DNA from: Candidatus Aminicenantes bacterium
GTDB lineage: Archaea; Nanobdellota; Nanobdellia; Woesearchaeales; JAFCCF01
NCBI GenBank assembly: GCA_017610325.1
Contig: JAFCCF010000001.1
Coordinates: 12,950 to 76,949 of the forward strand
DNA length: 64,000 nt
Direction: 5' to 3'
Every line of letters begins with the position of its first letter. Position 1 is the stretch's first letter. The notes below the pieces were generated by a model. It did not search any database and was not told the origin of the DNA. It saw only the letters and a list, made by a program, of their open reading frames with translations. Shown piece after piece: positions 1 through 64,000 of the stretch. The position numbers and the translations under genes are program-made.

Positions 1-363
1 GGAAGGCCAAGAGAGTATGGGGGTGAGATATATATTGTGCCCGAGATTGTCAAAAAGGTAAGTAATCTGGCGTGGATAGAAGTTAGGAAGCATGAGCTTG
101 GAGCGTTCAAGGCTGGACCTGCGCAGATGCGTGCGCCTGAACAACAGTCAGAAGAGCAGGTAGTTGAAAAAGTTGTTAGTGGGAAGAGTGAAACTGAACA
201 GATTTATGAACTTATAAAAACACTTGACTTGGGCAATGGTGCTGACCATGAAACTATTGCGGTCAAATCAGGCATTGTAAATCCCGATAAGGTTATCAGC
301 GCCCTTCTGGAACAGGGAGAGATATTTGAGACAAAGCCGGGAAGGCTTAAGGTCTTAGAATAG
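1..363 (+). CDS. partial CDS, C-terminal fragment of an upstream gene; hypothetical protein
   Basis: The reading frame is open from base 1 with no in-frame stop before the listed GTG at 37, so the gene begins upstream of the window. Product is acidic and helical; no family recognised. Confidence 0.4.
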   Translation, partial: GRPREYGGEIYIVPEIVKKVSNLAWIEVRKHELGAFKAGPAQMRAPEQQSEEQVVEKVVSGKSETEQIYELIKTLDLGNGADHETIAVKSGIVNPDKVISALLEQGEIFETKPGRLKVLE

Positions 364-382
364 TTCTCTTTGTAGCTGTTAT

Positions 383-844
383 TTGAATGTTTTTCTAAAC
401 GAAGGATTTAAATACCCAACAGAGATTCCCCACCCCATGGATTATGGAAAATTACTTGAAAAAGCAAGGAAGTCGCTGCCTGATGCTGTGCACAGCGCCG
501 AAAGGTTTGAGATACCAAAAGTGATGGGGCATATCCAGGGCAATCGAACTATACTGAGCAATTTTCATCAAATAGCTAATGTTCTGCGCCGCCCACCTGA
601 ACATCTTCTCAAGTATGTGCTCAAACAGCTGGCAACGCCGGGGGAGCTGAAAAGGATGGCTGTAATAATTGGTTCTAAGATGGGCGCGTCAAGGATTAAT
701 GAGGTAATTAGGCAGTATGCAAAGGAGTTTGTTATATGTATTGAATGTGGCAAGCCTGATACTAAGATTGAAAAAGAGGGTAATGTGACCTTTCTCAGGT
801 GCCTTGCATGCGGTGCCCGCAACCCAGTTAGGGCAAAGATATGA
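383..844 (+). CDS. eif2b: translation initiation factor 2 beta subunit (aIF2-beta)
   Basis: 153 aa with the conserved aIF2-beta core and a C-terminal C4 zinc ribbon (CIECGKPDT...CLACGA). Confidence 0.9.
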   Translation: MNVFLNEGFKYPTEIPHPMDYGKLLEKARKSLPDAVHSAERFEIPKVMGHIQGNRTILSNFHQIANVLRRPPEHLLKYVLKQLATPGELKRMAVIIGSKMGASRINEVIRQYAKEFVICIECGKPDTKIEKEGNVTFLRCLACGARNPVRAKI

Positions 845-1137
845 CGATGATTGTTAAGATGCATAAGACGTCAGATAAGAAGCTTGTTCTTGCAGTCTGT
901 GACGGCGACTTGGTAGGTAAGAAGTTTGAGGAAGGAAACAGGGTGCTGGATTTAACTGGGGGATTCTATAAAGGGGATGAGAAATCTGAAGAGGATGTTA
1001 TTAACCTCCTTAAGAAAGCTTATATTGCTAACCTTGTTGGTGAGAACTCTGTCAAGCTTGCTATTAAGGCCGGTTTTGTCAATAAGGATAGTGTCATAGA
1101 AGTCAAGGGGATCCCCCATGCACAAGTGCTGATGTAG
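841..1137 (+). CDS. small conserved archaeal protein (DUF424-like), translationally coupled to aIF2-beta
   Basis: 98 aa. Start overlaps the aIF2-beta stop by 4 nt (ATGA). From memory, small proteins of this type often sit beside aIF2-beta in archaea. Confidence 0.4.
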   Translation: MTMIVKMHKTSDKKLVLAVCDGDLVGKKFEEGNRVLDLTGGFYKGDEKSEEDVINLLKKAYIANLVGENSVKLAIKAGFVNKDSVIEVKGIPHAQVLM

Positions 1138-1139
1138 GG

Positions 1140-4100
1140 TTAAAACCAGGCACCAAGGCCAACTTGTTTCTCTTTTTGTTTTCCGAAAACCCCTTCAATC
1201 CTCTGTTTTGTGAGAAGGAGAGTTTGCTTTAGGTATGTAGGTACATCATATTTGTCTGCAAGGCTGAGACTTGGCTCAAGATATTTGACGATGGAGCCTT
1301 CGGAGATGGTAAATATTATCTTCCCGCCGCACCTTGTACACTTTCCAATAAGGGGTGGTCTTCTATATTTCTCATTGCACTTCACGCAGCGGAACTGTTG
1401 CTGTGAGAACTTTCTTAGATTTCCCTTAATATCCCTTAAAAAGTGTTTTTCTATTACAAGCCTCGCAACATCACTTTCGTCAACCGAAATTAGCCTCTCT
1501 GCTATCTGCATCTGGCCTGTCAGCTTTTCCCGCATGCTTGGTAGAATTTTATAGGCTGAGCATTGAACACCATTATTAAAATTTTCAGTGTTGTGGGTAA
1601 ATCCCATCTTCTCATACTGTTTTTCTGTGCCTAATCTGTTGCCAAGTTGTTCGATTTTAATATCCCATGGAAATTTGAATTCTTGGGCTGCCTCGTAAAA
1701 TTCAAGTGAATATTTCCATGCAACGTCCAGGCCGTGAACCATGTCGTCTACCTCCGCAGGTATTAATTTTGTAGTAAGGACCAGTGGACTGTCCATTGTC
1801 CTACTGCCGCGCTTGTCTGGCAGGTATTTACGTGAGAAGTTAATAAATGCGTCCATTAACAACATGACGCAACACTCATCCCCATCACAATCCCTCCTAA
1901 GTGCTGCATGCCACAGTGGGTGTGCAAAGCACCCCTGGGTCTTGGAAAACCCAATTATTCTTCCAATCATCCCCGCTGAGATATGTGGTGCAAGTCCAAT
2001 CATCAGGTGACCTATAAGGTCTCCTTGTTTCCCGAGATTATAATATTTTGGAAGGTTGTATAATTTTTGCAGCATCTCGTCAATGAATTTGGATACTTTA
2101 AAGAGGACTTGGCCTGCGGATTCTTCTGCCGGGTTTTCATATCCAGGTAGTATAACATCCTGCGGCTTCAGCTCAAGTATCTGTTCTGTGTTGGACAATC
2201 CCACGCCATTGATGTCCTTAACATAACCAAGCTCTTTTAACTGCCCAATTGTTGTTCCAATCTCTACTGGTTTAAAATGGGTAATTGGCAACTCAGTCAT
2301 GTCGTACCTAGTGGTTCCGTCTTTGTTAACGTAAATCTCGTTGCTTGCCCTGAGAATCCCCTTGGCAAGGTTTTCAGGCACGTGGTCTTTGTTGCTTGTT
2401 CCCCTAACCCCCTTTATTAGGTCCGGGTATACCTTTGCTTTAATTTTATTAAGCGCATTATCAAAATAGTGCTTGATGTCGATTTCCTTCTTCCTGAACT
2501 GCTGGTTTGGCCCATGCTTTGGACAGGTTTCTGAATCTGTAACACCGCAGTCCCTACAATAGTATTGTTTTTTTGTCTTTTTATCGCATACCTCGCAAAT
2601 CGGGTATATGGTTTCGCGGTTACACTTACTACAATGAAATATTGGGAAATCTCCAGTTATCCTGCCCCGTTCAATCGCAGATTGGAATGACCTTAGTCTA
2701 CCCCCTTCCTCCCCCACTGGAAATAGAATTTGTGGCTGCCCGTCTAATTTTCTCAGTTTGGCTTTCTCAGGCCTGCCCATTCTCGCTCCGATGAATGTAC
2801 CGGATTTATCTCTAATCTTAATTGTAGATATTTGATTCAGGATTTCAAGGGTTGGTTTGTCCTGTTCGCAAAGCTCCTTAATCTTCTCCAGATTAATGTT
2901 TTGTAATAAATATGTAAATAGCGCCAGTGCGTGGTCTCCCTTAATTTCAATGCGGTTGTCTTCATTGATTGTGTGGGGTATGCCTGTTTGTTCCAGTGCA
3001 GTTTTGGTTGGGTTTTCATTCACTATATTAATTTTTGCCGCACCCAAATCTTTTTTTATTACTATTGCTTTATCCAGTGCCACACATAGGTGCAAGAATT
3101 GTTTGGCATTTATGGCGCTCCAGAAAGGGGTATATTCTGGGTGCAAAGGTATGTTAAGCTTCAGGCTCAGGTTGATGGCTGCCCTGGCAGTTAGTTTTAT
3201 CTTTCGTGGGTATTTTAGAATCTTCTCTATATTCTCTTTTGATACTTTTATTAAATCTGATAGTTTGTCTGGGTCAAGTGCCCCAAACAGATTTACTGTT
3301 GCCTTTTCAAGTTCAAGTGCCCACCATTCCTCACAATACCCACACGGCACTAGGCGGTGGCCGTTTTCAGAAAAATCACCGTAACTAACCAGGAGATCGC
3401 CCAAGAATAACACCTTGTCTATTTGATTTAGTATCTGTTTTGTGCTTTCTTCTGTTTTGAGTCTTAGAACGGTGCCGTTTGTGAGTTTAACAATCGGTCC
3501 CTCAATCTCATCACAAGTCGTGATGGCTGTTGCTTTTCCAGGGCGCTCGACCTTTAGTTGTGTGCCAATTGCTATATAATTGTTGAGAACGTATGTTGTC
3601 GCGGGGTTGATTGATGCACTTGAGTAACCAGATACCCTACCTCGCCCGTACCTTAATCTAAAACCACCCTGCCTCATAGGGTGGGATAGTATTGGTCTGC
3701 CAGCCACAAGGTCTGCCAGATATGTATAATTTGGTGTTATCTTTTTTTCTGTCCCCCCTGCCTTATCTGCTGCTTTTTTCCTTTTTTGTATCTCTAATAA
3801 TTCTTTTAAAAAACCCCATTCAAGGTCAAACTCCCCTTTAAACTTTGACATCTTTTTCCATATTTTTGGTGCTTTCTGGGCCAGGCCTTCCGCCATTACA
3901 AGGCACATGCCACCCCTAACCCTGTTTGTTTCAACACGTTCAAGGTCCTTGTAGTTGCTAACTTCAATTGTCTCGGTCGGGTCGCCATTTATTTCCACGG
4001 GGATGTTCTTTGCCAAAAATGCCACTTCTTCTTCGCTTGGGTAGTATTGAAGGTTGGTTACCCGTTCATGATAATCCCGGATCTCTGTGCAATACCTCTT

Positions 4101-4673
4101 TACTTCTTTGTCTGAGGGGTCGTATCTTGCATAGCCGAACTTCCGCCTTATATAATCTGTAATTAATACAGAGAATGCTGCAGCTGTGCCGCCTGCGCCC
4201 CTTATTGGTCCAGCATAGAAACAAGATAGATATTCTTTACCGTCCACCCTTTTTTTAATCTTTAATTCTATAAACCCTTCAATGGGTGCTGCAACAATTC
4301 CACTTGTGCTGTAAGCCATACCCACCCTGATTCCTACTTCCATGGCCTTCTTTTTATCCTCGAACCTGCAGAATTGTTCATTCGCCACTTCCCCGGCGAT
4401 TTTAAGGGCAACCTCCCATGCCTGGGTCCCGTATTCTTTCTCGAGCTCATGTACGCGTTTGATAACCTTGGTGTCTGTCAGTTCGGGGGCGACTGTTGAA
4501 ATCAAGCCAAGCACCCGTTCTGCCATATTCTTAGCAAGGATTATGCCAACTTCAGGCTCCGGGTCAATGTTTTTCTTTCTTGCAGCTGTTGCTACTTTGT
4601 GAGCCTTTGATACCTCTTTCTCAATCTCCTTGAAGTACTTGTCCATTTCCCGGCTTTCTTCTGGCACGTTCAA
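1140..4673 (-). CDS. polC: DNA polymerase II (PolD) large subunit DP2
   Basis: 1177 aa. N-terminus typical of DP2, internal Cys clusters (CSKCNRE...CEVCDKK...CRDCG), and a long conserved C-terminal catalytic region. No intein. Confidence 0.95.
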   Translation of the reverse strand: MNVPEESREMDKYFKEIEKEVSKAHKVATAARKKNIDPEPEVGIILAKNMAERVLGLISTVAPELTDTKVIKRVHELEKEYGTQAWEVALKIAGEVANEQFCRFEDKKKAMEVGIRVGMAYSTSGIVAAPIEGFIELKIKKRVDGKEYLSCFYAGPIRGAGGTAAAFSVLITDYIRRKFGYARYDPSDKEVKRYCTEIRDYHERVTNLQYYPSEEEVAFLAKNIPVEINGDPTETIEVSNYKDLERVETNRVRGGMCLVMAEGLAQKAPKIWKKMSKFKGEFDLEWGFLKELLEIQKRKKAADKAGGTEKKITPNYTYLADLVAGRPILSHPMRQGGFRLRYGRGRVSGYSSASINPATTYVLNNYIAIGTQLKVERPGKATAITTCDEIEGPIVKLTNGTVLRLKTEESTKQILNQIDKVLFLGDLLVSYGDFSENGHRLVPCGYCEEWWALELEKATVNLFGALDPDKLSDLIKVSKENIEKILKYPRKIKLTARAAINLSLKLNIPLHPEYTPFWSAINAKQFLHLCVALDKAIVIKKDLGAAKINIVNENPTKTALEQTGIPHTINEDNRIEIKGDHALALFTYLLQNINLEKIKELCEQDKPTLEILNQISTIKIRDKSGTFIGARMGRPEKAKLRKLDGQPQILFPVGEEGGRLRSFQSAIERGRITGDFPIFHCSKCNRETIYPICEVCDKKTKKQYYCRDCGVTDSETCPKHGPNQQFRKKEIDIKHYFDNALNKIKAKVYPDLIKGVRGTSNKDHVPENLAKGILRASNEIYVNKDGTTRYDMTELPITHFKPVEIGTTIGQLKELGYVKDINGVGLSNTEQILELKPQDVILPGYENPAEESAGQVLFKVSKFIDEMLQKLYNLPKYYNLGKQGDLIGHLMIGLAPHISAGMIGRIIGFSKTQGCFAHPLWHAALRRDCDGDECCVMLLMDAFINFSRKYLPDKRGSRTMDSPLVLTTKLIPAEVDDMVHGLDVAWKYSLEFYEAAQEFKFPWDIKIEQLGNRLGTEKQYEKMGFTHNTENFNNGVQCSAYKILPSMREKLTGQMQIAERLISVDESDVARLVIEKHFLRDIKGNLRKFSQQQFRCVKCNEKYRRPPLIGKCTRCGGKIIFTISEGSIVKYLEPSLSLADKYDVPTYLKQTLLLTKQRIEGVFGKQKEKQVGLGAWF

Positions 4674-6256
4674 AACCTCATTATTTTAACTGCCCTGGTC
4701 TTTAGATTCACAACCACCGCCCTAGCTGGCTGTGGTACCAGGCCCATCTTTTCCTGGTAATCTGTTGTGGTGATCCAAGATGATGCATTAATTAGTGTAA
4801 TATTCTTGTAATTGCTTGCGCTTGCGCGATGTATGTGCCCAGTTACAAATAAATCTGGGACCTTGGTGATAATCAAGGGGTCGTAATTGGGTTCTGGTAT
4901 GTAAAGTGAAGATGTCTGGGTTGGGGCCAAGTGCCTCTTTTTCATTAATGCCCCCATTATTAGGTCTACTCTTTCAAGCCCGCCCTTGGAACGTATGCTC
5001 TCAATGGCGTCTGCGTAGTAAGGAAAGCTAAATCCGTGGTATAACAAAATATCAAAGCCAGAAAACCCCTCCTTGGCTCCGATATTCACATAACCTGGGT
5101 TGCTCAAAAGGATTGTGTTGGGGAGTTCCCAAATTGCCTTTGCAAAGTCCTTATCAAGCGGCGGCTGGGGTTCTGAGATACGCATTGCGTCGTGGTTTCC
5201 AGGGCATATAATCATATTAATTCTCTCTGGAACCTGTTTAAGGTACTCTGCAATTCCGTTGTACTGTTCGTATATGTCCGGGACGACAAGATCATTTTCT
5301 TGGTTGGGGTATATCCCAACACCGTCAACAAGATCCCCTAGGACAAAAAGGTATTTCACTTTCTCAGCCATTGTTTTCTGGGTCTTGTTTCCATAGTTAC
5401 TGTTGATCCATTTTATGAAATTCTCAAACCTGTCCTTTAGAAAGTGTTTTGATCCAAAATGGGTGTCCCCAATGAAAACCGCGTATTCTTCCTCGGGCCC
5501 TTTTTTAATCTCTGGGTTATAGGGAACCTCGGGCCAAATGATTTTATTCGCAAACACTATTCGGTCCCCACAACCCCCCACAACCCCTATAACCTCATCA
5601 CGAACTATGTCCCTTGCCTCCTTGTAAAGGTCTGCCTTGTTTTTGTTAACCAAAACCCTTATTTCGCCCGTGGGGTCCTCTAGTGTAATCACAAGATTGT
5701 TGTTCTTTGTTATTTTCAGGTCTTTTACTATCCCAATTAGCGTCACAGTTTCTCTAAGCTTCTTGTTTAATATCCTGACTATAGAGGTTGCCCCGCTTAG
5801 GTCCTCTCTTCCGCTCAAGAGCCTTTCAAGGAACTTGTACCTCTTATTAAACATTGATACAAAATCTTGTACAGTCCTCTTGCCTGACTCTTCCTTATAA
5901 GAAAAAGTTATCTTTACGTCCCCCTTATCTCCGGTTTCTGCCTCTTGTTCGCTCAGCTTGTCCTTTAAGTACCCCATGAAGCGGTGGTACGTGTCCTTGT
6001 GCTTTTCCTTTTCATAGAGGGCCTTTGATTTATCAAATTCAGTCCAATCAAAGTCCGGGTCAGAGGCGCTTAGGACGCTTTTAATCTCTTTTCCAACGAT
6101 GGTGATGTTCTTATCTTTTGTGTTGTCTAGTATATCTTTAAACTCCCCATCGACGCCTATCTCGGTCAATAGGTCTGGTGATATTAATACGTTGTTGTTC
6201 AGGAAGCTTTCCACAATTTCCTTCTTCCTGTGCAGCTGCTCTTCATCTGTTATCAT
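4670..6256 (-). CDS. polB: DNA polymerase II (PolD) small subunit DP1 (calcineurin-like phosphoesterase 3'-5' exonuclease)
   Basis: 528 aa with phosphoesterase motifs (GDTHFGS, GNHDA). Overlaps the DP2 start by 4 nt, so the two form an operon. Confidence 0.9.
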   Translation of the reverse strand: MITDEEQLHRKKEIVESFLNNNVLISPDLLTEIGVDGEFKDILDNTKDKNITIVGKEIKSVLSASDPDFDWTEFDKSKALYEKEKHKDTYHRFMGYLKDKLSEQEAETGDKGDVKITFSYKEESGKRTVQDFVSMFNKRYKFLERLLSGREDLSGATSIVRILNKKLRETVTLIGIVKDLKITKNNNLVITLEDPTGEIRVLVNKNKADLYKEARDIVRDEVIGVVGGCGDRIVFANKIIWPEVPYNPEIKKGPEEEYAVFIGDTHFGSKHFLKDRFENFIKWINSNYGNKTQKTMAEKVKYLFVLGDLVDGVGIYPNQENDLVVPDIYEQYNGIAEYLKQVPERINMIICPGNHDAMRISEPQPPLDKDFAKAIWELPNTILLSNPGYVNIGAKEGFSGFDILLYHGFSFPYYADAIESIRSKGGLERVDLIMGALMKKRHLAPTQTSSLYIPEPNYDPLIITKVPDLFVTGHIHRASASNYKNITLINASSWITTTDYQEKMGLVPQPARAVVVNLKTRAVKIMRF

Positions 6257-7461
6257 AGGCCCAGGTTCTCCTTTAAGGTTTTCTTGACTTTCGGAATTAA
6301 TTGTGTTGGAATAAGCAGGTTTACCTCTTTTGTCCTGCCATAACGGCCTTTTGAAACAACGTGGGTATTGATAATCCCAGAAATATCAAACTCAAGTATT
6401 ATGTCCGATACCCTCCTTTGTGTCAGTGGCCTGATTGCTGTCTTTGTACACAGCTCTTTATAAAAGTTGTAGATGCCCCCGGTGCAGATGGCCCGGTTGG
6501 TTTTGTTTGGTGTTTTTAGTATTGAGTAAAGCACAGCGTGGTATTGTTTTGGTTGGGCCATGATAACTTCCATTATTTTGTCTCTCTCAATCTTTTCTAG
6601 TGCTTTGTCTAAATGCTTTATTCTTAGTTTTGGCGCAGTCTCGCGTTCTGCCAGCTCGCCAGCCACCCTAAGCAATTCAAGGGCTCTCCTTGCATCGCCG
6701 TGCCCCCTAGCAGCGTATGCTGCACATTTCTCTATAACTCCTTGGCCCATACATTCTTTTCTAAATGCGAGCTTGGCACGGTTCTTTAAAATGTGCTGGA
6801 GCTGGATTGCGTTATATGGTGCAAACATTATCTCTTCTTCGGAGAGTGAGCTTTTGATTCTTGGATCTAGATTGTCTATGAAAGAAATTTCATTAGATAT
6901 TCCAATTATTGATACATTGGACTGTTCCAATTCGCTGTTTATCCTAGTAAGGTTGTACAGGACTTCATCTCCTGTTTTTTTAACAAGCTGGTCTATCTCA
7001 TCGAGGATTAATATTACCTGTTGTTTTGTTGAATCTATTGAGTTGAAAAACAATCTGTATATTTCCTCTGTTGGTAAGCCGGTTGGGGGGATCTCCTTTC
7101 CAAGTTCGCGGCATAGGTGAGCTAAAAGCCGGTATTCCGTGTCTGCTACCTTTTTTAATTTGCAGTTCACATAGAATATTTGCACAGGTATCTTCTTATT
7201 CTTTGAGACGTTCTTAATCTGTGAGGTAACATAATGAGTACAAAGGGTCTTGCCTGTGCCAGTCTTGCCGTAAATAAATAAGTTAGATGGCTGTTCAAGC
7301 CTAAGGGCCGGAGCAAGTGCGCTAGCCACCTGGTTGATCTCGCCATCCCGGTGTAATATGGCCTCAGGTGTATATGGTGACTGTAACACCTCCCTATTAA
7401 CAAAGAATGGCTTTTTATTAAGGTATTTTTCAAAATAGTTTTCTAGACCCTTTTTTTGCAT
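6253..7461 (-). CDS. orc1: Orc1/Cdc6 replication initiator (AAA+ plus C-terminal winged helix)
   Basis: 402 aa. Walker A GKTGTGKT, AAA+ sensor regions, C-terminal WH. Overlaps the DP1 start by 4 nt. Confidence 0.9.
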   Translation of the reverse strand: MQKKGLENYFEKYLNKKPFFVNREVLQSPYTPEAILHRDGEINQVASALAPALRLEQPSNLFIYGKTGTGKTLCTHYVTSQIKNVSKNKKIPVQIFYVNCKLKKVADTEYRLLAHLCRELGKEIPPTGLPTEEIYRLFFNSIDSTKQQVILILDEIDQLVKKTGDEVLYNLTRINSELEQSNVSIIGISNEISFIDNLDPRIKSSLSEEEIMFAPYNAIQLQHILKNRAKLAFRKECMGQGVIEKCAAYAARGHGDARRALELLRVAGELAERETAPKLRIKHLDKALEKIERDKIMEVIMAQPKQYHAVLYSILKTPNKTNRAICTGGIYNFYKELCTKTAIRPLTQRRVSDIILEFDISGIINTHVVSKGRYGRTKEVNLLIPTQLIPKVKKTLKENLGL

Positions 7462-7967
7462 GTTGGTTCAAAAAGAATGGTTGATATTTAAAGTTTTAGG
7501 TTATTGAGTACCACACACACCCTTGTTTCTTATGGAGGGGGTTTGGTGTGTTATGGGTGTGGTGCCATTTGTATACTTTAAAATGGGCATTGGGTTGTAT
7601 GTAACATGTTGTATGTTTCTTAATATATATAATTAATAATTGTTTGTTGTCGACTATTATTATATATTATATATTTACTTTCAATATAGATAATAAATAA
7701 TAGATAAGGGTGTTTTTTGAGTCGATGTTTTATTATATATATTACAACATAGATATACGACAACATACCAAGATACACAAACAATCTCTACCCGAAATAT
7801 TTTTCCAGTGGAAATAGGGGTCTCACAGACCAAGCAACCAATAACATGTTGATTAGACCAGTACTTTTGTTATTAGTCACTAATAAAAACAAAACTATTT
7901 ATACTATAAGTTTTTAAAACACCCTATAATAAATATAAGAATATATCTTAAAAAGGAGGTTATCTAA
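7462..7967. promoter_or_regulatory. candidate replication origin (oriC) and orc1 promoter region: AT-rich, ORB-like element, inverted repeats
   Basis: 506-bp non-coding, very AT-rich region directly upstream of orc1. It contains TCCAGTGGAAA followed by a GGGG string at 7804-7820, matching the archaeal origin recognition box core. There is a CA/GT-rich inverted repeat at 7510-7522 / 7543-7566 and poly-AT tracts at 7600-7760 that could serve as a DUE. Confidence 0.5.
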
Positions 7968-8195
7968 ATGGTACAAGACCCGTACGTCGCCGTAACATTA
8001 GCAATCATTATTGGAACATTAGCAGCTGTCGTCTACAGCTTAAGAATATTAGTTCTATTGGAAAGGCGAATCGCCAGAATCGATATAAACATTGAAAAAA
8101 TGACCCAGAGGGTAGCTCGGGAAGAGTTAAAGATAGAGAAAGAAGAGCTGAAGATAGAAAATATTTTGGGCAAGAGAAAAAAGAAAAAGAAATAA
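7968..8195 (+). CDS. small membrane protein with Lys-rich tail; hypothetical
   Basis: 75 aa. One predicted TM helix (VAVTLAIIIGTLAAVVYSLRILVLL). AGGAGG RBS at 7954-7959. Confidence 0.4.
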   Translation: MVQDPYVAVTLAIIIGTLAAVVYSLRILVLLERRIARIDINIEKMTQRVAREELKIEKEELKIENILGKRKKKKK

Positions 8196-8215
8196 TTTAT
8201 TTTCTTCTCCCTTAT

Positions 8216-9127
8216 ATGAAAATGGATGTTAAAAGTATCTTGCAGAACATTAAAACTGTGAAGATTCAGGGCGCAGAGGCAGTGGCAAAGGCCTCTGTGA
8301 AGGCTGTGAGGGCAGCAATATACAAATCAAAGGCCAACAGCGTCACCCAATTATATCGGGAACTTACAGAATTAAAAAAAACCCTACTTTCCTTAAGGCC
8401 AACAGAACCGTGCCTGGCAAACACACTCAATTTTATTCTGTTTAACCTAAATATTTTAGATATAATACACCTAAGGTCGCACCTTGACCTGAGGCTTCAT
8501 AAAACAGACGAGCATTTTGAGGAAGCGAATAAGATTATTATTAAATATGGGGTCAAAAAAATCAGAAAAGGAACAGTTGTTTTCACACATTGCCATTCAT
8601 CTACTGTAACAAACATACTTATTGCTGCTAAAAAACAGGGCAAGAAATTTTCCGTTAATAATACAGAAACAAGGCCCCTTCTCCAGGGTAGGATAACTGC
8701 CCGGCAGCTTGCTGGAGCAGGCATCCAAGTAAAACATTATGTTGATAGCGCAACCAGGCTTGCAGTGAGGGGCGCAGACGTGGTGTTATTGGGCGCAGAT
8801 GCAATCACGACAGAGGGCAGAGCGGTTAACAAGATTGGTTCAGAGCTAGTTGCCGAGGTAGCAAACCGGTACGATGTTCCAGTTTATATCTGCACAGACG
8901 CGTGGAAGTTTGACCCCAAAACCATTTTTGGGTTTGAAGTGCCAATTGAGAAACGCCCAAAAAACGAAATTTGGAAAAATCCACCGAAAAACATAACTAT
9001 TGTGAACCCCGCATTTGAGATAATAAATCCCGGGCTTATAACAGGCATAATCTCTGAGCTTGGCGTATACAAACCAGGCATGTTTATAGAAGAAGTTTTG
9101 CACCATTACCCTTGGATGCTCAGGTAA
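8216..9127 (+). CDS. eIF-2B alpha/beta/delta family protein (aIF-2B subunit or ribose-1,5-bisphosphate isomerase)
   Basis: 303 aa with family motifs (GADAITTEGRAVNKIGS, VLLGADAI). Confidence 0.8.
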   Translation: MKMDVKSILQNIKTVKIQGAEAVAKASVKAVRAAIYKSKANSVTQLYRELTELKKTLLSLRPTEPCLANTLNFILFNLNILDIIHLRSHLDLRLHKTDEHFEEANKIIIKYGVKKIRKGTVVFTHCHSSTVTNILIAAKKQGKKFSVNNTETRPLLQGRITARQLAGAGIQVKHYVDSATRLAVRGADVVLLGADAITTEGRAVNKIGSELVAEVANRYDVPVYICTDAWKFDPKTIFGFEVPIEKRPKNEIWKNPPKNITIVNPAFEIINPGLITGIISELGVYKPGMFIEEVLHHYPWMLR

Positions 9128-9617
9128 GGTCCTCCAGGTTCTTAATCTGCTGTTCAATATATTTTATCTTTTCAGAATTATCTTCCTGCTCTGCTGCACC
9201 CCCGCACTCAGGACACTTAAACTGGAGGGTTGTGGCAGTCTCAAAATCAAGCCGGGTACAATTATTTATGCACGAGAAAAACTGAGTTTCAGTCTCACGA
9301 ACAAGCGCCTTCCGAAGTTCTGTAAGGTGTTTTGTGTTAAGGTTGTTGAATAGGTGTTCTACCATGTTGGTGTTAAATTTCCAATAATATACATACCACC
9401 CGCTCTTTTTTTCTCGTTTTTTCATAAAATTTACAAGATTGGCCTCATATAACTTATATAAGAGGGTCCGCGTTTCATTCACCTCCTTATCAATCTTTTT
9501 TGCAAGTTCAAACTCAGAAAGCCTGACTCCCCCTTTTAGGAGAGCTACGAGAGGTACAACATCTTCTCCTACTATTTCTTTTACTACAGTATTAACCAAA
9601 TTAACTCGAGTTTTCAA
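9120..9617 (-). CDS. tfe: transcription factor E (TFE, TFIIE-alpha homologue)
   Basis: 165 aa. N-terminal winged helix and C-terminal zinc ribbon (CINNC...CPECGG). Confidence 0.8.
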   Translation of the reverse strand: MKTRVNLVNTVVKEIVGEDVVPLVALLKGGVRLSEFELAKKIDKEVNETRTLLYKLYEANLVNFMKKREKKSGWYVYYWKFNTNMVEHLFNNLNTKHLTELRKALVRETETQFFSCINNCTRLDFETATTLQFKCPECGGAAEQEDNSEKIKYIEQQIKNLEDLT

Positions 9618-9673
9618 ACTTAACCCCCCTATAATTCTAGGATTTAAAGTTTATAAAACTTATGGTTTTGAAA

Positions 9674-10060
9674 TCACTTTATGATCTCGTCAAGCAACAG
9701 CCCCCGTCTTTTGATTGTTTCAAGAGATACAGAAAAACCACCGTCGGTTTTTTTTAGGTCATCTAATGTAATAAATAACCAGTCGTGTTTTACAAATCTA
9801 ACAGCGACCCAAGGCTCAGCGCCAAATGTTCGTGCGAACACTTTTAACTCTTCGATTTCTCTTCCTTCAAAGTATTTGTTACTGGCTCCAGAAACCTTAC
9901 ACTCAATGGCCAACCTCCGCGTCCCGTTTCCAGCAAGTAGGTCTGGACTCGGGTATTTTGAAGAGCCGCTACCAGCGACCCTGATCACTGCCCAGCCTAG
10001 GGCCCAGAATTTGTGGACCAGGTCGCGCTCAGCATTAATCCCCTTTGATTTATGGCTCAT
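9674..10060 (-). CDS. hjc: Holliday junction resolvase Hjc
   Basis: 128 aa. PD-(D/E)xK motifs (GINAERDLV...AIECKV) typical of archaeal Hjc. Confidence 0.85.
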   Translation of the reverse strand: MSHKSKGINAERDLVHKFWALGWAVIRVAGSGSSKYPSPDLLAGNGTRRLAIECKVSGASNKYFEGREIEELKVFARTFGAEPWVAVRFVKHDWLFITLDDLKKTDGGFSVSLETIKRRGLLLDEIIK

Positions 10061-10107
10061 GACAATTTAACAGATTCGCTAGAATATAAAACTTTTCAAA
10101 AACACAA

Positions 10108-10117
10108 GATTTAAATA
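10108..10117 (+). promoter_or_regulatory. possible TATA box/BRE for the histone gene
   Basis: TTTAAATA lies 45-50 nt upstream of the histone ATG. Inferred from sequence only. Confidence 0.25.
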
Positions 10118-10160
10118 TCACACAACGTTCTCGACATTGTAACATAACAGGTGACAAATT

Positions 10161-10367
10161 ATGGTAAAAAGACTTATTCCTTTGGCAGCTATGGAGAAAA
10201 TTCTTAAGAAATGTGGTGCAATTAGGGTAGCGGATTCTGCAAAGGTAACCATGAAAAACACCATCGAGGATATTGCCGACGACATTGCAAGAAACGCAGT
10301 GCAGCTTGCAACACATGCAGGAAGAAAAACAGTGAAGGCAGGAGATATAAAACTTGCAGTCAAATAA
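10161..10367 (+). CDS. archaeal histone (HMf-like histone fold)
   Basis: 68 aa. Histone-fold pattern (LPLAAMEKILKK...RVADSAKV...IARNAVQLATHAGRKTVKAGDIKLA). Confidence 0.85.
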   Translation: MVKRLIPLAAMEKILKKCGAIRVADSAKVTMKNTIEDIADDIARNAVQLATHAGRKTVKAGDIKLAVK

Positions 10368-11276
10368 TCAAATCTTTATCTTCATCAAATCATAAGCACA
10401 GACTACATTACTAAAATAATCTTTTGCATCTTCTTCAATCTCCTGCGTGTTCTTGTACCTTTGTGAGAAGTGTGTTAGGATAAGCTTCTTTGCCCCCGCT
10501 TTATTGGCAATAAGCGCAGCTTGTTTGGCAGTTAGGTGTTTATATTCCCTGGCTTTGTCCTCATGTTTGGATGTATAAACAGATTCACTAACTAGGACAT
10601 CGGCATTCTTAGCAAGAGTATAACAATTATTACAAACAAGTGTATCACAGATAAACGAAATTTTCTTCCCCTTAACAATATAAGTTACATCGCCCGGCAT
10701 GATCTTTTTGCCCTTGAAAATCACTGAGTTGCCACGTTGTAATTTTCCAAGGAGCGGGCCTTGCGGGATTCCAAGCGTCTTTACAGTAGCAACCTTTATC
10801 CGTCTCCTGTCCTTTTCAATAAAATTAAAACCAAGACAGGGTATGCTGTGCACCAGGGGTAAACACTCAAGTTTAAAATCAGGACCATCAAAGAACACCC
10901 CGGATTCAATCTCCTTAACAATGAATTTCACACCTTCATGCCCCACAAACGTTTTCTGCACCAATTCGATAAATTTTTTGGTTCCACGCGGACCGTATAT
11001 TTGCAAAGTACCACTGTACTCATTTGCACCAATTGTCTGAATCAATCCAGGCAGGCCAAGTACATGGTCACCATGCCAATGCGAAATTAGGATTTTGGTT
11101 ACTTTAGTTGGTTTGATGCCGGCTATTCGCATCTGCCGCTGTGTACCTTCACCACAATCAACTAGTATCCCTTCATTCTTAAAAGTAATAAAAGCTGCTG
11201 AATGATTCCTTTCTTTTGTAGGTTGCATACATGCAGTGCCCAAAAATATCATCTCCATTTCAAAAGCCCTAAACAA
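10368..11276 (-). CDS. rnz: ribonuclease Z (tRNA 3' processing endonuclease, metallo-beta-lactamase fold)
   Basis: 302 aa. HWHGDH zinc motif, size and motif order of short-form tRNase Z. Confidence 0.85.
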   Translation of the reverse strand: MFRAFEMEMIFLGTACMQPTKERNHSAAFITFKNEGILVDCGEGTQRQMRIAGIKPTKVTKILISHWHGDHVLGLPGLIQTIGANEYSGTLQIYGPRGTKKFIELVQKTFVGHEGVKFIVKEIESGVFFDGPDFKLECLPLVHSIPCLGFNFIEKDRRRIKVATVKTLGIPQGPLLGKLQRGNSVIFKGKKIMPGDVTYIVKGKKISFICDTLVCNNCYTLAKNADVLVSESVYTSKHEDKAREYKHLTAKQAALIANKAGAKKLILTHFSQRYKNTQEIEEDAKDYFSNVVCAYDLMKIKI

Positions 11277-11344
11277 ACGATATTATATAAACCTTAATTA
11301 TTTTCAATATTGAAAATAATTAATAAACGAAAGCTTTTTTAGTA

Positions 11345-11938
11345 GTGAGGAATCCCAAGATACCTATGGTAAAGAAAACAAAGGTCAAGAAAACAGAGAA
11401 AAAGGAAAAACGAATAGTTATAAAGGCAACATTCCAGAAAGAAAGAGTTATTACAGAAGATTCAGGCGCAGCCATAGAGCTTTATAACCAGAGCAGATTT
11501 GGAACAGTGCTTGATAATAATAAGGTGCAGCTGTCATTGTACGAGGCGCTCTATCTTATGGAAAAGGGCAAGATTAAGGTTTATGACATGAGGAATAAGT
11601 GTTTCGAGTTTGACAGGTTCCTGAAGTGGGCAAAGAGAACTGAGCCAAGTTTTTGGGTAAAATACTATGTGTTTAAGGACATAAGGAACCGTGGCTACAT
11701 AATCAAAACAGCGCTCAAATTCGGGGCAGATTTTAGGGTATATGATCGTGGAGTAAAACCAGGAGAAGACCATGCAAGATGGATTGTGTATCCTGTGCAC
11801 GAAGGCGCAGTCATGACATGGTACGAGTTTGCGGCAAAGAACCGCGTTGCACATAGCACGAAAAAAAGATTGCTTATTGGTATAGTCGATGAAGAGAACT
11901 CTGTAACCTATTACGAGATTAAATGGACAAGACCCTGA
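11345..11938 (+). CDS. endA: tRNA-splicing endonuclease catalytic subunit EndA
   Basis: 197 aa. N-terminal Lys-rich extension then a conserved EndA catalytic C-terminal domain (YLxxKG...FLKW...YIIK). Confidence 0.8.
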   Translation: MRNPKIPMVKKTKVKKTEKKEKRIVIKATFQKERVITEDSGAAIELYNQSRFGTVLDNNKVQLSLYEALYLMEKGKIKVYDMRNKCFEFDRFLKWAKRTEPSFWVKYYVFKDIRNRGYIIKTALKFGADFRVYDRGVKPGEDHARWIVYPVHEGAVMTWYEFAAKNRVAHSTKKRLLIGIVDEENSVTYYEIKWTRP

Positions 11939-11975
11939 CAAAAGATATATATATGTTATTATTTCTTAAAATCAT

Positions 11976-12902
11976 ATGGGTACCAAGGACAGAATACTGG
12001 CAATTATAAGGCAGAAAGGGCCAGTTATACCCGTACATGTATCAAGGGAAATAAATACGTCAATTCTTATGGCATCTGCGCTGCTTAGCGAACTTGTCAA
12101 AAACAAACAGGTATTAATTTCAACTATTAAAATAGGAAGTTCACCCCTTTACTACACCACAGGACAGGAACAGAAACTGCAGCAATACTCAAATCATTTG
12201 TCTGCCAGGGAGAGGGAAGCATATGAACTTATCAAGCAAAAACTGGTGCTGCAAGATTCAAAACAGCAGCCAGTGACGCGCGCAGCGCTTAGGCAGATAC
12301 GCGATTTTGCAAAGCCAATCGAAGTAACGATTGAGGGAAAGAACGAACTTTTCTGGAAGTGGTACCTTGCTTCTGCAACTGATGTTGAGAAGCAGGTAAA
12401 GGAAACCCTCGGTGTAAAAGAACCAAGGGCACCGGAACCTGAAAAACCCAAAGCAGAACCCGTGCCAAAACCAGAAATCCTGAAAGAACAACCAAAACCC
12501 ACGTTCAAGAGAGGGCCGGAACCTAAAGAACCCAAACCTAAACTCAAACCAGAACCAAAACCCAAACTACAATTTGTTGACAAGACTGTAGAGGACGAAT
12601 TCCTGAGTAAGGTTGTTTGGTACTTTAAAAAGAGCGAGATAGAGATAATTGAAAAAAATGTTATACGTAAAAAATCAGAGATTGATTTCATAATTAAGAT
12701 TCCAAGCCCCGTAGGTACCCTAAAATATTATTGCAAGGCAAGGAACAAGGCAAAGATCAATGACCGCGATTTAAGCTCTGCGTATGTACAGGGTCAGATG
12801 AAAAAACTTCCTGTCTTGTTTATATACGCCAGCGATATCACCAAAAAGGCAAGGGAGATGCTGTACAGGGAGTTTGAAAATATGACACTCAAAAAAATAT
12901 AA
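11976..12902 (+). CDS. hypothetical protein: N-terminal wHTH-like, central (K/E)P(K/E)P low-complexity linker, C-terminal possible PD-(D/E)xK-like domain
   Basis: 308 aa. Central run PEPEKPKAEPVPKPEI...PEPKEPKPKLKPEPKPK. C-terminal segment ...EIDFIIK...YYCKARNK... is reminiscent of restriction-endonuclease-like folds; this is inference. Confidence 0.5.
   Translation: MGTKDRILAIIRQKGPVIPVHVSREINTSILMASALLSELVKNKQVLISTIKIGSSPLYYTTGQEQKLQQYSNHLSAREREAYELIKQKLVLQDSKQQPVTRAALRQIRDFAKPIEVTIEGKNELFWKWYLASATDVEKQVKETLGVKEPRAPEPEKPKAEPVPKPEILKEQPKPTFKRGPEPKEPKPKLKPEPKPKLQFVDKTVEDEFLSKVVWYFKKSEIEIIEKNVIRKKSEIDFIIKIPSPVGTLKYYCKARNKAKINDRDLSSAYVQGQMKKLPVLFIYASDITKKAREMLYREFENMTLKKI
12400..12590 (+). repeat. 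coding low-complexity (K/E)P repeat tract inside the hypothetical gene 11976-12902
   Basis: Repeated aaaccagaa/ccaaaaccc units encode PEPKPK.... Confidence 0.6.
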
Positions 12903-12903
12903 A

Positions 12904-13935
12904 ATGGGAACCCAGATAACCCCACTGCTAGTTTCAAAGAACATAAGCATTAGCGATTTACGAGATAAGAAGCTTGCTGTAGACGCGTTTAATGTTCTTT
13001 ACCAGTTTCTTTCTACAATCCGTGGCAGAGATGGTTCGCAGCTTATGGATTCAAGAGGCAGAGTGACCTCCCACCTTACCGGGCTTTTTTCAAGGACCAC
13101 TCGGCTTATGCAGGCAGGACTAAAACTTACGTTTGTTTTTGATGGCGAGCCACCAAAGCTCAAGGAAAAAGAACGCAGGCGAAGGCATGAGCTAAAACAG
13201 GAAGCCAAAGCCAGATACAAGGAAGCTGAGGCAAGGGAAGACATAGGGGCAATGAAAAAATATGCTATGCGCACAACAACCCTAACGCCAGAACTGGTTG
13301 ATGAGGCAAAAGAGCTCATAACTGCCCTTGGCTTGCCTGTTGTACAAGCTCCGTCCGAAGGAGAGGCGCAGGCAGCTTATATGGCCAGCAAGGGCGATGT
13401 TGATTATATCGTGTCTCAGGACGCAGACGCGCTGCTATTCAAAGCGCCGTTTGTTGTTAAGAACCTGGCAATAACCCAGCGCAGAAAAAAACCAAACCAG
13501 CTTAGCTATGAAGCAGTTGAGCCAGAACTTATCTCATTGTCCGAAAACCTTAAGGCACTTAATATCAACCAAGACCAACTGATTTGCCTTGCGATGCTTG
13601 TTGGCACAGATTATAATATCGGCGGCATCAAGGGCATTGGACCGAAAAAAGCGCTCCCTCTTGTTATAAGATATAAGACACCTGACAAGATTTTCAAGGA
13701 AGCAGAGTGGGCCAAGTATTTTGACCTTGACTGGAAAGATGTGTTTAACACATTTAAGAAGATTCCAACAACAGACGATTATAATCTAAAATGGGAAGAG
13801 CCAAACCATGGCAAGGTAGTTAATATTTTGTGCGATGAGCATGACTTTAGCAAGGACAGGGTGAAGGCTACATTGAATAAGCTTAGTACAGTAATAAAAA
13901 AACAGGACCAGAAAGGACTGCAAGACTTTTTTTAA
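12904..13935 (+). CDS. fen: flap endonuclease FEN1
   Basis: 343 aa. XPG N and I regions (AVDAFNVLYQFL, SQDADALLF) and a C-terminal PIP-like tail. Confidence 0.9.
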   Translation: MGTQITPLLVSKNISISDLRDKKLAVDAFNVLYQFLSTIRGRDGSQLMDSRGRVTSHLTGLFSRTTRLMQAGLKLTFVFDGEPPKLKEKERRRRHELKQEAKARYKEAEAREDIGAMKKYAMRTTTLTPELVDEAKELITALGLPVVQAPSEGEAQAAYMASKGDVDYIVSQDADALLFKAPFVVKNLAITQRRKKPNQLSYEAVEPELISLSENLKALNINQDQLICLAMLVGTDYNIGGIKGIGPKKALPLVIRYKTPDKIFKEAEWAKYFDLDWKDVFNTFKKIPTTDDYNLKWEEPNHGKVVNILCDEHDFSKDRVKATLNKLSTVIKKQDQKGLQDFF

Positions 13936-13943
13936 TATTCAAA

Positions 13944-14708
13944 ATGAGGCAACTTGTAATCGGGCATAGGGGGGCTGCAGGACTGGCACCAGAAAACACT
14001 GCAGCAGCAATCCGCACAGCAGTAAAGCTCAAAGTAGATGTTATTGAATTAGATATGCAGCTAACAAAAGATTACGAACTTGTACTGTTCCATGATTATA
14101 AAATGGATAGGACAACAGGTAAATTTGGTGTTGTCAATGATTTGACCTTTAAACAGTTGAGTGGCCTGGATGTTGGAAGTTTTTTTAGCAAGGAATTTTC
14201 AAGTGAAACACCAATTACACTGGAGGAGACCCTTAAGATGGTGGGGGGTAGATGTCAGATTATAATTGACATCAAGGACAGGAATCTAAGGGAGGCAGAA
14301 ATTCTAGCCAGGTTATTAATAGAGAAGATTAAAAAAAGCAAATTCAAGAAACAGATAAGAATAAGCAGCTGGAACCATTATGTTGATAGGTATGTTGATA
14401 AGGAAATTAAGGAAGCAGGCCTGAAAAATGTAGCGCTTGCATATCTTCACAGGAAGCGCGGCAGCCCATTTAAGAACCTCAAAAACCTCAATTATATCTC
14501 AATCCACCCACATTTTCTGCGCACATCCAAACACCTGATTAGGGAAGCACACAAGCTTGGGCTGCAGGTGTTTCCATGGGGGGTTGGCAAAAAAAAGCTC
14601 ATGAAAAAGCTGCTTAAGATGGGTGTGGATGGAATCATAACAGATTATCCGAATCGTTTGCAGGAGGTATTAAATGATTACAGTAAAAGTACCGCTAAAA
14701 AACGCTGA
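13944..14708 (+). CDS. glycerophosphodiester phosphodiesterase (GDPD/UgpQ family)
   Basis: 254 aa. VIGHRGAAGLAPENT and ELDMQLTKD...LFHD motifs. Confidence 0.85.
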   Translation: MRQLVIGHRGAAGLAPENTAAAIRTAVKLKVDVIELDMQLTKDYELVLFHDYKMDRTTGKFGVVNDLTFKQLSGLDVGSFFSKEFSSETPITLEETLKMVGGRCQIIIDIKDRNLREAEILARLLIEKIKKSKFKKQIRISSWNHYVDRYVDKEIKEAGLKNVALAYLHRKRGSPFKNLKNLNYISIHPHFLRTSKHLIREAHKLGLQVFPWGVGKKKLMKKLLKMGVDGIITDYPNRLQEVLNDYSKSTAKKR

Positions 14709-15696
14709 GCAAGTTAAGAACCAGCTTATTACAAAGAATCTTTTCAATAACAAATACAAGGTTCTGAAGAAAGGCAGCTATCTCTATATTCCAGTCACTA
14801 GCAAACAACAGGTTAAAGAAACAGTTCCAGAAGCACAGTTTTCCAGCATCCAGCTGCCGAGAATCAAGCAAAAACCTAGTATAAGGGAAGCACTAACAAA
14901 AAAACTAACACACAACGAGCTTGAGCAGTTGAAGACAGCCCACGACCAGATTGGCAGCATTGCGATAATCGAGGTGGATCCAGAACTTAGCAAGAGAGAG
15001 AAACAGATAGCAAACACTTTATTGAAACTCAATCCAAGCATCAAGACAGTTTACAAGAAAGCAGCTGCTCACGAGGGCAAATTCAGGGTGCAAAAGTTGA
15101 GGTATTTGGCAGGAGAGAGAAAAAGCGAGACAGAGTACAAAGAAAATAACATAACCATTCAGCTTGATGTTAAAACTGTGTATTTCTCACCTAGGTTGGG
15201 CAATGAGAGAAAAAGAATAACAAAGCAGGTTAAGAAAGGTGAGAAGGTTATGGTGCTCTTTTCAGGTTGCGGACCTTATGTATGTTCAATTGCAAAGAAC
15301 TCAAAAGCAAGTGAGGTATGGGGGATTGAAATCAACCCAGAAGCAAGCAGGTATGCTTTTGAGAATACAATACTGAACAAGCTGAGCAACACAAGGTTGT
15401 TTAGGGGAGATGTTAAAAAGATTGTGCCAAAACTAAAGCAGAAATTTGACCGGATTCTTATGCCTCTTCCAAAAACCAGCGAATCATTTCTTTCAAGCGC
15501 GTTAACGCTTGCAAAAAAAGGCACAATTATCCATTTTTACAGCTTCCAAAAACAAGGGGAGTTTAAAAAGGCAGTGAATAAGATAAAAAAAGCATGCAAA
15601 AAAGCCAAGAAAACGAGCAAGATACTGGAAATTGTGAAATGTGGACAACATGCCCCATATATTTATAGAATCTGCGTTGATTTTAAGATTAGCTGA
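14674..15696 (+). CDS. tRNA (guanine37-N1)-methyltransferase Trm5/Taw-type class I SAM MTase
   Basis: 340 aa. Met-10+ like C-terminal MTase (VLFSGCGPY...IEINPEA...FDRILMPLP). Overlaps the GDPD gene by 35 nt. Confidence 0.75.
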   Translation: MITVKVPLKNAEQVKNQLITKNLFNNKYKVLKKGSYLYIPVTSKQQVKETVPEAQFSSIQLPRIKQKPSIREALTKKLTHNELEQLKTAHDQIGSIAIIEVDPELSKREKQIANTLLKLNPSIKTVYKKAAAHEGKFRVQKLRYLAGERKSETEYKENNITIQLDVKTVYFSPRLGNERKRITKQVKKGEKVMVLFSGCGPYVCSIAKNSKASEVWGIEINPEASRYAFENTILNKLSNTRLFRGDVKKIVPKLKQKFDRILMPLPKTSESFLSSALTLAKKGTIIHFYSFQKQGEFKKAVNKIKKACKKAKKTSKILEIVKCGQHAPYIYRICVDFKIS

Positions 15697-16069
15697 TTAG
15701 CATTAGAACAATCAGGAAGACAAAGATGCCCCCTACTAAAAGAACAGGGGTATTTCCAACTTCTGTGTTTTTCTTTGGAACCCGCAGTTTCTGCTTCTCA
15801 ATCTCTACGAGTGTCTTGTTATAATTCATCATATGCAATCACTGTGGTCCTCCTTTTGCTAACAAGTTGTATTTAAGCTTTTCTATTGTTGTTTCGGTGT
15901 GCGCTCTCGTGACATATGTCATGATACTACACACTATTGTTGTTTCGGAAAGGTTTTTATACACCTGACTCCCTCTGTTTATCGTGCGTGCGTGATGATC
16001 GTGTGAACACCCGAGGAATCCGAGAGGATGATGACTTACGGATGTAACTGGTGAACTCGCGCACAATTT

Positions 16070-16408
16070 TCACACATACTTCTCCTTGATAAAGGCATAT
16101 CTCTCATTTTTTGGCCTGGGGCTGATTGGCTCTGCACTTTGGACAGCTTCTGCTATGTTATCTATTAGCTTTGGCTCTGCCTGGTTTGCCTCTACTTTGT
16201 CTTTGGTGCCTATGCCATTTCCATTTGAGCTGTAATCTGCCCCGCCCCATGGCGAGAACATCATCCACCTCAAGTTACCACCATAATAAAACTCTTCTAA
16301 ATCAAAATCCATTTTCATTTCCTCCTTGTTGTTTATCATGGTCTCTAACCTTGGTTTCGAATCCCCTTCCAGAATCTTTAGCAAGAAAGGGGGGTAATTA
16401 TAATACAA
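16070..16408 (-). CDS. hypothetical protein
   Basis: 112-aa ORF with no recognised family. Coding status is uncertain. Confidence 0.3.
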   Translation of the reverse strand: MYYNYPPFLLKILEGDSKPRLETMINNKEEMKMDFDLEEFYYGGNLRWMMFSPWGGADYSSNGNGIGTKDKVEANQAEPKLIDNIAEAVQSAEPISPRPKNERYAFIKEKYV

Positions 16409-16592
16409 TAACCAGGATTAGAGCAATGAATAGGTTAATCTTCCATACATAATACATATGATTAATCCTGCTCATTTTAATATTTTAACTTAGGTGAATC
16501 AGGTTATATTTAAAATTAACTGAAAAAGAAATCGCACCAATCATCCAAACATACTAAGAAATCAGAGATTTCTAGTCGTTCAGACAACTTCG

Positions 16593-17732
16593 TTATCCAA
16601 ACATATGCATGTAATCGTCGCCCTCAAGCTGCTGCTCAACCTTTATCTTTTTAATTGCTTCTGAGAAGTCTATGTGGGTGACAATGAACCTATTCTGGCG
16701 TATTGCAAAGTAGCCAGCTTCTGTGCACACTGCCTTGACCTCTGCGCCCGAGAAACCATCCATTTGTTTGATTAGCTTCCCAACCTTTATCTTCTTATCA
16801 AGCGTCATGTTCCGCGTATGAATCTTGAATATAGCTTTCAAGCCATCTATATCAGGCACATCAACACGTATCAACCTATCCAGCCTACCTGGCCTGAGAA
16901 CTGCAGGGTCCAGTATGTCCCGCCTGTTTGTGCATCCAATAATCTTGACATTGCCGAGGTGCTTGAAGCCGTCAATCTCTGCCAGCAACTGCATAAAGGT
17001 TCTCTGGACCTCCCTCTCTCCGCTTGTTCCAATCTCAACCCTGGTTGCAGCGATTGCGTCAAGCTCATCAATAAATATAATGGATGGAGCCTTTCTTTTT
17101 GCAAGCTCAAAAATTTCCTTAACAAGCTTTGCACCTTCTCCTATAAATTTCTGCACCAGCTCACTACCAACAACTTCAATAAATGTGCTCTTTGTTGATT
17201 TTGCAACTGCCTTAGCCAGAAGTGTCTTGCCTGTACCTGGTGGGCCATAAAGCAGCACCCCTTTTGGTGGTTGTATACCCACTTTCTTGAAAAGCTCAGG
17301 TTTCTTAAGCGGGAGCTCAATAACTTCCTTGACTTCCCGTATCTGCTTGTCAAGCCCCCCTATATCCTTCCAGCCAATCTTTGGCTTTTCAATAATCACA
17401 AATTTCTCAACATCAAACCTTTTGCTTGCATCAACTTTCTTCACCACAGTAAGGTTTTTCTGCTCACATAACACAAGCTCTCCTGCTTTCAGGTTCTTAA
17501 TGTCAGATGAAATACTTACAAAGAACTGGTTGCCATTTGGCACCCTGATTATCGCACCATCACCAATAATATCCGAAATTTCACAAACCATGAGCGCTGG
17601 CTGTTTGAACTTGTCAATCTCCAACTTAAGCTGATTAACGGTTTCTTTAAGAATCCTATTTTCATCTTCAAGCCCGTCGCGCAGTGTAGTATAGCTAAAC
17701 GCAACATTGTCAAACTCCCTGTTAGTCGCCAT
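16593..17732 (-). CDS. pan: proteasome-activating nucleotidase PAN (AAA+ ATPase)
   Basis: 379 aa. N-terminal coiled coil, OB region, Walker A GPPGTGKT, Walker B IIFIDELD and second region of homology. Confidence 0.9.
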   Translation of the reverse strand: MATNREFDNVAFSYTTLRDGLEDENRILKETVNQLKLEIDKFKQPALMVCEISDIIGDGAIIRVPNGNQFFVSISSDIKNLKAGELVLCEQKNLTVVKKVDASKRFDVEKFVIIEKPKIGWKDIGGLDKQIREVKEVIELPLKKPELFKKVGIQPPKGVLLYGPPGTGKTLLAKAVAKSTKSTFIEVVGSELVQKFIGEGAKLVKEIFELAKRKAPSIIFIDELDAIAATRVEIGTSGEREVQRTFMQLLAEIDGFKHLGNVKIIGCTNRRDILDPAVLRPGRLDRLIRVDVPDIDGLKAIFKIHTRNMTLDKKIKVGKLIKQMDGFSGAEVKAVCTEAGYFAIRQNRFIVTHIDFSEAIKKIKVEQQLEGDDYMHMFG

Positions 17733-17796
17733 ATGCCTAGAGAAGCAGATACCATTTATAAGTTTTTGGGTTTTTGTTTATTATAAGTGGTAAAAA

Positions 17797-19572
17797 TTAA
17801 ACAACGAGCTTTCCCTGTTTTACCATCCAAATCATTCTGCCTGATTTTGTCAGGCCATAAATATTCATCTTTTGCTTTCGACAGTTGCACACAATATCAT
17901 AGTGATACTCGGTTGCCCTGTCAGCATCAAAGCCAGAACCCAACGCAATATGAATCATACCTGCAACCTTTTCATCAACAATTAGGTAACCAGATAACTT
18001 TGCTTTTGGGTTTGTGTTAATGGCAAATTCCCCTATTCTGTGAAAATTCTTCTTTTTTAGGTTTGTTATGGATTTTGGAACAGCACCGCTTTTTTCCTCA
18101 AGAAGGATTTTGTTCCAGCTATCTTTTTTCTTTTTCTTTAGTATGTTCAGAACGCGTTTTGGGCCAGCAACAACCCTATATTTTTCCATTTTACAGTTTA
18201 TAACCATCGGGTTTTTCTGGGAGAGCCTATAACTGTCATCAATTGCAATCACCACATCCCCAACAACAGTGCCCTCTACTGCTTCAGGTGTTAGGAACAT
18301 CTCCCCTCCAGGGATGTTTGCCATTGTCCCACATTTTATTTTGGTTTTCTTATAGAACTGCTTGTCGTATCTGTTCCTTATGTCAACATCACTTCTCTTT
18401 GGAGCTCTCCTGCCCCCTTTCTTGTCAACAAGGTGGACAACAAAATCTGTCTGATATTTACCAACCGGAATCCCCTTAACAACAATCTTCTCGCATTTGT
18501 CGGCCTTTTTCGCAAGCTTTTTGTTTGTCTCAGCCATTTTGAGCCAGTCAATGTTACATGTAAGGATAAAGTCATCAATCGGAATAGTTTGTGTAAATCC
18601 AATCCTTGACCTTGGCTTACGCGTGTCAAACCTGGCTTGCGGAGCCCAGCTTAACTTGTATAGTATCCCCGAAGGAGATAACCACCTGCTCTTTTTGTTA
18701 GGTGTTGGATAGCCAAACACATACCCAAACTGGTGCTTTCCGCCATAGCCCTTGCCAGAAATTGCAAAAATTGCGCTAGCTGTTATAATCCTGCTTATTT
18801 TGAAAAGCCTTGAGACTGCCCTAAATTTTTTGAACACTGGTTCGCTAATGTTTTTGCTAAGCTCACAGCCCAGCAACGTGGTTTTTAGGTCACCCACTAG
18901 TTCAGATGGCTCAAGCACAGACATTCTTGAGGTGGAAGTGCCCATAGACACCTTGCTGCACCTGCCCTTTACAGTCTCGTACATTGCCCTTGCAATAAGA
19001 TAAGAATCAAGATAATCAACAAGCGGCTTTTCCAAATCTTTCTGCTTAGGTATCAGCTCAAAGCGCAGACTGACAATTTCTGATTTTTTTAGGTCATAAA
19101 GCTGGTTCCATAAGACATTTGCAGTTTGTAAGAGTTCCTTCCACCTATGTGCCTTGAACCAACCTGCTCTTATTTCCAGGGACGTAACACCACAAACAAA
19201 CTTGCCTGCCCTGTATTCAAATATCACTGGGGCTTCAAACATGCGCCTTAACTTGCCTTTGGCTTTCTTGTCAATGAAATCAATAAATTCTTTGAGCGCA
19301 GCTTCTTTTTTCCCAACCTTATTATTTCGTATGTTGTCATAACTCTTCCAGATATCTTTCAACACATTGTATGAGTGTGACGTCCCAGGCGCCATCATCA
19401 CGTGTAGATCAGATTTGAGGTTGTGCACTGCCCTGGACAACGGAGCCATAGCATAGTATGCGGCTTCGTGCTTACAGTTAAACACAAACAGGAAATTCTT
19501 AGATTTAATTCCCTTAAGTGCGTTCTGGTAATACCTCACCGCAGAATTAAATTCCTTTATATTATATTTCAT
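17797..19572 (-). CDS. hypothetical protein, C-terminal half resembling an M29/AmpS-type aminopeptidase fold
   Basis: The ORF tool extends it to 19680, but the M24 peptidase gene ends at 19595, so the likely start is the Met at 19572 (MKYNIKEF...). C-terminal EFAINTNP...HIALG-like segments recall M29; this is a weak, inferred call. Confidence 0.4.
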   Translation of the reverse strand: MKYNIKEFNSAVRYYQNALKGIKSKNFLFVFNCKHEAAYYAMAPLSRAVHNLKSDLHVMMAPGTSHSYNVLKDIWKSYDNIRNNKVGKKEAALKEFIDFIDKKAKGKLRRMFEAPVIFEYRAGKFVCGVTSLEIRAGWFKAHRWKELLQTANVLWNQLYDLKKSEIVSLRFELIPKQKDLEKPLVDYLDSYLIARAMYETVKGRCSKVSMGTSTSRMSVLEPSELVGDLKTTLLGCELSKNISEPVFKKFRAVSRLFKISRIITASAIFAISGKGYGGKHQFGYVFGYPTPNKKSRWLSPSGILYKLSWAPQARFDTRKPRSRIGFTQTIPIDDFILTCNIDWLKMAETNKKLAKKADKCEKIVVKGIPVGKYQTDFVVHLVDKKGGRRAPKRSDVDIRNRYDKQFYKKTKIKCGTMANIPGGEMFLTPEAVEGTVVGDVVIAIDDSYRLSQKNPMVINCKMEKYRVVAGPKRVLNILKKKKKDSWNKILLEEKSGAVPKSITNLKKKNFHRIGEFAINTNPKAKLSGYLIVDEKVAGMIHIALGSGFDADRATEYHYDIVCNCRKQKMNIYGLTKSGRMIWMVKQGKLVV

Positions 19573-19594
19573 GCAACTTTTGTTTCGCAGCTCA

Positions 19595-20653
19595 TTAATA
19601 TACTTTTTGTTTAATAACCCTAAGTTCCCGCGGCATCTTTGTGAGAATCTTAACACCCTTCTTTGTAACAGCAATAACATCCTCTATTCGTATTCCGTAT
19701 TTTTTTGGTATATATATCCCAGGTTCAATTGTAAAAACCTGGTTTAGCTTAATCCTGTCTTTAGATTTTTGCTTAAGGTTAGGCAATTCATGAACTTCAA
19801 CCCCAACACCATGACCAAGACCGTGAGTAAAATAGCGGCTCATCGGCCTTAATCGTTTTTTTGCAATTTCATAAACCTCACTGCATTTCTTTCCAACTTT
19901 TACAGCATCAATTGCAGCCTGCTGCGCTTTCAAAACCAAAATATAATTTTCAACCTCTTTTTTTGTGGGCTTGCCAATATAGAACGTTCTTGTGATATCG
20001 CTACAGTAGCCATTAAGCCACAACCCAACATCAATCACGAGGAAACCCTTGCTGATTTTTCCAGGTATTGGCGGGTGGTGTACAAAGGCGCCGTGCTTTC
20101 CAGACGCAACTATTGGAGTAAATGCAAACGCAATGCCCTTTTTTCTTGCTTCGGCTTCAATAAAGCCGATAACCTCTTTCTCATACCTGAATCTGAAATT
20201 CTTTATGCATTTTTCCAGAATATGGACAATAGAGTTACAGCTTTTTTGAATTAACTCTATTTCTCCTTCAGTTTTTATCGCTCTTATCTTGCTAAGGTCC
20301 TTACTCACGTCTGTGAACCGCACTTTCAGCTTTTTCCTAAGCTCGCTGTATTCGGTTACTGTAAGGAAAGAGTTATCAATGCCAATCCTTTTGCTCCTTC
20401 CAATAACCTGTTTGAGTGCAGAATAAAAACCCTTCTTGTAAACTTTCACTTTGTTCTTGGTTAGCCTTGCCCTTGCACCCTCCATTTTTGGCACAAGCAG
20501 CGTAGGTACTCCCTTCTTTGGAATTACCAAGCAGCCAAACCCCTCAAACTTAGTAAAATAATAGAAAGAAGGATAGAAAAACTTGAAATTTATTAACAGC
20601 ACATAACTTAACTTTTTCTTTTTCATCCTTTCCTGCAATTCAATTAATCTCAT
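19595..20653 (-). CDS. M24-family Xaa-Pro aminopeptidase / prolidase
   Basis: 352 aa. Creatinase/prolidase pita-bread motifs (HGLGHGVGVEVHE, IEPGIY, IEDV). Confidence 0.8.
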   Translation of the reverse strand: MRLIELQERMKKKKLSYVLLINFKFFYPSFYYFTKFEGFGCLVIPKKGVPTLLVPKMEGARARLTKNKVKVYKKGFYSALKQVIGRSKRIGIDNSFLTVTEYSELRKKLKVRFTDVSKDLSKIRAIKTEGEIELIQKSCNSIVHILEKCIKNFRFRYEKEVIGFIEAEARKKGIAFAFTPIVASGKHGAFVHHPPIPGKISKGFLVIDVGLWLNGYCSDITRTFYIGKPTKKEVENYILVLKAQQAAIDAVKVGKKCSEVYEIAKKRLRPMSRYFTHGLGHGVGVEVHELPNLKQKSKDRIKLNQVFTIEPGIYIPKKYGIRIEDVIAVTKKGVKILTKMPRELRVIKQKVY

Positions 20654-20699
20654 AGCAATAACAAAAATTAAATATAGTATTTAATTATTTCTAAATAAC

Positions 20700-21899
20700 A
20701 TGAAGAGAAAGACCCTAGGGAATGGTCTCACACTAGTGTATGAGAAAAAACCAGGAGAATCTGTTGCAATTGGCGTGACAGTGCGCGTTGGTTCAAAAGA
20801 CGAGCCAGACAAAATAATGGGAATCAGCCATTTTATCGAGCATATGCTTTTCAACGGCACAACGAACAGGAAAGCGATTGAGATCGCAAGCGAGATTGAA
20901 GCAATTGGCGGAGAGCTTAATGCAATGACTGGAACAGATAGGACATTCTACTATACGCGCGTCCCAAAGAAACACTTTGAAAAAGGTTTGGAAATTCTTT
21001 CTGACATTATCCAAAACCCATTGTTTGACAAAAAAGAGATTGAGAAGGAAAGGAAGATTATCCTGGATGAAGTGAACCTTACACATGACCAGCCAAGATT
21101 CTACCAATGGGTGTTATTTTACAAGAGCTTGTTCAGGGGAAGGCTTGGCAGAGAGACAATTGGGACAGAAAAGTCAGTAAAATCAATACAAAGAAAAGAC
21201 TTAACTAGGTTTCATAGCATAAATTATGTTCCAAGAAACATGGTAGTCACTGTTGTTGGCAATACAACAAACATAATTGGAAAAGTTGAGAAGAACTTTA
21301 CTGGCTTCAAGACAGCAGGCAAAAAGAGGAAAAAATCAGTGTTTGTTCCAAGGAACAAGCACAGGATTAAAATAGAAAAGAGACCTGTAACACAATCATA
21401 TCTTGTTCTTGGCTACCAGTCCCCTGGTAGGTCGCATAAAGATAGTTTTTGCCTAGACATTATCAGGTCACTTCTTGGCAGGGGCCAGTCTGGAAGGCTG
21501 TTCCAGGAGATTAGGGCAAAGCAGGCGCTTGCATATGAGGTAGGGGTACATCACGAAGCTTCAGCAAACTATGGCTTTTTCTCAGTTTATGTTAATACAG
21601 ACAAGAAAAACATTCCAGCAATCAAGAAAATCGTAATTACAGAGTTCAACAAGCTAAAAAATCTGACTAATAAGGATATTCTGGATGCAAAAAGGCAGAT
21701 TGAAGGAGAATATCTGCTCTCAGGTGAGGATAATGCCAAACTTTCTGAACAACTTGGGTTTTTCGAGGTTGTGAAAGGCGCAGCTGAGTCAAAGAATTAC
21801 ATAAAAAAGATTAGAAAGGTTACGCTTAGTGATGTTAAGCGCGTTGTAGGCAAATACCTTGATGATAGATACACCTTAAGTATTCTGGAGCAGAATTAG
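20700..21899 (+). CDS. M16-family zinc peptidase (pitrilysin/insulinase-like)
   Basis: 399 aa. Inverted zinc motif HFIEH near the N-terminus and an E in the downstream helix. Confidence 0.8.
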   Translation: MKRKTLGNGLTLVYEKKPGESVAIGVTVRVGSKDEPDKIMGISHFIEHMLFNGTTNRKAIEIASEIEAIGGELNAMTGTDRTFYYTRVPKKHFEKGLEILSDIIQNPLFDKKEIEKERKIILDEVNLTHDQPRFYQWVLFYKSLFRGRLGRETIGTEKSVKSIQRKDLTRFHSINYVPRNMVVTVVGNTTNIIGKVEKNFTGFKTAGKKRKKSVFVPRNKHRIKIEKRPVTQSYLVLGYQSPGRSHKDSFCLDIIRSLLGRGQSGRLFQEIRAKQALAYEVGVHHEASANYGFFSVYVNTDKKNIPAIKKIVITEFNKLKNLTNKDILDAKRQIEGEYLLSGEDNAKLSEQLGFFEVVKGAAESKNYIKKIRKVTLSDVKRVVGKYLDDRYTLSILEQN

Positions 21900-22976
21900 C
21901 TATCTTGTAACTTCAAAGCCTTTTACCTGTTCTAACAGCTTCTTAGCCTTGTTGTTTGTCTTGAAATGCTTCCTTACCGGCTCAAGCAACAGGTTTATGT
22001 ATTCTGCAACCGCAGTTTTCAAGTCTTGGGGGTGAAGCTGGTCATCTGCATATATATTTACGAGTTCATCATAACTTCCAATGCTGAGGTCCCCACCAAA
22101 TTTTGCAGGCCTCTTTATCTCAATGCTCTTGAACTTCTCAAATAGAATGTACCTACAGTATTCCATTATTGGGTTTTCTGCAACCTGCTTCTGCGGGCAG
22201 TACGCCTTTGCAATCTTTTTCCTGACATCTTCTTCTGAATCAGTCATGAACACTGCGGTGTCTGGTTTAGACTTTGACATCTTCATGTCAATCGCCCTTT
22301 CAACAGCATCCTTCTCTTCCGATGCCGGCTTACCAAGACCCATTAACATGTGGTGGCTAACTACAACCGGTTTCCAGAAGCCTAGGCTAGGTCCAACCTC
22401 CCTGGCAAGCACATTAACCTTTCTCTGGTCCATGCCAAGCTGGGTGATGTCGCACTTAAGCTCAAATATGTCAGCGCACTGCATGCACGGATACAAAATC
22501 TGTGATGCCTGCAAGGATTCATCCTCTTTCCTGCCCATTATCTGGGCACACCGTGTGATTCTTTTTACTGTGCTGTTCCTGGCAATTCTCATGACAGTCT
22601 TCCAGTAAGTATCAATATTTACCAAATCTGATGAGCGCACAAATTCAACCTTTGAAAGGTCCATACCACAGACCTTCCACACCTCAATAAGATAATCTCC
22701 TGCGGTGTTTATCTTTTCAAGGTCGCCGCCAAGCTTGTTATTTGCCCAGCCATGCCAGTCAGCTGCCAGCATCTTGAATTTAATGCCTGTCTTGGTCATC
22801 TTATTGACATTAATCGCCCTGAGAATACCCTGCGCTACGTGGATTAATCCACTTGGTTCAAAGCCGTCATAGGCTATTGGCTGTTTCTTTGTCTCGAACA
22901 AGGTTTTTAGGTCCTGCTCTGTTATTATTTCCTCACCAACCTGCCTTACCAAGTCAATCTTTGTTTCAATATCCAT
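21900..22976 (-). CDS. tyrS: tyrosyl-tRNA synthetase (archaeal type)
   Basis: 358 aa. KMSKS present. Strong similarity to archaeal TyrRS blocks (AYDGFEPSG, KAYCP, NPIMEY, KRPAKFGGDL, LHPQDLKTAVAE). Confidence 0.9.
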   Translation of the reverse strand: MDIETKIDLVRQVGEEIITEQDLKTLFETKKQPIAYDGFEPSGLIHVAQGILRAINVNKMTKTGIKFKMLAADWHGWANNKLGGDLEKINTAGDYLIEVWKVCGMDLSKVEFVRSSDLVNIDTYWKTVMRIARNSTVKRITRCAQIMGRKEDESLQASQILYPCMQCADIFELKCDITQLGMDQRKVNVLAREVGPSLGFWKPVVVSHHMLMGLGKPASEEKDAVERAIDMKMSKSKPDTAVFMTDSEEDVRKKIAKAYCPQKQVAENPIMEYCRYILFEKFKSIEIKRPAKFGGDLSIGSYDELVNIYADDQLHPQDLKTAVAEYINLLLEPVRKHFKTNNKAKKLLEQVKGFEVTR

Positions 22977-23017
22977 TATAACACTCCATTATCTCCCAGA
23001 TTATAAAAAACTTTTGA

Positions 23018-23090
23018 TGGGGCCAGGTGGATTCGAACCCCCGCTTCAGCCCCCCGAAGGCTGAGTCATACCAAGCTAGACTATGGCCCC
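23018..23090 (-). tRNA. tRNA-Pro (anticodon CGG), 73 nt, CCA not encoded
   Basis: The reverse complement folds as a cloverleaf: acceptor GGGGCCA/TGGCCCC, anticodon stem CAGCC/GGCTG, loop TTCGGGG (anticodon CGG), T-loop TTCGAAT. There is one G-A mismatch in the T stem as I read it. Confidence 0.75.
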
Positions 23091-23230
23091 GCATCTTTTA
23101 CAGTCGCAAAAGCTGCACCAAAAGTTGTGCGGGCTACGCTTCGCTAGCCCCAACTTATACAGTGTGTACTCACTGGACACTGGACATGCGTACGTAATAT
23201 ATATAAATTACTAGGTTTTCTTACCTTGAT

Positions 23231-24070
23231 ATGATCTCAGTTACAACATTGTCAGGCTATCAATACTGCCCCAGGAAGCTGTTTTTGCAGTATGTACTCA
23301 GGCTTGTGCCAATTCCCAAAGTCGTGCTTGTCCTTGGAAGTGTCAAGCATGAAGTATTTGATGGAATAAACAAGGTCGAAGAAAACATAGTAAAGAGCAT
23401 CACAAAAAAGATTCAGATGGAAGATATACTCAACCGGTACAGGTCAGACTATGGCCGTATTCTTAAAACATCAATCCTAAAGTTTAAGAGGGAGTTAAGG
23501 AAGTTCGACATCTCCTTATCCCAGCTGTTTAAAGATAACTGGCCAATCTTCCTTGAGGAAGCACACTTCAGGGCAAAAAACATCCATGGGCTTATTGAGG
23601 AAAAAAATGTTTTTGGAGAAGAACTCTGGGAACTTCTGCCAAAAATCAAGAGCGAATTCAGGGTTGAGTCAGAAAAACTTGGTTTAAGGGGGATAGTTGA
23701 TAAGATTGAGTTTAGGGGAAAACTAGTTATTCCGTTTGAGCTCAAGACAGGCAAGGCACCAACAGACGGTGTCTGGCCAGGTCATAAAACCCAGATTGCA
23801 GCTTACATGTTAATGCTCGAAGAAGCATTTAACACAGAAATTAAGGAAGGTTTTATCCAGTACCTTGGAGTGAGCGACCTGCGCAAGGTTGTGATGAATC
23901 CCTTCCTGAAGATGGAAATAATAGAACTCAAACACAAGGTGCAAGACCTACTAAATTCCAAAGTCCTCCCACCAATTTGTAAGAATGAAAACAAGTGCAA
24001 TGCCTGCGGCCTAAAAGATGACTGCTTCAATGAAAAACTAGTAAATGAAAAGCTCAGTACCATTCAATAA
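23231..24070 (+). CDS. Cas4-like PD-(D/E)xK exonuclease with 4-Cys (Fe-S) signature (DUF83/RecB family), solo
   Basis: 279 aa. N-terminal YQYCPRKLFLQY (a Cas4 hallmark including the first Cys), ELKTGK motif, and a C-terminal CxnCxxC cluster (CKNENKCNACGLKDDC). No CRISPR repeats or other cas genes are nearby. Confidence 0.65.
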   Translation: MISVTTLSGYQYCPRKLFLQYVLRLVPIPKVVLVLGSVKHEVFDGINKVEENIVKSITKKIQMEDILNRYRSDYGRILKTSILKFKRELRKFDISLSQLFKDNWPIFLEEAHFRAKNIHGLIEEKNVFGEELWELLPKIKSEFRVESEKLGLRGIVDKIEFRGKLVIPFELKTGKAPTDGVWPGHKTQIAAYMLMLEEAFNTEIKEGFIQYLGVSDLRKVVMNPFLKMEIIELKHKVQDLLNSKVLPPICKNENKCNACGLKDDCFNEKLVNEKLSTIQ

Positions 24071-24122
24071 AGTTATATTCTAAAACGAAAGGTTTATAAA
24101 CCATACATGAATTCTACATCAT

Positions 24123-24422
24123 ATGATTTGCCATTCATATAACCTATTTTTTGACAATTTTTCAAACAAGACACGCATAAAGATAATAGAATCCCTTATT
24201 TTAGGGCCAAAATCTGTGACTGATATATGCAATATGACCAAAGAAGAACAGAGCAAAGTAAGCCATAACCTAAGGAACCTGAAAGAATGCCATTTCCTGG
24301 ATGTGAAAAAAAACGGCAAGCAGAGGATATATTCTTTGAACAAGGGTACAGTTGTGCCAATCCTGAAACTAGTAGAGAAGCATGTTCATAAGTATTGCGG
24401 CGAGGTGTGCAATAAAAAATGA
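24123..24422 (+). CDS. ArsR-family wHTH transcriptional regulator
   Basis: About 99 aa. HTH (SVTDICNMTKEEQSKVSHNLRNLKE) and wing. Overlaps the iscS start by 4 nt. Confidence 0.55.
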   Translation: MICHSYNLFFDNFSNKTRIKIIESLILGPKSVTDICNMTKEEQSKVSHNLRNLKECHFLDVKKNGKQRIYSLNKGTVVPILKLVEKHVHKYCGEVCNKK

Positions 24423-25576
24423 AGGTTTATCTTGACAATGCTGCCACCACCATGACAGACCCGGGGGTAGCTAAGGCCATGCAGCCATACCTCACCCAGG
24501 AGTTTGGAAATGCAAGCTCTCTGCACCAGTTTGGCAGGGAGGCAAGTGGGGCACTGGACCAGGCAAGGGTGGCAATTGCAAAAAAGATTAATGCAGAGCC
24601 AGAAGAAATCATATTTACCTCTGGCGGCACAGAGTCAGACAACCTTGCCATCAGGGGGGTGGCCTATGCAAACAAGAACAAAGGCAATCACATAATCACT
24701 TCTACAATTGAACATCCTGCTGTGCTTAACACCTGCAAACAGCTTGAGAAAGAGGGATTCAAAATAAGTTACCTTAAAGTTGACAAACGGGGTTTTATTG
24801 ATTTTGAGCAACTGAAAAAAGAAATAACAGACAAGACAATCCTTGTATCAATCATTCATGCCAATAATGAGATTGGGACAATACAAGAGATTGAAACAAT
24901 TGCAAACATCTGCAAGGAAAAAAAGATAGTGTTTCATTCTGATGCTGTGCAGAGCTTTACCAAGGTTCATATTGATGTTAAAAAAACAAAAATTGACCTG
25001 ATTTCTTTCTCAGCACACAAAATACACGGGCCAAATGGTATTGGCGCATTATACCTAAGAAAAGGAACCAAGATTAAGAAACAGCTTGAAGGCGGTTCCC
25101 AGGAGTTTAACCTGCGCGCAGGCACAGAATATGTTGCAGGGGCTGTTGGCTTTGCAAAGGCAGTTGAGCTTGTTGAGGATAAACATTACAGTTATGTCAA
25201 ACAACTAAGAGACCAGTTGATTAAAGGCCTGGAGGAAATCCCAAACTGCCAGCTTAATGGTCCAAGGGGCGACAGTAGGGTGTGTAACAATGCGAATATC
25301 ATATTTAATTTTATTGAGGGTGAGGCAATGCTTCTGAGGCTTGACATGAAGGGCATTGCAGTATCAACTGGCTCAGCATGTTCTCAGCGGGACCTTAAAC
25401 CAAGCCATGTGCTGACTGCAATTGGATTAAAAGCAGCAGTTGCACACGGAAGCATAAGGTTTACACTTTCACGGTTCAACACAACAGAGGAGATTGATTA
25501 TACAATCAAAACAGTTAAAGAGGTTGTTAAGGCCTTGCGCGAGATTAGTCCTTTAAGGAGGGGTTATAATGGCTGA
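24419..25576 (+). CDS. iscS: cysteine desulfurase IscS/NifS (PLP-dependent)
   Basis: 385 aa. PLP-lysine region SFSAHKIHGPNGIGALY and the active-site Cys loop GSACSQ. Confidence 0.9.
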   Translation: MKVYLDNAATTMTDPGVAKAMQPYLTQEFGNASSLHQFGREASGALDQARVAIAKKINAEPEEIIFTSGGTESDNLAIRGVAYANKNKGNHIITSTIEHPAVLNTCKQLEKEGFKISYLKVDKRGFIDFEQLKKEITDKTILVSIIHANNEIGTIQEIETIANICKEKKIVFHSDAVQSFTKVHIDVKKTKIDLISFSAHKIHGPNGIGALYLRKGTKIKKQLEGGSQEFNLRAGTEYVAGAVGFAKAVELVEDKHYSYVKQLRDQLIKGLEEIPNCQLNGPRGDSRVCNNANIIFNFIEGEAMLLRLDMKGIAVSTGSACSQRDLKPSHVLTAIGLKAAVAHGSIRFTLSRFNTTEEIDYTIKTVKEVVKALREISPLRRGYNG

Positions 25577-25964
25577 CTTATATTCGAAAAAAGTTATGGA
25601 ATATTTCCAGAAACCAAAAAACATGGGTGAGATTGAGAATGCAGACGGTATTGGCAAGGTAGGCAACCCAACCTGTGGTGATATGATGTATGTGTATATC
25701 AAAGTGACTAAAAAAGACGATAAGGAGATTATAAGCGACATCAGGGTCAAGACTTTTGGTTGTGTTGCAGCTATCGCCTCTAGTTCGGTGACCACAGAGT
25801 TGGTAAAGGGAAAGACAATCGAAGAAGCAGAAAAGATTTCAAAAGATGATGTTGCAAAAGCCCTGGGCGGCCTGCCGCCAGTCAAGATGCATTGTTCACT
25901 GCTGTCCATTGACGCTCTAAAAACCGCAATCAATGATTATCGTGAGAAAAAATCAGAAGGATGA
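25569..25964 (+). CDS. iscU: Fe-S cluster scaffold IscU/NifU-like
   Basis: 131 aa with the three scaffold cysteines (NPTCGDMM, FGCVAA, MHCSLL). Overlaps iscS by 8 nt. Confidence 0.9.
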   Translation: MADLYSKKVMEYFQKPKNMGEIENADGIGKVGNPTCGDMMYVYIKVTKKDDKEIISDIRVKTFGCVAAIASSSVTTELVKGKTIEEAEKISKDDVAKALGGLPPVKMHCSLLSIDALKTAINDYREKKSEG

Positions 25965-25967
25965 GGG

Positions 25968-27536
25968 GTGGGTACGCACAAAATGAATAAAAAAGTACTC
26001 TTAGTCTATACACCAGGTCTATATAGGGACTATACAAATGAAAACCAGTACCTTGAATTCCCTGTGGGAATCCTCTCCATAGCATCTTTGCTAAAGGAAC
26101 ACGGTTTTCAAGTAGAAATCATAGACGGGAACATTGACGGGGGCTACACAGAAAAAATCAGGAAAAACCTGGGCAATGCCCTGTTTGTTGGTTTTAGTGT
26201 GATGACAACCCAGGTAAAGAAGGCTCTTGAAGCTTCAAGGATGATTAAGAAGATAAACAAGAATATCCCTGTTGTGTGGGGGGGGGTTCATCCATCCCTT
26301 GTTCCTGCCCAAACGTGCGAAGACCCTAATGTTGACATTGTAGTTTATGGAATGGGGGAAGCAACAACACTGCATTTGGCACAGAAGTTAAGAGACGGGA
26401 AACCGCTTTCTGAGATTCAGGGGATTTATTATAAGGAACATGGCAAGCTACTAAAGACAGCTGTGCGGCCTATTACACAATCAGAAGCCCTACAAGCTAT
26501 AGATTTTGACCTGGTGGATTGGGCAAGGTACGGTACATATAATCTTGAGCTCTGGCAGAAGGAGCGCGTTTTTATACGAAAGCCAACCAAGAGCAAGAAA
26601 GAGCTTAGCAGGTTTTTTTCTATTCAGACTTCAAGAGGGTGCCCTTACAAGTGCGTCTTCTGTACAATTCCCCTTATATATGGTTCAGAAGGAGACTACA
26701 GGAAAATGACGTACCTTAAAAGGTCAGCTGAGTCAGTGCTGGATGAAATTGAGGACCTTATCAAAAAATACAGTGTGCGGCAAATAATGTTCCAGGATGA
26801 GTGTTTTCTCAACAGTAGAAAGTGGCTGGAGGATTTCCTTGCTGGAATAGAAGCGCGAAAACTGAAGTTTGTGTGGAACATAAATGCGCGGTCTGACATA
26901 TTTGCTAAGGGCATTGTGTCTGAGGGGTTGCTTAAAAGAATGAAAAAAGAAGGTTGCATTTCAATGTTCATCGGAGCAGAGTCCGGTTCAAATAGGCTTT
27001 TGAAAAAAGTCCAAAAGTACATCACAGTAGAAGAGACAATTCAGACAGCAAGAATACTCAACAGGTACAACATTCCTTGTATATACGGCTTGATGATGGC
27101 TATTCCCGGAGAGACCCGGGCAGATTTGGTTTCAACGCTTGATCTCATCCTAAAACTTTATAAGATTGGTGGCAGGCACGTGAGAATCTCTGGCCCCGTT
27201 ATATTCCTGCTATTTCCAAGATGTAAATTATGGGGTGAGTGCAAGCGCCATGGCTATGAGGAACCTTTAAATCTACAGGAATGGGCAGATTTGCCTATGG
27301 AAGAAATCGTGCGCCCCGATTTTAGAAAACTGCCCTGGGTATCAAAAAAAAATTATGCTCTTATGGACTATCTCAAATTAATGGGGGCCCGCCATTTGCC
27401 AACAAACAAGTTTTTGCTGGCATTTCTTGAGCTAATTTGCCGGTTTAGAAAGAAGATTAATTGGTTCAGGTTTCCAGTTGAGCTTCTGGCTTGGAATTAT
27501 TACGAATACCGAAGGTTAAAACTAAGGATGGGATGA
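25968..27536 (+). CDS. B12-binding domain radical SAM protein (class B rSAM), paralogue group A
   Basis: 522 aa. N-terminal Rossmann-like B12-binding region, radical SAM CxxxCxxC (RGCPYKCVFC). Starts 4 nt after iscU. Confidence 0.8.
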   Translation: MGTHKMNKKVLLVYTPGLYRDYTNENQYLEFPVGILSIASLLKEHGFQVEIIDGNIDGGYTEKIRKNLGNALFVGFSVMTTQVKKALEASRMIKKINKNIPVVWGGVHPSLVPAQTCEDPNVDIVVYGMGEATTLHLAQKLRDGKPLSEIQGIYYKEHGKLLKTAVRPITQSEALQAIDFDLVDWARYGTYNLELWQKERVFIRKPTKSKKELSRFFSIQTSRGCPYKCVFCTIPLIYGSEGDYRKMTYLKRSAESVLDEIEDLIKKYSVRQIMFQDECFLNSRKWLEDFLAGIEARKLKFVWNINARSDIFAKGIVSEGLLKRMKKEGCISMFIGAESGSNRLLKKVQKYITVEETIQTARILNRYNIPCIYGLMMAIPGETRADLVSTLDLILKLYKIGGRHVRISGPVIFLLFPRCKLWGECKRHGYEEPLNLQEWADLPMEEIVRPDFRKLPWVSKKNYALMDYLKLMGARHLPTNKFLLAFLELICRFRKKINWFRFPVELLAWNYYEYRRLKLRMG

Positions 27537-28970
27537 CTATCGAGACAGGAAATCAGTTACATATCCCCACAGAAGCTCAAACTCATCTCTCAATTCACCC
27601 AGTGCCAGCATGACTGTCAAATATATTACTATTCCTACGGGGATTAACAAAAACAGGTTAACATCCCTTACAAGGAAGACCATAATGCCCATAAGAACAG
27701 AGGCAAAGACACTCTTATATGTAAGTTTTATTAAGCCAATCTTACAGAATGTTCTTGAGATGTATACAAAATTCATCAAAACAACAACAGCATAGCTAAC
27801 TAGGGTTGCAAAAGCACAACCCAATAAGCCATACCTTGGAATAAGCATTAGATTCAGAACAATGTTCAATGCCCCTGCCATGAGGAGGGCATACAGGTTA
27901 ACCTTCTCTTTCTTGAGAGCATAGAGAAGAGACCTTATAACCATATGTAGTGTTAGCAAGAGGCCATATATGAAGAACAACTTGAGTGCTAGGTCATATT
28001 GTGCAAAAGAGGGGCCCATAAATTGAGTGATTATCTTTTTTGAAAGGATAACCAACCCCGCAAATCCCGGAAGGGCGACGTACAAGGAATATTTCAGGAT
28101 TTTCCTGAACACTGGAACCAATTTTGCTTTCTTTTTTACAGTGTAAAGCAGCGTCATTGATGGAAAAGCTGCAAAAACCAATGAACCTGGAATCATAACA
28201 ACAAAATTAATAATCCTGAGAGTAAACTCATAGAGTCCAACAATCTTAAAGCTTGTGAGCTTTGTCAAGAACAGAATGTCTACGTTGTAGAAAAGAGCCG
28301 TCCCAAGCCCAATAAGCACAAAGAGGTAAGATGATTTGGTAAGGGAAGTGCACTTCTTGAAATCAAATGAAAAAACAATTTTTGGAAATCTCTTCATAGT
28401 GATTAGGAACAGCACAATAAAGCGCATTATTGATACACCCAGGAATGCCAAAAACAAAGCATTTATGCTGCCAGAAGATGAGAGTAGCGCATAGGCACTA
28501 ATTAACAGGACCAAGGTCAATAATGGGTTTATCAGCAGATACACCATTTTTTGGTATGCAACATAAATTGTGGAAAAAATGTTCGCAAAGTTGGATATAA
28601 TTGAGGATAAACCAATTATAAGGATACCCCAAGTGAATTGGCCGTAGGACCCACTCACCTTCAAAACGAGCAAAACTAGGAAGCAGAAGGTCAGTGAGGT
28701 GAAAACCTTCAGCACAAGGATGCTGGACACATAACCATTAAAATTCTTGTCTTTAGGGGATAAGGCCCGGATCGATGGAGTAAACATTCCAAACTGTAGG
28801 AAGACGCCAAGGAAACCAACAAATGCAAACACGAAACTGAACTTGCCCAGGCCCCCACTCCCCAAAAATCTAAGGATAGTCAGGATAAGGCCAAGATAAA
28901 GTAGTTTATTCAGTATGTTACTTATTAGGTGGTAATTAGCATTTGCAAATATTTTTTTTATTTCCATCAC
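27537..28970 (-). CDS. Wzx-like oligosaccharide/polysaccharide flippase (MOP superfamily)
   Basis: 477 aa, roughly 12-14 predicted TM helices, typical polysaccharide-biosynthesis-protein topology. Confidence 0.7.
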   Translation of the reverse strand: MMEIKKIFANANYHLISNILNKLLYLGLILTILRFLGSGGLGKFSFVFAFVGFLGVFLQFGMFTPSIRALSPKDKNFNGYVSSILVLKVFTSLTFCFLVLLVLKVSGSYGQFTWGILIIGLSSIISNFANIFSTIYVAYQKMVYLLINPLLTLVLLISAYALLSSSGSINALFLAFLGVSIMRFIVLFLITMKRFPKIVFSFDFKKCTSLTKSSYLFVLIGLGTALFYNVDILFLTKLTSFKIVGLYEFTLRIINFVVMIPGSLVFAAFPSMTLLYTVKKKAKLVPVFRKILKYSLYVALPGFAGLVILSKKIITQFMGPSFAQYDLALKLFFIYGLLLTLHMVIRSLLYALKKEKVNLYALLMAGALNIVLNLMLIPRYGLLGCAFATLVSYAVVVLMNFVYISRTFCKIGLIKLTYKSVFASVLMGIMVFLVRDVNLFLLIPVGIVIYLTVMLALGELRDEFELLWGYVTDFLSR

Positions 28971-30190
28971 CCACTAAGATAATTTATCCATTCCTCTGGC
29001 TTAATTTTTGCCCTGTCAAGTTCTAGGGCAAGGCTATAGCACACCTCACATTTAATAGGTACCTTGGACAATGAAGGTGTACTACCAATTATGTCAACCA
29101 CCTTGCCAGTTCTTTTTAGGATTAACTCTTCGCCTCGCCTGATCAGTTGCCTGAAATTATGGGTGGGTGAAGTGTTTTTAAGGAATTTAGCCATGTTGCT
29201 TGCCCCCATCTGTTCAACCTCTTTACGAAGCTGTTTGATTATCATCGTCTTGTCTTCTGAGACTAAATCCTGTACACAAACACTTGAGGGAAAAACAATG
29301 TAGGGATTCATACCAACATGGCAGCAAGGAAGGTGCCTGATGCATACCTTAGAGCCACTCTTCTCAAAAAATATTTTCATGTCATCAGAGAAGCAGTTAA
29401 GCTCATGGTAACTGTAGTCGTTACTCTTATTTACACAACCAGCGTATATCTTATTATTGTCTACCTCTGACCTAAGCCTGCCAGTTACCATCAACCCATA
29501 ACTTATCAATCTGAACCATTTGAATATACCCAACACAAGATTGCTCTCTTTTAGCCCAAACAATGAGCTCAGTTTTCGGATTGTGTGGCGTGCTTTGTTC
29601 TTGATTTTAAAAAATAGAATCCTGTTCTCCAGAACAATTTTCCCTTCCTTTATGCTAGCATGACAATTGAGGTATTTTTTGACATATCTCAACTTGTATC
29701 TTTTTGAGAGCAGAAGGAAGAAATCATGGGCTAGTTTTTGCAACGAAGGTTCAGTAAAGCATTTGGAATCAACACTTATTGCAACAAAATCAAGTTTTTT
29801 CAAAATATTCAAGATATCCTGGGTTTTCCTATTAAGCGTGTTATTTTTGACACGTTCTTTCAAGAGGACCATCAATTTGCCAGTGTCTCTTGTCGCGGGT
29901 AATTTCTTAAGTTCCAGCTTCAAGATGCTTAGCGGATTAATCACCACCTTTTTTTCTTTGTCGTAGTATGTGGTAAGCGACTCTAAAAATGGTAGATTCA
30001 AAAGGGGATCGCCGCCTGTAACAGATATTTTGTCACTCATCTCTGAGAAGATTCCGAACAGATTCTTCAACGCCTTCTTCTCAGTATTGGTTTTACCAAT
30101 ATCATCAAACTTGATACTTATCTCCCCAAAATGGGAACAGTAGTAGCACTCGTTGTCACACTTTCCTGTTGGAAAAATAATTATCTCCAT
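28967..30190 (-). CDS. radical SAM protein with C-terminal Cys-rich (SPASM-like) region
   Basis: 407 aa. N-terminal CxxxCxxC (GKCDNECYYC) and C-terminal Cys clusters (CIRHLPCCH...CVQD...CEVC). Overlaps the flippase by 4 nt. Confidence 0.7.
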   Translation of the reverse strand: MEIIIFPTGKCDNECYYCSHFGEISIKFDDIGKTNTEKKALKNLFGIFSEMSDKISVTGGDPLLNLPFLESLTTYYDKEKKVVINPLSILKLELKKLPATRDTGKLMVLLKERVKNNTLNRKTQDILNILKKLDFVAISVDSKCFTEPSLQKLAHDFFLLLSKRYKLRYVKKYLNCHASIKEGKIVLENRILFFKIKNKARHTIRKLSSLFGLKESNLVLGIFKWFRLISYGLMVTGRLRSEVDNNKIYAGCVNKSNDYSYHELNCFSDDMKIFFEKSGSKVCIRHLPCCHVGMNPYIVFPSSVCVQDLVSEDKTMIIKQLRKEVEQMGASNMAKFLKNTSPTHNFRQLIRRGEELILKRTGKVVDIIGSTPSLSKVPIKCEVCYSLALELDRAKIKPEEWINYLSG

Positions 30191-30193
30191 TTT

Positions 30194-31270
30194 CTAAATC
30201 TTTGACGGCAGCTTTACAAGCCAGTTTTTTATAAAATAAAGGTCCTGCACAATATTTTTTGCTTTGTTACCAAAACTGGTTGGCCAAAGAACCGGATATA
30301 TAAGTGATTTTATCTTATAATTCCAACTTACTTTGAAAAGATTTTCCTTCATAGAATCAAGCAAAATCCTCTTTAGCAAAGAACCCTTTATACCCAACTT
30401 AGTGCGGAAGTCTTCTGGCAAACTACATCTAAAAAACGTTTCGCAGAGCACAAGGCAATAATACACTAATTGGTTTGTGTTTGTCTTTGTGCATTTTTCA
30501 TAGAGTGCTGACCAATTAATTTTTTGTTTTCTTAACATCTCATTAAGTTCATAAAGTGTTCTTAAACCACCTGCAAAAGAATGCCCCATCAGATGTATGC
30601 ACGAATAAATTATTTGGTCTTCCAACTTTAGGATATCTATCTTGTCATCCTTAATCTCAATCGTTTTGGTTTTAAAGGAGGCTTTGAACCCATGGTGACC
30701 AAAGAAAAGCCTATCATGGACCTCAACCAATATTGTCCAGTTTCCAATCTTTTTTCTGCAATCAAAGTGATGGTAATGGGGGTGCCTGTCAACTGAGTAG
30801 CCTTTCCTAATCATTTCTGTTCTTATCTTTTTGGAGTCATTTGAATCAATAAGCAGGTCAATGTCTTGCATTGGCCTTTTAAGCAGATTGATTTTTCTGT
30901 AATGGTTCACGGAGTAACCTTTCAAAAGCACAAACTTGACAGAATGCTTCCAAAACAGTTTACAGAGTTCAGTAAACTCCATTAGCATTAGCATACTGTT
31001 CGCAATAGAATAATCCTTATACCTGACAAGCCTCTGCTCAAACCTCTTAGGCACAGCCAGTCTTAAAGTCCTTACACAATCAAGAGCATCTATATGTAGC
31101 AGATTATTTGAGATAATTTCCCATATAATATCCCACTTAATGGAAACAATAAGCGCCTTAACCCTTTTTCTATCACGATTCAGCAAAGCCAGCATAAATT
31201 CCTCCTCTTTGCCCAGCGAAGGGTTTCTTGATTTCCTGGTTTTGGTCATGGGCTTTTTCACCATGTGCAT
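30194..31270 (-). CDS. uncharacterised nucleotidyltransferase (NTP_transf_5 / PF14907-like)
   Basis: 358 aa. Segment VLLKGYSVNHYRKINLLKRPMQDIDLLIDSND...IRKGY fits the family pattern LKG...R...DiDlLv.... Confidence 0.55.
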   Translation of the reverse strand: MHMVKKPMTKTRKSRNPSLGKEEEFMLALLNRDRKRVKALIVSIKWDIIWEIISNNLLHIDALDCVRTLRLAVPKRFEQRLVRYKDYSIANSMLMLMEFTELCKLFWKHSVKFVLLKGYSVNHYRKINLLKRPMQDIDLLIDSNDSKKIRTEMIRKGYSVDRHPHYHHFDCRKKIGNWTILVEVHDRLFFGHHGFKASFKTKTIEIKDDKIDILKLEDQIIYSCIHLMGHSFAGGLRTLYELNEMLRKQKINWSALYEKCTKTNTNQLVYYCLVLCETFFRCSLPEDFRTKLGIKGSLLKRILLDSMKENLFKVSWNYKIKSLIYPVLWPTSFGNKAKNIVQDLYFIKNWLVKLPSKI

Positions 31271-31314
31271 AACGAGACAAAAAGTATATATAAAACCTTG
31301 TTTAATTTAAACAT

Positions 31315-32883
31315 ATGTTCTCCAAGAATTTATCACAAAGAAAGATACTCCTTCTAATAATCCTCTTTGCTTTGCTAGTAAGGTTACCCTGGTTGTATAC
31401 AACCATAGAAAGGGATGAAGCAACCAATGCGCTCACTGCCTGGAGGGTTTTGCATGGCGAAACTCTCTACAAGGATATCCACGCCGACAAACCACCCCTA
31501 CTGTATGTTTTTTACCTTGTGCCCATCTCAATATTCGGCAATTCAATTATCCCAATAAGGCTTCTTAACAACCTCCTCTTTGTTTTTTCCATCATCATCT
31601 TTTTCAGGATTGCTGAAAACATCTTTAAGAGAAGGGTCGCAATATACTCAACTATTCTCTTTGCATTTGCCATGAACATCCCTGTATTTGAGGGGCAGTT
31701 GGCAATGTCAGAGTCTTTGCTGACCCTGTTTGTTTTGTTGTCTGTTTATTCTTATTATAAATTTGCAAAAGAACACAAACCAGTTAACTTATTCCTCTCG
31801 TCTTTGTTTATGACACTTTCTGTTCTCACAAAGCATCAGGCAATTATCCTTTGGTTTATGCTGCTAACATTGTTTCTTATCCACACCAAATCTGCAGGTT
31901 TTATCAAGAAAAATCGCCCACTTTTTCTCAAGAGCTTACTATATCTCATATTACCAATGGGTTTTGTGACATTTGCTACACTTATCCTGATGGTCTTCAT
32001 GGAGTTTGATGGAATCTTGATTATAATTAAGCTTAGTGCAATCAGGGCAATATCTACTGTAACTGATTTATTCAAAGCTATTTTTGGTCTTAGACAGATT
32101 GGAGAAGCAAAGGCAGTGGTAACATTGAGCATGTGGCGCTCGTACAAGTATGTCCCATTCGGTTACGTGCTGCTTTATCTTTTGGAGGGTGCTTTCCTCT
32201 TCTTTTTATCCTTGGTTGGTATGTTTAAATTATTCAAGGAAAAGAGCAGACCTAAATGCAACTTTAGCAAGCAACTTGTTATTGTCTGGTTCTCTTTTTC
32301 ACTAATGGTTTCCTTAGTTCCAAAAGCCTTCGGCCATTTTTTTATCTTCCTGATACCACCCGCATCGCTTCTAGCAGGTTTCGCGTTATATAACATTATA
32401 AAGAAAAAGTCTGTTCGCAACAACCTGTTTTTGGTCTTGGTTTTAGTTTTATTAATGGTGTCTCTATTTTTTCAGGTTAAACATTACCCAGACTTTCACA
32501 TCACCTATGGCCCATACAGGATGGGGTTCAGTGATTTTGGTAGTTATTCTGACCAGCTGGCGTTCGGCAAATTCATAAAAGAAACCAAATCAAAGGATGA
32601 TTCCATCATTGTCTTTGGGTGGGCGCCGGTAATCTACTGGCTAAGTGAAACCAAACCAATAACTCAAAGCAGCTTTAATTTCAATGCAGACGACCTATTT
32701 CAGGCAATTCAAGAAAAACAACCGCGATACATAATAATCATGCCATACTCAGATATTGACCACCTATCTATCTTTCCTGTCAGGGGGCTAACTACAGAGA
32801 AAAAAAAGGAGTTCGAGGAATATCTAGAGCATTACATACTTTCAAACGTTGAAGGTATTAGGGTATATTCAAAGAAAGAATAA
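31315..32883 (+). CDS. GT-C fold glycosyltransferase (PMT_2/ArnT-like, GT39/GT83-type), polytopic membrane protein
   Basis: 522 aa, more than 10 TM helices. N-terminal DEATNALTA...KPPLLYV loop typical of PMT_2. No WWDYG motif, so it is not AglB. Confidence 0.6.
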   Translation: MFSKNLSQRKILLLIILFALLVRLPWLYTTIERDEATNALTAWRVLHGETLYKDIHADKPPLLYVFYLVPISIFGNSIIPIRLLNNLLFVFSIIIFFRIAENIFKRRVAIYSTILFAFAMNIPVFEGQLAMSESLLTLFVLLSVYSYYKFAKEHKPVNLFLSSLFMTLSVLTKHQAIILWFMLLTLFLIHTKSAGFIKKNRPLFLKSLLYLILPMGFVTFATLILMVFMEFDGILIIIKLSAIRAISTVTDLFKAIFGLRQIGEAKAVVTLSMWRSYKYVPFGYVLLYLLEGAFLFFLSLVGMFKLFKEKSRPKCNFSKQLVIVWFSFSLMVSLVPKAFGHFFIFLIPPASLLAGFALYNIIKKKSVRNNLFLVLVLVLLMVSLFFQVKHYPDFHITYGPYRMGFSDFGSYSDQLAFGKFIKETKSKDDSIIVFGWAPVIYWLSETKPITQSSFNFNADDLFQAIQEKQPRYIIIMPYSDIDHLSIFPVRGLTTEKKKEFEEYLEHYILSNVEGIRVYSKKE

Positions 32884-32889
32884 AGCGTC

Positions 32890-33945
32890 CTACCCCAACA
32901 GTTCTTTTAGAATCTTACTGTTATTTTCATCAATACTGTTGTATGCAAATCTCATGCTGACAACGGAATAATTATAACAAGAATTGAACTCACCCATTCC
33001 GCCCTCCATGGATTTTATATCTCCAGCGTATGCTTTTGCTTTGTCAGCATCCCCTTGTTTATAACTGTCCAGGGCCAGTTGTATTGTAGTATCACAAAAT
33101 ACCCTTCCATCTTGGGCTTCATTTATTATATCATGGTAAATCAAAACTGCTGTATCCTGCTCTCCCTGTAATTTATAAAGTGCAGCTAATATATTTTTCA
33201 ACATCAACAAACTATCGCCCTGGAATGTTGAAGGGTATTTTGGACTCTGCATTATGTCTTTTAAATACTTAGTAGCATTTTTAATGTCAAGACCCCATTG
33301 ACTAGCCATCAGGGGATAAATGTGCAGGTGTAGCTCTTGTAGGTCTGGTCTCTGAGAAGCCACCCTGAGACCATCAATATTTTTTGTCTTACTAAAAAAA
33401 TCAACCAACAGTATAGGTAAAATCCTTGCCTCTTTGGTGTCTAGATTAGAGGTTTCTACCGATTCTGCCCTCTCAATTATGGCTACTTCTTCTTCTGGGG
33501 TAGGTGATTTAGAAAGATTTGCCCCTACTAATTCCAGGTCATAGACAATTCGTGTTAGATAGAAAAAATTTGCAAGATTCACTCTATCGTTCCAAGTGAA
33601 ATTTAATAGGGTTGATATGTTATAGTACTCTTGACTTTTTTTAAAGACGTTACTAAGCATTTTAAGGTCTTCATCTTCACTTAGTGTATCTTTAATATCG
33701 TCGTAACCACCCGTTAAAAAGAGGTCACTCTGGTATAAGAAATCTAGGTATTCGTCAGCGAATGCCTCCACCTCTGCATTGGATGGGGTAGCTGTAGTTT
33801 GGGGAGTAGTTGTTGTCGAGGTTGTATCACCTGGTTCTGTTTTCCAAGGTGCGAACAATAAGACAACCACCCCTATACATGCAATTAGAATTATAACGAG
33901 TAGAACTGATTTTTTCACCTTCTTTTTTTCTTTTGACTTAGCCAA
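32890..33945 (-). CDS. membrane-anchored extracellular protein with Thr-rich linker; hypothetical
   Basis: 351 aa. N-terminal Lys-rich stretch plus a TM anchor, a TTSTTTTPQTTATP linker, then a globular helical domain. Confidence 0.45.
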   Translation of the reverse strand: MAKSKEKKKVKKSVLLVIILIACIGVVVLLFAPWKTEPGDTTSTTTTPQTTATPSNAEVEAFADEYLDFLYQSDLFLTGGYDDIKDTLSEDEDLKMLSNVFKKSQEYYNISTLLNFTWNDRVNLANFFYLTRIVYDLELVGANLSKSPTPEEEVAIIERAESVETSNLDTKEARILPILLVDFFSKTKNIDGLRVASQRPDLQELHLHIYPLMASQWGLDIKNATKYLKDIMQSPKYPSTFQGDSLLMLKNILAALYKLQGEQDTAVLIYHDIINEAQDGRVFCDTTIQLALDSYKQGDADKAKAYAGDIKSMEGGMGEFNSCYNYSVVSMRFAYNSIDENNSKILKELLG

Positions 33946-34034
33946 CTTACCCCAACAATATTATTATTATTTTGTTCCTTAAATATTTATCGGAAAACTA
34001 AAACTATTTAAATAAAGTTAATTCCTAATCCAGC

Positions 34035-34862
34035 ATGCAAGAAGATGCTCATGTCTCTCTGGAGCTGTTAGGCATAGTGTTTAAGATACACATCAAGAAT
34101 GAAGATTATCACAGAATCATTTCAGAGCAATACAAAAATTTTTTAACAAAAAGAAGAGAAGATTATTTTCTGAGCGTAGATTTTGCAAAAACATCGCAAA
34201 AAGAAAAGGATGCATGCATTAAGATTGATAAGGTGGGGGATTCTTTTGTCATTGGAAACTCATTTTTCAGGGGCACATTCTATCCGGGACGGAAAAAATC
34301 ACAGGTAACGCTTTTTAGGACCCCGCTTAAGCAGATATATGCGCCAGGAGTTTTATCTGATTTTTTGGCAACATGTTATTCCATACTTTTACTTGATAAA
34401 GGATACTTCATCTTACACAGCTCAGGCTTGGTAAAAGATAGAAAAGGGTACATTTTTTGCGGTCAAAGTGGTGCTGGCAAAACAACAATCGCAGAGAAGA
34501 GCGGGGCAGTTGTGCTAAATGATGACTTTGTCTTTGTCAAGGCAAGCAACGGGAAATGGAATGTGTACGGCACGCCTTTTTCAGCCACATTTCCTGGAGT
34601 AAATAAGGCCCATAAACTAGATAAAATCTTCTTAATCAAACATGCCAAAACCAATTACACGCGTAGGCTTAAGAAGATTAATGCAATAGGTCCATTGCTT
34701 TCACATATGGTCTTAGTTGGTAGGATGATGGAGGGAAATTATCTTGACCACAATCGAAAGATATTTAACCTTCTTGTGGATATTGTAAAATCTGTCCCGG
34801 TGTACTGGCTGGGTTTCACATCAGATTGCTCGTTTTTGGGTGAACTGGATGAATTTAAATAA
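34035..34862 (+). CDS. HPr kinase C-terminal domain-like P-loop protein (putative peptide/substrate kinase)
   Basis: 275 aa. LHSSGLVKDRKGYIFCGQSGAGKTTIAEKSGAVVLNDDFVFV matches the HprK_C core (P-loop followed by DD). Confidence 0.6.
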   Translation: MQEDAHVSLELLGIVFKIHIKNEDYHRIISEQYKNFLTKRREDYFLSVDFAKTSQKEKDACIKIDKVGDSFVIGNSFFRGTFYPGRKKSQVTLFRTPLKQIYAPGVLSDFLATCYSILLLDKGYFILHSSGLVKDRKGYIFCGQSGAGKTTIAEKSGAVVLNDDFVFVKASNGKWNVYGTPFSATFPGVNKAHKLDKIFLIKHAKTNYTRRLKKINAIGPLLSHMVLVGRMMEGNYLDHNRKIFNLLVDIVKSVPVYWLGFTSDCSFLGELDEFK

Positions 34863-35163
34863 CTATGTTAAGATCAAATCTCATGTAGAGTGGAAACAGG
34901 TAGATAAAGAAATCATAATATTTGATACAAAAAATACCTCATTCTACAAACCAAATGAGACCGGGGCCCTTATCTGGTGGAGCCTGGTAAAGGGGAACAA
35001 CCTCCTGGCTGCTTTGAAATCAGTGCAGAATTCCTGCGAAGCAGATTCAGCTGAATTGCAGAAGGATGTAATTGATTTTCTAAATGAACTCGTTGCAAAG
35101 GATTTGGTTCAGCCAATCGCCAAAAAACCCTCAAGTGTTAAGGAACAGATTAATTTGAGTTAG
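34840..35163 (+). CDS. PqqD-family protein (RiPP recognition element-like peptide chaperone)
   Basis: 107 aa. Pattern KQVDKEIIIFDTKNTSFYKPNETGALIW...DVIDFLNELVAKDLV typical of PqqD/RRE. Overlaps the HprK-like gene by 23 nt. Confidence 0.55.
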   Translation: MNWMNLNNYVKIKSHVEWKQVDKEIIIFDTKNTSFYKPNETGALIWWSLVKGNNLLAALKSVQNSCEADSAELQKDVIDFLNELVAKDLVQPIAKKPSSVKEQINLS

Positions 35164-36317
35164 GGTGGCAGGTATTTCTTAAGAAAACTAAATAGTATCT
35201 TTCTATCTTCTCCCTCTACCTGTGATATTATCCATTTGCAGCAATCAAAGTAAATTAGCTTCATCATACAGCCTTCCATGGTGTGCTTGAAAGAGTTACC
35301 CGTTTCAACGAAATTCCTGTAAACACAGGGACACTTGATGCAATAGTCCCGCATCCTACATTTCTTGCACTCGTTGTTTGTTAGGGAATATTCTTCAACG
35401 CACTGAGCATACATCTTGAATTTTACTGAATCAAATTTGCTAATTTTTCCAAAATCATTTTTGTCTAGATACAGGAACTGTCCACAACCATACACCTTTC
35501 CTTCTGGTGAAACAGTGAAAGTCTGGCCAGCTGCACTGCAGCATGAGTGCGGAACAACCTTCCCAAGTACCTCCCGGTCATAAATAGTTTTCAGGATATT
35601 GCAATATTCTATAAGATGGGGCACTGCTTTGTTCTTTTTAATATATTCAATGAACCACTCAGCAATTTTTAATCTATTATTCCTCAATCTTACTTTATTT
35701 TTTCTTTTGATTAAATTGATATCCTCCATTACAATAATATCATTTGGTTGTAGACTAGTTATGAAGTCAAGGTTTTTCTTAACATCCCTATCAGAAAACA
35801 AATATACATACTTGATTCCCAGGTGATTGGATATTTTATTTAGTCTCTTGATGTTTTTAACTACTACCTCCCAGGTTGGCTTACCCTGTTTTGTTCTTCT
35901 CCTAGAATCATGATTCTCTTTGACTCCATCCAAGCTGACGTCAACCATCAAATTGTGTTTTTTAATCAAATCCTGAATCCTTTTATTTAGGATAGTGAGG
36001 TTTGACGTGAATCTTATTTTAAGTTCTTTGTTTAACTGCTTTGCTTTTCTGTAGGCATATTCGCTAACAACATCAATAAGTTCAGGTTCCAGAAACGGTT
36101 CACCACCTATAAAATCCAATGAAAGCTTTTTTTCCTTGCTCTCAAACAACAGGTCAACAGCCATTTTGGCATCATCCAAAGAAATCCTCCTGTCGTTCTT
36201 TTCACCAACTAAACAATAAGAACAATTTAGATTACAATTCCTATTAAGGAAAATATCAACTCTTCTGTGACGCATTTTAACATCATATATGTCAGAAAAT
36301 AACTTTCTTGCCCCCAT
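35160..36317 (-). CDS. radical SAM / SPASM-domain protein (peptide- or cofactor-modifying type)
   Basis: 385 aa. CNLNCSYC radical SAM motif and a C-terminal twin Cys-rich auxiliary-cluster region (CCSAAGQ...GCGQF...CKKCRMRDYCIKCPC). Confidence 0.8.
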   Translation of the reverse strand: MGARKLFSDIYDVKMRHRRVDIFLNRNCNLNCSYCLVGEKNDRRISLDDAKMAVDLLFESKEKKLSLDFIGGEPFLEPELIDVVSEYAYRKAKQLNKELKIRFTSNLTILNKRIQDLIKKHNLMVDVSLDGVKENHDSRRRTKQGKPTWEVVVKNIKRLNKISNHLGIKYVYLFSDRDVKKNLDFITSLQPNDIIVMEDINLIKRKNKVRLRNNRLKIAEWFIEYIKKNKAVPHLIEYCNILKTIYDREVLGKVVPHSCCSAAGQTFTVSPEGKVYGCGQFLYLDKNDFGKISKFDSVKFKMYAQCVEEYSLTNNECKKCRMRDYCIKCPCVYRNFVETGNSFKHTMEGCMMKLIYFDCCKWIISQVEGEDRKILFSFLKKYLPP

Positions 36318-36443
36318 CTTAACAGGGTGTTAAAGCAGGACCAGTAACACAGGTTATCGCACCGAAGTGAATTTTCTCTTTGATACAAATTAACTTTGGC
36401 TTAACATACTCCTTCTTTTTTTTATGCATAGTTAATAAATATA

Positions 36444-36986
36444 ATGACAAGATATATAAATCTTTTTGTTTTTAAGATGTCCATGAATAAGGATATATCT
36501 AGTATGTTAAAACAGTTTGTTAGGGAGAAAAAACTACCTATTAAAATATCTGGCGAGAGCATGCAGCCACTGATAAGGTCTGGTGAAAAGGTTATAATAG
36601 TTAGTGCTAATGCCCTTAAACCAGGGGATATAATCTGTGCCAAGGGCTCCTGCGGAATAATGGTGCATAGGATAATAAGGCGCTTAAAAAATCAGCGTTT
36701 CCTGGTTAAAGGAGATAATAATTTTATAGGGGACCCTATACTAAGCAACAAAGACGTAATTGGGAAGGTGATTGCAATTAGGTCTGGCAAGATAAGGATA
36801 AACACAATGCCGTGGCGCTTTGCTAACAGAATGATTGCGTTGTTTTCTTACCTACAACTGGCCGTTTATGCTGGTTTTATGGCTAAAAGTAGCTCAGGAG
36901 ACAAGTTTTCTAAGCAGTTCAAAAACGCAGTTGTTATGATTTCAAACCCTTTCTTGTTTATTGTCCACATTCTTCACAAACAATGA
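36444..36986 (+). CDS. S24/S26-family serine peptidase-like protein (LexA/signal-peptidase fold)
   Basis: 180 aa. SGESMQPLIRSGEKVII is the GxSMxP catalytic-Ser motif with a downstream Lys (IIRRLKNQRFLVKGDNN). Confidence 0.5.
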   Translation: MTRYINLFVFKMSMNKDISSMLKQFVREKKLPIKISGESMQPLIRSGEKVIIVSANALKPGDIICAKGSCGIMVHRIIRRLKNQRFLVKGDNNFIGDPILSNKDVIGKVIAIRSGKIRINTMPWRFANRMIALFSYLQLAVYAGFMAKSSSGDKFSKQFKNAVVMISNPFLFIVHILHKQ

Positions 36987-38536
36987 AAAATAAAATACTG
37001 CTTGTGTATACCCCAAGGCCTTTTAGGGATTATTCAGATAAGGATGATTTCTATGAAGTTCCTCTTGGACTTCTGTCTATTGCATCAACCTTAAAAGGCA
37101 ACGGGTTTGACATAGAAATAATTGATGGAAACTTGGATAAAAATTATCAGGAAAAGGTGGGGCAAGCCAGCCAGGATGCGCTTTTTGTTGGGCTCAGTGT
37201 GATGACCACTCAAATAAAGGAAGCACTGGAGGTTTCAAAGCTTGTTAGAAGGGTTAACAGCAATACCCCAATTGTTTGGGGCGGCGTCCATCCATCCCTT
37301 GTTCCAATTCAAACCTGTGAAAACCCTTATGTGGATATTGTAGTATATGGCCAGGGAGAGATGACCACACTTGATTTGGCAAAAAAACTACAGAGCAAAG
37401 AACAACTTTCCAATGTACAGGGCATATACTATAAGAAAAATAACAAAGTTTTCAGGAATCAGGTAAGACAACCAACTGAGCTGGATGATATCCCTCCACT
37501 AAACCTGGGGTTAATTGATTTGCAGGACTATCTGAAAATAAATTACACCCTATGGAAAAACTCACTAAGGTTTTCAAGGCACAGTTTGAGGAAAGGGGAT
37601 GAGGTTATAAATAGGTTCCCACTATATACTGGGAGGGGGTGTCCGTATAATTGCGCATTCTGTACTATCCCTATAGTGTATGGCCCTAAAGGTGATTATG
37701 GGAAAAAGGTGTACATGAAAAAATCTGCTAAGAAAATCCTGGACGAGATGGAACATCTGATTAAAGAGAAAAACATACAACTTATTCTCTTCCAGGATGA
37801 GTTGTTTTTTAATGACAGGAAAACAATAGAAGATTTTCTGGATGAGCTGGAGGCAAGGGAGCTGAAGATTAAGTGGACAGTACTAGTGAGGGCAAGTTTC
37901 TTTACCAACTGCTATAAACCAGGCAATCTGATAGAACGAATCAGGAAAAATGGGTGCATTGCTCTGCTTATGGGAGCAGAATCAGGTTCAAATAAAACCC
38001 TTAGAGCTATGAAAAAAGACCTTACCAGAGAGCAACTGCTTACAACAACCAAGTTACTTGCGAAGCACAAAACCTATTTCTCGTATTCTTTTATTGTTGG
38101 GTTTCCTGGAGAAAATAAGAAAGATTTGCTAGCGACTTTAGATATTATGAAAGAAATGAAAAAAATTGCAGGGAGATATGTTGATGTATGCTTGCCGCAT
38201 ATATTCATGCTGTTTCCAAGAAGCGATTTGTGGAGCATTTGTGAAAAGTATGGCTACAAAGAACCCGGTTCTCTCCAGGAATGGGCCGGGCGTGCCATAG
38301 ATGATACCCTCAGCACAGATTTTCGGAAACTACCATGGATACCAAAATCTAACTATTCTTTAATAAGATTCCTCATGCTGGATGGTGCAAGCGCAATTCC
38401 AAATGGGAAATTATTAAAATGGATATACAACCAGATTTACCAGGTTAGAAGAAAGACTAGGTATTTTGGATTCCCTATTGAGATATTTGCGTGGAAGTAC
38501 TACGGAAAACTGAAGTTGAGACTTTTTGGCCATTGA
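36983..38536 (+). CDS. B12-binding domain radical SAM protein, paralogue group A (second copy)
   Basis: 517 aa. Collinear with 25968-27536 (same N-terminus KILLVYTP.., GRGCPYNCAFCTIP, C-terminal RKLPW...). Overlaps the peptidase gene by 4 nt. Confidence 0.8.
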   Translation: MKNKILLVYTPRPFRDYSDKDDFYEVPLGLLSIASTLKGNGFDIEIIDGNLDKNYQEKVGQASQDALFVGLSVMTTQIKEALEVSKLVRRVNSNTPIVWGGVHPSLVPIQTCENPYVDIVVYGQGEMTTLDLAKKLQSKEQLSNVQGIYYKKNNKVFRNQVRQPTELDDIPPLNLGLIDLQDYLKINYTLWKNSLRFSRHSLRKGDEVINRFPLYTGRGCPYNCAFCTIPIVYGPKGDYGKKVYMKKSAKKILDEMEHLIKEKNIQLILFQDELFFNDRKTIEDFLDELEARELKIKWTVLVRASFFTNCYKPGNLIERIRKNGCIALLMGAESGSNKTLRAMKKDLTREQLLTTTKLLAKHKTYFSYSFIVGFPGENKKDLLATLDIMKEMKKIAGRYVDVCLPHIFMLFPRSDLWSICEKYGYKEPGSLQEWAGRAIDDTLSTDFRKLPWIPKSNYSLIRFLMLDGASAIPNGKLLKWIYNQIYQVRRKTRYFGFPIEIFAWKYYGKLKLRLFGH

Positions 38537-38553
38537 TTTTGGTTTCTAGCGAG

Positions 38554-39978
38554 TCAAATAACCATCTGCCTAATGGCCCTGAGCGTGTCGTAAGGCCTCT
38601 TCATGTATATATGCTGGATCTTGTCCTTGAATGACAGCTGGGAGAACATGTACCTTGTAACCTGCCTCTTTTTTCTGGTAACATATCTCCTTGCGAACCT
38701 TTCTTGCCTTTTGTTAAGCTTCCACAAACTCACCTTTGCGTACTGCTGCATAACATTCTTTTGTAAGTCAATGTGTTTACTGTTTAATCCATAAAGAACA
38801 CCCTTTTTCACAAGCTCAGCGAACAGTTTGGTGCTAGGCATGGGCACTAGGTTATTTATGTTTACTATCTTTAGCTGATTATCTTCTATCTGTTTTATGT
38901 TGTACAACACGTCCTCATAGCTCATGCCAGGATAATTAAAAATTATTGAGTATGCAGCAGGGATGCCTGCGTTTTCAATCATTTTGTTTTTTCTCTTGAA
39001 TTCTTCGATTGAGAAGGTCTTGCCAATCGCTTTCTGAATATTCTGTGAGAATGATTCAAGCCCCATCCCAACAAATACACAATTGCTTTCTTTCAACAGC
39101 TTCAGGTTCTTCTCATTTATGTATTTTAGCTTGGTCATGATACCTAAACCCAATCTCTTGTTGAGCCCTTTCTTATTGAAAAGGTCAAGAAACTCCCTTA
39201 CCTTGGGGTGCGACAAGATGAAACAAGAATCAGTGAAGTAAACGCATTTGATAAACGGGTATTTTGAAATAATTCCCTCAATCTCTTTGATAACCTTCTT
39301 TGGTGCCCTAGCCTTATATACTCCTTTGGACTGACCCTCTACACAGAAGCTGCAGCCACCTGTACAACCTAAAGAAAGAGTCATTGTTACTGTTGGAATC
39401 CTCTTGTATACAAGAGACACACTCCGAGAATGGAACTTCATATTGAAGCTGTCTCTGTCAGGCTTCTCAATCTCATCAATCCCAAAATTATAATTGGGCA
39501 CTCTTTTTGTCTTGATAATTTCACCGCTCCTTCTGAAAACAATGTTTGGTATCTTATCGAGTTTCTCTTTGTTAAGTATCTGTGATAATACTAATTCACC
39601 CTCACCAAGTATTAGGATATCAATATCTTTCAATCCTTCAAGCAACTTCCCCCCAACAGAGGTTGCGTATATCCCAAAAAGTATTATCCTGCATGAGGGT
39701 GCTTCTTCTTTTATAATTCTTGCATACTTCACAAACTGTTCCAACTCCCCAAGAAACACTTCAAATGCAGCGTAATCTGGTTTTTCCTTAATAATGAAGT
39801 TTTTAAAAACCCCCAGGCACCACCTTAAACTCATCTTTTCATACCTGAAGTGATATGTTTCATCAAACAGAATCGGTTTGTAACCAGTATATTTTTTTGT
39901 GTTGCTGATTAGTGAAGCTAATTTCATTGGAAAGAGTTTTATGTTCCCTGGATCAAGATTCACAAAAAGTGCCTTCTT
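38554..39978 (-). CDS. B12-binding domain radical SAM protein, paralogue group B
   Basis: CxxxCxxC motif GCTGGCSFC. The likely start is MKKALFVNL at 39978, by alignment with the paralogue at 40050-41477; the ORF tool extends it to 40023. Confidence 0.75.
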   Translation of the reverse strand, partial: KKALFVNLDPGNIKLFPMKLASLISNTKKYTGYKPILFDETYHFRYEKMSLRWCLGVFKNFIIKEKPDYAAFEVFLGELEQFVKYARIIKEEAPSCRIILFGIYATSVGGKLLEGLKDIDILILGEGELVLSQILNKEKLDKIPNIVFRRSGEIIKTKRVPNYNFGIDEIEKPDRDSFNMKFHSRSVSLVYKRIPTVTMTLSLGCTGGCSFCVEGQSKGVYKARAPKKVIKEIEGIISKYPFIKCVYFTDSCFILSHPKVREFLDLFNKKGLNKRLGLGIMTKLKYINEKNLKLLKESNCVFVGMGLESFSQNIQKAIGKTFSIEEFKRKNKMIENAGIPAAYSIIFNYPGMSYEDVLYNIKQIEDNQLKIVNINNLVPMPSTKLFAELVKKGVLYGLNSKHIDLQKNVMQQYAKVSLWKLNKRQERFARRYVTRKKRQVTRYMFSQLSFKDKIQHIYMKRPYDTLRAIRQMVI

Positions 39979-40049
39979 CATGTATTTAAGAAAAGCACAG
40001 ATAATATATATTCTTATCGGCAACCACCAGAAAACCCAATAAATTACTT

Positions 40050-41477
40050 TTAAATATTTTTTGCAAATGACTTGGCCATAAGAACAGGGTTAAACCTAGT
40101 TTTAAGATAAACATATTTTAATTTCTGTTTTGGTGTGAGTCGGAAAAACCAGTACCAGAACCTGTACTTTGTCTTCTTTTTAATGTATTTTATAGTATCT
40201 TCTTCCTGTTTTCTGGTGAGGTTCCAGAATCTTTTTTTCTGGAAATCATTGATGAAATCAGCGTGCCAGTTTATCTTCTCATAATCTAAGGAAGGCAAGA
40301 TTTTATTACTCACAAGTTCTTTGAATATTCTCGTTCCAGGGATAGGATTAAGATACACAATACCAACATTCTTTAATTTGTTTTCCTCTATTGTTTTTAT
40401 ATTATATTTTACATCTGCATAGTCCATGCCAGGGTAATTAAATATTAAAGAGTAAGCAACAAACATCCCTGACTTTTTTAAGATTATATTTTTTTTCTCA
40501 AAATCTTTTAATGAGAATATTTTACCTATGCTTTTCTGAATTTTTAGAGAAAAGGACTCAATCCCTATTGAAACAAAGGAACATCTGCTTTTTTTTAACA
40601 GTCCAACTGTTTCTTCATCTATGTAATCTACCCTTGTCTGGATTCCAAAAGTTAGCTTCTTATGAAGCCCCAGCTTATTATATGATCTTAGAAATTCTTT
40701 TACTTTTGGATGCTTTAAATGGAAACAGTTGTCTGTAAAGTATATATACCTGATATAAGGGTATTTGGTGATTATATCACATACTTCTCTGATTGCATCC
40801 TTTGGGTCTCTTACCCTGAACTCTTCGTAAACCTCTTGAGATACACAAAAAGCACAATCCCCAGTACACCCCCTGGACAAAAGCATGGTTGCTGTGGGGA
40901 GCATCATGTACTGCAACATTGGGCTGTTAGAATAAAGTTCCATATCAAACAACTTTCTGCTTGGCCAAGGGATGTTATCAATATCCAGATTGTAATTTTT
41001 AAGTTCTTTTGTCTGGACAAGCTTATTTTTTTTTCTGAATACTATATTGGGTATATTCTCTAATTTCTTGCCATTTAAAATCTCAGCAATTATCAACTCC
41101 CCTTCTTTCCGAACCAGTATGTCAATCTCTTTTATGTTTTTTATAAGGTTTTTGCCAAGCACAGTGGATTGGACGCCGCCCACAATTATTCTACACAAGG
41201 GAAATTTTGATTTAATTAATCGCGCATATTTAAGGAAATTATTTATCTCATTTTGAGATAAGGTGAATGCAACATAATCTGGTTTTTGTTTGATTATCAA
41301 ATCATCAAAACTCTTGATGCACTGCCCAGGTTTCTTTTTTTCCCGATAGATGTTTTCATCAAAAAGGATTGGTATGTAATGCGTTTTTTTCTTTATTGTG
41401 CTTATAAGATATGCTATGCCAAGTGGGAAGCGTTTGATAATTGGTGTATAGAAATTAACAAAGATAATTTTGTTCAT
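40050..41477 (-). CDS. B12-binding domain radical SAM protein, paralogue group B (second copy)
   Basis: 475 aa. GCTGDCAFC motif, collinear with 38554-39978. Confidence 0.75.
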   Translation of the reverse strand: MNKIIFVNFYTPIIKRFPLGIAYLISTIKKKTHYIPILFDENIYREKKKPGQCIKSFDDLIIKQKPDYVAFTLSQNEINNFLKYARLIKSKFPLCRIIVGGVQSTVLGKNLIKNIKEIDILVRKEGELIIAEILNGKKLENIPNIVFRKKNKLVQTKELKNYNLDIDNIPWPSRKLFDMELYSNSPMLQYMMLPTATMLLSRGCTGDCAFCVSQEVYEEFRVRDPKDAIREVCDIITKYPYIRYIYFTDNCFHLKHPKVKEFLRSYNKLGLHKKLTFGIQTRVDYIDEETVGLLKKSRCSFVSIGIESFSLKIQKSIGKIFSLKDFEKKNIILKKSGMFVAYSLIFNYPGMDYADVKYNIKTIEENKLKNVGIVYLNPIPGTRIFKELVSNKILPSLDYEKINWHADFINDFQKKRFWNLTRKQEEDTIKYIKKKTKYRFWYWFFRLTPKQKLKYVYLKTRFNPVLMAKSFAKNI

Positions 41478-41597
41478 AAGCTTGGGAAAAGTGGGAATTA
41501 TATTTAATTTTATCTATACCAATAAGCTTTTAAATTCTGGTTATTAACCTTTATAAATGCCCTGGGCGGGGCAAAATACTTATAAGGGCGAAAAGAG

Positions 41598-42539
41598 ATG
41601 AATCAATGTTGTAAATCAAAGCCAGTGTACAGGCAGTACAATGGAGAAGATCTGTGTAAAAAGCACTTTCTTGAATATTTTGAGAGAAAAGTAAAACGAA
41701 CAATTGGTAGTCATAAGCTCCTTACAAAGAAAGAAAAGGTGCTGGTTGCATGTTCAGGTGGCAAGGACAGTACAGCTGTCCTGTATATTCTTCACAAAAC
41801 CAACAAAAATCCAAACATCAAGATTGAGGCGTTTCACATTGATGAGGGTATTGAGAAATATTCTGATAAAAATACAAAAAACATTAGGGAATTCTGCAAA
41901 ACACATAAAATTAAGCTGCATGAAACCTCGTTCAGGAAAGAGTTTGGTTATTCCTTGTGTTATATCCACACAGCACTGAAAGAAAAAGGTGTTAAGGCAA
42001 AATCATGCACTATATGCGGAACACTCAGACGTTACCTGATGAATCTTTATGCAAGAAAGACAAAGGCAACAAAGCTCGTCACTGGTCATAACCTTGATGA
42101 TGAAGCGCAATCAATAACCATGAACCTGTTCAAGAACAACACAGAGGTCATGAGGCGGCTTGGGCCATTAACTGGCATAATCAGAGATAAAAAGTTTGTT
42201 CCAAGAATCAAGCCATTATATTTCTGCACTGAAAAAGAGGTTGAACTTTATTCCAGGCTGCAGAAATTCAAGGTCTCGTATGGCAAATGCCCCTGCTCTG
42301 TTGATGCATACAGGCGGCAGGTTGGCAATATGCTGGACGAGTTTGACAAGATACATCCAGGAACAAAGCATTGTGTTGTGAATTCGCTGCTTGAACTGCT
42401 TCCAAGCATAAGAAAGGGTGTTAAGGCTAAGCTGAACTATTGCAGTAATTGCGGGGAGCCAACAAGCAGAGACAAGTGCAGTGTATGTACCATGATATCA
42501 AAAATTAAACCCAAAACATTAAATAAAAAGAAGAAATAA
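41598..42539 (+). CDS. tRNA thiolation PP-loop ATPase (TtuA/Ncs6/NcsA family)
   Basis: 313 aa. PP-loop SGGKDS, N-terminal CxxC (CCKSK..C) and C-terminal CSNCG...CSVC zinc/Fe-S ligand pairs. Confidence 0.75.
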   Translation: MNQCCKSKPVYRQYNGEDLCKKHFLEYFERKVKRTIGSHKLLTKKEKVLVACSGGKDSTAVLYILHKTNKNPNIKIEAFHIDEGIEKYSDKNTKNIREFCKTHKIKLHETSFRKEFGYSLCYIHTALKEKGVKAKSCTICGTLRRYLMNLYARKTKATKLVTGHNLDDEAQSITMNLFKNNTEVMRRLGPLTGIIRDKKFVPRIKPLYFCTEKEVELYSRLQKFKVSYGKCPCSVDAYRRQVGNMLDEFDKIHPGTKHCVVNSLLELLPSIRKGVKAKLNYCSNCGEPTSRDKCSVCTMISKIKPKTLNKKKK

Positions 42540-42548
42540 TACAATACA

Positions 42549-43190
42549 ATGATTGATGTTATTTTTCCAAAAAATAATGAGAATGAATTCCTCAATGTAG
42601 CTGAAAAACTTGGCATAAAAAAACTGTGCTTTGCATATCCTCTGAAGGAATTTAATAAAGTTGAGAAAAAGCCAGGTTTTTTCTATGCTGTGGTAGCAGA
42701 GCCAGATGAGTTAAGGAAAATAAAGCATGCTGACCTTGTTATTGTGAAAAATTCGCCAGGAAACAGGGCAGTATTTGAGAGCAAGAAGGCAGATATGTTG
42801 TTTGAGCTTGAGAATAATCCCGTAAATGATTTCATGCACCATCGTAACTCTGGCCTGAACCAGGTGCTGTGCGCTATAGCGCACAAGAACAAAGTGGTTG
42901 TTGCATTTAGTTTTAATTCTATCTTAAACTCAAGAGAGCCTGCCAGGGAATTGGGCAGGATGATGCAGAATGCAATGCTGTGCCGAAAATACAAGGTTGA
43001 TATGGCGGTTGTATCCTTTGCAACAACACCTTATGAAATGAGGGACTTGAATGATTTAGCAGCTTTTGCAAGGCTTATTGGGGTACAGAATGCAAAGCAC
43101 TCACTAAATGTGATACAGCAGAAAATTCTGAGCAACAGGAAAAAACAATCTCCAAACTACATCCAAGAGGGGGTTAAACTCGTTAGATGA
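42549..43190 (+). CDS. rnp3: RNase P protein subunit Rpp30 (Rnp3)
   Basis: 213 aa. Matches the remembered Rpp30 blocks (ADLVIV...NSGLNQVLCAIAHKNKVVVAFSFNSIL...CRKYKVDMAVVSFA). Confidence 0.65.
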   Translation: MIDVIFPKNNENEFLNVAEKLGIKKLCFAYPLKEFNKVEKKPGFFYAVVAEPDELRKIKHADLVIVKNSPGNRAVFESKKADMLFELENNPVNDFMHHRNSGLNQVLCAIAHKNKVVVAFSFNSILNSREPARELGRMMQNAMLCRKYKVDMAVVSFATTPYEMRDLNDLAAFARLIGVQNAKHSLNVIQQKILSNRKKQSPNYIQEGVKLVR

Positions 43191-43981
43191 AAGTTAGCAT
43201 AGGGGTATTTGCTCACAATGAGGGATCCACTATTGGTTTCCTGCTGCAGAGATTAAACGAACAAAAAACAGATACAGTAGACATTGCTGAAATCATTGTG
43301 GTGAGCTCTGGAAGCACTGACAGCACAAATAAGATTGTGCGCAATTTTGCGAGAAAGAACAAAAATATTAATCTGTTTACACAGCAGCAGAGACTGGGTA
43401 AGGCATCTGCAGTGAATATTTTCCTGAAGGCAGCCAAGTCAGACATCTGCCTTTTTGTAAATGCAGACGCACTACCTAAAAAAGATACAATTGAGAAACT
43501 CTGCAACAAATTCTCAGATTCCAAAATTGGCATGACCGGAGGGAGAGTCATACCCTTAACTCATAAAAATTCAATCCTGGGCTTTACCAATCATCTGCTT
43601 TGGCAGCTCCATCATGAAATCTCCTTAAAATATCCTAAGATGGGTGAAATGGTGGCTTTCAGAAAGATATTTACACAGATAGACGAAAAAACTGCAGTGG
43701 ATGAGGCATATATTGAACCGTTGATTCAGAAGCAAACACTAAGTGCTTTCATCAGGCAGAGGAGAAGGATTTATGCAGGTCATAGCTATCTCAGGAAAAC
43801 GGATAATTATTCTGTGTCAACATTCAATAATTTCATGGTTCTAAAGGTTTGGCTGAAGCATCTTGGCAAAGACCCTTGGCATAAGCTTGCAGGAGCTTTG
43901 GTTTTGGAAGGTTGTGCAAGATTCCTTGGGTATTATGATTTCCTCACAAAAAAAGACCATTCTATCTGGAAAAGGATTTAG
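43187..43981 (+). CDS. family 2 glycosyltransferase (GT-A fold)
   Basis: 264 aa. N-terminus VSIGVFAHNE...IIVVSSGSTDST and a DxD-like FVNADA motif. Overlaps the Rpp30 gene by 4 nt. Confidence 0.8.
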   Translation: MKVSIGVFAHNEGSTIGFLLQRLNEQKTDTVDIAEIIVVSSGSTDSTNKIVRNFARKNKNINLFTQQQRLGKASAVNIFLKAAKSDICLFVNADALPKKDTIEKLCNKFSDSKIGMTGGRVIPLTHKNSILGFTNHLLWQLHHEISLKYPKMGEMVAFRKIFTQIDEKTAVDEAYIEPLIQKQTLSAFIRQRRRIYAGHSYLRKTDNYSVSTFNNFMVLKVWLKHLGKDPWHKLAGALVLEGCARFLGYYDFLTKKDHSIWKRI

Positions 43982-44018
43982 AAAACCTTTTATATTAGTA
44001 ATCTCATAATTTCAATTT

Positions 44019-47000
44019 ATGGTAGTTGTAAGTGTAAAAGAGCTAAAAAGGGGGAAAATCACCAATATCTGGAAATTAAGTGCGTTATTGTTCATTGCTA
44101 TTATAGTATTTCTTATAATGTCATCTCCTCTTTTCAGTCTTCCACCCCCATGCGACTGTGACTATGATGACGAATGTGATCTAGGCCAGGCATGCAACAT
44201 AGGTTCTAACATCTGCTCCTCCTCACCGGATTTCATAGGTTTATGTGGTGATTCAAGCCCCACCACCACCACTACCAGTGGCAGCCCCACCACCACTACC
44301 CTCGTTTGCAATAACGATGGAATCAGAGATGCGAATGAGGCATGCGATGGATATGATTTTGAAATTGCCCCAGGTGTCCAATCTAAGGATTGCAGCGCCT
44401 ATAATAGCAACTGGCACACAGGCACATTAAGGTGTAATAATTGCGTAATCAACACTAACGGGTGCTGCAAAGATACAGATTATGACGCTACCCAGGCTGT
44501 AGAACCAAGCACAAGACCATATGAGCCTGGAACAGTCACAAAGAGAGGTGTTGAATATCTAGATGAGTGCATCATAGGTACTAACAAATTAAAAGAGCAG
44601 AAGTGTAATTCTGGTGGCGGTAATGGTGTGGCTGAAAGAGATTGTCCGCTTGGATGCTACGACGATCCAGCAGGTGGTCCAGATTATTGCATAAGGTGCA
44701 TTGATAATGAAACAATGACTGTTGCCCTAGCCAACTCACCACAAATAACACCGAAAACACTTGCCCCACCAGAAGATAAATATCATAGGGGTAAAGTTTC
44801 ATATGCAACTTTTAAAGATGAAAACGGAGACCCATTTGGTGGTTGGAAGGCAAGATGGGGTGTTGAACTCGAGATTAATGAATCTTGTTTGAACTGTCAT
44901 GTTACAACAGAAGTAAGCTGTAAACCAGGTGTAAACAATCCTAACTTTGACATAACCCAGGATTTCTTTACGTATAAGGGGAGTACTACTATCGGCGATA
45001 TTACTGGAACATTGTGCAGCTCTCTTGGGTGTTCTGGCGGCGCATGCGTTGACATTAGCAACCCTCCATCTTGGGCATTGGGGTACGAAACATGTTTTGA
45101 ACATACATCAAAGCGTTGCGACCCAGCCAATCCTTTAACAAACTGGCAGCGCTGCACATGGTTTGGCGTGAATATAGAAGAAGAGCCAGGTTTAGGCAGG
45201 GAACATGGCGGAACTGGATGGCAGTGCGAGCCGTGTTGGGATTACTGCAGTGCAGGTGTTAATGCGCCCTATGGCTGTGACCAGGGAGGTAGTTTACCAG
45301 AGCCATATTATGGCTGCTGGATGAGTACACACTGTATGAAAGATGCAGGATATTATGAGAACCCAAGCGAGTATGAGTTTTATGATTGCACGCCTGTTAC
45401 TGGCCTGCTCTGGGGTGTTGAGACTGGGCCAGGCAATAGCGGAGACTGCTTCATGGATGCTCCAGTTTGCAGTGAGCATTCAAGTTCCCACCATAATGAT
45501 TCTAAGCTTGGCATATGCCATTTCTGCGACGAAAAAAGTGATGGCTGCACACAAGTATGTGGCGGGCAGTGGAACCAGCATGAATGCTGCGATAGCCATT
45601 TTTATGATGATTGGACCATGGTTAACGGCGAGAGAGTGCCCCTCCCAGATTGTGGGGTTACTGCCAATAATCAAATCTGCGATGCGCCTGATTACAGATA
45701 TCTTGATCCATATTACATGAATACAGAGGAAATGGCCCTGGCAAAGGACGAGCCTGTGCGGGGACAACGATTTCCAGGTTCAGAAGAAGGCAAGCTGTAT
45801 GAAGGTGGCCAGTGGTATGATGGTTCTGCTTCAGAGACTGTGACGCTGCTCTGCGACAATATGGATTATTTATATAATGGCTCATGGCACAAGTCAGAGG
45901 GAACTTGCACAGAGGTCAACACATCTGCTGGCAACATGTATCTTGATTATGAGAACAGCACATGGGGTGTTTGCAATCCTGGCACTTATTTCACCACACT
46001 TAACTGCTCAGCAAATACTTATATCTGTACAATATATGGCTGGGAGCTGCAAGATGCTATTAACTGCTCAAGTGACATAGATACATGCACCAGCTTGTGT
46101 TATGGGGATTGGAGCGAGGACACGTTAGAATGCTGCGAGAGTTATGTATATGATGATACAGACTGCGCAACGCCCAGCATGAGCAGGATTTGCGATGCAA
46201 AGGTGTACCCTGCAGATACCACAGACCATGTCTTGCTTTTTGAGGGCGGGTCCTGGATATCAGACGGCTATCCAAACGAGGTTGTATCTTTAACATGCGA
46301 TAATTGCTCACACCTGTATGACGGCCAGGCCTGGCACAAGTCAAATGGCAGCTGCACTGAGGTTAATACAACCTATAATGTGATGTACCTTGATTATGAT
46401 AATTGTTCATGGCAGGCTTGCACTAATTTATCTTACTGGACTAATATAACCTGTGGCAATGACCAATATTACTGCACAGACCTTGGCTGGCAAAAAAACC
46501 TTGAGCTGAGGTGCACACCAGACAAGAGCACATGTAGCTACTGTACAAGCCCAGACATGTGCCTGCTTAACCCACTTAGCACAAAAAATGAGCAGCCTAA
46601 TCCGCGCTGCATCCCTCTCGGGGAGTATTACAGCGATGATTACTGCCTAAATGGCACCTGGTCAACAAGGACAGCGCTAATAGCTACACAGCTGCTGAAT
46701 TTTGCAAGCACAAAAACAGACTATACATTATTCTGCGACACGCCCCAGTATGCAGCGAATAATTACCAGGACCTGTCATTGTATGGCGACGGTGGAAGCT
46801 GGCTGCAGGGTGTTAATAAGTTATGTACACTTGAATATAAGGAAGGCAGTAATCGCTACAGGGCATTTGGAACATCTATCAATGACCAGCAAAATTACTT
46901 CATCAACACAGACTATGGGTTTCTGCCAGTTATACTGAAATTCAGCAAGGATTACTGCGACAGCGCAGTTCATACAGATAATAAATATTACAGGTGCGGC

Positions 47001-47537
47001 ACAAACAATTCTCTATGGCTGAACAATGACACTTATTCAGTTATATACTCAAGGAAGGGCATAAATCTTGACGGAAGCCTTATCTCAAATGTTTTCATAA
47101 CATTCAGGAGTTTATTATACGACCCAATCACTTCTATAATCAATACTATTAAGGGGCTGTTTACGCCAACAATTGGTGCAAGCAAGATACACGAATTCCT
47201 GGAAGACATACATGACTTTGACCAGGTCTATTACAAGAAGGTAGGCACCAAAGAAGTGAGGGGCTTTGTCAGGCAGGAAGCTGACTGCGCAGCATCTGGC
47301 GTTTGCGGCTGGTATATCTCTGTTAATTATTTTAATTTCAATTATGATGTTTGTAACAAGATTGCGCAATGGGACCTCTATGACGGAATAAGCACTGGAA
47401 ACCCAATGGAACACGAGATACATTGCACTCAGTCTGCTAATAATTATCATGTAGTCAGTCATGTTGATGAAGGCGGCGAGTTCCAGGAAGTTGGGCAAAT
47501 CTGGACAGACCTGACCTCGAAGCTCAGGATTGAGTAG
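44019..47537 (+). CDS. large Cys-rich secreted/surface protein with N-terminal TM anchor, Thr-rich linker and tandem ~180-aa repeats
   Basis: 1172 aa. Hydrophobic N-terminus, a TTTTTSGSPTTTT linker, more than 90 Cys, and many N-x-S/T sequons. Two tandem repeats, each starting CC(D/E)S(H/Y)xYDD, lie at roughly nt 45580-46570. Confidence 0.7.
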   Translation: MVVVSVKELKRGKITNIWKLSALLFIAIIVFLIMSSPLFSLPPPCDCDYDDECDLGQACNIGSNICSSSPDFIGLCGDSSPTTTTTSGSPTTTTLVCNNDGIRDANEACDGYDFEIAPGVQSKDCSAYNSNWHTGTLRCNNCVINTNGCCKDTDYDATQAVEPSTRPYEPGTVTKRGVEYLDECIIGTNKLKEQKCNSGGGNGVAERDCPLGCYDDPAGGPDYCIRCIDNETMTVALANSPQITPKTLAPPEDKYHRGKVSYATFKDENGDPFGGWKARWGVELEINESCLNCHVTTEVSCKPGVNNPNFDITQDFFTYKGSTTIGDITGTLCSSLGCSGGACVDISNPPSWALGYETCFEHTSKRCDPANPLTNWQRCTWFGVNIEEEPGLGREHGGTGWQCEPCWDYCSAGVNAPYGCDQGGSLPEPYYGCWMSTHCMKDAGYYENPSEYEFYDCTPVTGLLWGVETGPGNSGDCFMDAPVCSEHSSSHHNDSKLGICHFCDEKSDGCTQVCGGQWNQHECCDSHFYDDWTMVNGERVPLPDCGVTANNQICDAPDYRYLDPYYMNTEEMALAKDEPVRGQRFPGSEEGKLYEGGQWYDGSASETVTLLCDNMDYLYNGSWHKSEGTCTEVNTSAGNMYLDYENSTWGVCNPGTYFTTLNCSANTYICTIYGWELQDAINCSSDIDTCTSLCYGDWSEDTLECCESYVYDDTDCATPSMSRICDAKVYPADTTDHVLLFEGGSWISDGYPNEVVSLTCDNCSHLYDGQAWHKSNGSCTEVNTTYNVMYLDYDNCSWQACTNLSYWTNITCGNDQYYCTDLGWQKNLELRCTPDKSTCSYCTSPDMCLLNPLSTKNEQPNPRCIPLGEYYSDDYCLNGTWSTRTALIATQLLNFASTKTDYTLFCDTPQYAANNYQDLSLYGDGGSWLQGVNKLCTLEYKEGSNRYRAFGTSINDQQNYFINTDYGFLPVILKFSKDYCDSAVHTDNKYYRCGTNNSLWLNNDTYSVIYSRKGINLDGSLISNVFITFRSLLYDPITSIINTIKGLFTPTIGASKIHEFLEDIHDFDQVYYKKVGTKEVRGFVRQEADCAASGVCGWYISVNYFNFNYDVCNKIAQWDLYDGISTGNPMEHEIHCTQSANNYHVVSHVDEGGEFQEVGQIWTDLTSKLRIE

Positions 47538-47603
47538 ATTTTTCTAAAAAACATTAAATTAATAAGTATCTAATCTAATTTTATTCTAAAAAAGAGGTAG
47601 AGC

Positions 47604-50585
47604 ATGTCAAAAAAAGGACAGATTACACTATTTATGGTATTAGGGTTAGTTATTTTGTTCATCTTTGGCTTTGTTCTTATTCTAAGCAATAGTTCTACAG
47701 ATACAACTGAGGTTGAAGAGATATATGCGGATTTTCTCAAGAGTGTTCCAGTTAAGGAATATGCGACCCTGTGCATTGGTGAGGCAACAAAAGAAGGTCT
47801 GAGGCTGCTCGGCAACCAGGGCGGTAAAATCTATAATCACCAGGCAAATGCAACCAGTGTTGCACTAGCACCAATCTATCATTTAAATCCGCAGCCAAAA
47901 CCAATCGCATATGGTTATTATGTAATTCCTTACAATATAAGTGGCAGATGGTACAATGTGTCGTTTGGCATAAAGGATCGCATATCATACCCTTTTACAG
48001 GAGCGCAGAATTACCCTTATATTGACCTTATCCAGAAAAAGAATGTATCGCTTCTTGTGGAACCAAACCTGCTTATACCAACAGAAGACCCGTTCCTTCC
48101 ATTTTCAAAGAAACACCCTCGCAGGTCATTTGGCTACCTGAACCAGTTATGCGATTGCGAGGGTCTTAACAAGCCAGGAAGCAATGTGGCAAGCTGGAGC
48201 TGTGAAACATATGACTGTGAATATGACCTTAGTATGAACCTGCTCCCTGTCAGGAAATCAATGCAGGATTATCTGCAGTTGTATATCAAGAACAAGACAT
48301 TAGAATGCTTGAACATCTCTATTTTTAGGGGATATAATATTAAGGTGGGAAAGCCAGTAGTAAGCTCTGTAATCGGCGATACAGATGTATCAGTGCATGT
48401 TAACCTGCCGCTATTAATAAATGTGTCTGGCAAGGTTTACACAGAGACATTATACTTCTATAAAAATGAAAAAGTCAGGCTCAAGCTTATACATGAGCTT
48501 GCCACCCGTTTGATTAGGGATGATGCAAAAAACATATTCTTTGTTCCAGAGGTTCATACAGATTATCTGCAGGACTGCAGGCTGATTCAGGGCTCTACAA
48601 AATGCCTGCGAGATGGCATGAGTGTCACACGCATAAGAGACCCTGGCACCAGCACAGAAGTAACAGACAGGTATGGGCATGACAACACTTTATATTATTA
48701 TAATGGAAGGTTTGCAGATATAATCAACATAACAGACACAGAATCTGAGCTTGACGGCAAGCCATATTCTTTTTTCTATGCAATTGAGAACAGAAGACCG
48801 GCTTTGGACCTGATGCATGAAACAGAAGGCAGTAATTATGATTCCCTGTATGACTTTGTTGTTTATGAGGGAACTGAACTGCTGCTTGAGCCGTGGGGAT
48901 TTGACCCAGATGGAGATTCTTACGGGGTATGCAAGAGAAACGAACAGGATTGCATGGATTACACTTACCAATATACTGGCTGGAAAGCAGAGTATGAGCA
49001 GGACTTTATCTGGGACAGCTCAGGAAATATTACAGGTGTCTGGCTGACTGAAGCGCACAACCCACAATCAATGAACTTTACACTTACAAACCGGTTTGAC
49101 CCGCACAAGCACAATGACCCATATATATCTGAAAGATTTTTTTCAGATTATCAAGCACAACAGAAATTTACCTGCAGATACCCTTCTGCTTATCCTATAC
49201 TTTCATCTATTTGTTCAGATTACGGTAATAAATGGGAAACATCAAAAGCATACACCCAGACAAACCGCGTTGCAAACTACACAACAAACAGCTCAGATGT
49301 AGGGCCGCATGTTGTTAATATTACAATTATAGATAACAATGGCTTAATGGATTGGCAGTTGATAAGGATACTAGTGTATAATGTGATTGGGCCAGGACAC
49401 CCAGGCACAGATGCCCAAGCAATGACTCCTAACAAGATTGAAAATATCCGCGCTTCGGTTGAAGACCCATACACATTCAAGATTACACCCCTAAACACAA
49501 GGATAGATGGAACAACACACTATACCTGGAAAGACTATGATGAATCTCCAAACCCGCGTAAGTGGGGTCCGTTTGCAGACAGCAATGGCTATGCTGTACA
49601 GCAACTGTTGAAAAACACCGATAATCCAATAGGCATATTCACTAGCACGGGAACCCACAACATAAAGCTTGCGATAACAAACCCATTAGTGATTGCCACC
49701 TTTAATGTTGAGGTATACAATTGCCTGCCATACAGGAACCCAAACTCAGCACCATACCCTTTCAACAGGTTTGCATATGATTTATTTACTGATGATAATA
49801 TTCCAAGCACCCCTGGCTTTGATCCTGAGAAAGACTTTCTTGCAGATCATATATGCTGCAGTGGCATTGGCACTGCGCCAGGCGGCACTATTTGGGGTAC
49901 GCTAAAGTTTGGTGGGCTCCCTTGTTATACTTTTCATGTGCCAGAAACCTGCGGTCCGCCAGGCAACCAACCAATACCCCCAGCAGACCTTGTTGTCAGG
50001 TCAGTCTCAGGCAAGCAGCTCCAGCACATAGCTGAAAGACCAAGTGGAATAGGCGCAACCACTACTTCACCTTCAAATGCAGTTTATGTAAGAACATTTA
50101 CCCAAGCATGCAGTGGCAGCAGGGGAAATGCATGTTCAGGAACCCCCATAGATGATTGGAGGGTCAAGTTTGATTGCGACACCAGAACACCAATCAACAC
50201 ACATAAACAAGAATCTTGTCAGGGTATATTTGGAACAGCAACACAGTATAATACATGTATGAATGATGTCAAGACAACAGGAAAGCCATCAGCTTCAACA
50301 ACATTCCCTGCAGATACAAGTCAATGTCATTTGTTTGATGCTGGTGAGAGCTGGGAAAAAAATGTGCTTGGAACAGGTAATGGTATTTGCCATAAGGAAT
50401 ACAAATGCACAAAAAACCCTGGCGCAGGTGACGGCTACAAAAATCCAGGCACCTCCACCCCATCTGCCCCATATACTCATCGATGTCAAGCTGGGTGCAG
50501 TAATGGGGGCTGCACAGCAGCAATTAACTGCGTACAGTGCCCAACTAAATGTATTCCGCAGAGCGGCGATGATGTGTGCATTTAA
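47604..50585 (+). CDS. large Cys-rich extracellular protein with class III (archaeal prepilin-like) signal peptide
   Basis: 993 aa. N-terminus MSKKGQITLFMVLGLVILFIFGFVLIL has basic residues, G-Q, then a hydrophobic helix, as in type IV pilin-like signals. The rest is a Cys-rich, sequon-rich ectodomain. Confidence 0.7.
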   Translation: MSKKGQITLFMVLGLVILFIFGFVLILSNSSTDTTEVEEIYADFLKSVPVKEYATLCIGEATKEGLRLLGNQGGKIYNHQANATSVALAPIYHLNPQPKPIAYGYYVIPYNISGRWYNVSFGIKDRISYPFTGAQNYPYIDLIQKKNVSLLVEPNLLIPTEDPFLPFSKKHPRRSFGYLNQLCDCEGLNKPGSNVASWSCETYDCEYDLSMNLLPVRKSMQDYLQLYIKNKTLECLNISIFRGYNIKVGKPVVSSVIGDTDVSVHVNLPLLINVSGKVYTETLYFYKNEKVRLKLIHELATRLIRDDAKNIFFVPEVHTDYLQDCRLIQGSTKCLRDGMSVTRIRDPGTSTEVTDRYGHDNTLYYYNGRFADIINITDTESELDGKPYSFFYAIENRRPALDLMHETEGSNYDSLYDFVVYEGTELLLEPWGFDPDGDSYGVCKRNEQDCMDYTYQYTGWKAEYEQDFIWDSSGNITGVWLTEAHNPQSMNFTLTNRFDPHKHNDPYISERFFSDYQAQQKFTCRYPSAYPILSSICSDYGNKWETSKAYTQTNRVANYTTNSSDVGPHVVNITIIDNNGLMDWQLIRILVYNVIGPGHPGTDAQAMTPNKIENIRASVEDPYTFKITPLNTRIDGTTHYTWKDYDESPNPRKWGPFADSNGYAVQQLLKNTDNPIGIFTSTGTHNIKLAITNPLVIATFNVEVYNCLPYRNPNSAPYPFNRFAYDLFTDDNIPSTPGFDPEKDFLADHICCSGIGTAPGGTIWGTLKFGGLPCYTFHVPETCGPPGNQPIPPADLVVRSVSGKQLQHIAERPSGIGATTTSPSNAVYVRTFTQACSGSRGNACSGTPIDDWRVKFDCDTRTPINTHKQESCQGIFGTATQYNTCMNDVKTTGKPSASTTFPADTSQCHLFDAGESWEKNVLGTGNGICHKEYKCTKNPGAGDGYKNPGTSTPSAPYTHRCQAGCSNGGCTAAINCVQCPTKCIPQSGDDVCI

Positions 50586-50639
50586 AACAAAATTTTTTTC
50601 TGCAAGGAACCCAATATTACTAAATATGTAATAGTATTA

Positions 50640-50760
50640 CTTAACTTAGTCTAATGTGCCTTAGTATCATTTAGTGTGTATTAGTATTCTTTAATATGTG
50701 TTAATATTCCTTAATATTCCTTAATGTGTTTTAATGTGTCTTAATATTCAGTTAGATCTA
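50640..50760. repeat. degenerate tandem short repeats (CTTAATATTC / CTTAATGTGT units) in the 5' intergenic region of the RHH/giant-adhesin genes
   Basis: Direct reading: ...tattctttaatatgtgttaatattccttaatattccttaatgtgttttaatgtgtcttaatattc.... Confidence 0.5.
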
Positions 50761-50856
50761 GTAAGAATATATGGTAAGAATATAATCATATAGAAAACTT
50801 TAAATAATACTTAGTATGTAATTATACACAATAGTATACACTAATGTGATTTTAAG

Positions 50857-51003
50857 ATGAAGGAACGGATTACAATCACTATTGATAAAAAATTTCTTAA
50901 GTGGTTAGATGAAAAAGTCAAGGCAAGAGTCTTTGCAAATAGGTCTCATGGCTTTGAATTTTTGATACAAAAGAAAATTGAGGGAGAAAATGAGGAAAAG
51001 TAG
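50857..51003 (+). CDS. small ribbon-helix-helix (CopG/Arc/MetJ-like) DNA-binding protein, unannotated in ORF track
   Basis: 48-aa ORF MKERITITIDKKFLKWLDEKVKARVFANRSHGFEFLIQKKIEGENEEK. Beta-strand ITITID, then helix, then the RSHGFEFLI helix, which is the RHH pattern. It overlaps the ATG (50990) of the giant adhesin gene in another frame. Confidence 0.5.
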   Translation: MKERITITIDKKFLKWLDEKVKARVFANRSHGFEFLIQKKIEGENEEK

Positions 51004-54000
51004 TGGATTTACTTATTTTGCGATTATTTCACTAGTTTTTATTATCTTTAACTCTTATCCTATTCTCGCAGATGGTGAATGCTGTGCAAATCCTTTGGCA
51101 ACAGATATCTGGTGTGTTCCTGGGACATCTGGGGCACCTGTAACTCAGGTTCTTTGCTGTTCAGATGCACTTTTTAGCAGCTTCTGGGACACAAGCCAGC
51201 AATATGCCTCTGTTCCTGACAGTGAAAATAATTGCATAAGCAACTTTTATGATGCTGGTCCAAGCCCTGACTGCACCACAACTAGTAATGCCTGGGTTAA
51301 TACAATGTGTTTCCAAGGTTCTACAACAAGTACGACCACCACCACGCTGGCAACATCTTCCACATCAAGCACAACAACAACCCTTGGTTCAACCACATCT
51401 TCCACTATTAGTTCCACAACAACGATAAGCATAACCTCAACAAGTTCCACATCAACTTCGTCTACCACCACCACACTATGGCTGTACGAGGTCTGCGACA
51501 ATGGCATTGACGACGATGGCAATGGCAGGATTGACTGCGCTGATGGCTATTGTCTTGCAACAAATGCGGTTTGTACCCCTGGGATTTCAGGTAGTAAATG
51601 CTCATGGACAACAAATAGTGGGTCCACTTACAGGTGTTGTGCTTTTTCCAGTGACTGTGATAATGACAACTATGACGAAACATGCGGCGAATGCCCATGC
51701 ATAGTTTTAGCAGAAGCACCTTCCAGCCTCGCTGTTGCACATCAATCTGGCTGGAATTTCAGGCTTACCTGGTTAGTGAGTTGCACAGCAGGAGTCACGT
51801 TTGATGTTTATAGGTGCGAGGGCATTGGCTGTAACCCAATCCTTAAGAGGAATTCTGCACCAGTAACTAATATGTATTTCACAGATACAATCCAGAAAGC
51901 AAACACAGGATATTGTTATGAAGTAAGGGCAAATTATGGGGGTATCCAAGTAAGGTCTAATATTGTGTGCCAAACTTCTGGAGATAGAATCTGCCTGGAT
52001 AATCCGCAGGGCGGGGAATTCTGCGAGACAGCAGTAACACCTACGAAGAGGACCAGATGCGATTCAAGCAACCGCAAGATAGAGGTAGAGGACTGTTTGG
52101 TGGATTATGGTTATGATTATAGGTGTTATGGCCCGTATGGCCAGGGTAGAGAGACAAAGTGCGTACAATATTCTGGCTGCTGGCGCTGTAATTACCTTCT
52201 TGAATTTTTTGGTAACCCATCATACTCAATGGTTTCATATCTTGATGGCATAGAGCTTAAGCAGACACTCTGCAAGGATTATGAATTCTGTTACTATGAT
52301 TCAACTCCAACAATCGCAAACGAGTACATTGACTGCAGTGTTGTTACTGCTGGCAATGGCTGTTATGAATATAATTCAAGGCAGGCATGCGAACAATCAA
52401 ATTTGCAGGATTCGCCTTTCAACAACCGCTGCTTGCAGAGAAACTGTACTTGGAACTGGATATCACAGGAGCTTGGAACCGGAGTGTGCATTGAACAGGA
52501 TGTAAATCTTCAGAAGTGCGAGCTATGTACCCCAGACTTTGTTGCTGGAGATGCTTCACCAAATAAGGTATTTAATCTGTGTGATGTAGCCACATGCAAA
52601 TTATATGGTGAATGTTATCCAAAGGATATTGATAAAGATGGCACGCTGAAAAATTATAATGCACTGGGCCTCACCCAGAACGAAGAGTGTATATCAAAAT
52701 CAAGGGTTTCCTGCGAGGACTTTGGGCAGCAGGAATGCATTGCAACACCATCAGATGGCCAGAGCGGTTCTCAGGCAGTGGCAGTGGATGCAGCTTATCA
52801 AGACCCGAATGACAGGACAACGCGAATTAGCGGCACACACCAGCTGAAAAGAACAAGTTATGATTATTTTGAGTTCGGGGTTTGTGCATATCGGGGCAAC
52901 AGGTGCTTCAAGGACGCAGATAATACAACCACATCTGACCCCAATCCATTGGACATGACCCCACCAATGACAATCATTGACAATGGCCTTGTGCTTGGAA
53001 CACTACAGCTTGCTGTGCAGGTTGTAGATGAAAAGCCAGCAGGCACAGTATGCTCGCCTGCAAGTAATTGTACCGGTCCTCTGGCACTTTACACATGCAT
53101 TGTTAATTCAACCCCTACCCAGGACAACTGTTATCCAACTGATTCTGTTACAATTGATTCAAATGGAATTGGAATCATCGATAATTATATTGGCTATGGC
53201 AATGGCACATACAAGATATTTTATTATGCAGAGGATAATGCAAACAACCTTGAAGAAATCAAATATATTAATGTAACCATTGACAGGGACCCGCCATCCA
53301 TTGACCTGGATTATTTTGTTCTAAGGTCAAATTCTGCGCCTTTCAATGACAGTAATGTTACTATGTTTATCACCACGGACCAGATTGCAGTGTGCAATGA
53401 CCGCTTCTACACCTCACCATCATCTTATCGATCAAGGCTGAATAGCAGCAACGGGGCATTCTTTGAGGTAAACTACACCAGCCTCTTTGATGGTTATTAC
53501 AATTACTTTATCTCGTGCATTGATGGGTTTGGAAACAACAGAACACTGGACACATACATTAGGGTTAATGCAGATGACCGGATTAATACAACCTATCCAA
53601 ATGGTACAATTGATACTACAAGCCCCACTTTGATTATTTCAACAAACAGCCAGGCAACAGAGTGCGTCTACAAGCTCGCAGACCAGGACTGGTCAGATGC
53701 AATACAGTTTGATGTTGGGACAGAAAGCAGTTCACGCACTTATTGGAATTATTCCAAGCAATTAACTGGCCTTGCAGACGGAAGATACACTTATGATGTA
53801 AGGTGCACAATCAATCTGCAGCCATCATATGACCAGATAAGCTTTGTTGTGGACACTGCATCTCCAACCACCTTGGCAATTGACGGGTTAGGCCTTCCAT
53901 ATGATTTTATTGAGCCAAAGAGCTCCCATCGGGTCTACCTGCGGTGCAATGACCAGCCAGCTGGCGGCTTTGGCTGCATGAATACATATTACTGCAAGGG

Positions 54001-57000
54001 CTCTTTCCAGTGCACGCCCGACACAATTTACACAACAGGTCCAATTGAGATTATCGGCGAGCCTTTCTTCTGCTTTTTCTCTGAGGAGAACAGCAGGACC
54101 CACCTTGGTCAGACAATGGGTGGCAAGAACGAATCTGTTGTATGCAGGACCCTAATTACAGATAACATGGACCCACACTTATTTGTGGATATACTGGCTG
54201 AGCTTGCCTTAAATGAATATTTCCTCACAAACCAGAACCCGCTTACAGTAACCGGAACAATAATCGATTATACTTATGACATGTGGGACAGTGATGCTAC
54301 CTGGATAAGCAGTCTATCAAATAATGAGTATGTTGAAGACAATTACGTGTTCACAGATTATAACCTCAGCGCAAACTTCACATTCACTGGTGAATCTGTT
54401 GAGTTTTGGTTTGCGCATGTAAATTCAAGCAAATATTATTATATTTATATTGATAGTTCTGATGACTTCCCAAACAAACAGAATATATACCTTTACAAAA
54501 AAGGCCAGACAGCGCCAGTTGTACCAGGTCAGGAAAACATTAATGTGCTTGAAAACAAAGAGATTATCCTAAATATCACAATTAAGTTAGGCAACTTTGA
54601 GGTTATTCTTAACGGCGAGGCACTGCCTGGTGGGGCAATCACATTTGCATTTGGAGATGCTAGCTATGGCGCAGGAAAAATTGGCGCAAAGGCCCATGCA
54701 AGCAGCACAATTGACTTTGAGGACTTGGTTATCCTTGAATCTGATATGGCTTCCAATAATGAGATTAGGTTAGTGGTGAATGGCGAGACACTGACTACCG
54801 GAGTTTTGGAAAGCAATTTAAGGAACTTTCAACAGTTCAGCTTGGATTCTAACTTAATTGGTGATTATTCAAACTGTAAACAGTGCAGCAGGCTCCAGTT
54901 AACTGCAATTGACAGAGCAGGTAATGATTATGTTAAATATTATCATGTGTATCTTGACCAGAACGGTCCATTCTTTGACAACACATCTATTAAAATGTAT
55001 GATTTTGAGGGAAGTGAAGCCCAGAATGTGGAATACGGAGAAAACACCACTCTGAAAATAAGGGTTTATGATACAGACAATTACAAGGCAACAGTAAATG
55101 TAACAAATGTGACACTTGAGTTTAACAACCATAATTATACACTTGTTAATATAAGCGAACAGTTGCATGACACTTACTGGGAATCTATGGTTGTGACTGA
55201 TGACCTAGGGGTTGGAAGTTATATTCTAACATTTTATGCAAGAGACGCCCTGAACAACATAAACAGCACAATTATTTCAAGAACATTGAATATAACTGAT
55301 ACAAGGGCGCCTTCCTTTGATGTAGTTATATATAATGATTCAGCTAGGACAAACCAGGTTGGTGTTGTAACAATGGGTGCTTATTATGCAAAGATGAACT
55401 CAAGCGAACCATCATTAATAAGGCATTTTAACCTCACGCCACTGGGCTTTACTGCAGAAAACATATTTGTAAACTGTGATAATCGCGGACAATATGCCAC
55501 CAGCTGGCAATGTTCATTTTCAATTGATAATGTGAATTTCCTGGATAAAAACGAGAGATTGCTTAATTTCAAGTTCCTGGCAACAGACAACCATGGAATA
55601 AACCAGACGCAGATTCAGCCAGGATATATAATCCTAAACACAACAGGACCGCAGCCGCCAATATTTGACCCAAACATAAACCACGGTAGTTCGCCAAATA
55701 CCTACGCAAACACATATCCAGACTACCTTACTTCTTACAGTGATGAGTCAACAGACGTGTTCTACACAAACAAGAGCAAGTTGTTTATCACAGGGGCAAG
55801 TGCCCAGTCAAACCATGTAATACTATCAACGCAGGTTGCAGAGAACCAGCCAAATGATGTGATATACACTCAGCAGACAGTCACTAAGCTAGCAGATACA
55901 GCAAACCTGAACTCAGCAGGATTTGGTGTTTCAGTTGCAAATGTTGGCGCAACTGAGATTAAGTTTGAGGGAATTGATTTAACAAGCGATCTAATTAGCA
56001 CTGCTGGTAGCTACCTCATGTTCACAAACCACGACAGGAAAACATACGAGCATTACAAAGAATATTATGCTGTCACAAACAGTATGTATGATGGTTACCT
56101 GACCACAATCTACCTGGCCTCCCCTTTAGAAGGTGCAGTTTCCAAGGATGAGCTTATCAATGTTTATGACAAGCAAAGGTCCAGGGACACGTTTGCCCTA
56201 TACTCAGCCGAACTTACAGACGGCGTAAACAAATTGTTTGCAAAAGGCGTTAACCAACTGGGAAACAAGGGCAGGGAATCAGTAATCCATAACATCTTCT
56301 TTGATGACGAATCTCCGGATGATGTGTTCAGCATACCCTACAGGAACTGGACAATTGGTGATTATTATACAAACATTACCTTCGAAGTGAGGGATAGAAA
56401 TCCAAGTTCAGGCATCAGGCTGATTGATACAAACATAGCCCTGAGATATACGAACACAACTGGAACATATACTCTATACACCAACACAATCCCTTATCTC
56501 CTAGATGCAACATATGCGAATGGCACCTCAAAGGACGGCAATTATAATTATTCATTGCTTGTGTTTGACACAGGGGAGTTCATAAGCACAAGCTACTATC
56601 CTTTGCCAGATGGAAAATATGATGTTACTATATTTCTTAGGGACAGGGCTCATAACTACCTCGCAGGGCAATGGCAGTTCTGGATTAAGCTTGGTGTGCC
56701 TGATATGCCAAACATATCCCTAGCTGACAACGCAGCGTTTACTGCCATAGATAATCCAAATGACATGAATGCCGTTGACGATAGGTTCTTCATAAACCAG
56801 ACCACAGGATATGGTGTGTTGATTGAATATCCAGTAACAGAGACAAACATTGACATAATCTACATCAACATGAGCCCACATGATGCAAAGATAACATGCA
56901 GCAAGGCAACCAATACAAGGTTTGAGTGCAGCTTTGACAATGCACTTGTTGCAAACAAGGATTATGAGATAATGTACACCTCACAAAGGGTGCTGAGCAA

Positions 57001-60000
57001 TGGAAGTAATGGGCCCAAGGTAAACCGCACATTTTACATCACAACTGATAACATTAGCCCCCAGGTAACAGCTATGCAGTTCTTTGATGTGTCGCGCGTA
57101 AACAACACAAACTTTGAGCTGAATATCACCGGATTAAATGAGATGTATGATGTTCTGGTTAAAGTATACCTCGGTAATATCACGCTGGATGAAATTATAA
57201 CCTCTGACAGCTTGATACAGTTCAACAACCTTAACATACCTGATCTTGCTGATATGGGATATAACTTGAAAGCAATCCTGATTGACCAGGCAGGAAATTC
57301 ATTCCCAAAATCAGGCATCCTGACAATTGATAACACTGCACCTGGCGTGAGCGTAACTTCTGTTGCACCAGTAACTAAGGGCATAATGAATACTGGCCTG
57401 ACAAGCTGGATAACTGGCGATGATAATGTTTCTATCAAGGGTGTATATGCTGATGCAAGCATTGATTATATCTGCTACTTTAACCCACATTTTGCACTGT
57501 TTAGCTGTAGCAGGAATGTAAACACAGCAACCATACACCAAGGTAATAATACCTATCAATTGTATGCAAGGGTCTTTGGCCAGGAAAATGGCTCTGATGT
57601 ATATAATAACATAACAATCACCGCAGTTGACAGGGCTGGAAACAGCAGAAGCAGGAGCATAAACCTAACTGCAGATAGGTCACCGCCTATTGTGAATCTG
57701 ACAGCACCCAGGGTTGGAATCACAAGCATACTGACTCCAACAATTGTTGTGTCTACAGACGAAGTATCAAACTGTAATCTGTCATACAATACTATATCTA
57801 ACGCAGCAATGACCGGAGCGCCAAACAACACGCACGTGTACACTGTTACAACCAGTTTGGCAACTAACCAGAACAACACATTCAGGGTAGAGTGCAGGGA
57901 CCAGCTAGGCAACATTGGCGAGGAAACATACTACATTTATGCAGATACCATAACTCCAATAATCAACGGTGTGACTGTGACACCAGGTTTCCTTAACCAT
58001 AGCTCAACTAGCTTTAGCATGTATGTTGTGTACAGTCAGGTAGTTGAGCCATACCTAACAGTAAACCTTAATGAGTTGTCAATATGTAGGTATGGCACAA
58101 GCAATATATACAATACAATGCAGAAATTCCCTGGATATAATGAGTCACAGTATAGCATACAGCACAATTCTCTTTCAATTAGGAATATGTTGGTTGAGAA
58201 CCAAACAACTTACTTATATGTGGCATGCGAGGACCGGGGCGGAAACGTTGCAAATGTTTATAGGGTTGGAATCAAGCTTGACCCTGATGCGCCAATTATG
58301 CCGTTTAACCCCCAACCAACAGGATTTGTTACAACAAATGAGCCAAATGTGTCTGTGAACACGTACAGGTTAGCAAGATGGTGTGGAATAACATCTATAA
58401 ATGGTGGTGCACCAATCAACATTTCACTTGAATGGAAGGGGCAGGATACAACTACTGGAATCCAAACATATGCCCGCATATTACAGGGATTGCAAGAAGG
58501 CCAGACATACACTATCGAGATAAGCTGTGCAGCAAGTCCGCGCGGCTCAGTTACATTCAGCTTTACGATTGACACAGAAGGCCCAGCAACGATTATTGAG
58601 GTCCAGTCAAGCTCATACAAACCAAATATATATGTGATGTTTAATGAGGGTGTCACGATTAAGAGCGCCATCTTGACAGGCCCTTCTGGCACAGTTACAG
58701 TCCAAGGTCAGCAGCACACTACCAGTAATTACACATATGTCCCTATTCAGAATCTGACAAACACAACATACACGTTCAGTGTTGTTGCAACTGATTCAAG
58801 GGGCAATTCAAAGGAAACAACAAAATTATTTACCCTTCCAATTGATTACCTTAACATAACCCTTATAAAGCCAATCGATGGCTGGATAAATGAGACAACC
58901 TTTGAGGTTGTAATAGAAACAGACAGGAGAGCAATGTGCAGGTATGACCGAAATTATCGCAACTATACTGGAATGAACAAGGACTTCACAACAAGCAATA
59001 GAATAACCCACAAGATAGATGATTTTAATTACAGCGAGACCAATAAGCTTATCTTTGTAACATGCAGGGACCTGTACGGGGCAGCCACACCTGTGCCAAA
59101 ATTAATAGAATTCATGTATGATCCAGTTGCACCAGTAATAACTACAAGTGTAAGCCCAAGAACAGTTGCAGAATACCTTGTATTAAATGGAAGCTCGCAG
59201 TTATTTACAAAACTCACGATTGATTCAGATAAGCCCGCATTCTGTAGATACAGTCGCACCTCTGACGTGTACGAACTAATGGAACACCAGACAAAGAACA
59301 AGTCAAGGCACCACGAAGTTTACATAACTGGCTTGGTTGATGGCATGTCTTATAATTATAATGTGCGATGCATAAGCCTGGCAAATGTTGTAAGTAATTA
59401 TGAAGTTGTATCATTTGATGTTGACATAACACAGCCAGTGCAGATCATAAGCGTGACACCTGCATCAGGTTCATACCTTGGCAGCGGCTCAGGAGTAAAA
59501 CTAAATGTATCAACCAATAAGCATGCAGACTGTAGGGTAAACTCATCAAGCAATGGCCTGAGTTATATTTCTTCGCTGAGCTTAAACAAGGTTAACCATT
59601 GGTTTAACCTGCCAACACTTACAAGGGAGGGCGAGTTTGACTTTAATATTTGGTGTATGGATATTAACCGGGATACTGTTTCTGCTGTTGTAAGGCTTAT
59701 ATTTGACAAGACAGCCCCTTCAGACCCAGAGATTGAATATGTGTATGCCTGCACAGACAACGAGATTAAGGCAAGGGTCAAGTCAGAGGATAACCTGACT
59801 GGCATAGTTGGTTACAATTATTCGCTTGTTGACGATACAAATGGTTCAGACTTGATAGAGCACAAGTACGAGAGCGGTGATGATGATGAGATTATAAGGA
59901 TTAGATATGATGATTATGGTAGGCTGGAGCTTAACACGAGCCACTATTATGTACTGAGTGTGTGGGCTAAGAATGGCGCTGGCTTGTACAGCAGAGAGGT

Positions 60001-61543
60001 TGAATCAAGCACATTCAAGGTTGACCCAACAGACACTGACTATTGCCCATACCAACCGCCAACTAACTGCTCAGACCACTGTGATGACAACCTCAAGAAC
60101 TGCGGCGAGACTAGCAAGGACTGCGGCGGCACATGCGTGTCAGAAGGAAAGAAGTGCCCAAATACAAAATCCTGTGTAATTGATTCAGACTGTGAGTCAG
60201 GTTACTGCAACCCAACAACCAAGAAGTGCGAGACCTCGCTGTGCGAGAACGAAGAATTGGATATAACCAACCTTGAGACTGATGAGGACTGCGGCGGCAG
60301 CAATTGTCCTGCTTGCGGTATTGGCGAGAACTGTAAGGTAGATAATGATTGTGAGGGAAACAATTACTGTGATAGCAATACAAAAAAATGTGTAAGTCCG
60401 TCTTGTAGTGATAATAAGATGAACATACATGATGGGCAAGCAGAGACAGATCGTGATTGCGGCGGTCCATGCGTACTAATTGGCAAGCTATGTGCAAACG
60501 GTCTTGGCTGTGCAGATGACACTGATTGCGAATCAGGATTCTGCGTGCCAATAACTAACTTATGCGCGCAGCCAACGTGCACCGACGGTTATAAGAACCA
60601 GGATGAGACCGGCCCAGATTGCGGCGGTAGCTGCGTTGCAGAAGGCAAGAAATGCCTAGATGGCGAACAATGCACATCAAAAGAAGATTGTATCAGCGAT
60701 TACTGCGGTTCAGGTTACTGCAGGGCAGAACCTGGCCAGGATTCAGACGGAGATGGAATGCCTGATGAATGGGAAGACAAATACCAGCTTGATAAAAATG
60801 ATCCAACTGATGCAACCTGGGACAATGATGGGGATGGTCTGACAAACCTTGAAGAATACAGAAAGCAGACAAATCCACTTGATCAGGACACAGATGGTGA
60901 TAATTATAATGATGGTGATGAAATTACCAACAGAACAGATCCAACTGACCCTAATTCATACCCAAAAAAATCAAACCTATTCAGAACAATTCTGCTTATT
61001 ATTATATTCTTGATACTGCTCGGAGCTGCAGGTTACCTTGGATATATTGAACTAAGAAAGATGGGGGGGATTGGCAAGAAGAAAATGCCACCACCAAGAG
61101 GATCACCACAGCAGAGGACACTCAACCTGATGAAAGGTACGATGCCAGGTGTACCAACACAACCACGGCAACCAAGACCAATGCAGCCAAAAACACCAGC
61201 GCCCCTTATGCCGTTCCAGATTCAAGCAAGAAAGCAAAAAGCCACCATTGTAAAGAAAAAAGACAGGAGAAAACTGTTTGATTCATTTTCTGGAGCAGAA
61301 CCAATAAAACCAGTTGTTAAGGAGATACCTAAACCAACTGAAGAACCTAAGAAAGAAGGGGTTGGGTGGATTACACTCAAGGCTAAAAAACCGTCAAAGA
61401 AGCTGTCAAGGAAGCCTATAGAAGGGGATGTCTTTGCAAGACTAAAAAAGATAGCAGAAGAAGGTAAAACCCCCAAAACTGGCAGAAAAAAGGATGTTTT
61501 TAAGGAATTGAGCAAACAAAAGCCAAAAAAGAAAAAGAGGTAG
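50990..61543 (+). CDS. giant (about 3518 aa) membrane-anchored surface adhesin-like protein
   Basis: The ORF tool starts at TTG 50978; ATG 50990 gives MRKSSGFTYFAIISLVFIIFNSYPILA|DGE, a Sec signal peptide. Downstream are a Cys-rich module, an S/T linker (51322-51480) and a very long beta-rich region with many NxS/T sequons. Four about 55-aa 8-Cys repeats lie at 60090-60735, and Asp-rich DxDxDG Ca-binding-like repeats at 60737-60960. A C-terminal TM helix is at 60978-61050, followed by a basic/Pro-rich cytoplasmic tail. Confidence 0.8.
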   Translation: MRKSSGFTYFAIISLVFIIFNSYPILADGECCANPLATDIWCVPGTSGAPVTQVLCCSDALFSSFWDTSQQYASVPDSENNCISNFYDAGPSPDCTTTSNAWVNTMCFQGSTTSTTTTTLATSSTSSTTTTLGSTTSSTISSTTTISITSTSSTSTSSTTTTLWLYEVCDNGIDDDGNGRIDCADGYCLATNAVCTPGISGSKCSWTTNSGSTYRCCAFSSDCDNDNYDETCGECPCIVLAEAPSSLAVAHQSGWNFRLTWLVSCTAGVTFDVYRCEGIGCNPILKRNSAPVTNMYFTDTIQKANTGYCYEVRANYGGIQVRSNIVCQTSGDRICLDNPQGGEFCETAVTPTKRTRCDSSNRKIEVEDCLVDYGYDYRCYGPYGQGRETKCVQYSGCWRCNYLLEFFGNPSYSMVSYLDGIELKQTLCKDYEFCYYDSTPTIANEYIDCSVVTAGNGCYEYNSRQACEQSNLQDSPFNNRCLQRNCTWNWISQELGTGVCIEQDVNLQKCELCTPDFVAGDASPNKVFNLCDVATCKLYGECYPKDIDKDGTLKNYNALGLTQNEECISKSRVSCEDFGQQECIATPSDGQSGSQAVAVDAAYQDPNDRTTRISGTHQLKRTSYDYFEFGVCAYRGNRCFKDADNTTTSDPNPLDMTPPMTIIDNGLVLGTLQLAVQVVDEKPAGTVCSPASNCTGPLALYTCIVNSTPTQDNCYPTDSVTIDSNGIGIIDNYIGYGNGTYKIFYYAEDNANNLEEIKYINVTIDRDPPSIDLDYFVLRSNSAPFNDSNVTMFITTDQIAVCNDRFYTSPSSYRSRLNSSNGAFFEVNYTSLFDGYYNYFISCIDGFGNNRTLDTYIRVNADDRINTTYPNGTIDTTSPTLIISTNSQATECVYKLADQDWSDAIQFDVGTESSSRTYWNYSKQLTGLADGRYTYDVRCTINLQPSYDQISFVVDTASPTTLAIDGLGLPYDFIEPKSSHRVYLRCNDQPAGGFGCMNTYYCKGSFQCTPDTIYTTGPIEIIGEPFFCFFSEENSRTHLGQTMGGKNESVVCRTLITDNMDPHLFVDILAELALNEYFLTNQNPLTVTGTIIDYTYDMWDSDATWISSLSNNEYVEDNYVFTDYNLSANFTFTGESVEFWFAHVNSSKYYYIYIDSSDDFPNKQNIYLYKKGQTAPVVPGQENINVLENKEIILNITIKLGNFEVILNGEALPGGAITFAFGDASYGAGKIGAKAHASSTIDFEDLVILESDMASNNEIRLVVNGETLTTGVLESNLRNFQQFSLDSNLIGDYSNCKQCSRLQLTAIDRAGNDYVKYYHVYLDQNGPFFDNTSIKMYDFEGSEAQNVEYGENTTLKIRVYDTDNYKATVNVTNVTLEFNNHNYTLVNISEQLHDTYWESMVVTDDLGVGSYILTFYARDALNNINSTIISRTLNITDTRAPSFDVVIYNDSARTNQVGVVTMGAYYAKMNSSEPSLIRHFNLTPLGFTAENIFVNCDNRGQYATSWQCSFSIDNVNFLDKNERLLNFKFLATDNHGINQTQIQPGYIILNTTGPQPPIFDPNINHGSSPNTYANTYPDYLTSYSDESTDVFYTNKSKLFITGASAQSNHVILSTQVAENQPNDVIYTQQTVTKLADTANLNSAGFGVSVANVGATEIKFEGIDLTSDLISTAGSYLMFTNHDRKTYEHYKEYYAVTNSMYDGYLTTIYLASPLEGAVSKDELINVYDKQRSRDTFALYSAELTDGVNKLFAKGVNQLGNKGRESVIHNIFFDDESPDDVFSIPYRNWTIGDYYTNITFEVRDRNPSSGIRLIDTNIALRYTNTTGTYTLYTNTIPYLLDATYANGTSKDGNYNYSLLVFDTGEFISTSYYPLPDGKYDVTIFLRDRAHNYLAGQWQFWIKLGVPDMPNISLADNAAFTAIDNPNDMNAVDDRFFINQTTGYGVLIEYPVTETNIDIIYINMSPHDAKITCSKATNTRFECSFDNALVANKDYEIMYTSQRVLSNGSNGPKVNRTFYITTDNISPQVTAMQFFDVSRVNNTNFELNITGLNEMYDVLVKVYLGNITLDEIITSDSLIQFNNLNIPDLADMGYNLKAILIDQAGNSFPKSGILTIDNTAPGVSVTSVAPVTKGIMNTGLTSWITGDDNVSIKGVYADASIDYICYFNPHFALFSCSRNVNTATIHQGNNTYQLYARVFGQENGSDVYNNITITAVDRAGNSRSRSINLTADRSPPIVNLTAPRVGITSILTPTIVVSTDEVSNCNLSYNTISNAAMTGAPNNTHVYTVTTSLATNQNNTFRVECRDQLGNIGEETYYIYADTITPIINGVTVTPGFLNHSSTSFSMYVVYSQVVEPYLTVNLNELSICRYGTSNIYNTMQKFPGYNESQYSIQHNSLSIRNMLVENQTTYLYVACEDRGGNVANVYRVGIKLDPDAPIMPFNPQPTGFVTTNEPNVSVNTYRLARWCGITSINGGAPINISLEWKGQDTTTGIQTYARILQGLQEGQTYTIEISCAASPRGSVTFSFTIDTEGPATIIEVQSSSYKPNIYVMFNEGVTIKSAILTGPSGTVTVQGQQHTTSNYTYVPIQNLTNTTYTFSVVATDSRGNSKETTKLFTLPIDYLNITLIKPIDGWINETTFEVVIETDRRAMCRYDRNYRNYTGMNKDFTTSNRITHKIDDFNYSETNKLIFVTCRDLYGAATPVPKLIEFMYDPVAPVITTSVSPRTVAEYLVLNGSSQLFTKLTIDSDKPAFCRYSRTSDVYELMEHQTKNKSRHHEVYITGLVDGMSYNYNVRCISLANVVSNYEVVSFDVDITQPVQIISVTPASGSYLGSGSGVKLNVSTNKHADCRVNSSSNGLSYISSLSLNKVNHWFNLPTLTREGEFDFNIWCMDINRDTVSAVVRLIFDKTAPSDPEIEYVYACTDNEIKARVKSEDNLTGIVGYNYSLVDDTNGSDLIEHKYESGDDDEIIRIRYDDYGRLELNTSHYYVLSVWAKNGAGLYSREVESSTFKVDPTDTDYCPYQPPTNCSDHCDDNLKNCGETSKDCGGTCVSEGKKCPNTKSCVIDSDCESGYCNPTTKKCETSLCENEELDITNLETDEDCGGSNCPACGIGENCKVDNDCEGNNYCDSNTKKCVSPSCSDNKMNIHDGQAETDRDCGGPCVLIGKLCANGLGCADDTDCESGFCVPITNLCAQPTCTDGYKNQDETGPDCGGSCVAEGKKCLDGEQCTSKEDCISDYCGSGYCRAEPGQDSDGDGMPDEWEDKYQLDKNDPTDATWDNDGDGLTNLEEYRKQTNPLDQDTDGDNYNDGDEITNRTDPTDPNSYPKKSNLFRTILLIIIFLILLGAAGYLGYIELRKMGGIGKKKMPPPRGSPQQRTLNLMKGTMPGVPTQPRQPRPMQPKTPAPLMPFQIQARKQKATIVKKKDRRKLFDSFSGAEPIKPVVKEIPKPTEEPKKEGVGWITLKAKKPSKKLSRKPIEGDVFARLKKIAEEGKTPKTGRKKDVFKELSKQKPKKKKR

Positions 61544-61556
61544 GCTTCGTTCTAAA

Positions 61557-62042
61557 ATGAAAAAGGGGCAGGTAACTGGGCAGGTTTTCATCTACATCAT
61601 TTCAGCAGTTATTATTGGATTTGTGCTTTTGTTTGGAATCCAGGCAGTGCTTAAGATACTGAAGACTGGCTGTGATGTTGAGATGATAGAATTTAAGCAG
61701 GGGCTTGAGGATAGGTTTAAGAAAGGCATGCAGCATGGTGTTGTTAATGACAGGCCAATTAGCGTACCTTCATGCTCTAATTTTGCAGAGGTTTGTTTTG
61801 TTCAGCTTGACAAAGAAGCCCCACCCTCCTTGTATTCTTCAAGGCCGCTTATATATAACAGCTGGGAGGATAAGGTTGAGGCGAATGTCTTCTTTATTGC
61901 TGATGGTCCTGAATTATTTATGTATGTTAAAGGTTTAGAAGTAAAGAACCCATTCTGGTTATGTGAACCTGTGGTCAGCGGAAGGATAAGCACGCTGCGC
62001 TTCATTGGTCAGGGAGATGGCATACTAGTAGACCAAATCTGA
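61557..62042 (+). CDS. pilin-like protein with class III signal peptide
   Basis: 161 aa. MKKGQVTGQVFIYIISAVIIGFVLLFGI: KKGQ followed by a hydrophobic helix. Confidence 0.55.
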   Translation: MKKGQVTGQVFIYIISAVIIGFVLLFGIQAVLKILKTGCDVEMIEFKQGLEDRFKKGMQHGVVNDRPISVPSCSNFAEVCFVQLDKEAPPSLYSSRPLIYNSWEDKVEANVFFIADGPELFMYVKGLEVKNPFWLCEPVVSGRISTLRFIGQGDGILVDQI

Positions 62043-62046
62043 GAAA

Positions 62047-63138
62047 ATGCTTAAAAAAAGGGGTGCGATTGAGATACAGTTTAATTGGATTTTTGTTCTT
62101 ATAATCGGAGCCCTGATTCTTGGATTCTTTGGCAAGATAGTATATAACCAGATACAGCTTTCAAAGGAGGAAACAGATATAGCAATCCAGACAAAGCTAA
62201 AAACCATAATCAAGAATGCCAAGGAAAGTACTGGTTCGGTCTTCGAGGTTAACCTAAAGAGGACAGAGATAAGGTATAATGATTGCACAGAGGGCCTGGA
62301 AACAGGAGGTACCCTTACTCCAATCAAGATAACCACAGCATTTGCTCCGAATCTTGTCAAAAGCGCGACAGGTAAGGTATATTTCTGGGCAGTTGACTGG
62401 AACATGCCATATCGTGTTGAAAATTTCATATTTATCACATCCCCTGATATAAAATATGTGGTTGTCAACACCAGCGAAGATACAGAAAAGTATGCGCTCG
62501 AGATATACAATGGAACACAGGTGATAAGCCTCCCTGACAGGTTCAACAAGCTCTTCATGGATTTTGATGAAGCAAAAAACCTGCAACCAAACAATTACTA
62601 CAAGACCCGCTTTATCTTCTTTGATGTTTTGGATTTCCATGCTTTTAACCCGCAGAACAGCTTTTTCCTGGATGATGCCATTGATGTATCTGCTGTGCTG
62701 ATAAATCCAACCTCAGGTAACCTGGACGGTTATGGTGATGTGGAATATCGCGTGAAAAAAACAACATCATCCACTCTAGAGTATGTTGGCGACTCAAAGT
62801 ATCTTGCAAGGGCATCTATGTTTGGTGCTATAATCTCTGAGAATATCAGCCATTATGATTGTGTGATGGAAGAGGCAATAGAGCGCCTTAACTTAGTAAG
62901 CTTGGTTTACAAGAAGCGCACAGAAAATTTACAAACCCAGCTTCCAGTTGGTGGTGACTGTACTGATTATGGTATATACCCACTTGCAGCCGGCCATCTT
63001 CAGAATATCATTGATATGTCAACCATTTTTAAAACAGACAATTTTGTCAGCATCTACACAGATGCATTTTCAGACGCAGGAAGCGTGAAAACACTTAATC
63101 ATCTCGCAATCATGAAGAGCTGTCCTTTGGTGTATTAA
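62047..63138 (+). CDS. pilin-like / pilus-associated protein with class III signal peptide
   Basis: 363 aa. MLKKRGAIEIQFNWIFVLIIGALILGFFG: a KRGA cleavage-like motif with Glu at +3 and a hydrophobic helix. Confidence 0.55.
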   Translation: MLKKRGAIEIQFNWIFVLIIGALILGFFGKIVYNQIQLSKEETDIAIQTKLKTIIKNAKESTGSVFEVNLKRTEIRYNDCTEGLETGGTLTPIKITTAFAPNLVKSATGKVYFWAVDWNMPYRVENFIFITSPDIKYVVVNTSEDTEKYALEIYNGTQVISLPDRFNKLFMDFDEAKNLQPNNYYKTRFIFFDVLDFHAFNPQNSFFLDDAIDVSAVLINPTSGNLDGYGDVEYRVKKTTSSTLEYVGDSKYLARASMFGAIISENISHYDCVMEEAIERLNLVSLVYKKRTENLQTQLPVGGDCTDYGIYPLAAGHLQNIIDMSTIFKTDNFVSIYTDAFSDAGSVKTLNHLAIMKSCPLVY

Positions 63139-63162
63139 CACAACAAAATTCCTGGCGGAATT

Positions 63163-63666
63163 TTGAGTGCTCAAAAACAGAAGGTTTTTGACATGCGCAA
63201 GTCACAGATAAAAATGGGAGAGACAATCGCGGTCTTGATAGTCTTCTTCATACTTCTGCTTGTGGGCATGGTATTCTATGCAAAGTTTAAAGGAGATAGC
63301 ATAGAAAGGAAAAGGGAAGAGATGGATATCATGAACACTATTGAGATTGCAATCAAGGCATCGCGGCTGCCAGAACTGCAGTGCACAACAGCAGGCATAG
63401 AATGCGGCAACACAATTGACCTGCTGAAGCTCCAGGCCCTTGAGGAGATAATAAAATATGACCTTATTGGAAACCCATACTATGACATGTTCTATGCAAG
63501 CGAGATTGTTATTGAGCAGGTTTATCCAACAACAAACAGCTGGATACTCTATAACTTTTCAGGCGGCAAGACATCTGTGCAGCCAGTTTATGTCCCAGTT
63601 ACAATACATGATGTTATTACAGATGAATATAGCTTTGGATTCATAAGAGTTGGTGTTTATGTCTAA
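63163..63666 (+). CDS. pilin-like protein (class III signal-like N-terminus); start possibly Met at 63193
   Basis: 167 aa. ...MRKSQIKMGETIAVLIVFFILLLVGMVF, a basic motif followed by a hydrophobic helix. Confidence 0.45.
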   Translation: MSAQKQKVFDMRKSQIKMGETIAVLIVFFILLLVGMVFYAKFKGDSIERKREEMDIMNTIEIAIKASRLPELQCTTAGIECGNTIDLLKLQALEEIIKYDLIGNPYYDMFYASEIVIEQVYPTTNSWILYNFSGGKTSVQPVYVPVTIHDVITDEYSFGFIRVGVYV

Positions 63667-64000
63667 AAAGAGCCAGATGGAAATATTAGGATTGGCGGTA
63701 GTGATAGTGCTTATTTTGCTAGGTTTTCTGCTATATCTTAGATTTGGAATGAATGGCAATAATGCTGACTTTGAGGAGTTTGCTGACCCAAAAATGGCAG
63801 CATCAACACTCAATGCAATGCTCAAGACAACTGTTTCCTGCGATTCAAAAAAATATTCAATCACCGAATTGCTGCAGGATTGCTATAACTGGAAGATGGT
63901 TTATTGCGGAGGGCAGGATTCATGCACATTTGCCGAAAACAGCCTGGGAATCATGCTCGATACTTCGCTCAAGCAATGGGGTAAGGGTTACTGGTTCCTT
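63663..64000 (+). CDS. pilin-like protein, 3'-truncated by window end
   Basis: MSKKSQMEILGLAVVIVLILLGFLLYL... then a Cys-containing ectodomain. Open to the end of the window. Overlaps the previous gene by 4 nt. Confidence 0.45.

Follow-up and report, generated by a model that had tools for sequence, protein, structure and literature searches.

Quartets of minor pilins or pseudopilins are known from bacteria, namely GspH-I-J-K of type II secretion and FimU-PilV-PilW-PilX, together with the PilY1 adhesin, of type IVa pili. The four archaeal genes described here, referred to as A to D, resemble these quartets in being adjacent, single-copy and mutually unrelated, with B as the large member (compare GspK), with one member (A) that lacks the Glu in the helix, and with a very large adhesin gene next to them. 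By analogy, A-D would prime or cap a filament. They differ from the bacterial quartets in archaeal lineage and signal type, no similarity between the two was found by sequence or by Foldseek, and the giant adhesin at this locus has a C-terminal membrane anchor of its own.

The processed Epd pilins of M. maripaludis carry the sites RAQI, KGQV, KGQV, KGQL and KGQI (PMC4371748; PMC2910488). The peptidase EppA requires Gln at position +1, and substrates with Gln there are not accepted by FlaK in Methanococcus (PMC4371748). Both methanogens and DPANN have the Epd-like “system 1”, in which minor pilins are numerous (bioRxiv 10.64898/2026.04.22.720090). The locus analyzed by us shares with Epd/system 1 (EpdA-E, EppA) a [KR]-[G/A]-Q-[IVL] site with +1 Gln and an early Glu, as well as many putative minor pilins, large adhesins beside the pilins and a very short candidate major pilin. 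The Epd combination of +1 Gln with an early acidic residue (QxSxExxxL) is found in the quartet except that B has no +1 Gln and A no Glu. Further differences are the frequent Ser at −1 and the position of the Glu, which is +3 or +6 here compared to +5 in Epd. Sequence homology of A-D to Epd, DUF361 or Class_IIIsignal could not be detected with Pfam and NCBIfam at E <= 1. The Epd genes form an 11-gene cluster with an ATPase, two platform genes and EppA, whereas the operon reported here has approximately 20 genes, murein hydrolases included, and none of these assembly genes in or near it.

Pilin heads fused to functional bodies have been described for the modular type IV pilins PilB and PilC of Streptococcus sanguinis (PMC8179133), and the Bas system assembles the sugar-binding proteins of Sulfolobus, which have class III signals (PMC2910488). 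The present operon is comparable to modular pilins and the bindosome in that heads are fused to a 993-aa body and to Amidase_3, VanY/M15, SLT and glucosaminidase bodies. It differs in that murein-hydrolase bodies occur in a murein-less organism and in the far higher number of modular members per operon.

Castelle et al. 2021 and Vigneron et al. 2022 described a “Module 98” of families specific to Pacearchaeota and Woesearchaeota as well as large lytic-transglycosylase proteins, and took the presence of murein-degrading domains and of giant extracellular proteins to indicate bacterial hosts. Pili or pilins are mentioned 0 times in the two papers, and neither is the A-D gene order. Like the 51 families of Module 98, the families of the operon are lineage-restricted and mostly hypothetical.

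Gene organization of the locus

At its end, the window (the whole stretch of 64,000 nucleotides that was analyzed) contains four pilin-like open reading frames that all point in the same direction on the + strand (Table 1), as the first-pass annotation had stated. That annotation regarded them as a cluster of four joined by 4-nt overlaps. The measured junctions are spacers of 13 nt between the giant adhesin gene and A, 4 nt between A and B, and 54 nt between B and C, followed by one 8-nt overlap between C and D; nor does the cluster end with its fourth gene, since at least 13 further pilin-headed genes continue the series in the operon. For gene C an alternative TTG start exists upstream at 63163; public gene calls take 63193. 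The full-length gene D was taken from a near-identical contig, L083 (positions 1746-2228), which has 6 mismatches in 2087 nt (99.7% identical) to positions 61914-64000 of the window.

Table 1. Positions of the discussed features in the window. The arrow (↓) marks the predicted processing site.
Feature	Position	Strand	Description	Head and predicted processing site
S24/S26-like peptidase gene	36444-36986
1172-aa surface protein (family cl11)	44019-47537	+	first gene of the operon; 6.7% Cys
993-aa pilin-headed protein (family cl9)	47604-50585	+	N-terminus MSKKGQITLFMVLGLVILF	MSKK-G↓Q-ITLFMVLGLVILFIFGFVLIL; G5↓Q6 (nt 47616-47621)
48-aa ORF	50857-51003	+	overlaps the start of the giant gene
Giant adhesin	50978-61543	+	3521 aa; Big_13, Big_3_3, TSP3_bac domains
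Gene A	61557-62042	+	161 aa, pilin-like; starts MKKGQVTGQVFIYIISAV	MKK-G↓Q-VTGQVFIYIISAVIIGFVLLFG; G4↓Q5 (nt 61566-61571)
Gene B	62047-63138	+	363 aa, largest of the quartet; starts MLKKRGAIEIQFNWIFVLIIGA	MLKKR-G↓A-IEIQFNWIFVLIIGALILGFF; G6↓A7 (nt 62062-62067)
Inverted repeat, B-C spacer	63144-63165	.	9-bp stem, CAAAATTCC-TGGC-GGAATTTTG
Gene C	63193-63666	+	157 aa, pilin-like; starts MRKSQIKMGETIAVLIVFF	MRK-S↓Q-IKMGETIAVLIVFFILLLVGMVFY; S4↓Q5 (nt 63202-63207)
Gene D	63659 to past 64000	+	114 of 160 codons in the window; starts MSKKSQMEILGLAVVIVLIL	MSKK-S↓Q-MEILGLAVVIVLILLGFLLYL; S5↓Q6 (nt 63671-63676)

Judged by gene content and order, A-D are the conserved core of a surface operon of about 20 genes. 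Approximately 80 related species keep the order A-B-C-D, and the relatives are named Woesearchaeota or Nanoarchaeia. In related loci A was found upstream in 53 out of 75 cases, C downstream in 57 out of 70 and D downstream in 64 out of 70, and the giant gene lies upstream of B in 55 out of 64. Chance open reading frames were therefore rejected as an explanation of A-D, as the orthologues are conserved and syntenic in dozens of related loci.

Directly after D, 48 out of 62 loci have one to three tandem copies of a short pilin of about 90 aa (family cl1), which we regard from its position and copy number as a candidate major pilin. At least ten pilin-headed open reading frames, one of them an Amidase_3, follow D in L083, and the 90-aa pilin there has a faint match to Flp1_like (E = 0.055). 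Across the loci, the distal families of the operon contain the murein-hydrolase domains Amidase_3, VanY/M15 and SLT, and also glucosaminidase modules.

Very large pilin-headed adhesins had been proposed for this locus. This holds for the 993-aa protein, whose N-terminus at 47604 is as annotated and which is pilin-headed, with K at −2 in 91% of its family, S/G/A at −1, Q at +1 in 70% and T at +3 in 75%; it has no Pfam match. It does not hold for the 3521-aa and the 1172-aa protein. The giant adhesin has a signal peptide of the Sec type as well as repeats of the Ig-like and TSP3 kinds, is anchored at its C-terminus by a transmembrane segment, and reaches into the cytoplasm with a Lys-rich tail; transmembrane-like segments lie at residues 11 and 3330. 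The 1172-aa protein has a Sec-type signal or anchor without a pilin head and no Pfam or NCBIfam match, and its orthologues, found at the equivalent position in related loci, show short h-regions followed by poly-Pro.

Signal sequences

The N-termini of A-D consist of two to three basic residues, then G/S, then Q or A, followed by a hydrophobic helix of about 20 residues. This corresponds to a class III signal (K/R at −2, a small residue at −1, and the h-region after the site), with KKG↓Q in A, KRG↓A in B, RKS↓Q in C, KKS↓Q in D, and likewise KKG↓Q in the 993-aa protein. The pattern is kept across 55-83 orthologues per family, the best-conserved residues of each family being [KR]-[G/A/S]-Q and the early Glu. 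In the alignments of the A-D families position −2 is always K/R, and position −1 swaps freely among G, A and S, as would be expected of a peptidase site.

The families differ in detail. Gene A (55-62 orthologues) has a nearly invariant Q5, with Q+1 in about 75-90%, the G/A/S interchange at −1, and a helix without an acidic residue. In gene B, which has no Q+1, QFNWI is invariant, Glu is found at +3 and the C-terminus reads SCPxIY. Q+1 and E+6 are present in 100% of the scored members of family C, and Q+1, E+3 and G+6 are invariant in the alignment of family D. The fraction of the majority residue is 0.57-0.67 over residues 1-35 compared to 0.40-0.49 over the remainder of the A-D families. Profile comparisons by hhalign between A and C and between C and D match over the first 34-41 columns only (probability 92-93%). 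At the level of sequence, the type IV pilin superfamily shows just this kind of head-only likeness between families.

To account for the background occurrence of such heads we counted them inside and outside the conserved operon. Inside, 670 out of 731 open reading frames have an N-terminal hydrophobic helix, with [KR][GAS] abutting the helix in 592 and [KR][GAS]Q in 311. Outside, 75 out of 357 have such a helix, 19 with [KR][GAS] and 4 with [KR][GAS]Q. The enrichment of the operon over its flanks is significant for both motifs (Fisher p = 6e-31 and 1e-13, respectively). The Cys counts of A-D (4, 4, 2 and 6) are all even, which fits extracellular disulfides.

A strict FlaFind-like pattern, [KRDE][GA][ALIFQMVED][ILMVTAS]x3, matches the 993-aa protein and none of A-D, which deviate by Ser at −1 (C and D), by a G, E or K somewhere between +2 and +5, and by charged residues at +3 to +6. 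Of the 609 members of the operon families that have an N-terminal helix, 76 pass this pattern.

Taken together, the conservation and enrichment support the view that the N-termini of A-D behave as class III (prepilin-type) signals and not as Sec signals or arbitrary anchors. A signal of the PibD/FlaK type had been claimed; the class III head is borne out by conservation, and the FlaK specificity is not. The near-invariant +1 Gln points to a peptidase with EppA-type specificity rather than to FlaK.

Relatives and predicted structures

No pilin or class-III-signal model of Pfam or NCBIfam matched A-D, even at E <= 1, and a PDB sequence-profile search with all four family alignments returned noise only. 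Among species representatives in GTDB gene B has 136 relatives, and gene C has 1301 representatives at 50% clustering. Word-index searches yielded few homologues (12 for C and 16 for A), and the alignment underlying the model of C was shallow accordingly.

The AlphaFold model of gene B (pLDDT 88.6, pTM 0.84) has a helix of 54 residues (7-60), a β-rich domain (65-253) and a helical bundle (254-356). In the model of gene C (pLDDT 84.8), a helix of 55 residues (3-57) is followed by short helices (77-87, 95-100) and by strands 103-111, 115-121, 129-140 and 145-156, which form a four-stranded antiparallel sheet after an αβ-loop. As modeled, B and C each have an N-terminal helix of about 55 residues that runs on into a globular domain. 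This arrangement resembles that of pilins, in which the C-terminal half of an N-terminal helix of about 50 residues packs on a β-sheet domain. Foldseek against the PDB with both models found no pilin and nothing below E = 0.01 (no match below E = 0.016 for gene B). The top matches, TolB, 4zr7 and ribosomal proteins, were dismissed as chance (E >= 0.01, TM < 0.3). Because Foldseek finds no pilin, the term pilin fold refers in the case of gene C to the order of its secondary structure elements only.

Assembly machinery

Pfam scans of all larger open reading frames revealed no PilB/FlaI-type ATPase, PilC/FlaJ platform or A24 peptidase in the 64-kb window, in agreement with the first-pass annotation. 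Apart from a Polysacc_synt flippase and a PMT_2 glycosyltransferase, the window encodes no polytopic membrane proteins. The accompanying suggestion that assembly genes follow beyond 64000 did not stand: no secretion ATPase or platform gene is present in the next 5.7 kb, as covered by L083, nor in the operon of the approximately 80 related loci. When the surroundings of 80 related loci were scanned for the motif alone, no protein with a secretion-type Walker A turned up within 10 kb of them. In archaea it is normal for pilin genes to lie apart from pilB/pilC (PMC4371748), and flaI, flaJ and flaK were found in most Woesearchaeota MAGs of one study (PMC11606122). Since linkage is not obligatory in archaea, the missing ATPase and platform nearby weaken the assignment of A-D to the pilins without ruling it out.

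Potential function of the quartet

We consider it probable that A-D are type IV pilin-like proteins with the same heads and unrelated bodies, which carry class III signals and serve as minor pilins of an unlinked machinery. The short basic N-terminus and the hydrophobic helix would insert the protein in the membrane. A membrane aspartyl prepilin peptidase with EppA-like specificity could, as the motif implies, cut after G4, G6, S4 and S5 of A, B, C and D, so that the cut protein would begin with Gln, or with Ala in the case of B. A type IV filament ATPase and platform encoded at an unlinked locus might then pull these helices out of the membrane and assemble them as the core of a pilus or a short pseudopilus. 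By analogy to known filaments, A-D are most likely minor pilins, B being the large one, that make up a tip or initiation complex, because they are single-copy, syntenic and adhesin-flanked, and the short multi-copy cl1 pilin follows.

A variant of this explanation differs in the structure that is built. The class III proteins could form a short pseudopilus in the envelope, similar to the bindosome or to type II secretion, that holds or exports the hydrolases and adhesins. The many different pilin-headed proteins within one operon, enzymes included, recall the sugar-binding proteins of Sulfolobus, and A-D being single-copy also agrees with such a structure. The multi-copy cl1 pilin directly after D in 48 out of 62 loci is, however, what one would expect of a major filament subunit, and we regard the variant as rather unlikely.

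Alternatively, A-D may be unprocessed signal-anchor proteins of type II that form a membrane complex with the giant adhesin, the residues of the head serving helix-helix contacts. Each of them has one N-terminal transmembrane-like segment, and the giant adhesin, too, is held in the membrane, by its C-terminal anchor. The absence of peptidase, ATPase and platform from the window and of a secretion-type Walker A near the related loci (motif scan), the lack of matches to known pilin models and structures, and the mostly failed strict FlaFind-like pattern point in the same direction. A signal anchor does not predict, however, that K/R-[G/A/S] with an invariant Gln is repeated in more than 13 unrelated families, nor that a Glu is conserved by the cytoplasmic end of the helix. 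The motif also equals the experimentally cleaved Epd sites, and the modeled helix of 55 residues running into the globular domain resembles that of a pilin. We therefore judge this alternative to be unlikely.

That A-D are ordinary soluble proteins, secreted by Sec and cut by signal peptidase I, is highly improbable in spite of the S24/S26-like peptidase gene in the window and the Sec-type signals of the neighboring giant and 1172-aa proteins, since the h-regions of A-D measure 19-23 residues with no small-x-small c-region behind them, the conserved site precedes the hydrophobic stretch, and the AlphaFold helix, about 55 residues long, runs on into the folded domain; Sec signal peptides were thus rejected for A-D and accepted for the giant and the 1172-aa proteins.

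Returning to A-D as minor pilins, a hint towards their function arises from the modular pilins of the same operon (993-aa, amidase, VanY/M15, SLT), by which a filament or surface complex would present adhesins and cell-wall hydrolases. By analogy this suggests an organelle for attachment to, or attack on, bacteria. With more reservation we put forward the possibility of a hitherto undescribed anti-bacterial type-IV-filament organelle that would be widespread in Woesearchaeota, in which A-D would form the tip or initiation complex and the 90-aa pilin the shaft, giant Ig-like adhesins would dock the cell to the wall of a bacterium, and filament-borne enzymes would breach that wall. In this tentative picture the operon of about 20 genes is pilin-only, and its amidases, D,D-peptidases, lytic transglycosylases and ~1000-aa protein would be pilin-headed subunits.

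Woesearchaeota and Pacearchaeota belong to the uncultivated archaea of highest abundance. We know of no interpretation of their lineage-specific “hypothetical” families, which so far have been listed. A large block of these families appears here as one conserved operon of pilin heads, EppA-type sites, giant adhesins and peptidoglycan-cutting enzymes. It represents a concrete candidate for an attachment or attack machine and points to bacteria, not archaea, as targets. More than 12 new families would be added to the type IV pilins, family C alone comprising over 1000 clusters at 50% identity. As none of these families is picked up by standard HMM libraries or by Foldseek against the PDB, pilin censuses that use such tools undercount DPANN.

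Some minor observations concern the remainder of the window. Its genes for PolD, Cdc6, tRNA-intron endonuclease and FEN1 show that the organism is archaeal, and it is an uncultivated DPANN archaeon of Woesearchaeota type. A scan for promoters and terminators, with bacterial-type models that are inapplicable to archaea, gave results at chance level only; it flagged the inverted repeat between B and C as a minus-strand hairpin. The 48-aa ORF at the start of the giant gene matches RHH_1 with E = 0.0048 and 17.3 bits, which is under the cut-off of 20.5 bits, and may, with some uncertainty, encode a ribbon-helix-helix regulator.

Pilin-like N-termini

The four adjacent plus-strand genes A to D, which directly follow the gene of the 3521-aa adhesin (the giant protein), probably encode type IV pilin-like proteins with class III signals and EppA-type processing sites. 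The first-pass annotation had reported four pilin-headed reading frames, and all are present, each with exactly one TM-like segment, located at the N-terminus. Tight linkage is found as well, but not the "4-nt overlaps": the junctions are spacers of 13 nt (giant-A), 4 nt (A-B) and 54 nt (B-C), and an overlap of 8 nt (C-D). A perfect inverted repeat with a 9-bp stem lies inside the B-C spacer and may act as a hairpin in the RNA or as a binding site. No Pfam or NCBIfam match was obtained for A to D, even at E ≤ 1, and profile searches of PDB sequences with the family alignments (A1-A4) returned noise only.

Coordinates of the features discussed (window positions, or positions in related loci where marked)
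Feature	Position	Strand	Remarks
PolD DP2, DP1, Cdc6/Orc1 in a row, then AT-rich region	1140-8216	- (genes)	
AT-rich intergenic region	7461-8216		750 nt; inverted repeats 7621-7636/7729-7744 and 7791-7803/8158-8170
Radical SAM cluster	24419-41477		PqqD-like at 34840-35163
1172-aa protein	44019-47537		
993-aa protein	47604-50585		
48-aa ORF	50857-51003	+	MKERITITIDKKFLKWLDEKV...; in 393-nt gap before giant, overlaps giant start
A	61557-62042	+	161 aa, MKKGQVTGQVF...
B	62047-63138	+	363 aa, MLKKRGAIEIQFNWIF...
Inverted repeat	63144-63165		CAAAATTCC TGGC GGAATTTTG
C	63193-63666	+	157 aa, MRKSQIKMGETIAVL...
D	from 63659	+	MSKKSQMEILGL...; window ends after 114 codons
ORFs after D	L083	same	101 aa (MKKKGQGISLNVIIIAAIALIVL...), 90, 35, 114+181, 47, 241, 96, 198, 321 aa
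cl1 copies	L083:2296-2601, 2630-2902		300-1200 nt past window end
321-aa ORF	L083:6079-7044		Amidase_3, E = 1.4e-6; ~4 kb past window end
Pilin-headed murein hydrolase	L031:18084-19181		

The heads of the families read [KR]-[A/S/G]-Q-x-x-[GS]-Q-[IV]-F-[IV]-Y (A), [KR]-[G/A]-x-[IV]-E-[IV]-Q-F-N-W-I-F with QFNWI invariant (B), [KR]-[A/S/G]-Q-I-x-M-x-E-T-I-A-V-L with Gln+1 and Glu+6 in 100% of the 59 members scored (C), and [KR]-[S/A/G]-Q-M-E-I-x-G-L, whose Q, E and G do not vary in the alignment (D). Relative to the predicted processing site, position -2 is always Lys or Arg while Gly, Ala and Ser swap freely at -1, which is the pattern expected for a peptidase site. In all four families the first 35 residues are the best conserved part (majority-residue fraction 0.57-0.67 compared to 0.40-0.49 elsewhere), and profile-profile alignments of A with C and of C with D (probability 92-93%) are confined to the first 34-41 columns.

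ORFs of at least 60 aa inside the operon span were compared to those outside. An N-terminal hydrophobic helix occurs in 670/731 ORFs inside and in 75/357 outside. Among these helix-bearing ORFs, [KR][GAS] abuts the helix in 592 of 670 compared to 19 of 75 (Fisher p = 6e-31), and [KR][GAS]Q is found in 311 compared to 4 (Fisher p = 1e-13).

Processing sites of the same kind are known from the Epd pilins of M. maripaludis (RAQI, KGQV, KGQV, KGQL, KGQI); EppA substrates share an acidic residue near the start of the helix and a highly conserved Gln at +1, which EppA requires and FlaK refuses (PMC4371748). The DUF361 motif is QxSxExxxL (PMC2910488). Epd-like sites in the window are KKGQV (A), RKSQI (C), KKSQM (D) and KKGQI (993-aa protein). 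The earlier pilin interpretation of A to D is supported in part, namely for the class III, pilin-like heads, by the conserved [KR]-[small] sites and the operon enrichment. Its extension to large pilin-headed proteins holds for the 993-aa protein, which starts with MSKKGQITLF as claimed, and fails for the giant and 1172-aa families, whose signals are of the Sec type with short h-regions followed by a polar/cleavage region; the giant protein additionally carries a C-terminal anchor.

The predicted structure of B (39-sequence alignment, pLDDT 88.6, pTM 0.84) comprises a helix (7-60), a β-rich domain (65-253) and a helical bundle (254-356). That of C (12-sequence alignment, pLDDT 84.8, pTM 0.67) has a helix (3-57), two short helices and strands at 103-111, 115-121, 129-140 and 145-156.

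Operon organization

Scanning one genome per GTDB species with a degenerate pattern, we identified 136 relatives of B and took 80 loci with 10-kb flanks. Gene order was derived from our own ORF calling, which is crude and makes all counts lower bounds, and from BLAST clustering into families (cl). The conserved order is the 1172-aa family, the 993-aa family, the giant protein, A, B, C, D, one to three copies of cl1 (~90 aa), a ~45-aa peptide, then cl6, cl18, cl13, a ~100-aa protein, cl12, cl8, cl10, cl17/19/28 and cl7, and finally a cytosolic RPA-like gene marking the operon end. Upstream of B, A is found in at least 53/75 loci and the giant gene in at least 55/64; downstream, C occurs in at least 57/70, D in at least 64/70 and cl1 in at least 48/62. 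At E ≤ 1e-3, family C alone comprises 1301 representatives of 50%-identity clusters, with lengths of 150-200 aa in nearly every case.

A minority of loci (L011, L018, L030, L032) contain B-C-D but lack both A and the giant adhesin, whose place upstream is taken by small, divergently transcribed genes (clusters 21 and 23); B-C-D may thus be the minimal conserved unit. The 1172-aa and 993-aa proteins, kept at the operon head in related genomes, are large orphans without any Pfam match, the former with 6.7% Cys and repeated CxxC-rich modules. The 48-aa ORF, with a sub-threshold RHH_1 match (E = 0.0048), may encode a CopG-type regulator of the operon.

Beyond the window the operon can be followed in L083, a JGI contig with 6 mismatches in 2087 nt to window 61914-64000, where D has its full length of 160 aa. 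Nearly all ORFs past D have a basic-small-hydrophobic head, so A to D are the start of a longer series and not the whole set. Directly after D lies cl1 (~90-100 aa, in tandem), which consists of KKGQGISLNVIIIAAIALIVLVILILIFTGRIG and a small Cys-rich tail and matches Flp1_like faintly (E = 0.055); cl1 is the strongest candidate major subunit of the filament. Murein-hydrolase domains sit behind the pilin-like heads of the distal families cl8 and cl7 in loci L001-L082: among 58 members scanned we found VanY (9), Peptidase_M15 (8), Amidase_3 (5), SLT (3), 3D (2), Glucosaminidase (1) and Lysozyme_like (1). New here are the pilin families themselves, which had no annotation, and their setting, a pilin-only operon of unusual size that includes murein hydrolases with pilin heads.

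Potential function and alternative explanations

A to D would be inserted into the membrane and cleaved after the small residue, and their helices could then be extracted into a filament or pseudopilus core. Being single-copy and syntenic, with mutually unrelated bodies, adjacent adhesins and a short multi-copy pilin next to them, they might tentatively be seen as minor pilins that build an initiation or tip complex analogous to GspH-K and FimU-PilVWX. Clade-1 loci each contain at least five minor pilins and PilY-like adhesins (Makarova et al. 2016), and a 2026 preprint, which stresses the many pilins of the Epd-like "system 1", assigns this system to methanogens, Thermococcales and DPANN (bioRxiv 10.64898/2026.04.22.720090). 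As a variant of the pilin reading, A to D may build a short, bindosome-like pseudopilus.

The window contains no A24 peptidase, T2SE/FlaI ATPase or FlaJ/TadC platform, as the first-pass annotation had observed, and its sole polytopic proteins are one flippase and one PMT_2 glycosyltransferase. The suggestion that the machinery follows just past position 64000 is unsupported: a motif scan of the 10-kb flanks of the 80 loci detected no Walker A protein of the secretion type. Since pilin genes unlinked to the machinery are common in archaea (PMC4371748), this weakens the pilin case without refuting it; flaI, flaJ and flaK are reported for most Woesearchaeota MAGs studied (PMC11606122). The main rival, a complex of A to D as unprocessed signal anchors, appears unlikely to us in view of the peptidase-site pattern at -2 and -1. 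Secretion of A to D by Sec is very unlikely; Sec-type signals are those of the giant and 1172-aa families.

Murein is, to our knowledge, absent from archaea of this group, and pilin-headed murein hydrolases in such an archaeon suggest an apparatus aimed at bacterial cell walls. Large lytic transglycosylases of Woese- and Pacearchaeota have already been taken to indicate that the hosts or prey are bacterial, with no mention of pili or pilins (PMC8204110, PMC9723730). The families of A to D may be included in "Module 98", 51 mostly hypothetical families specific to Woese-/Pacearchaeota (PMC8204110).

Host lineage and neighboring regions

PolD DP2/DP1, Cdc6/Orc1, tRNA-intron endonuclease, FEN1, Hjc and TFE mark the window as archaeal. 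Homologues of B come almost all from Woesearchaeota, Nanoarchaeia or Nanoarchaeota MAGs, and several others are evidently mislabelled. Many operon-bearing contigs (among L004-L077) are deposited as "uncultured Methanosarcinales archaeon" and two as bacteria (Binatia, Dehalococcoidales), probably through taxonomic mislabelling or mis-binning.

Just upstream of the surface operon lies a dense cluster in which four B12-binding radical SAM enzymes and additional radical SAM proteins are joined by a PqqD-like protein, an NTP_transf_5 protein, a Polysacc_synt flippase, the PMT_2 glycosyltransferase and an S24/S26-like peptidase. The cluster has the appearance of an island for modifying peptides or glycans. 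The AT-rich region next to the PolD and Cdc6/Orc1 genes, with its two pairs of inverted repeats, is a plausible replication origin.
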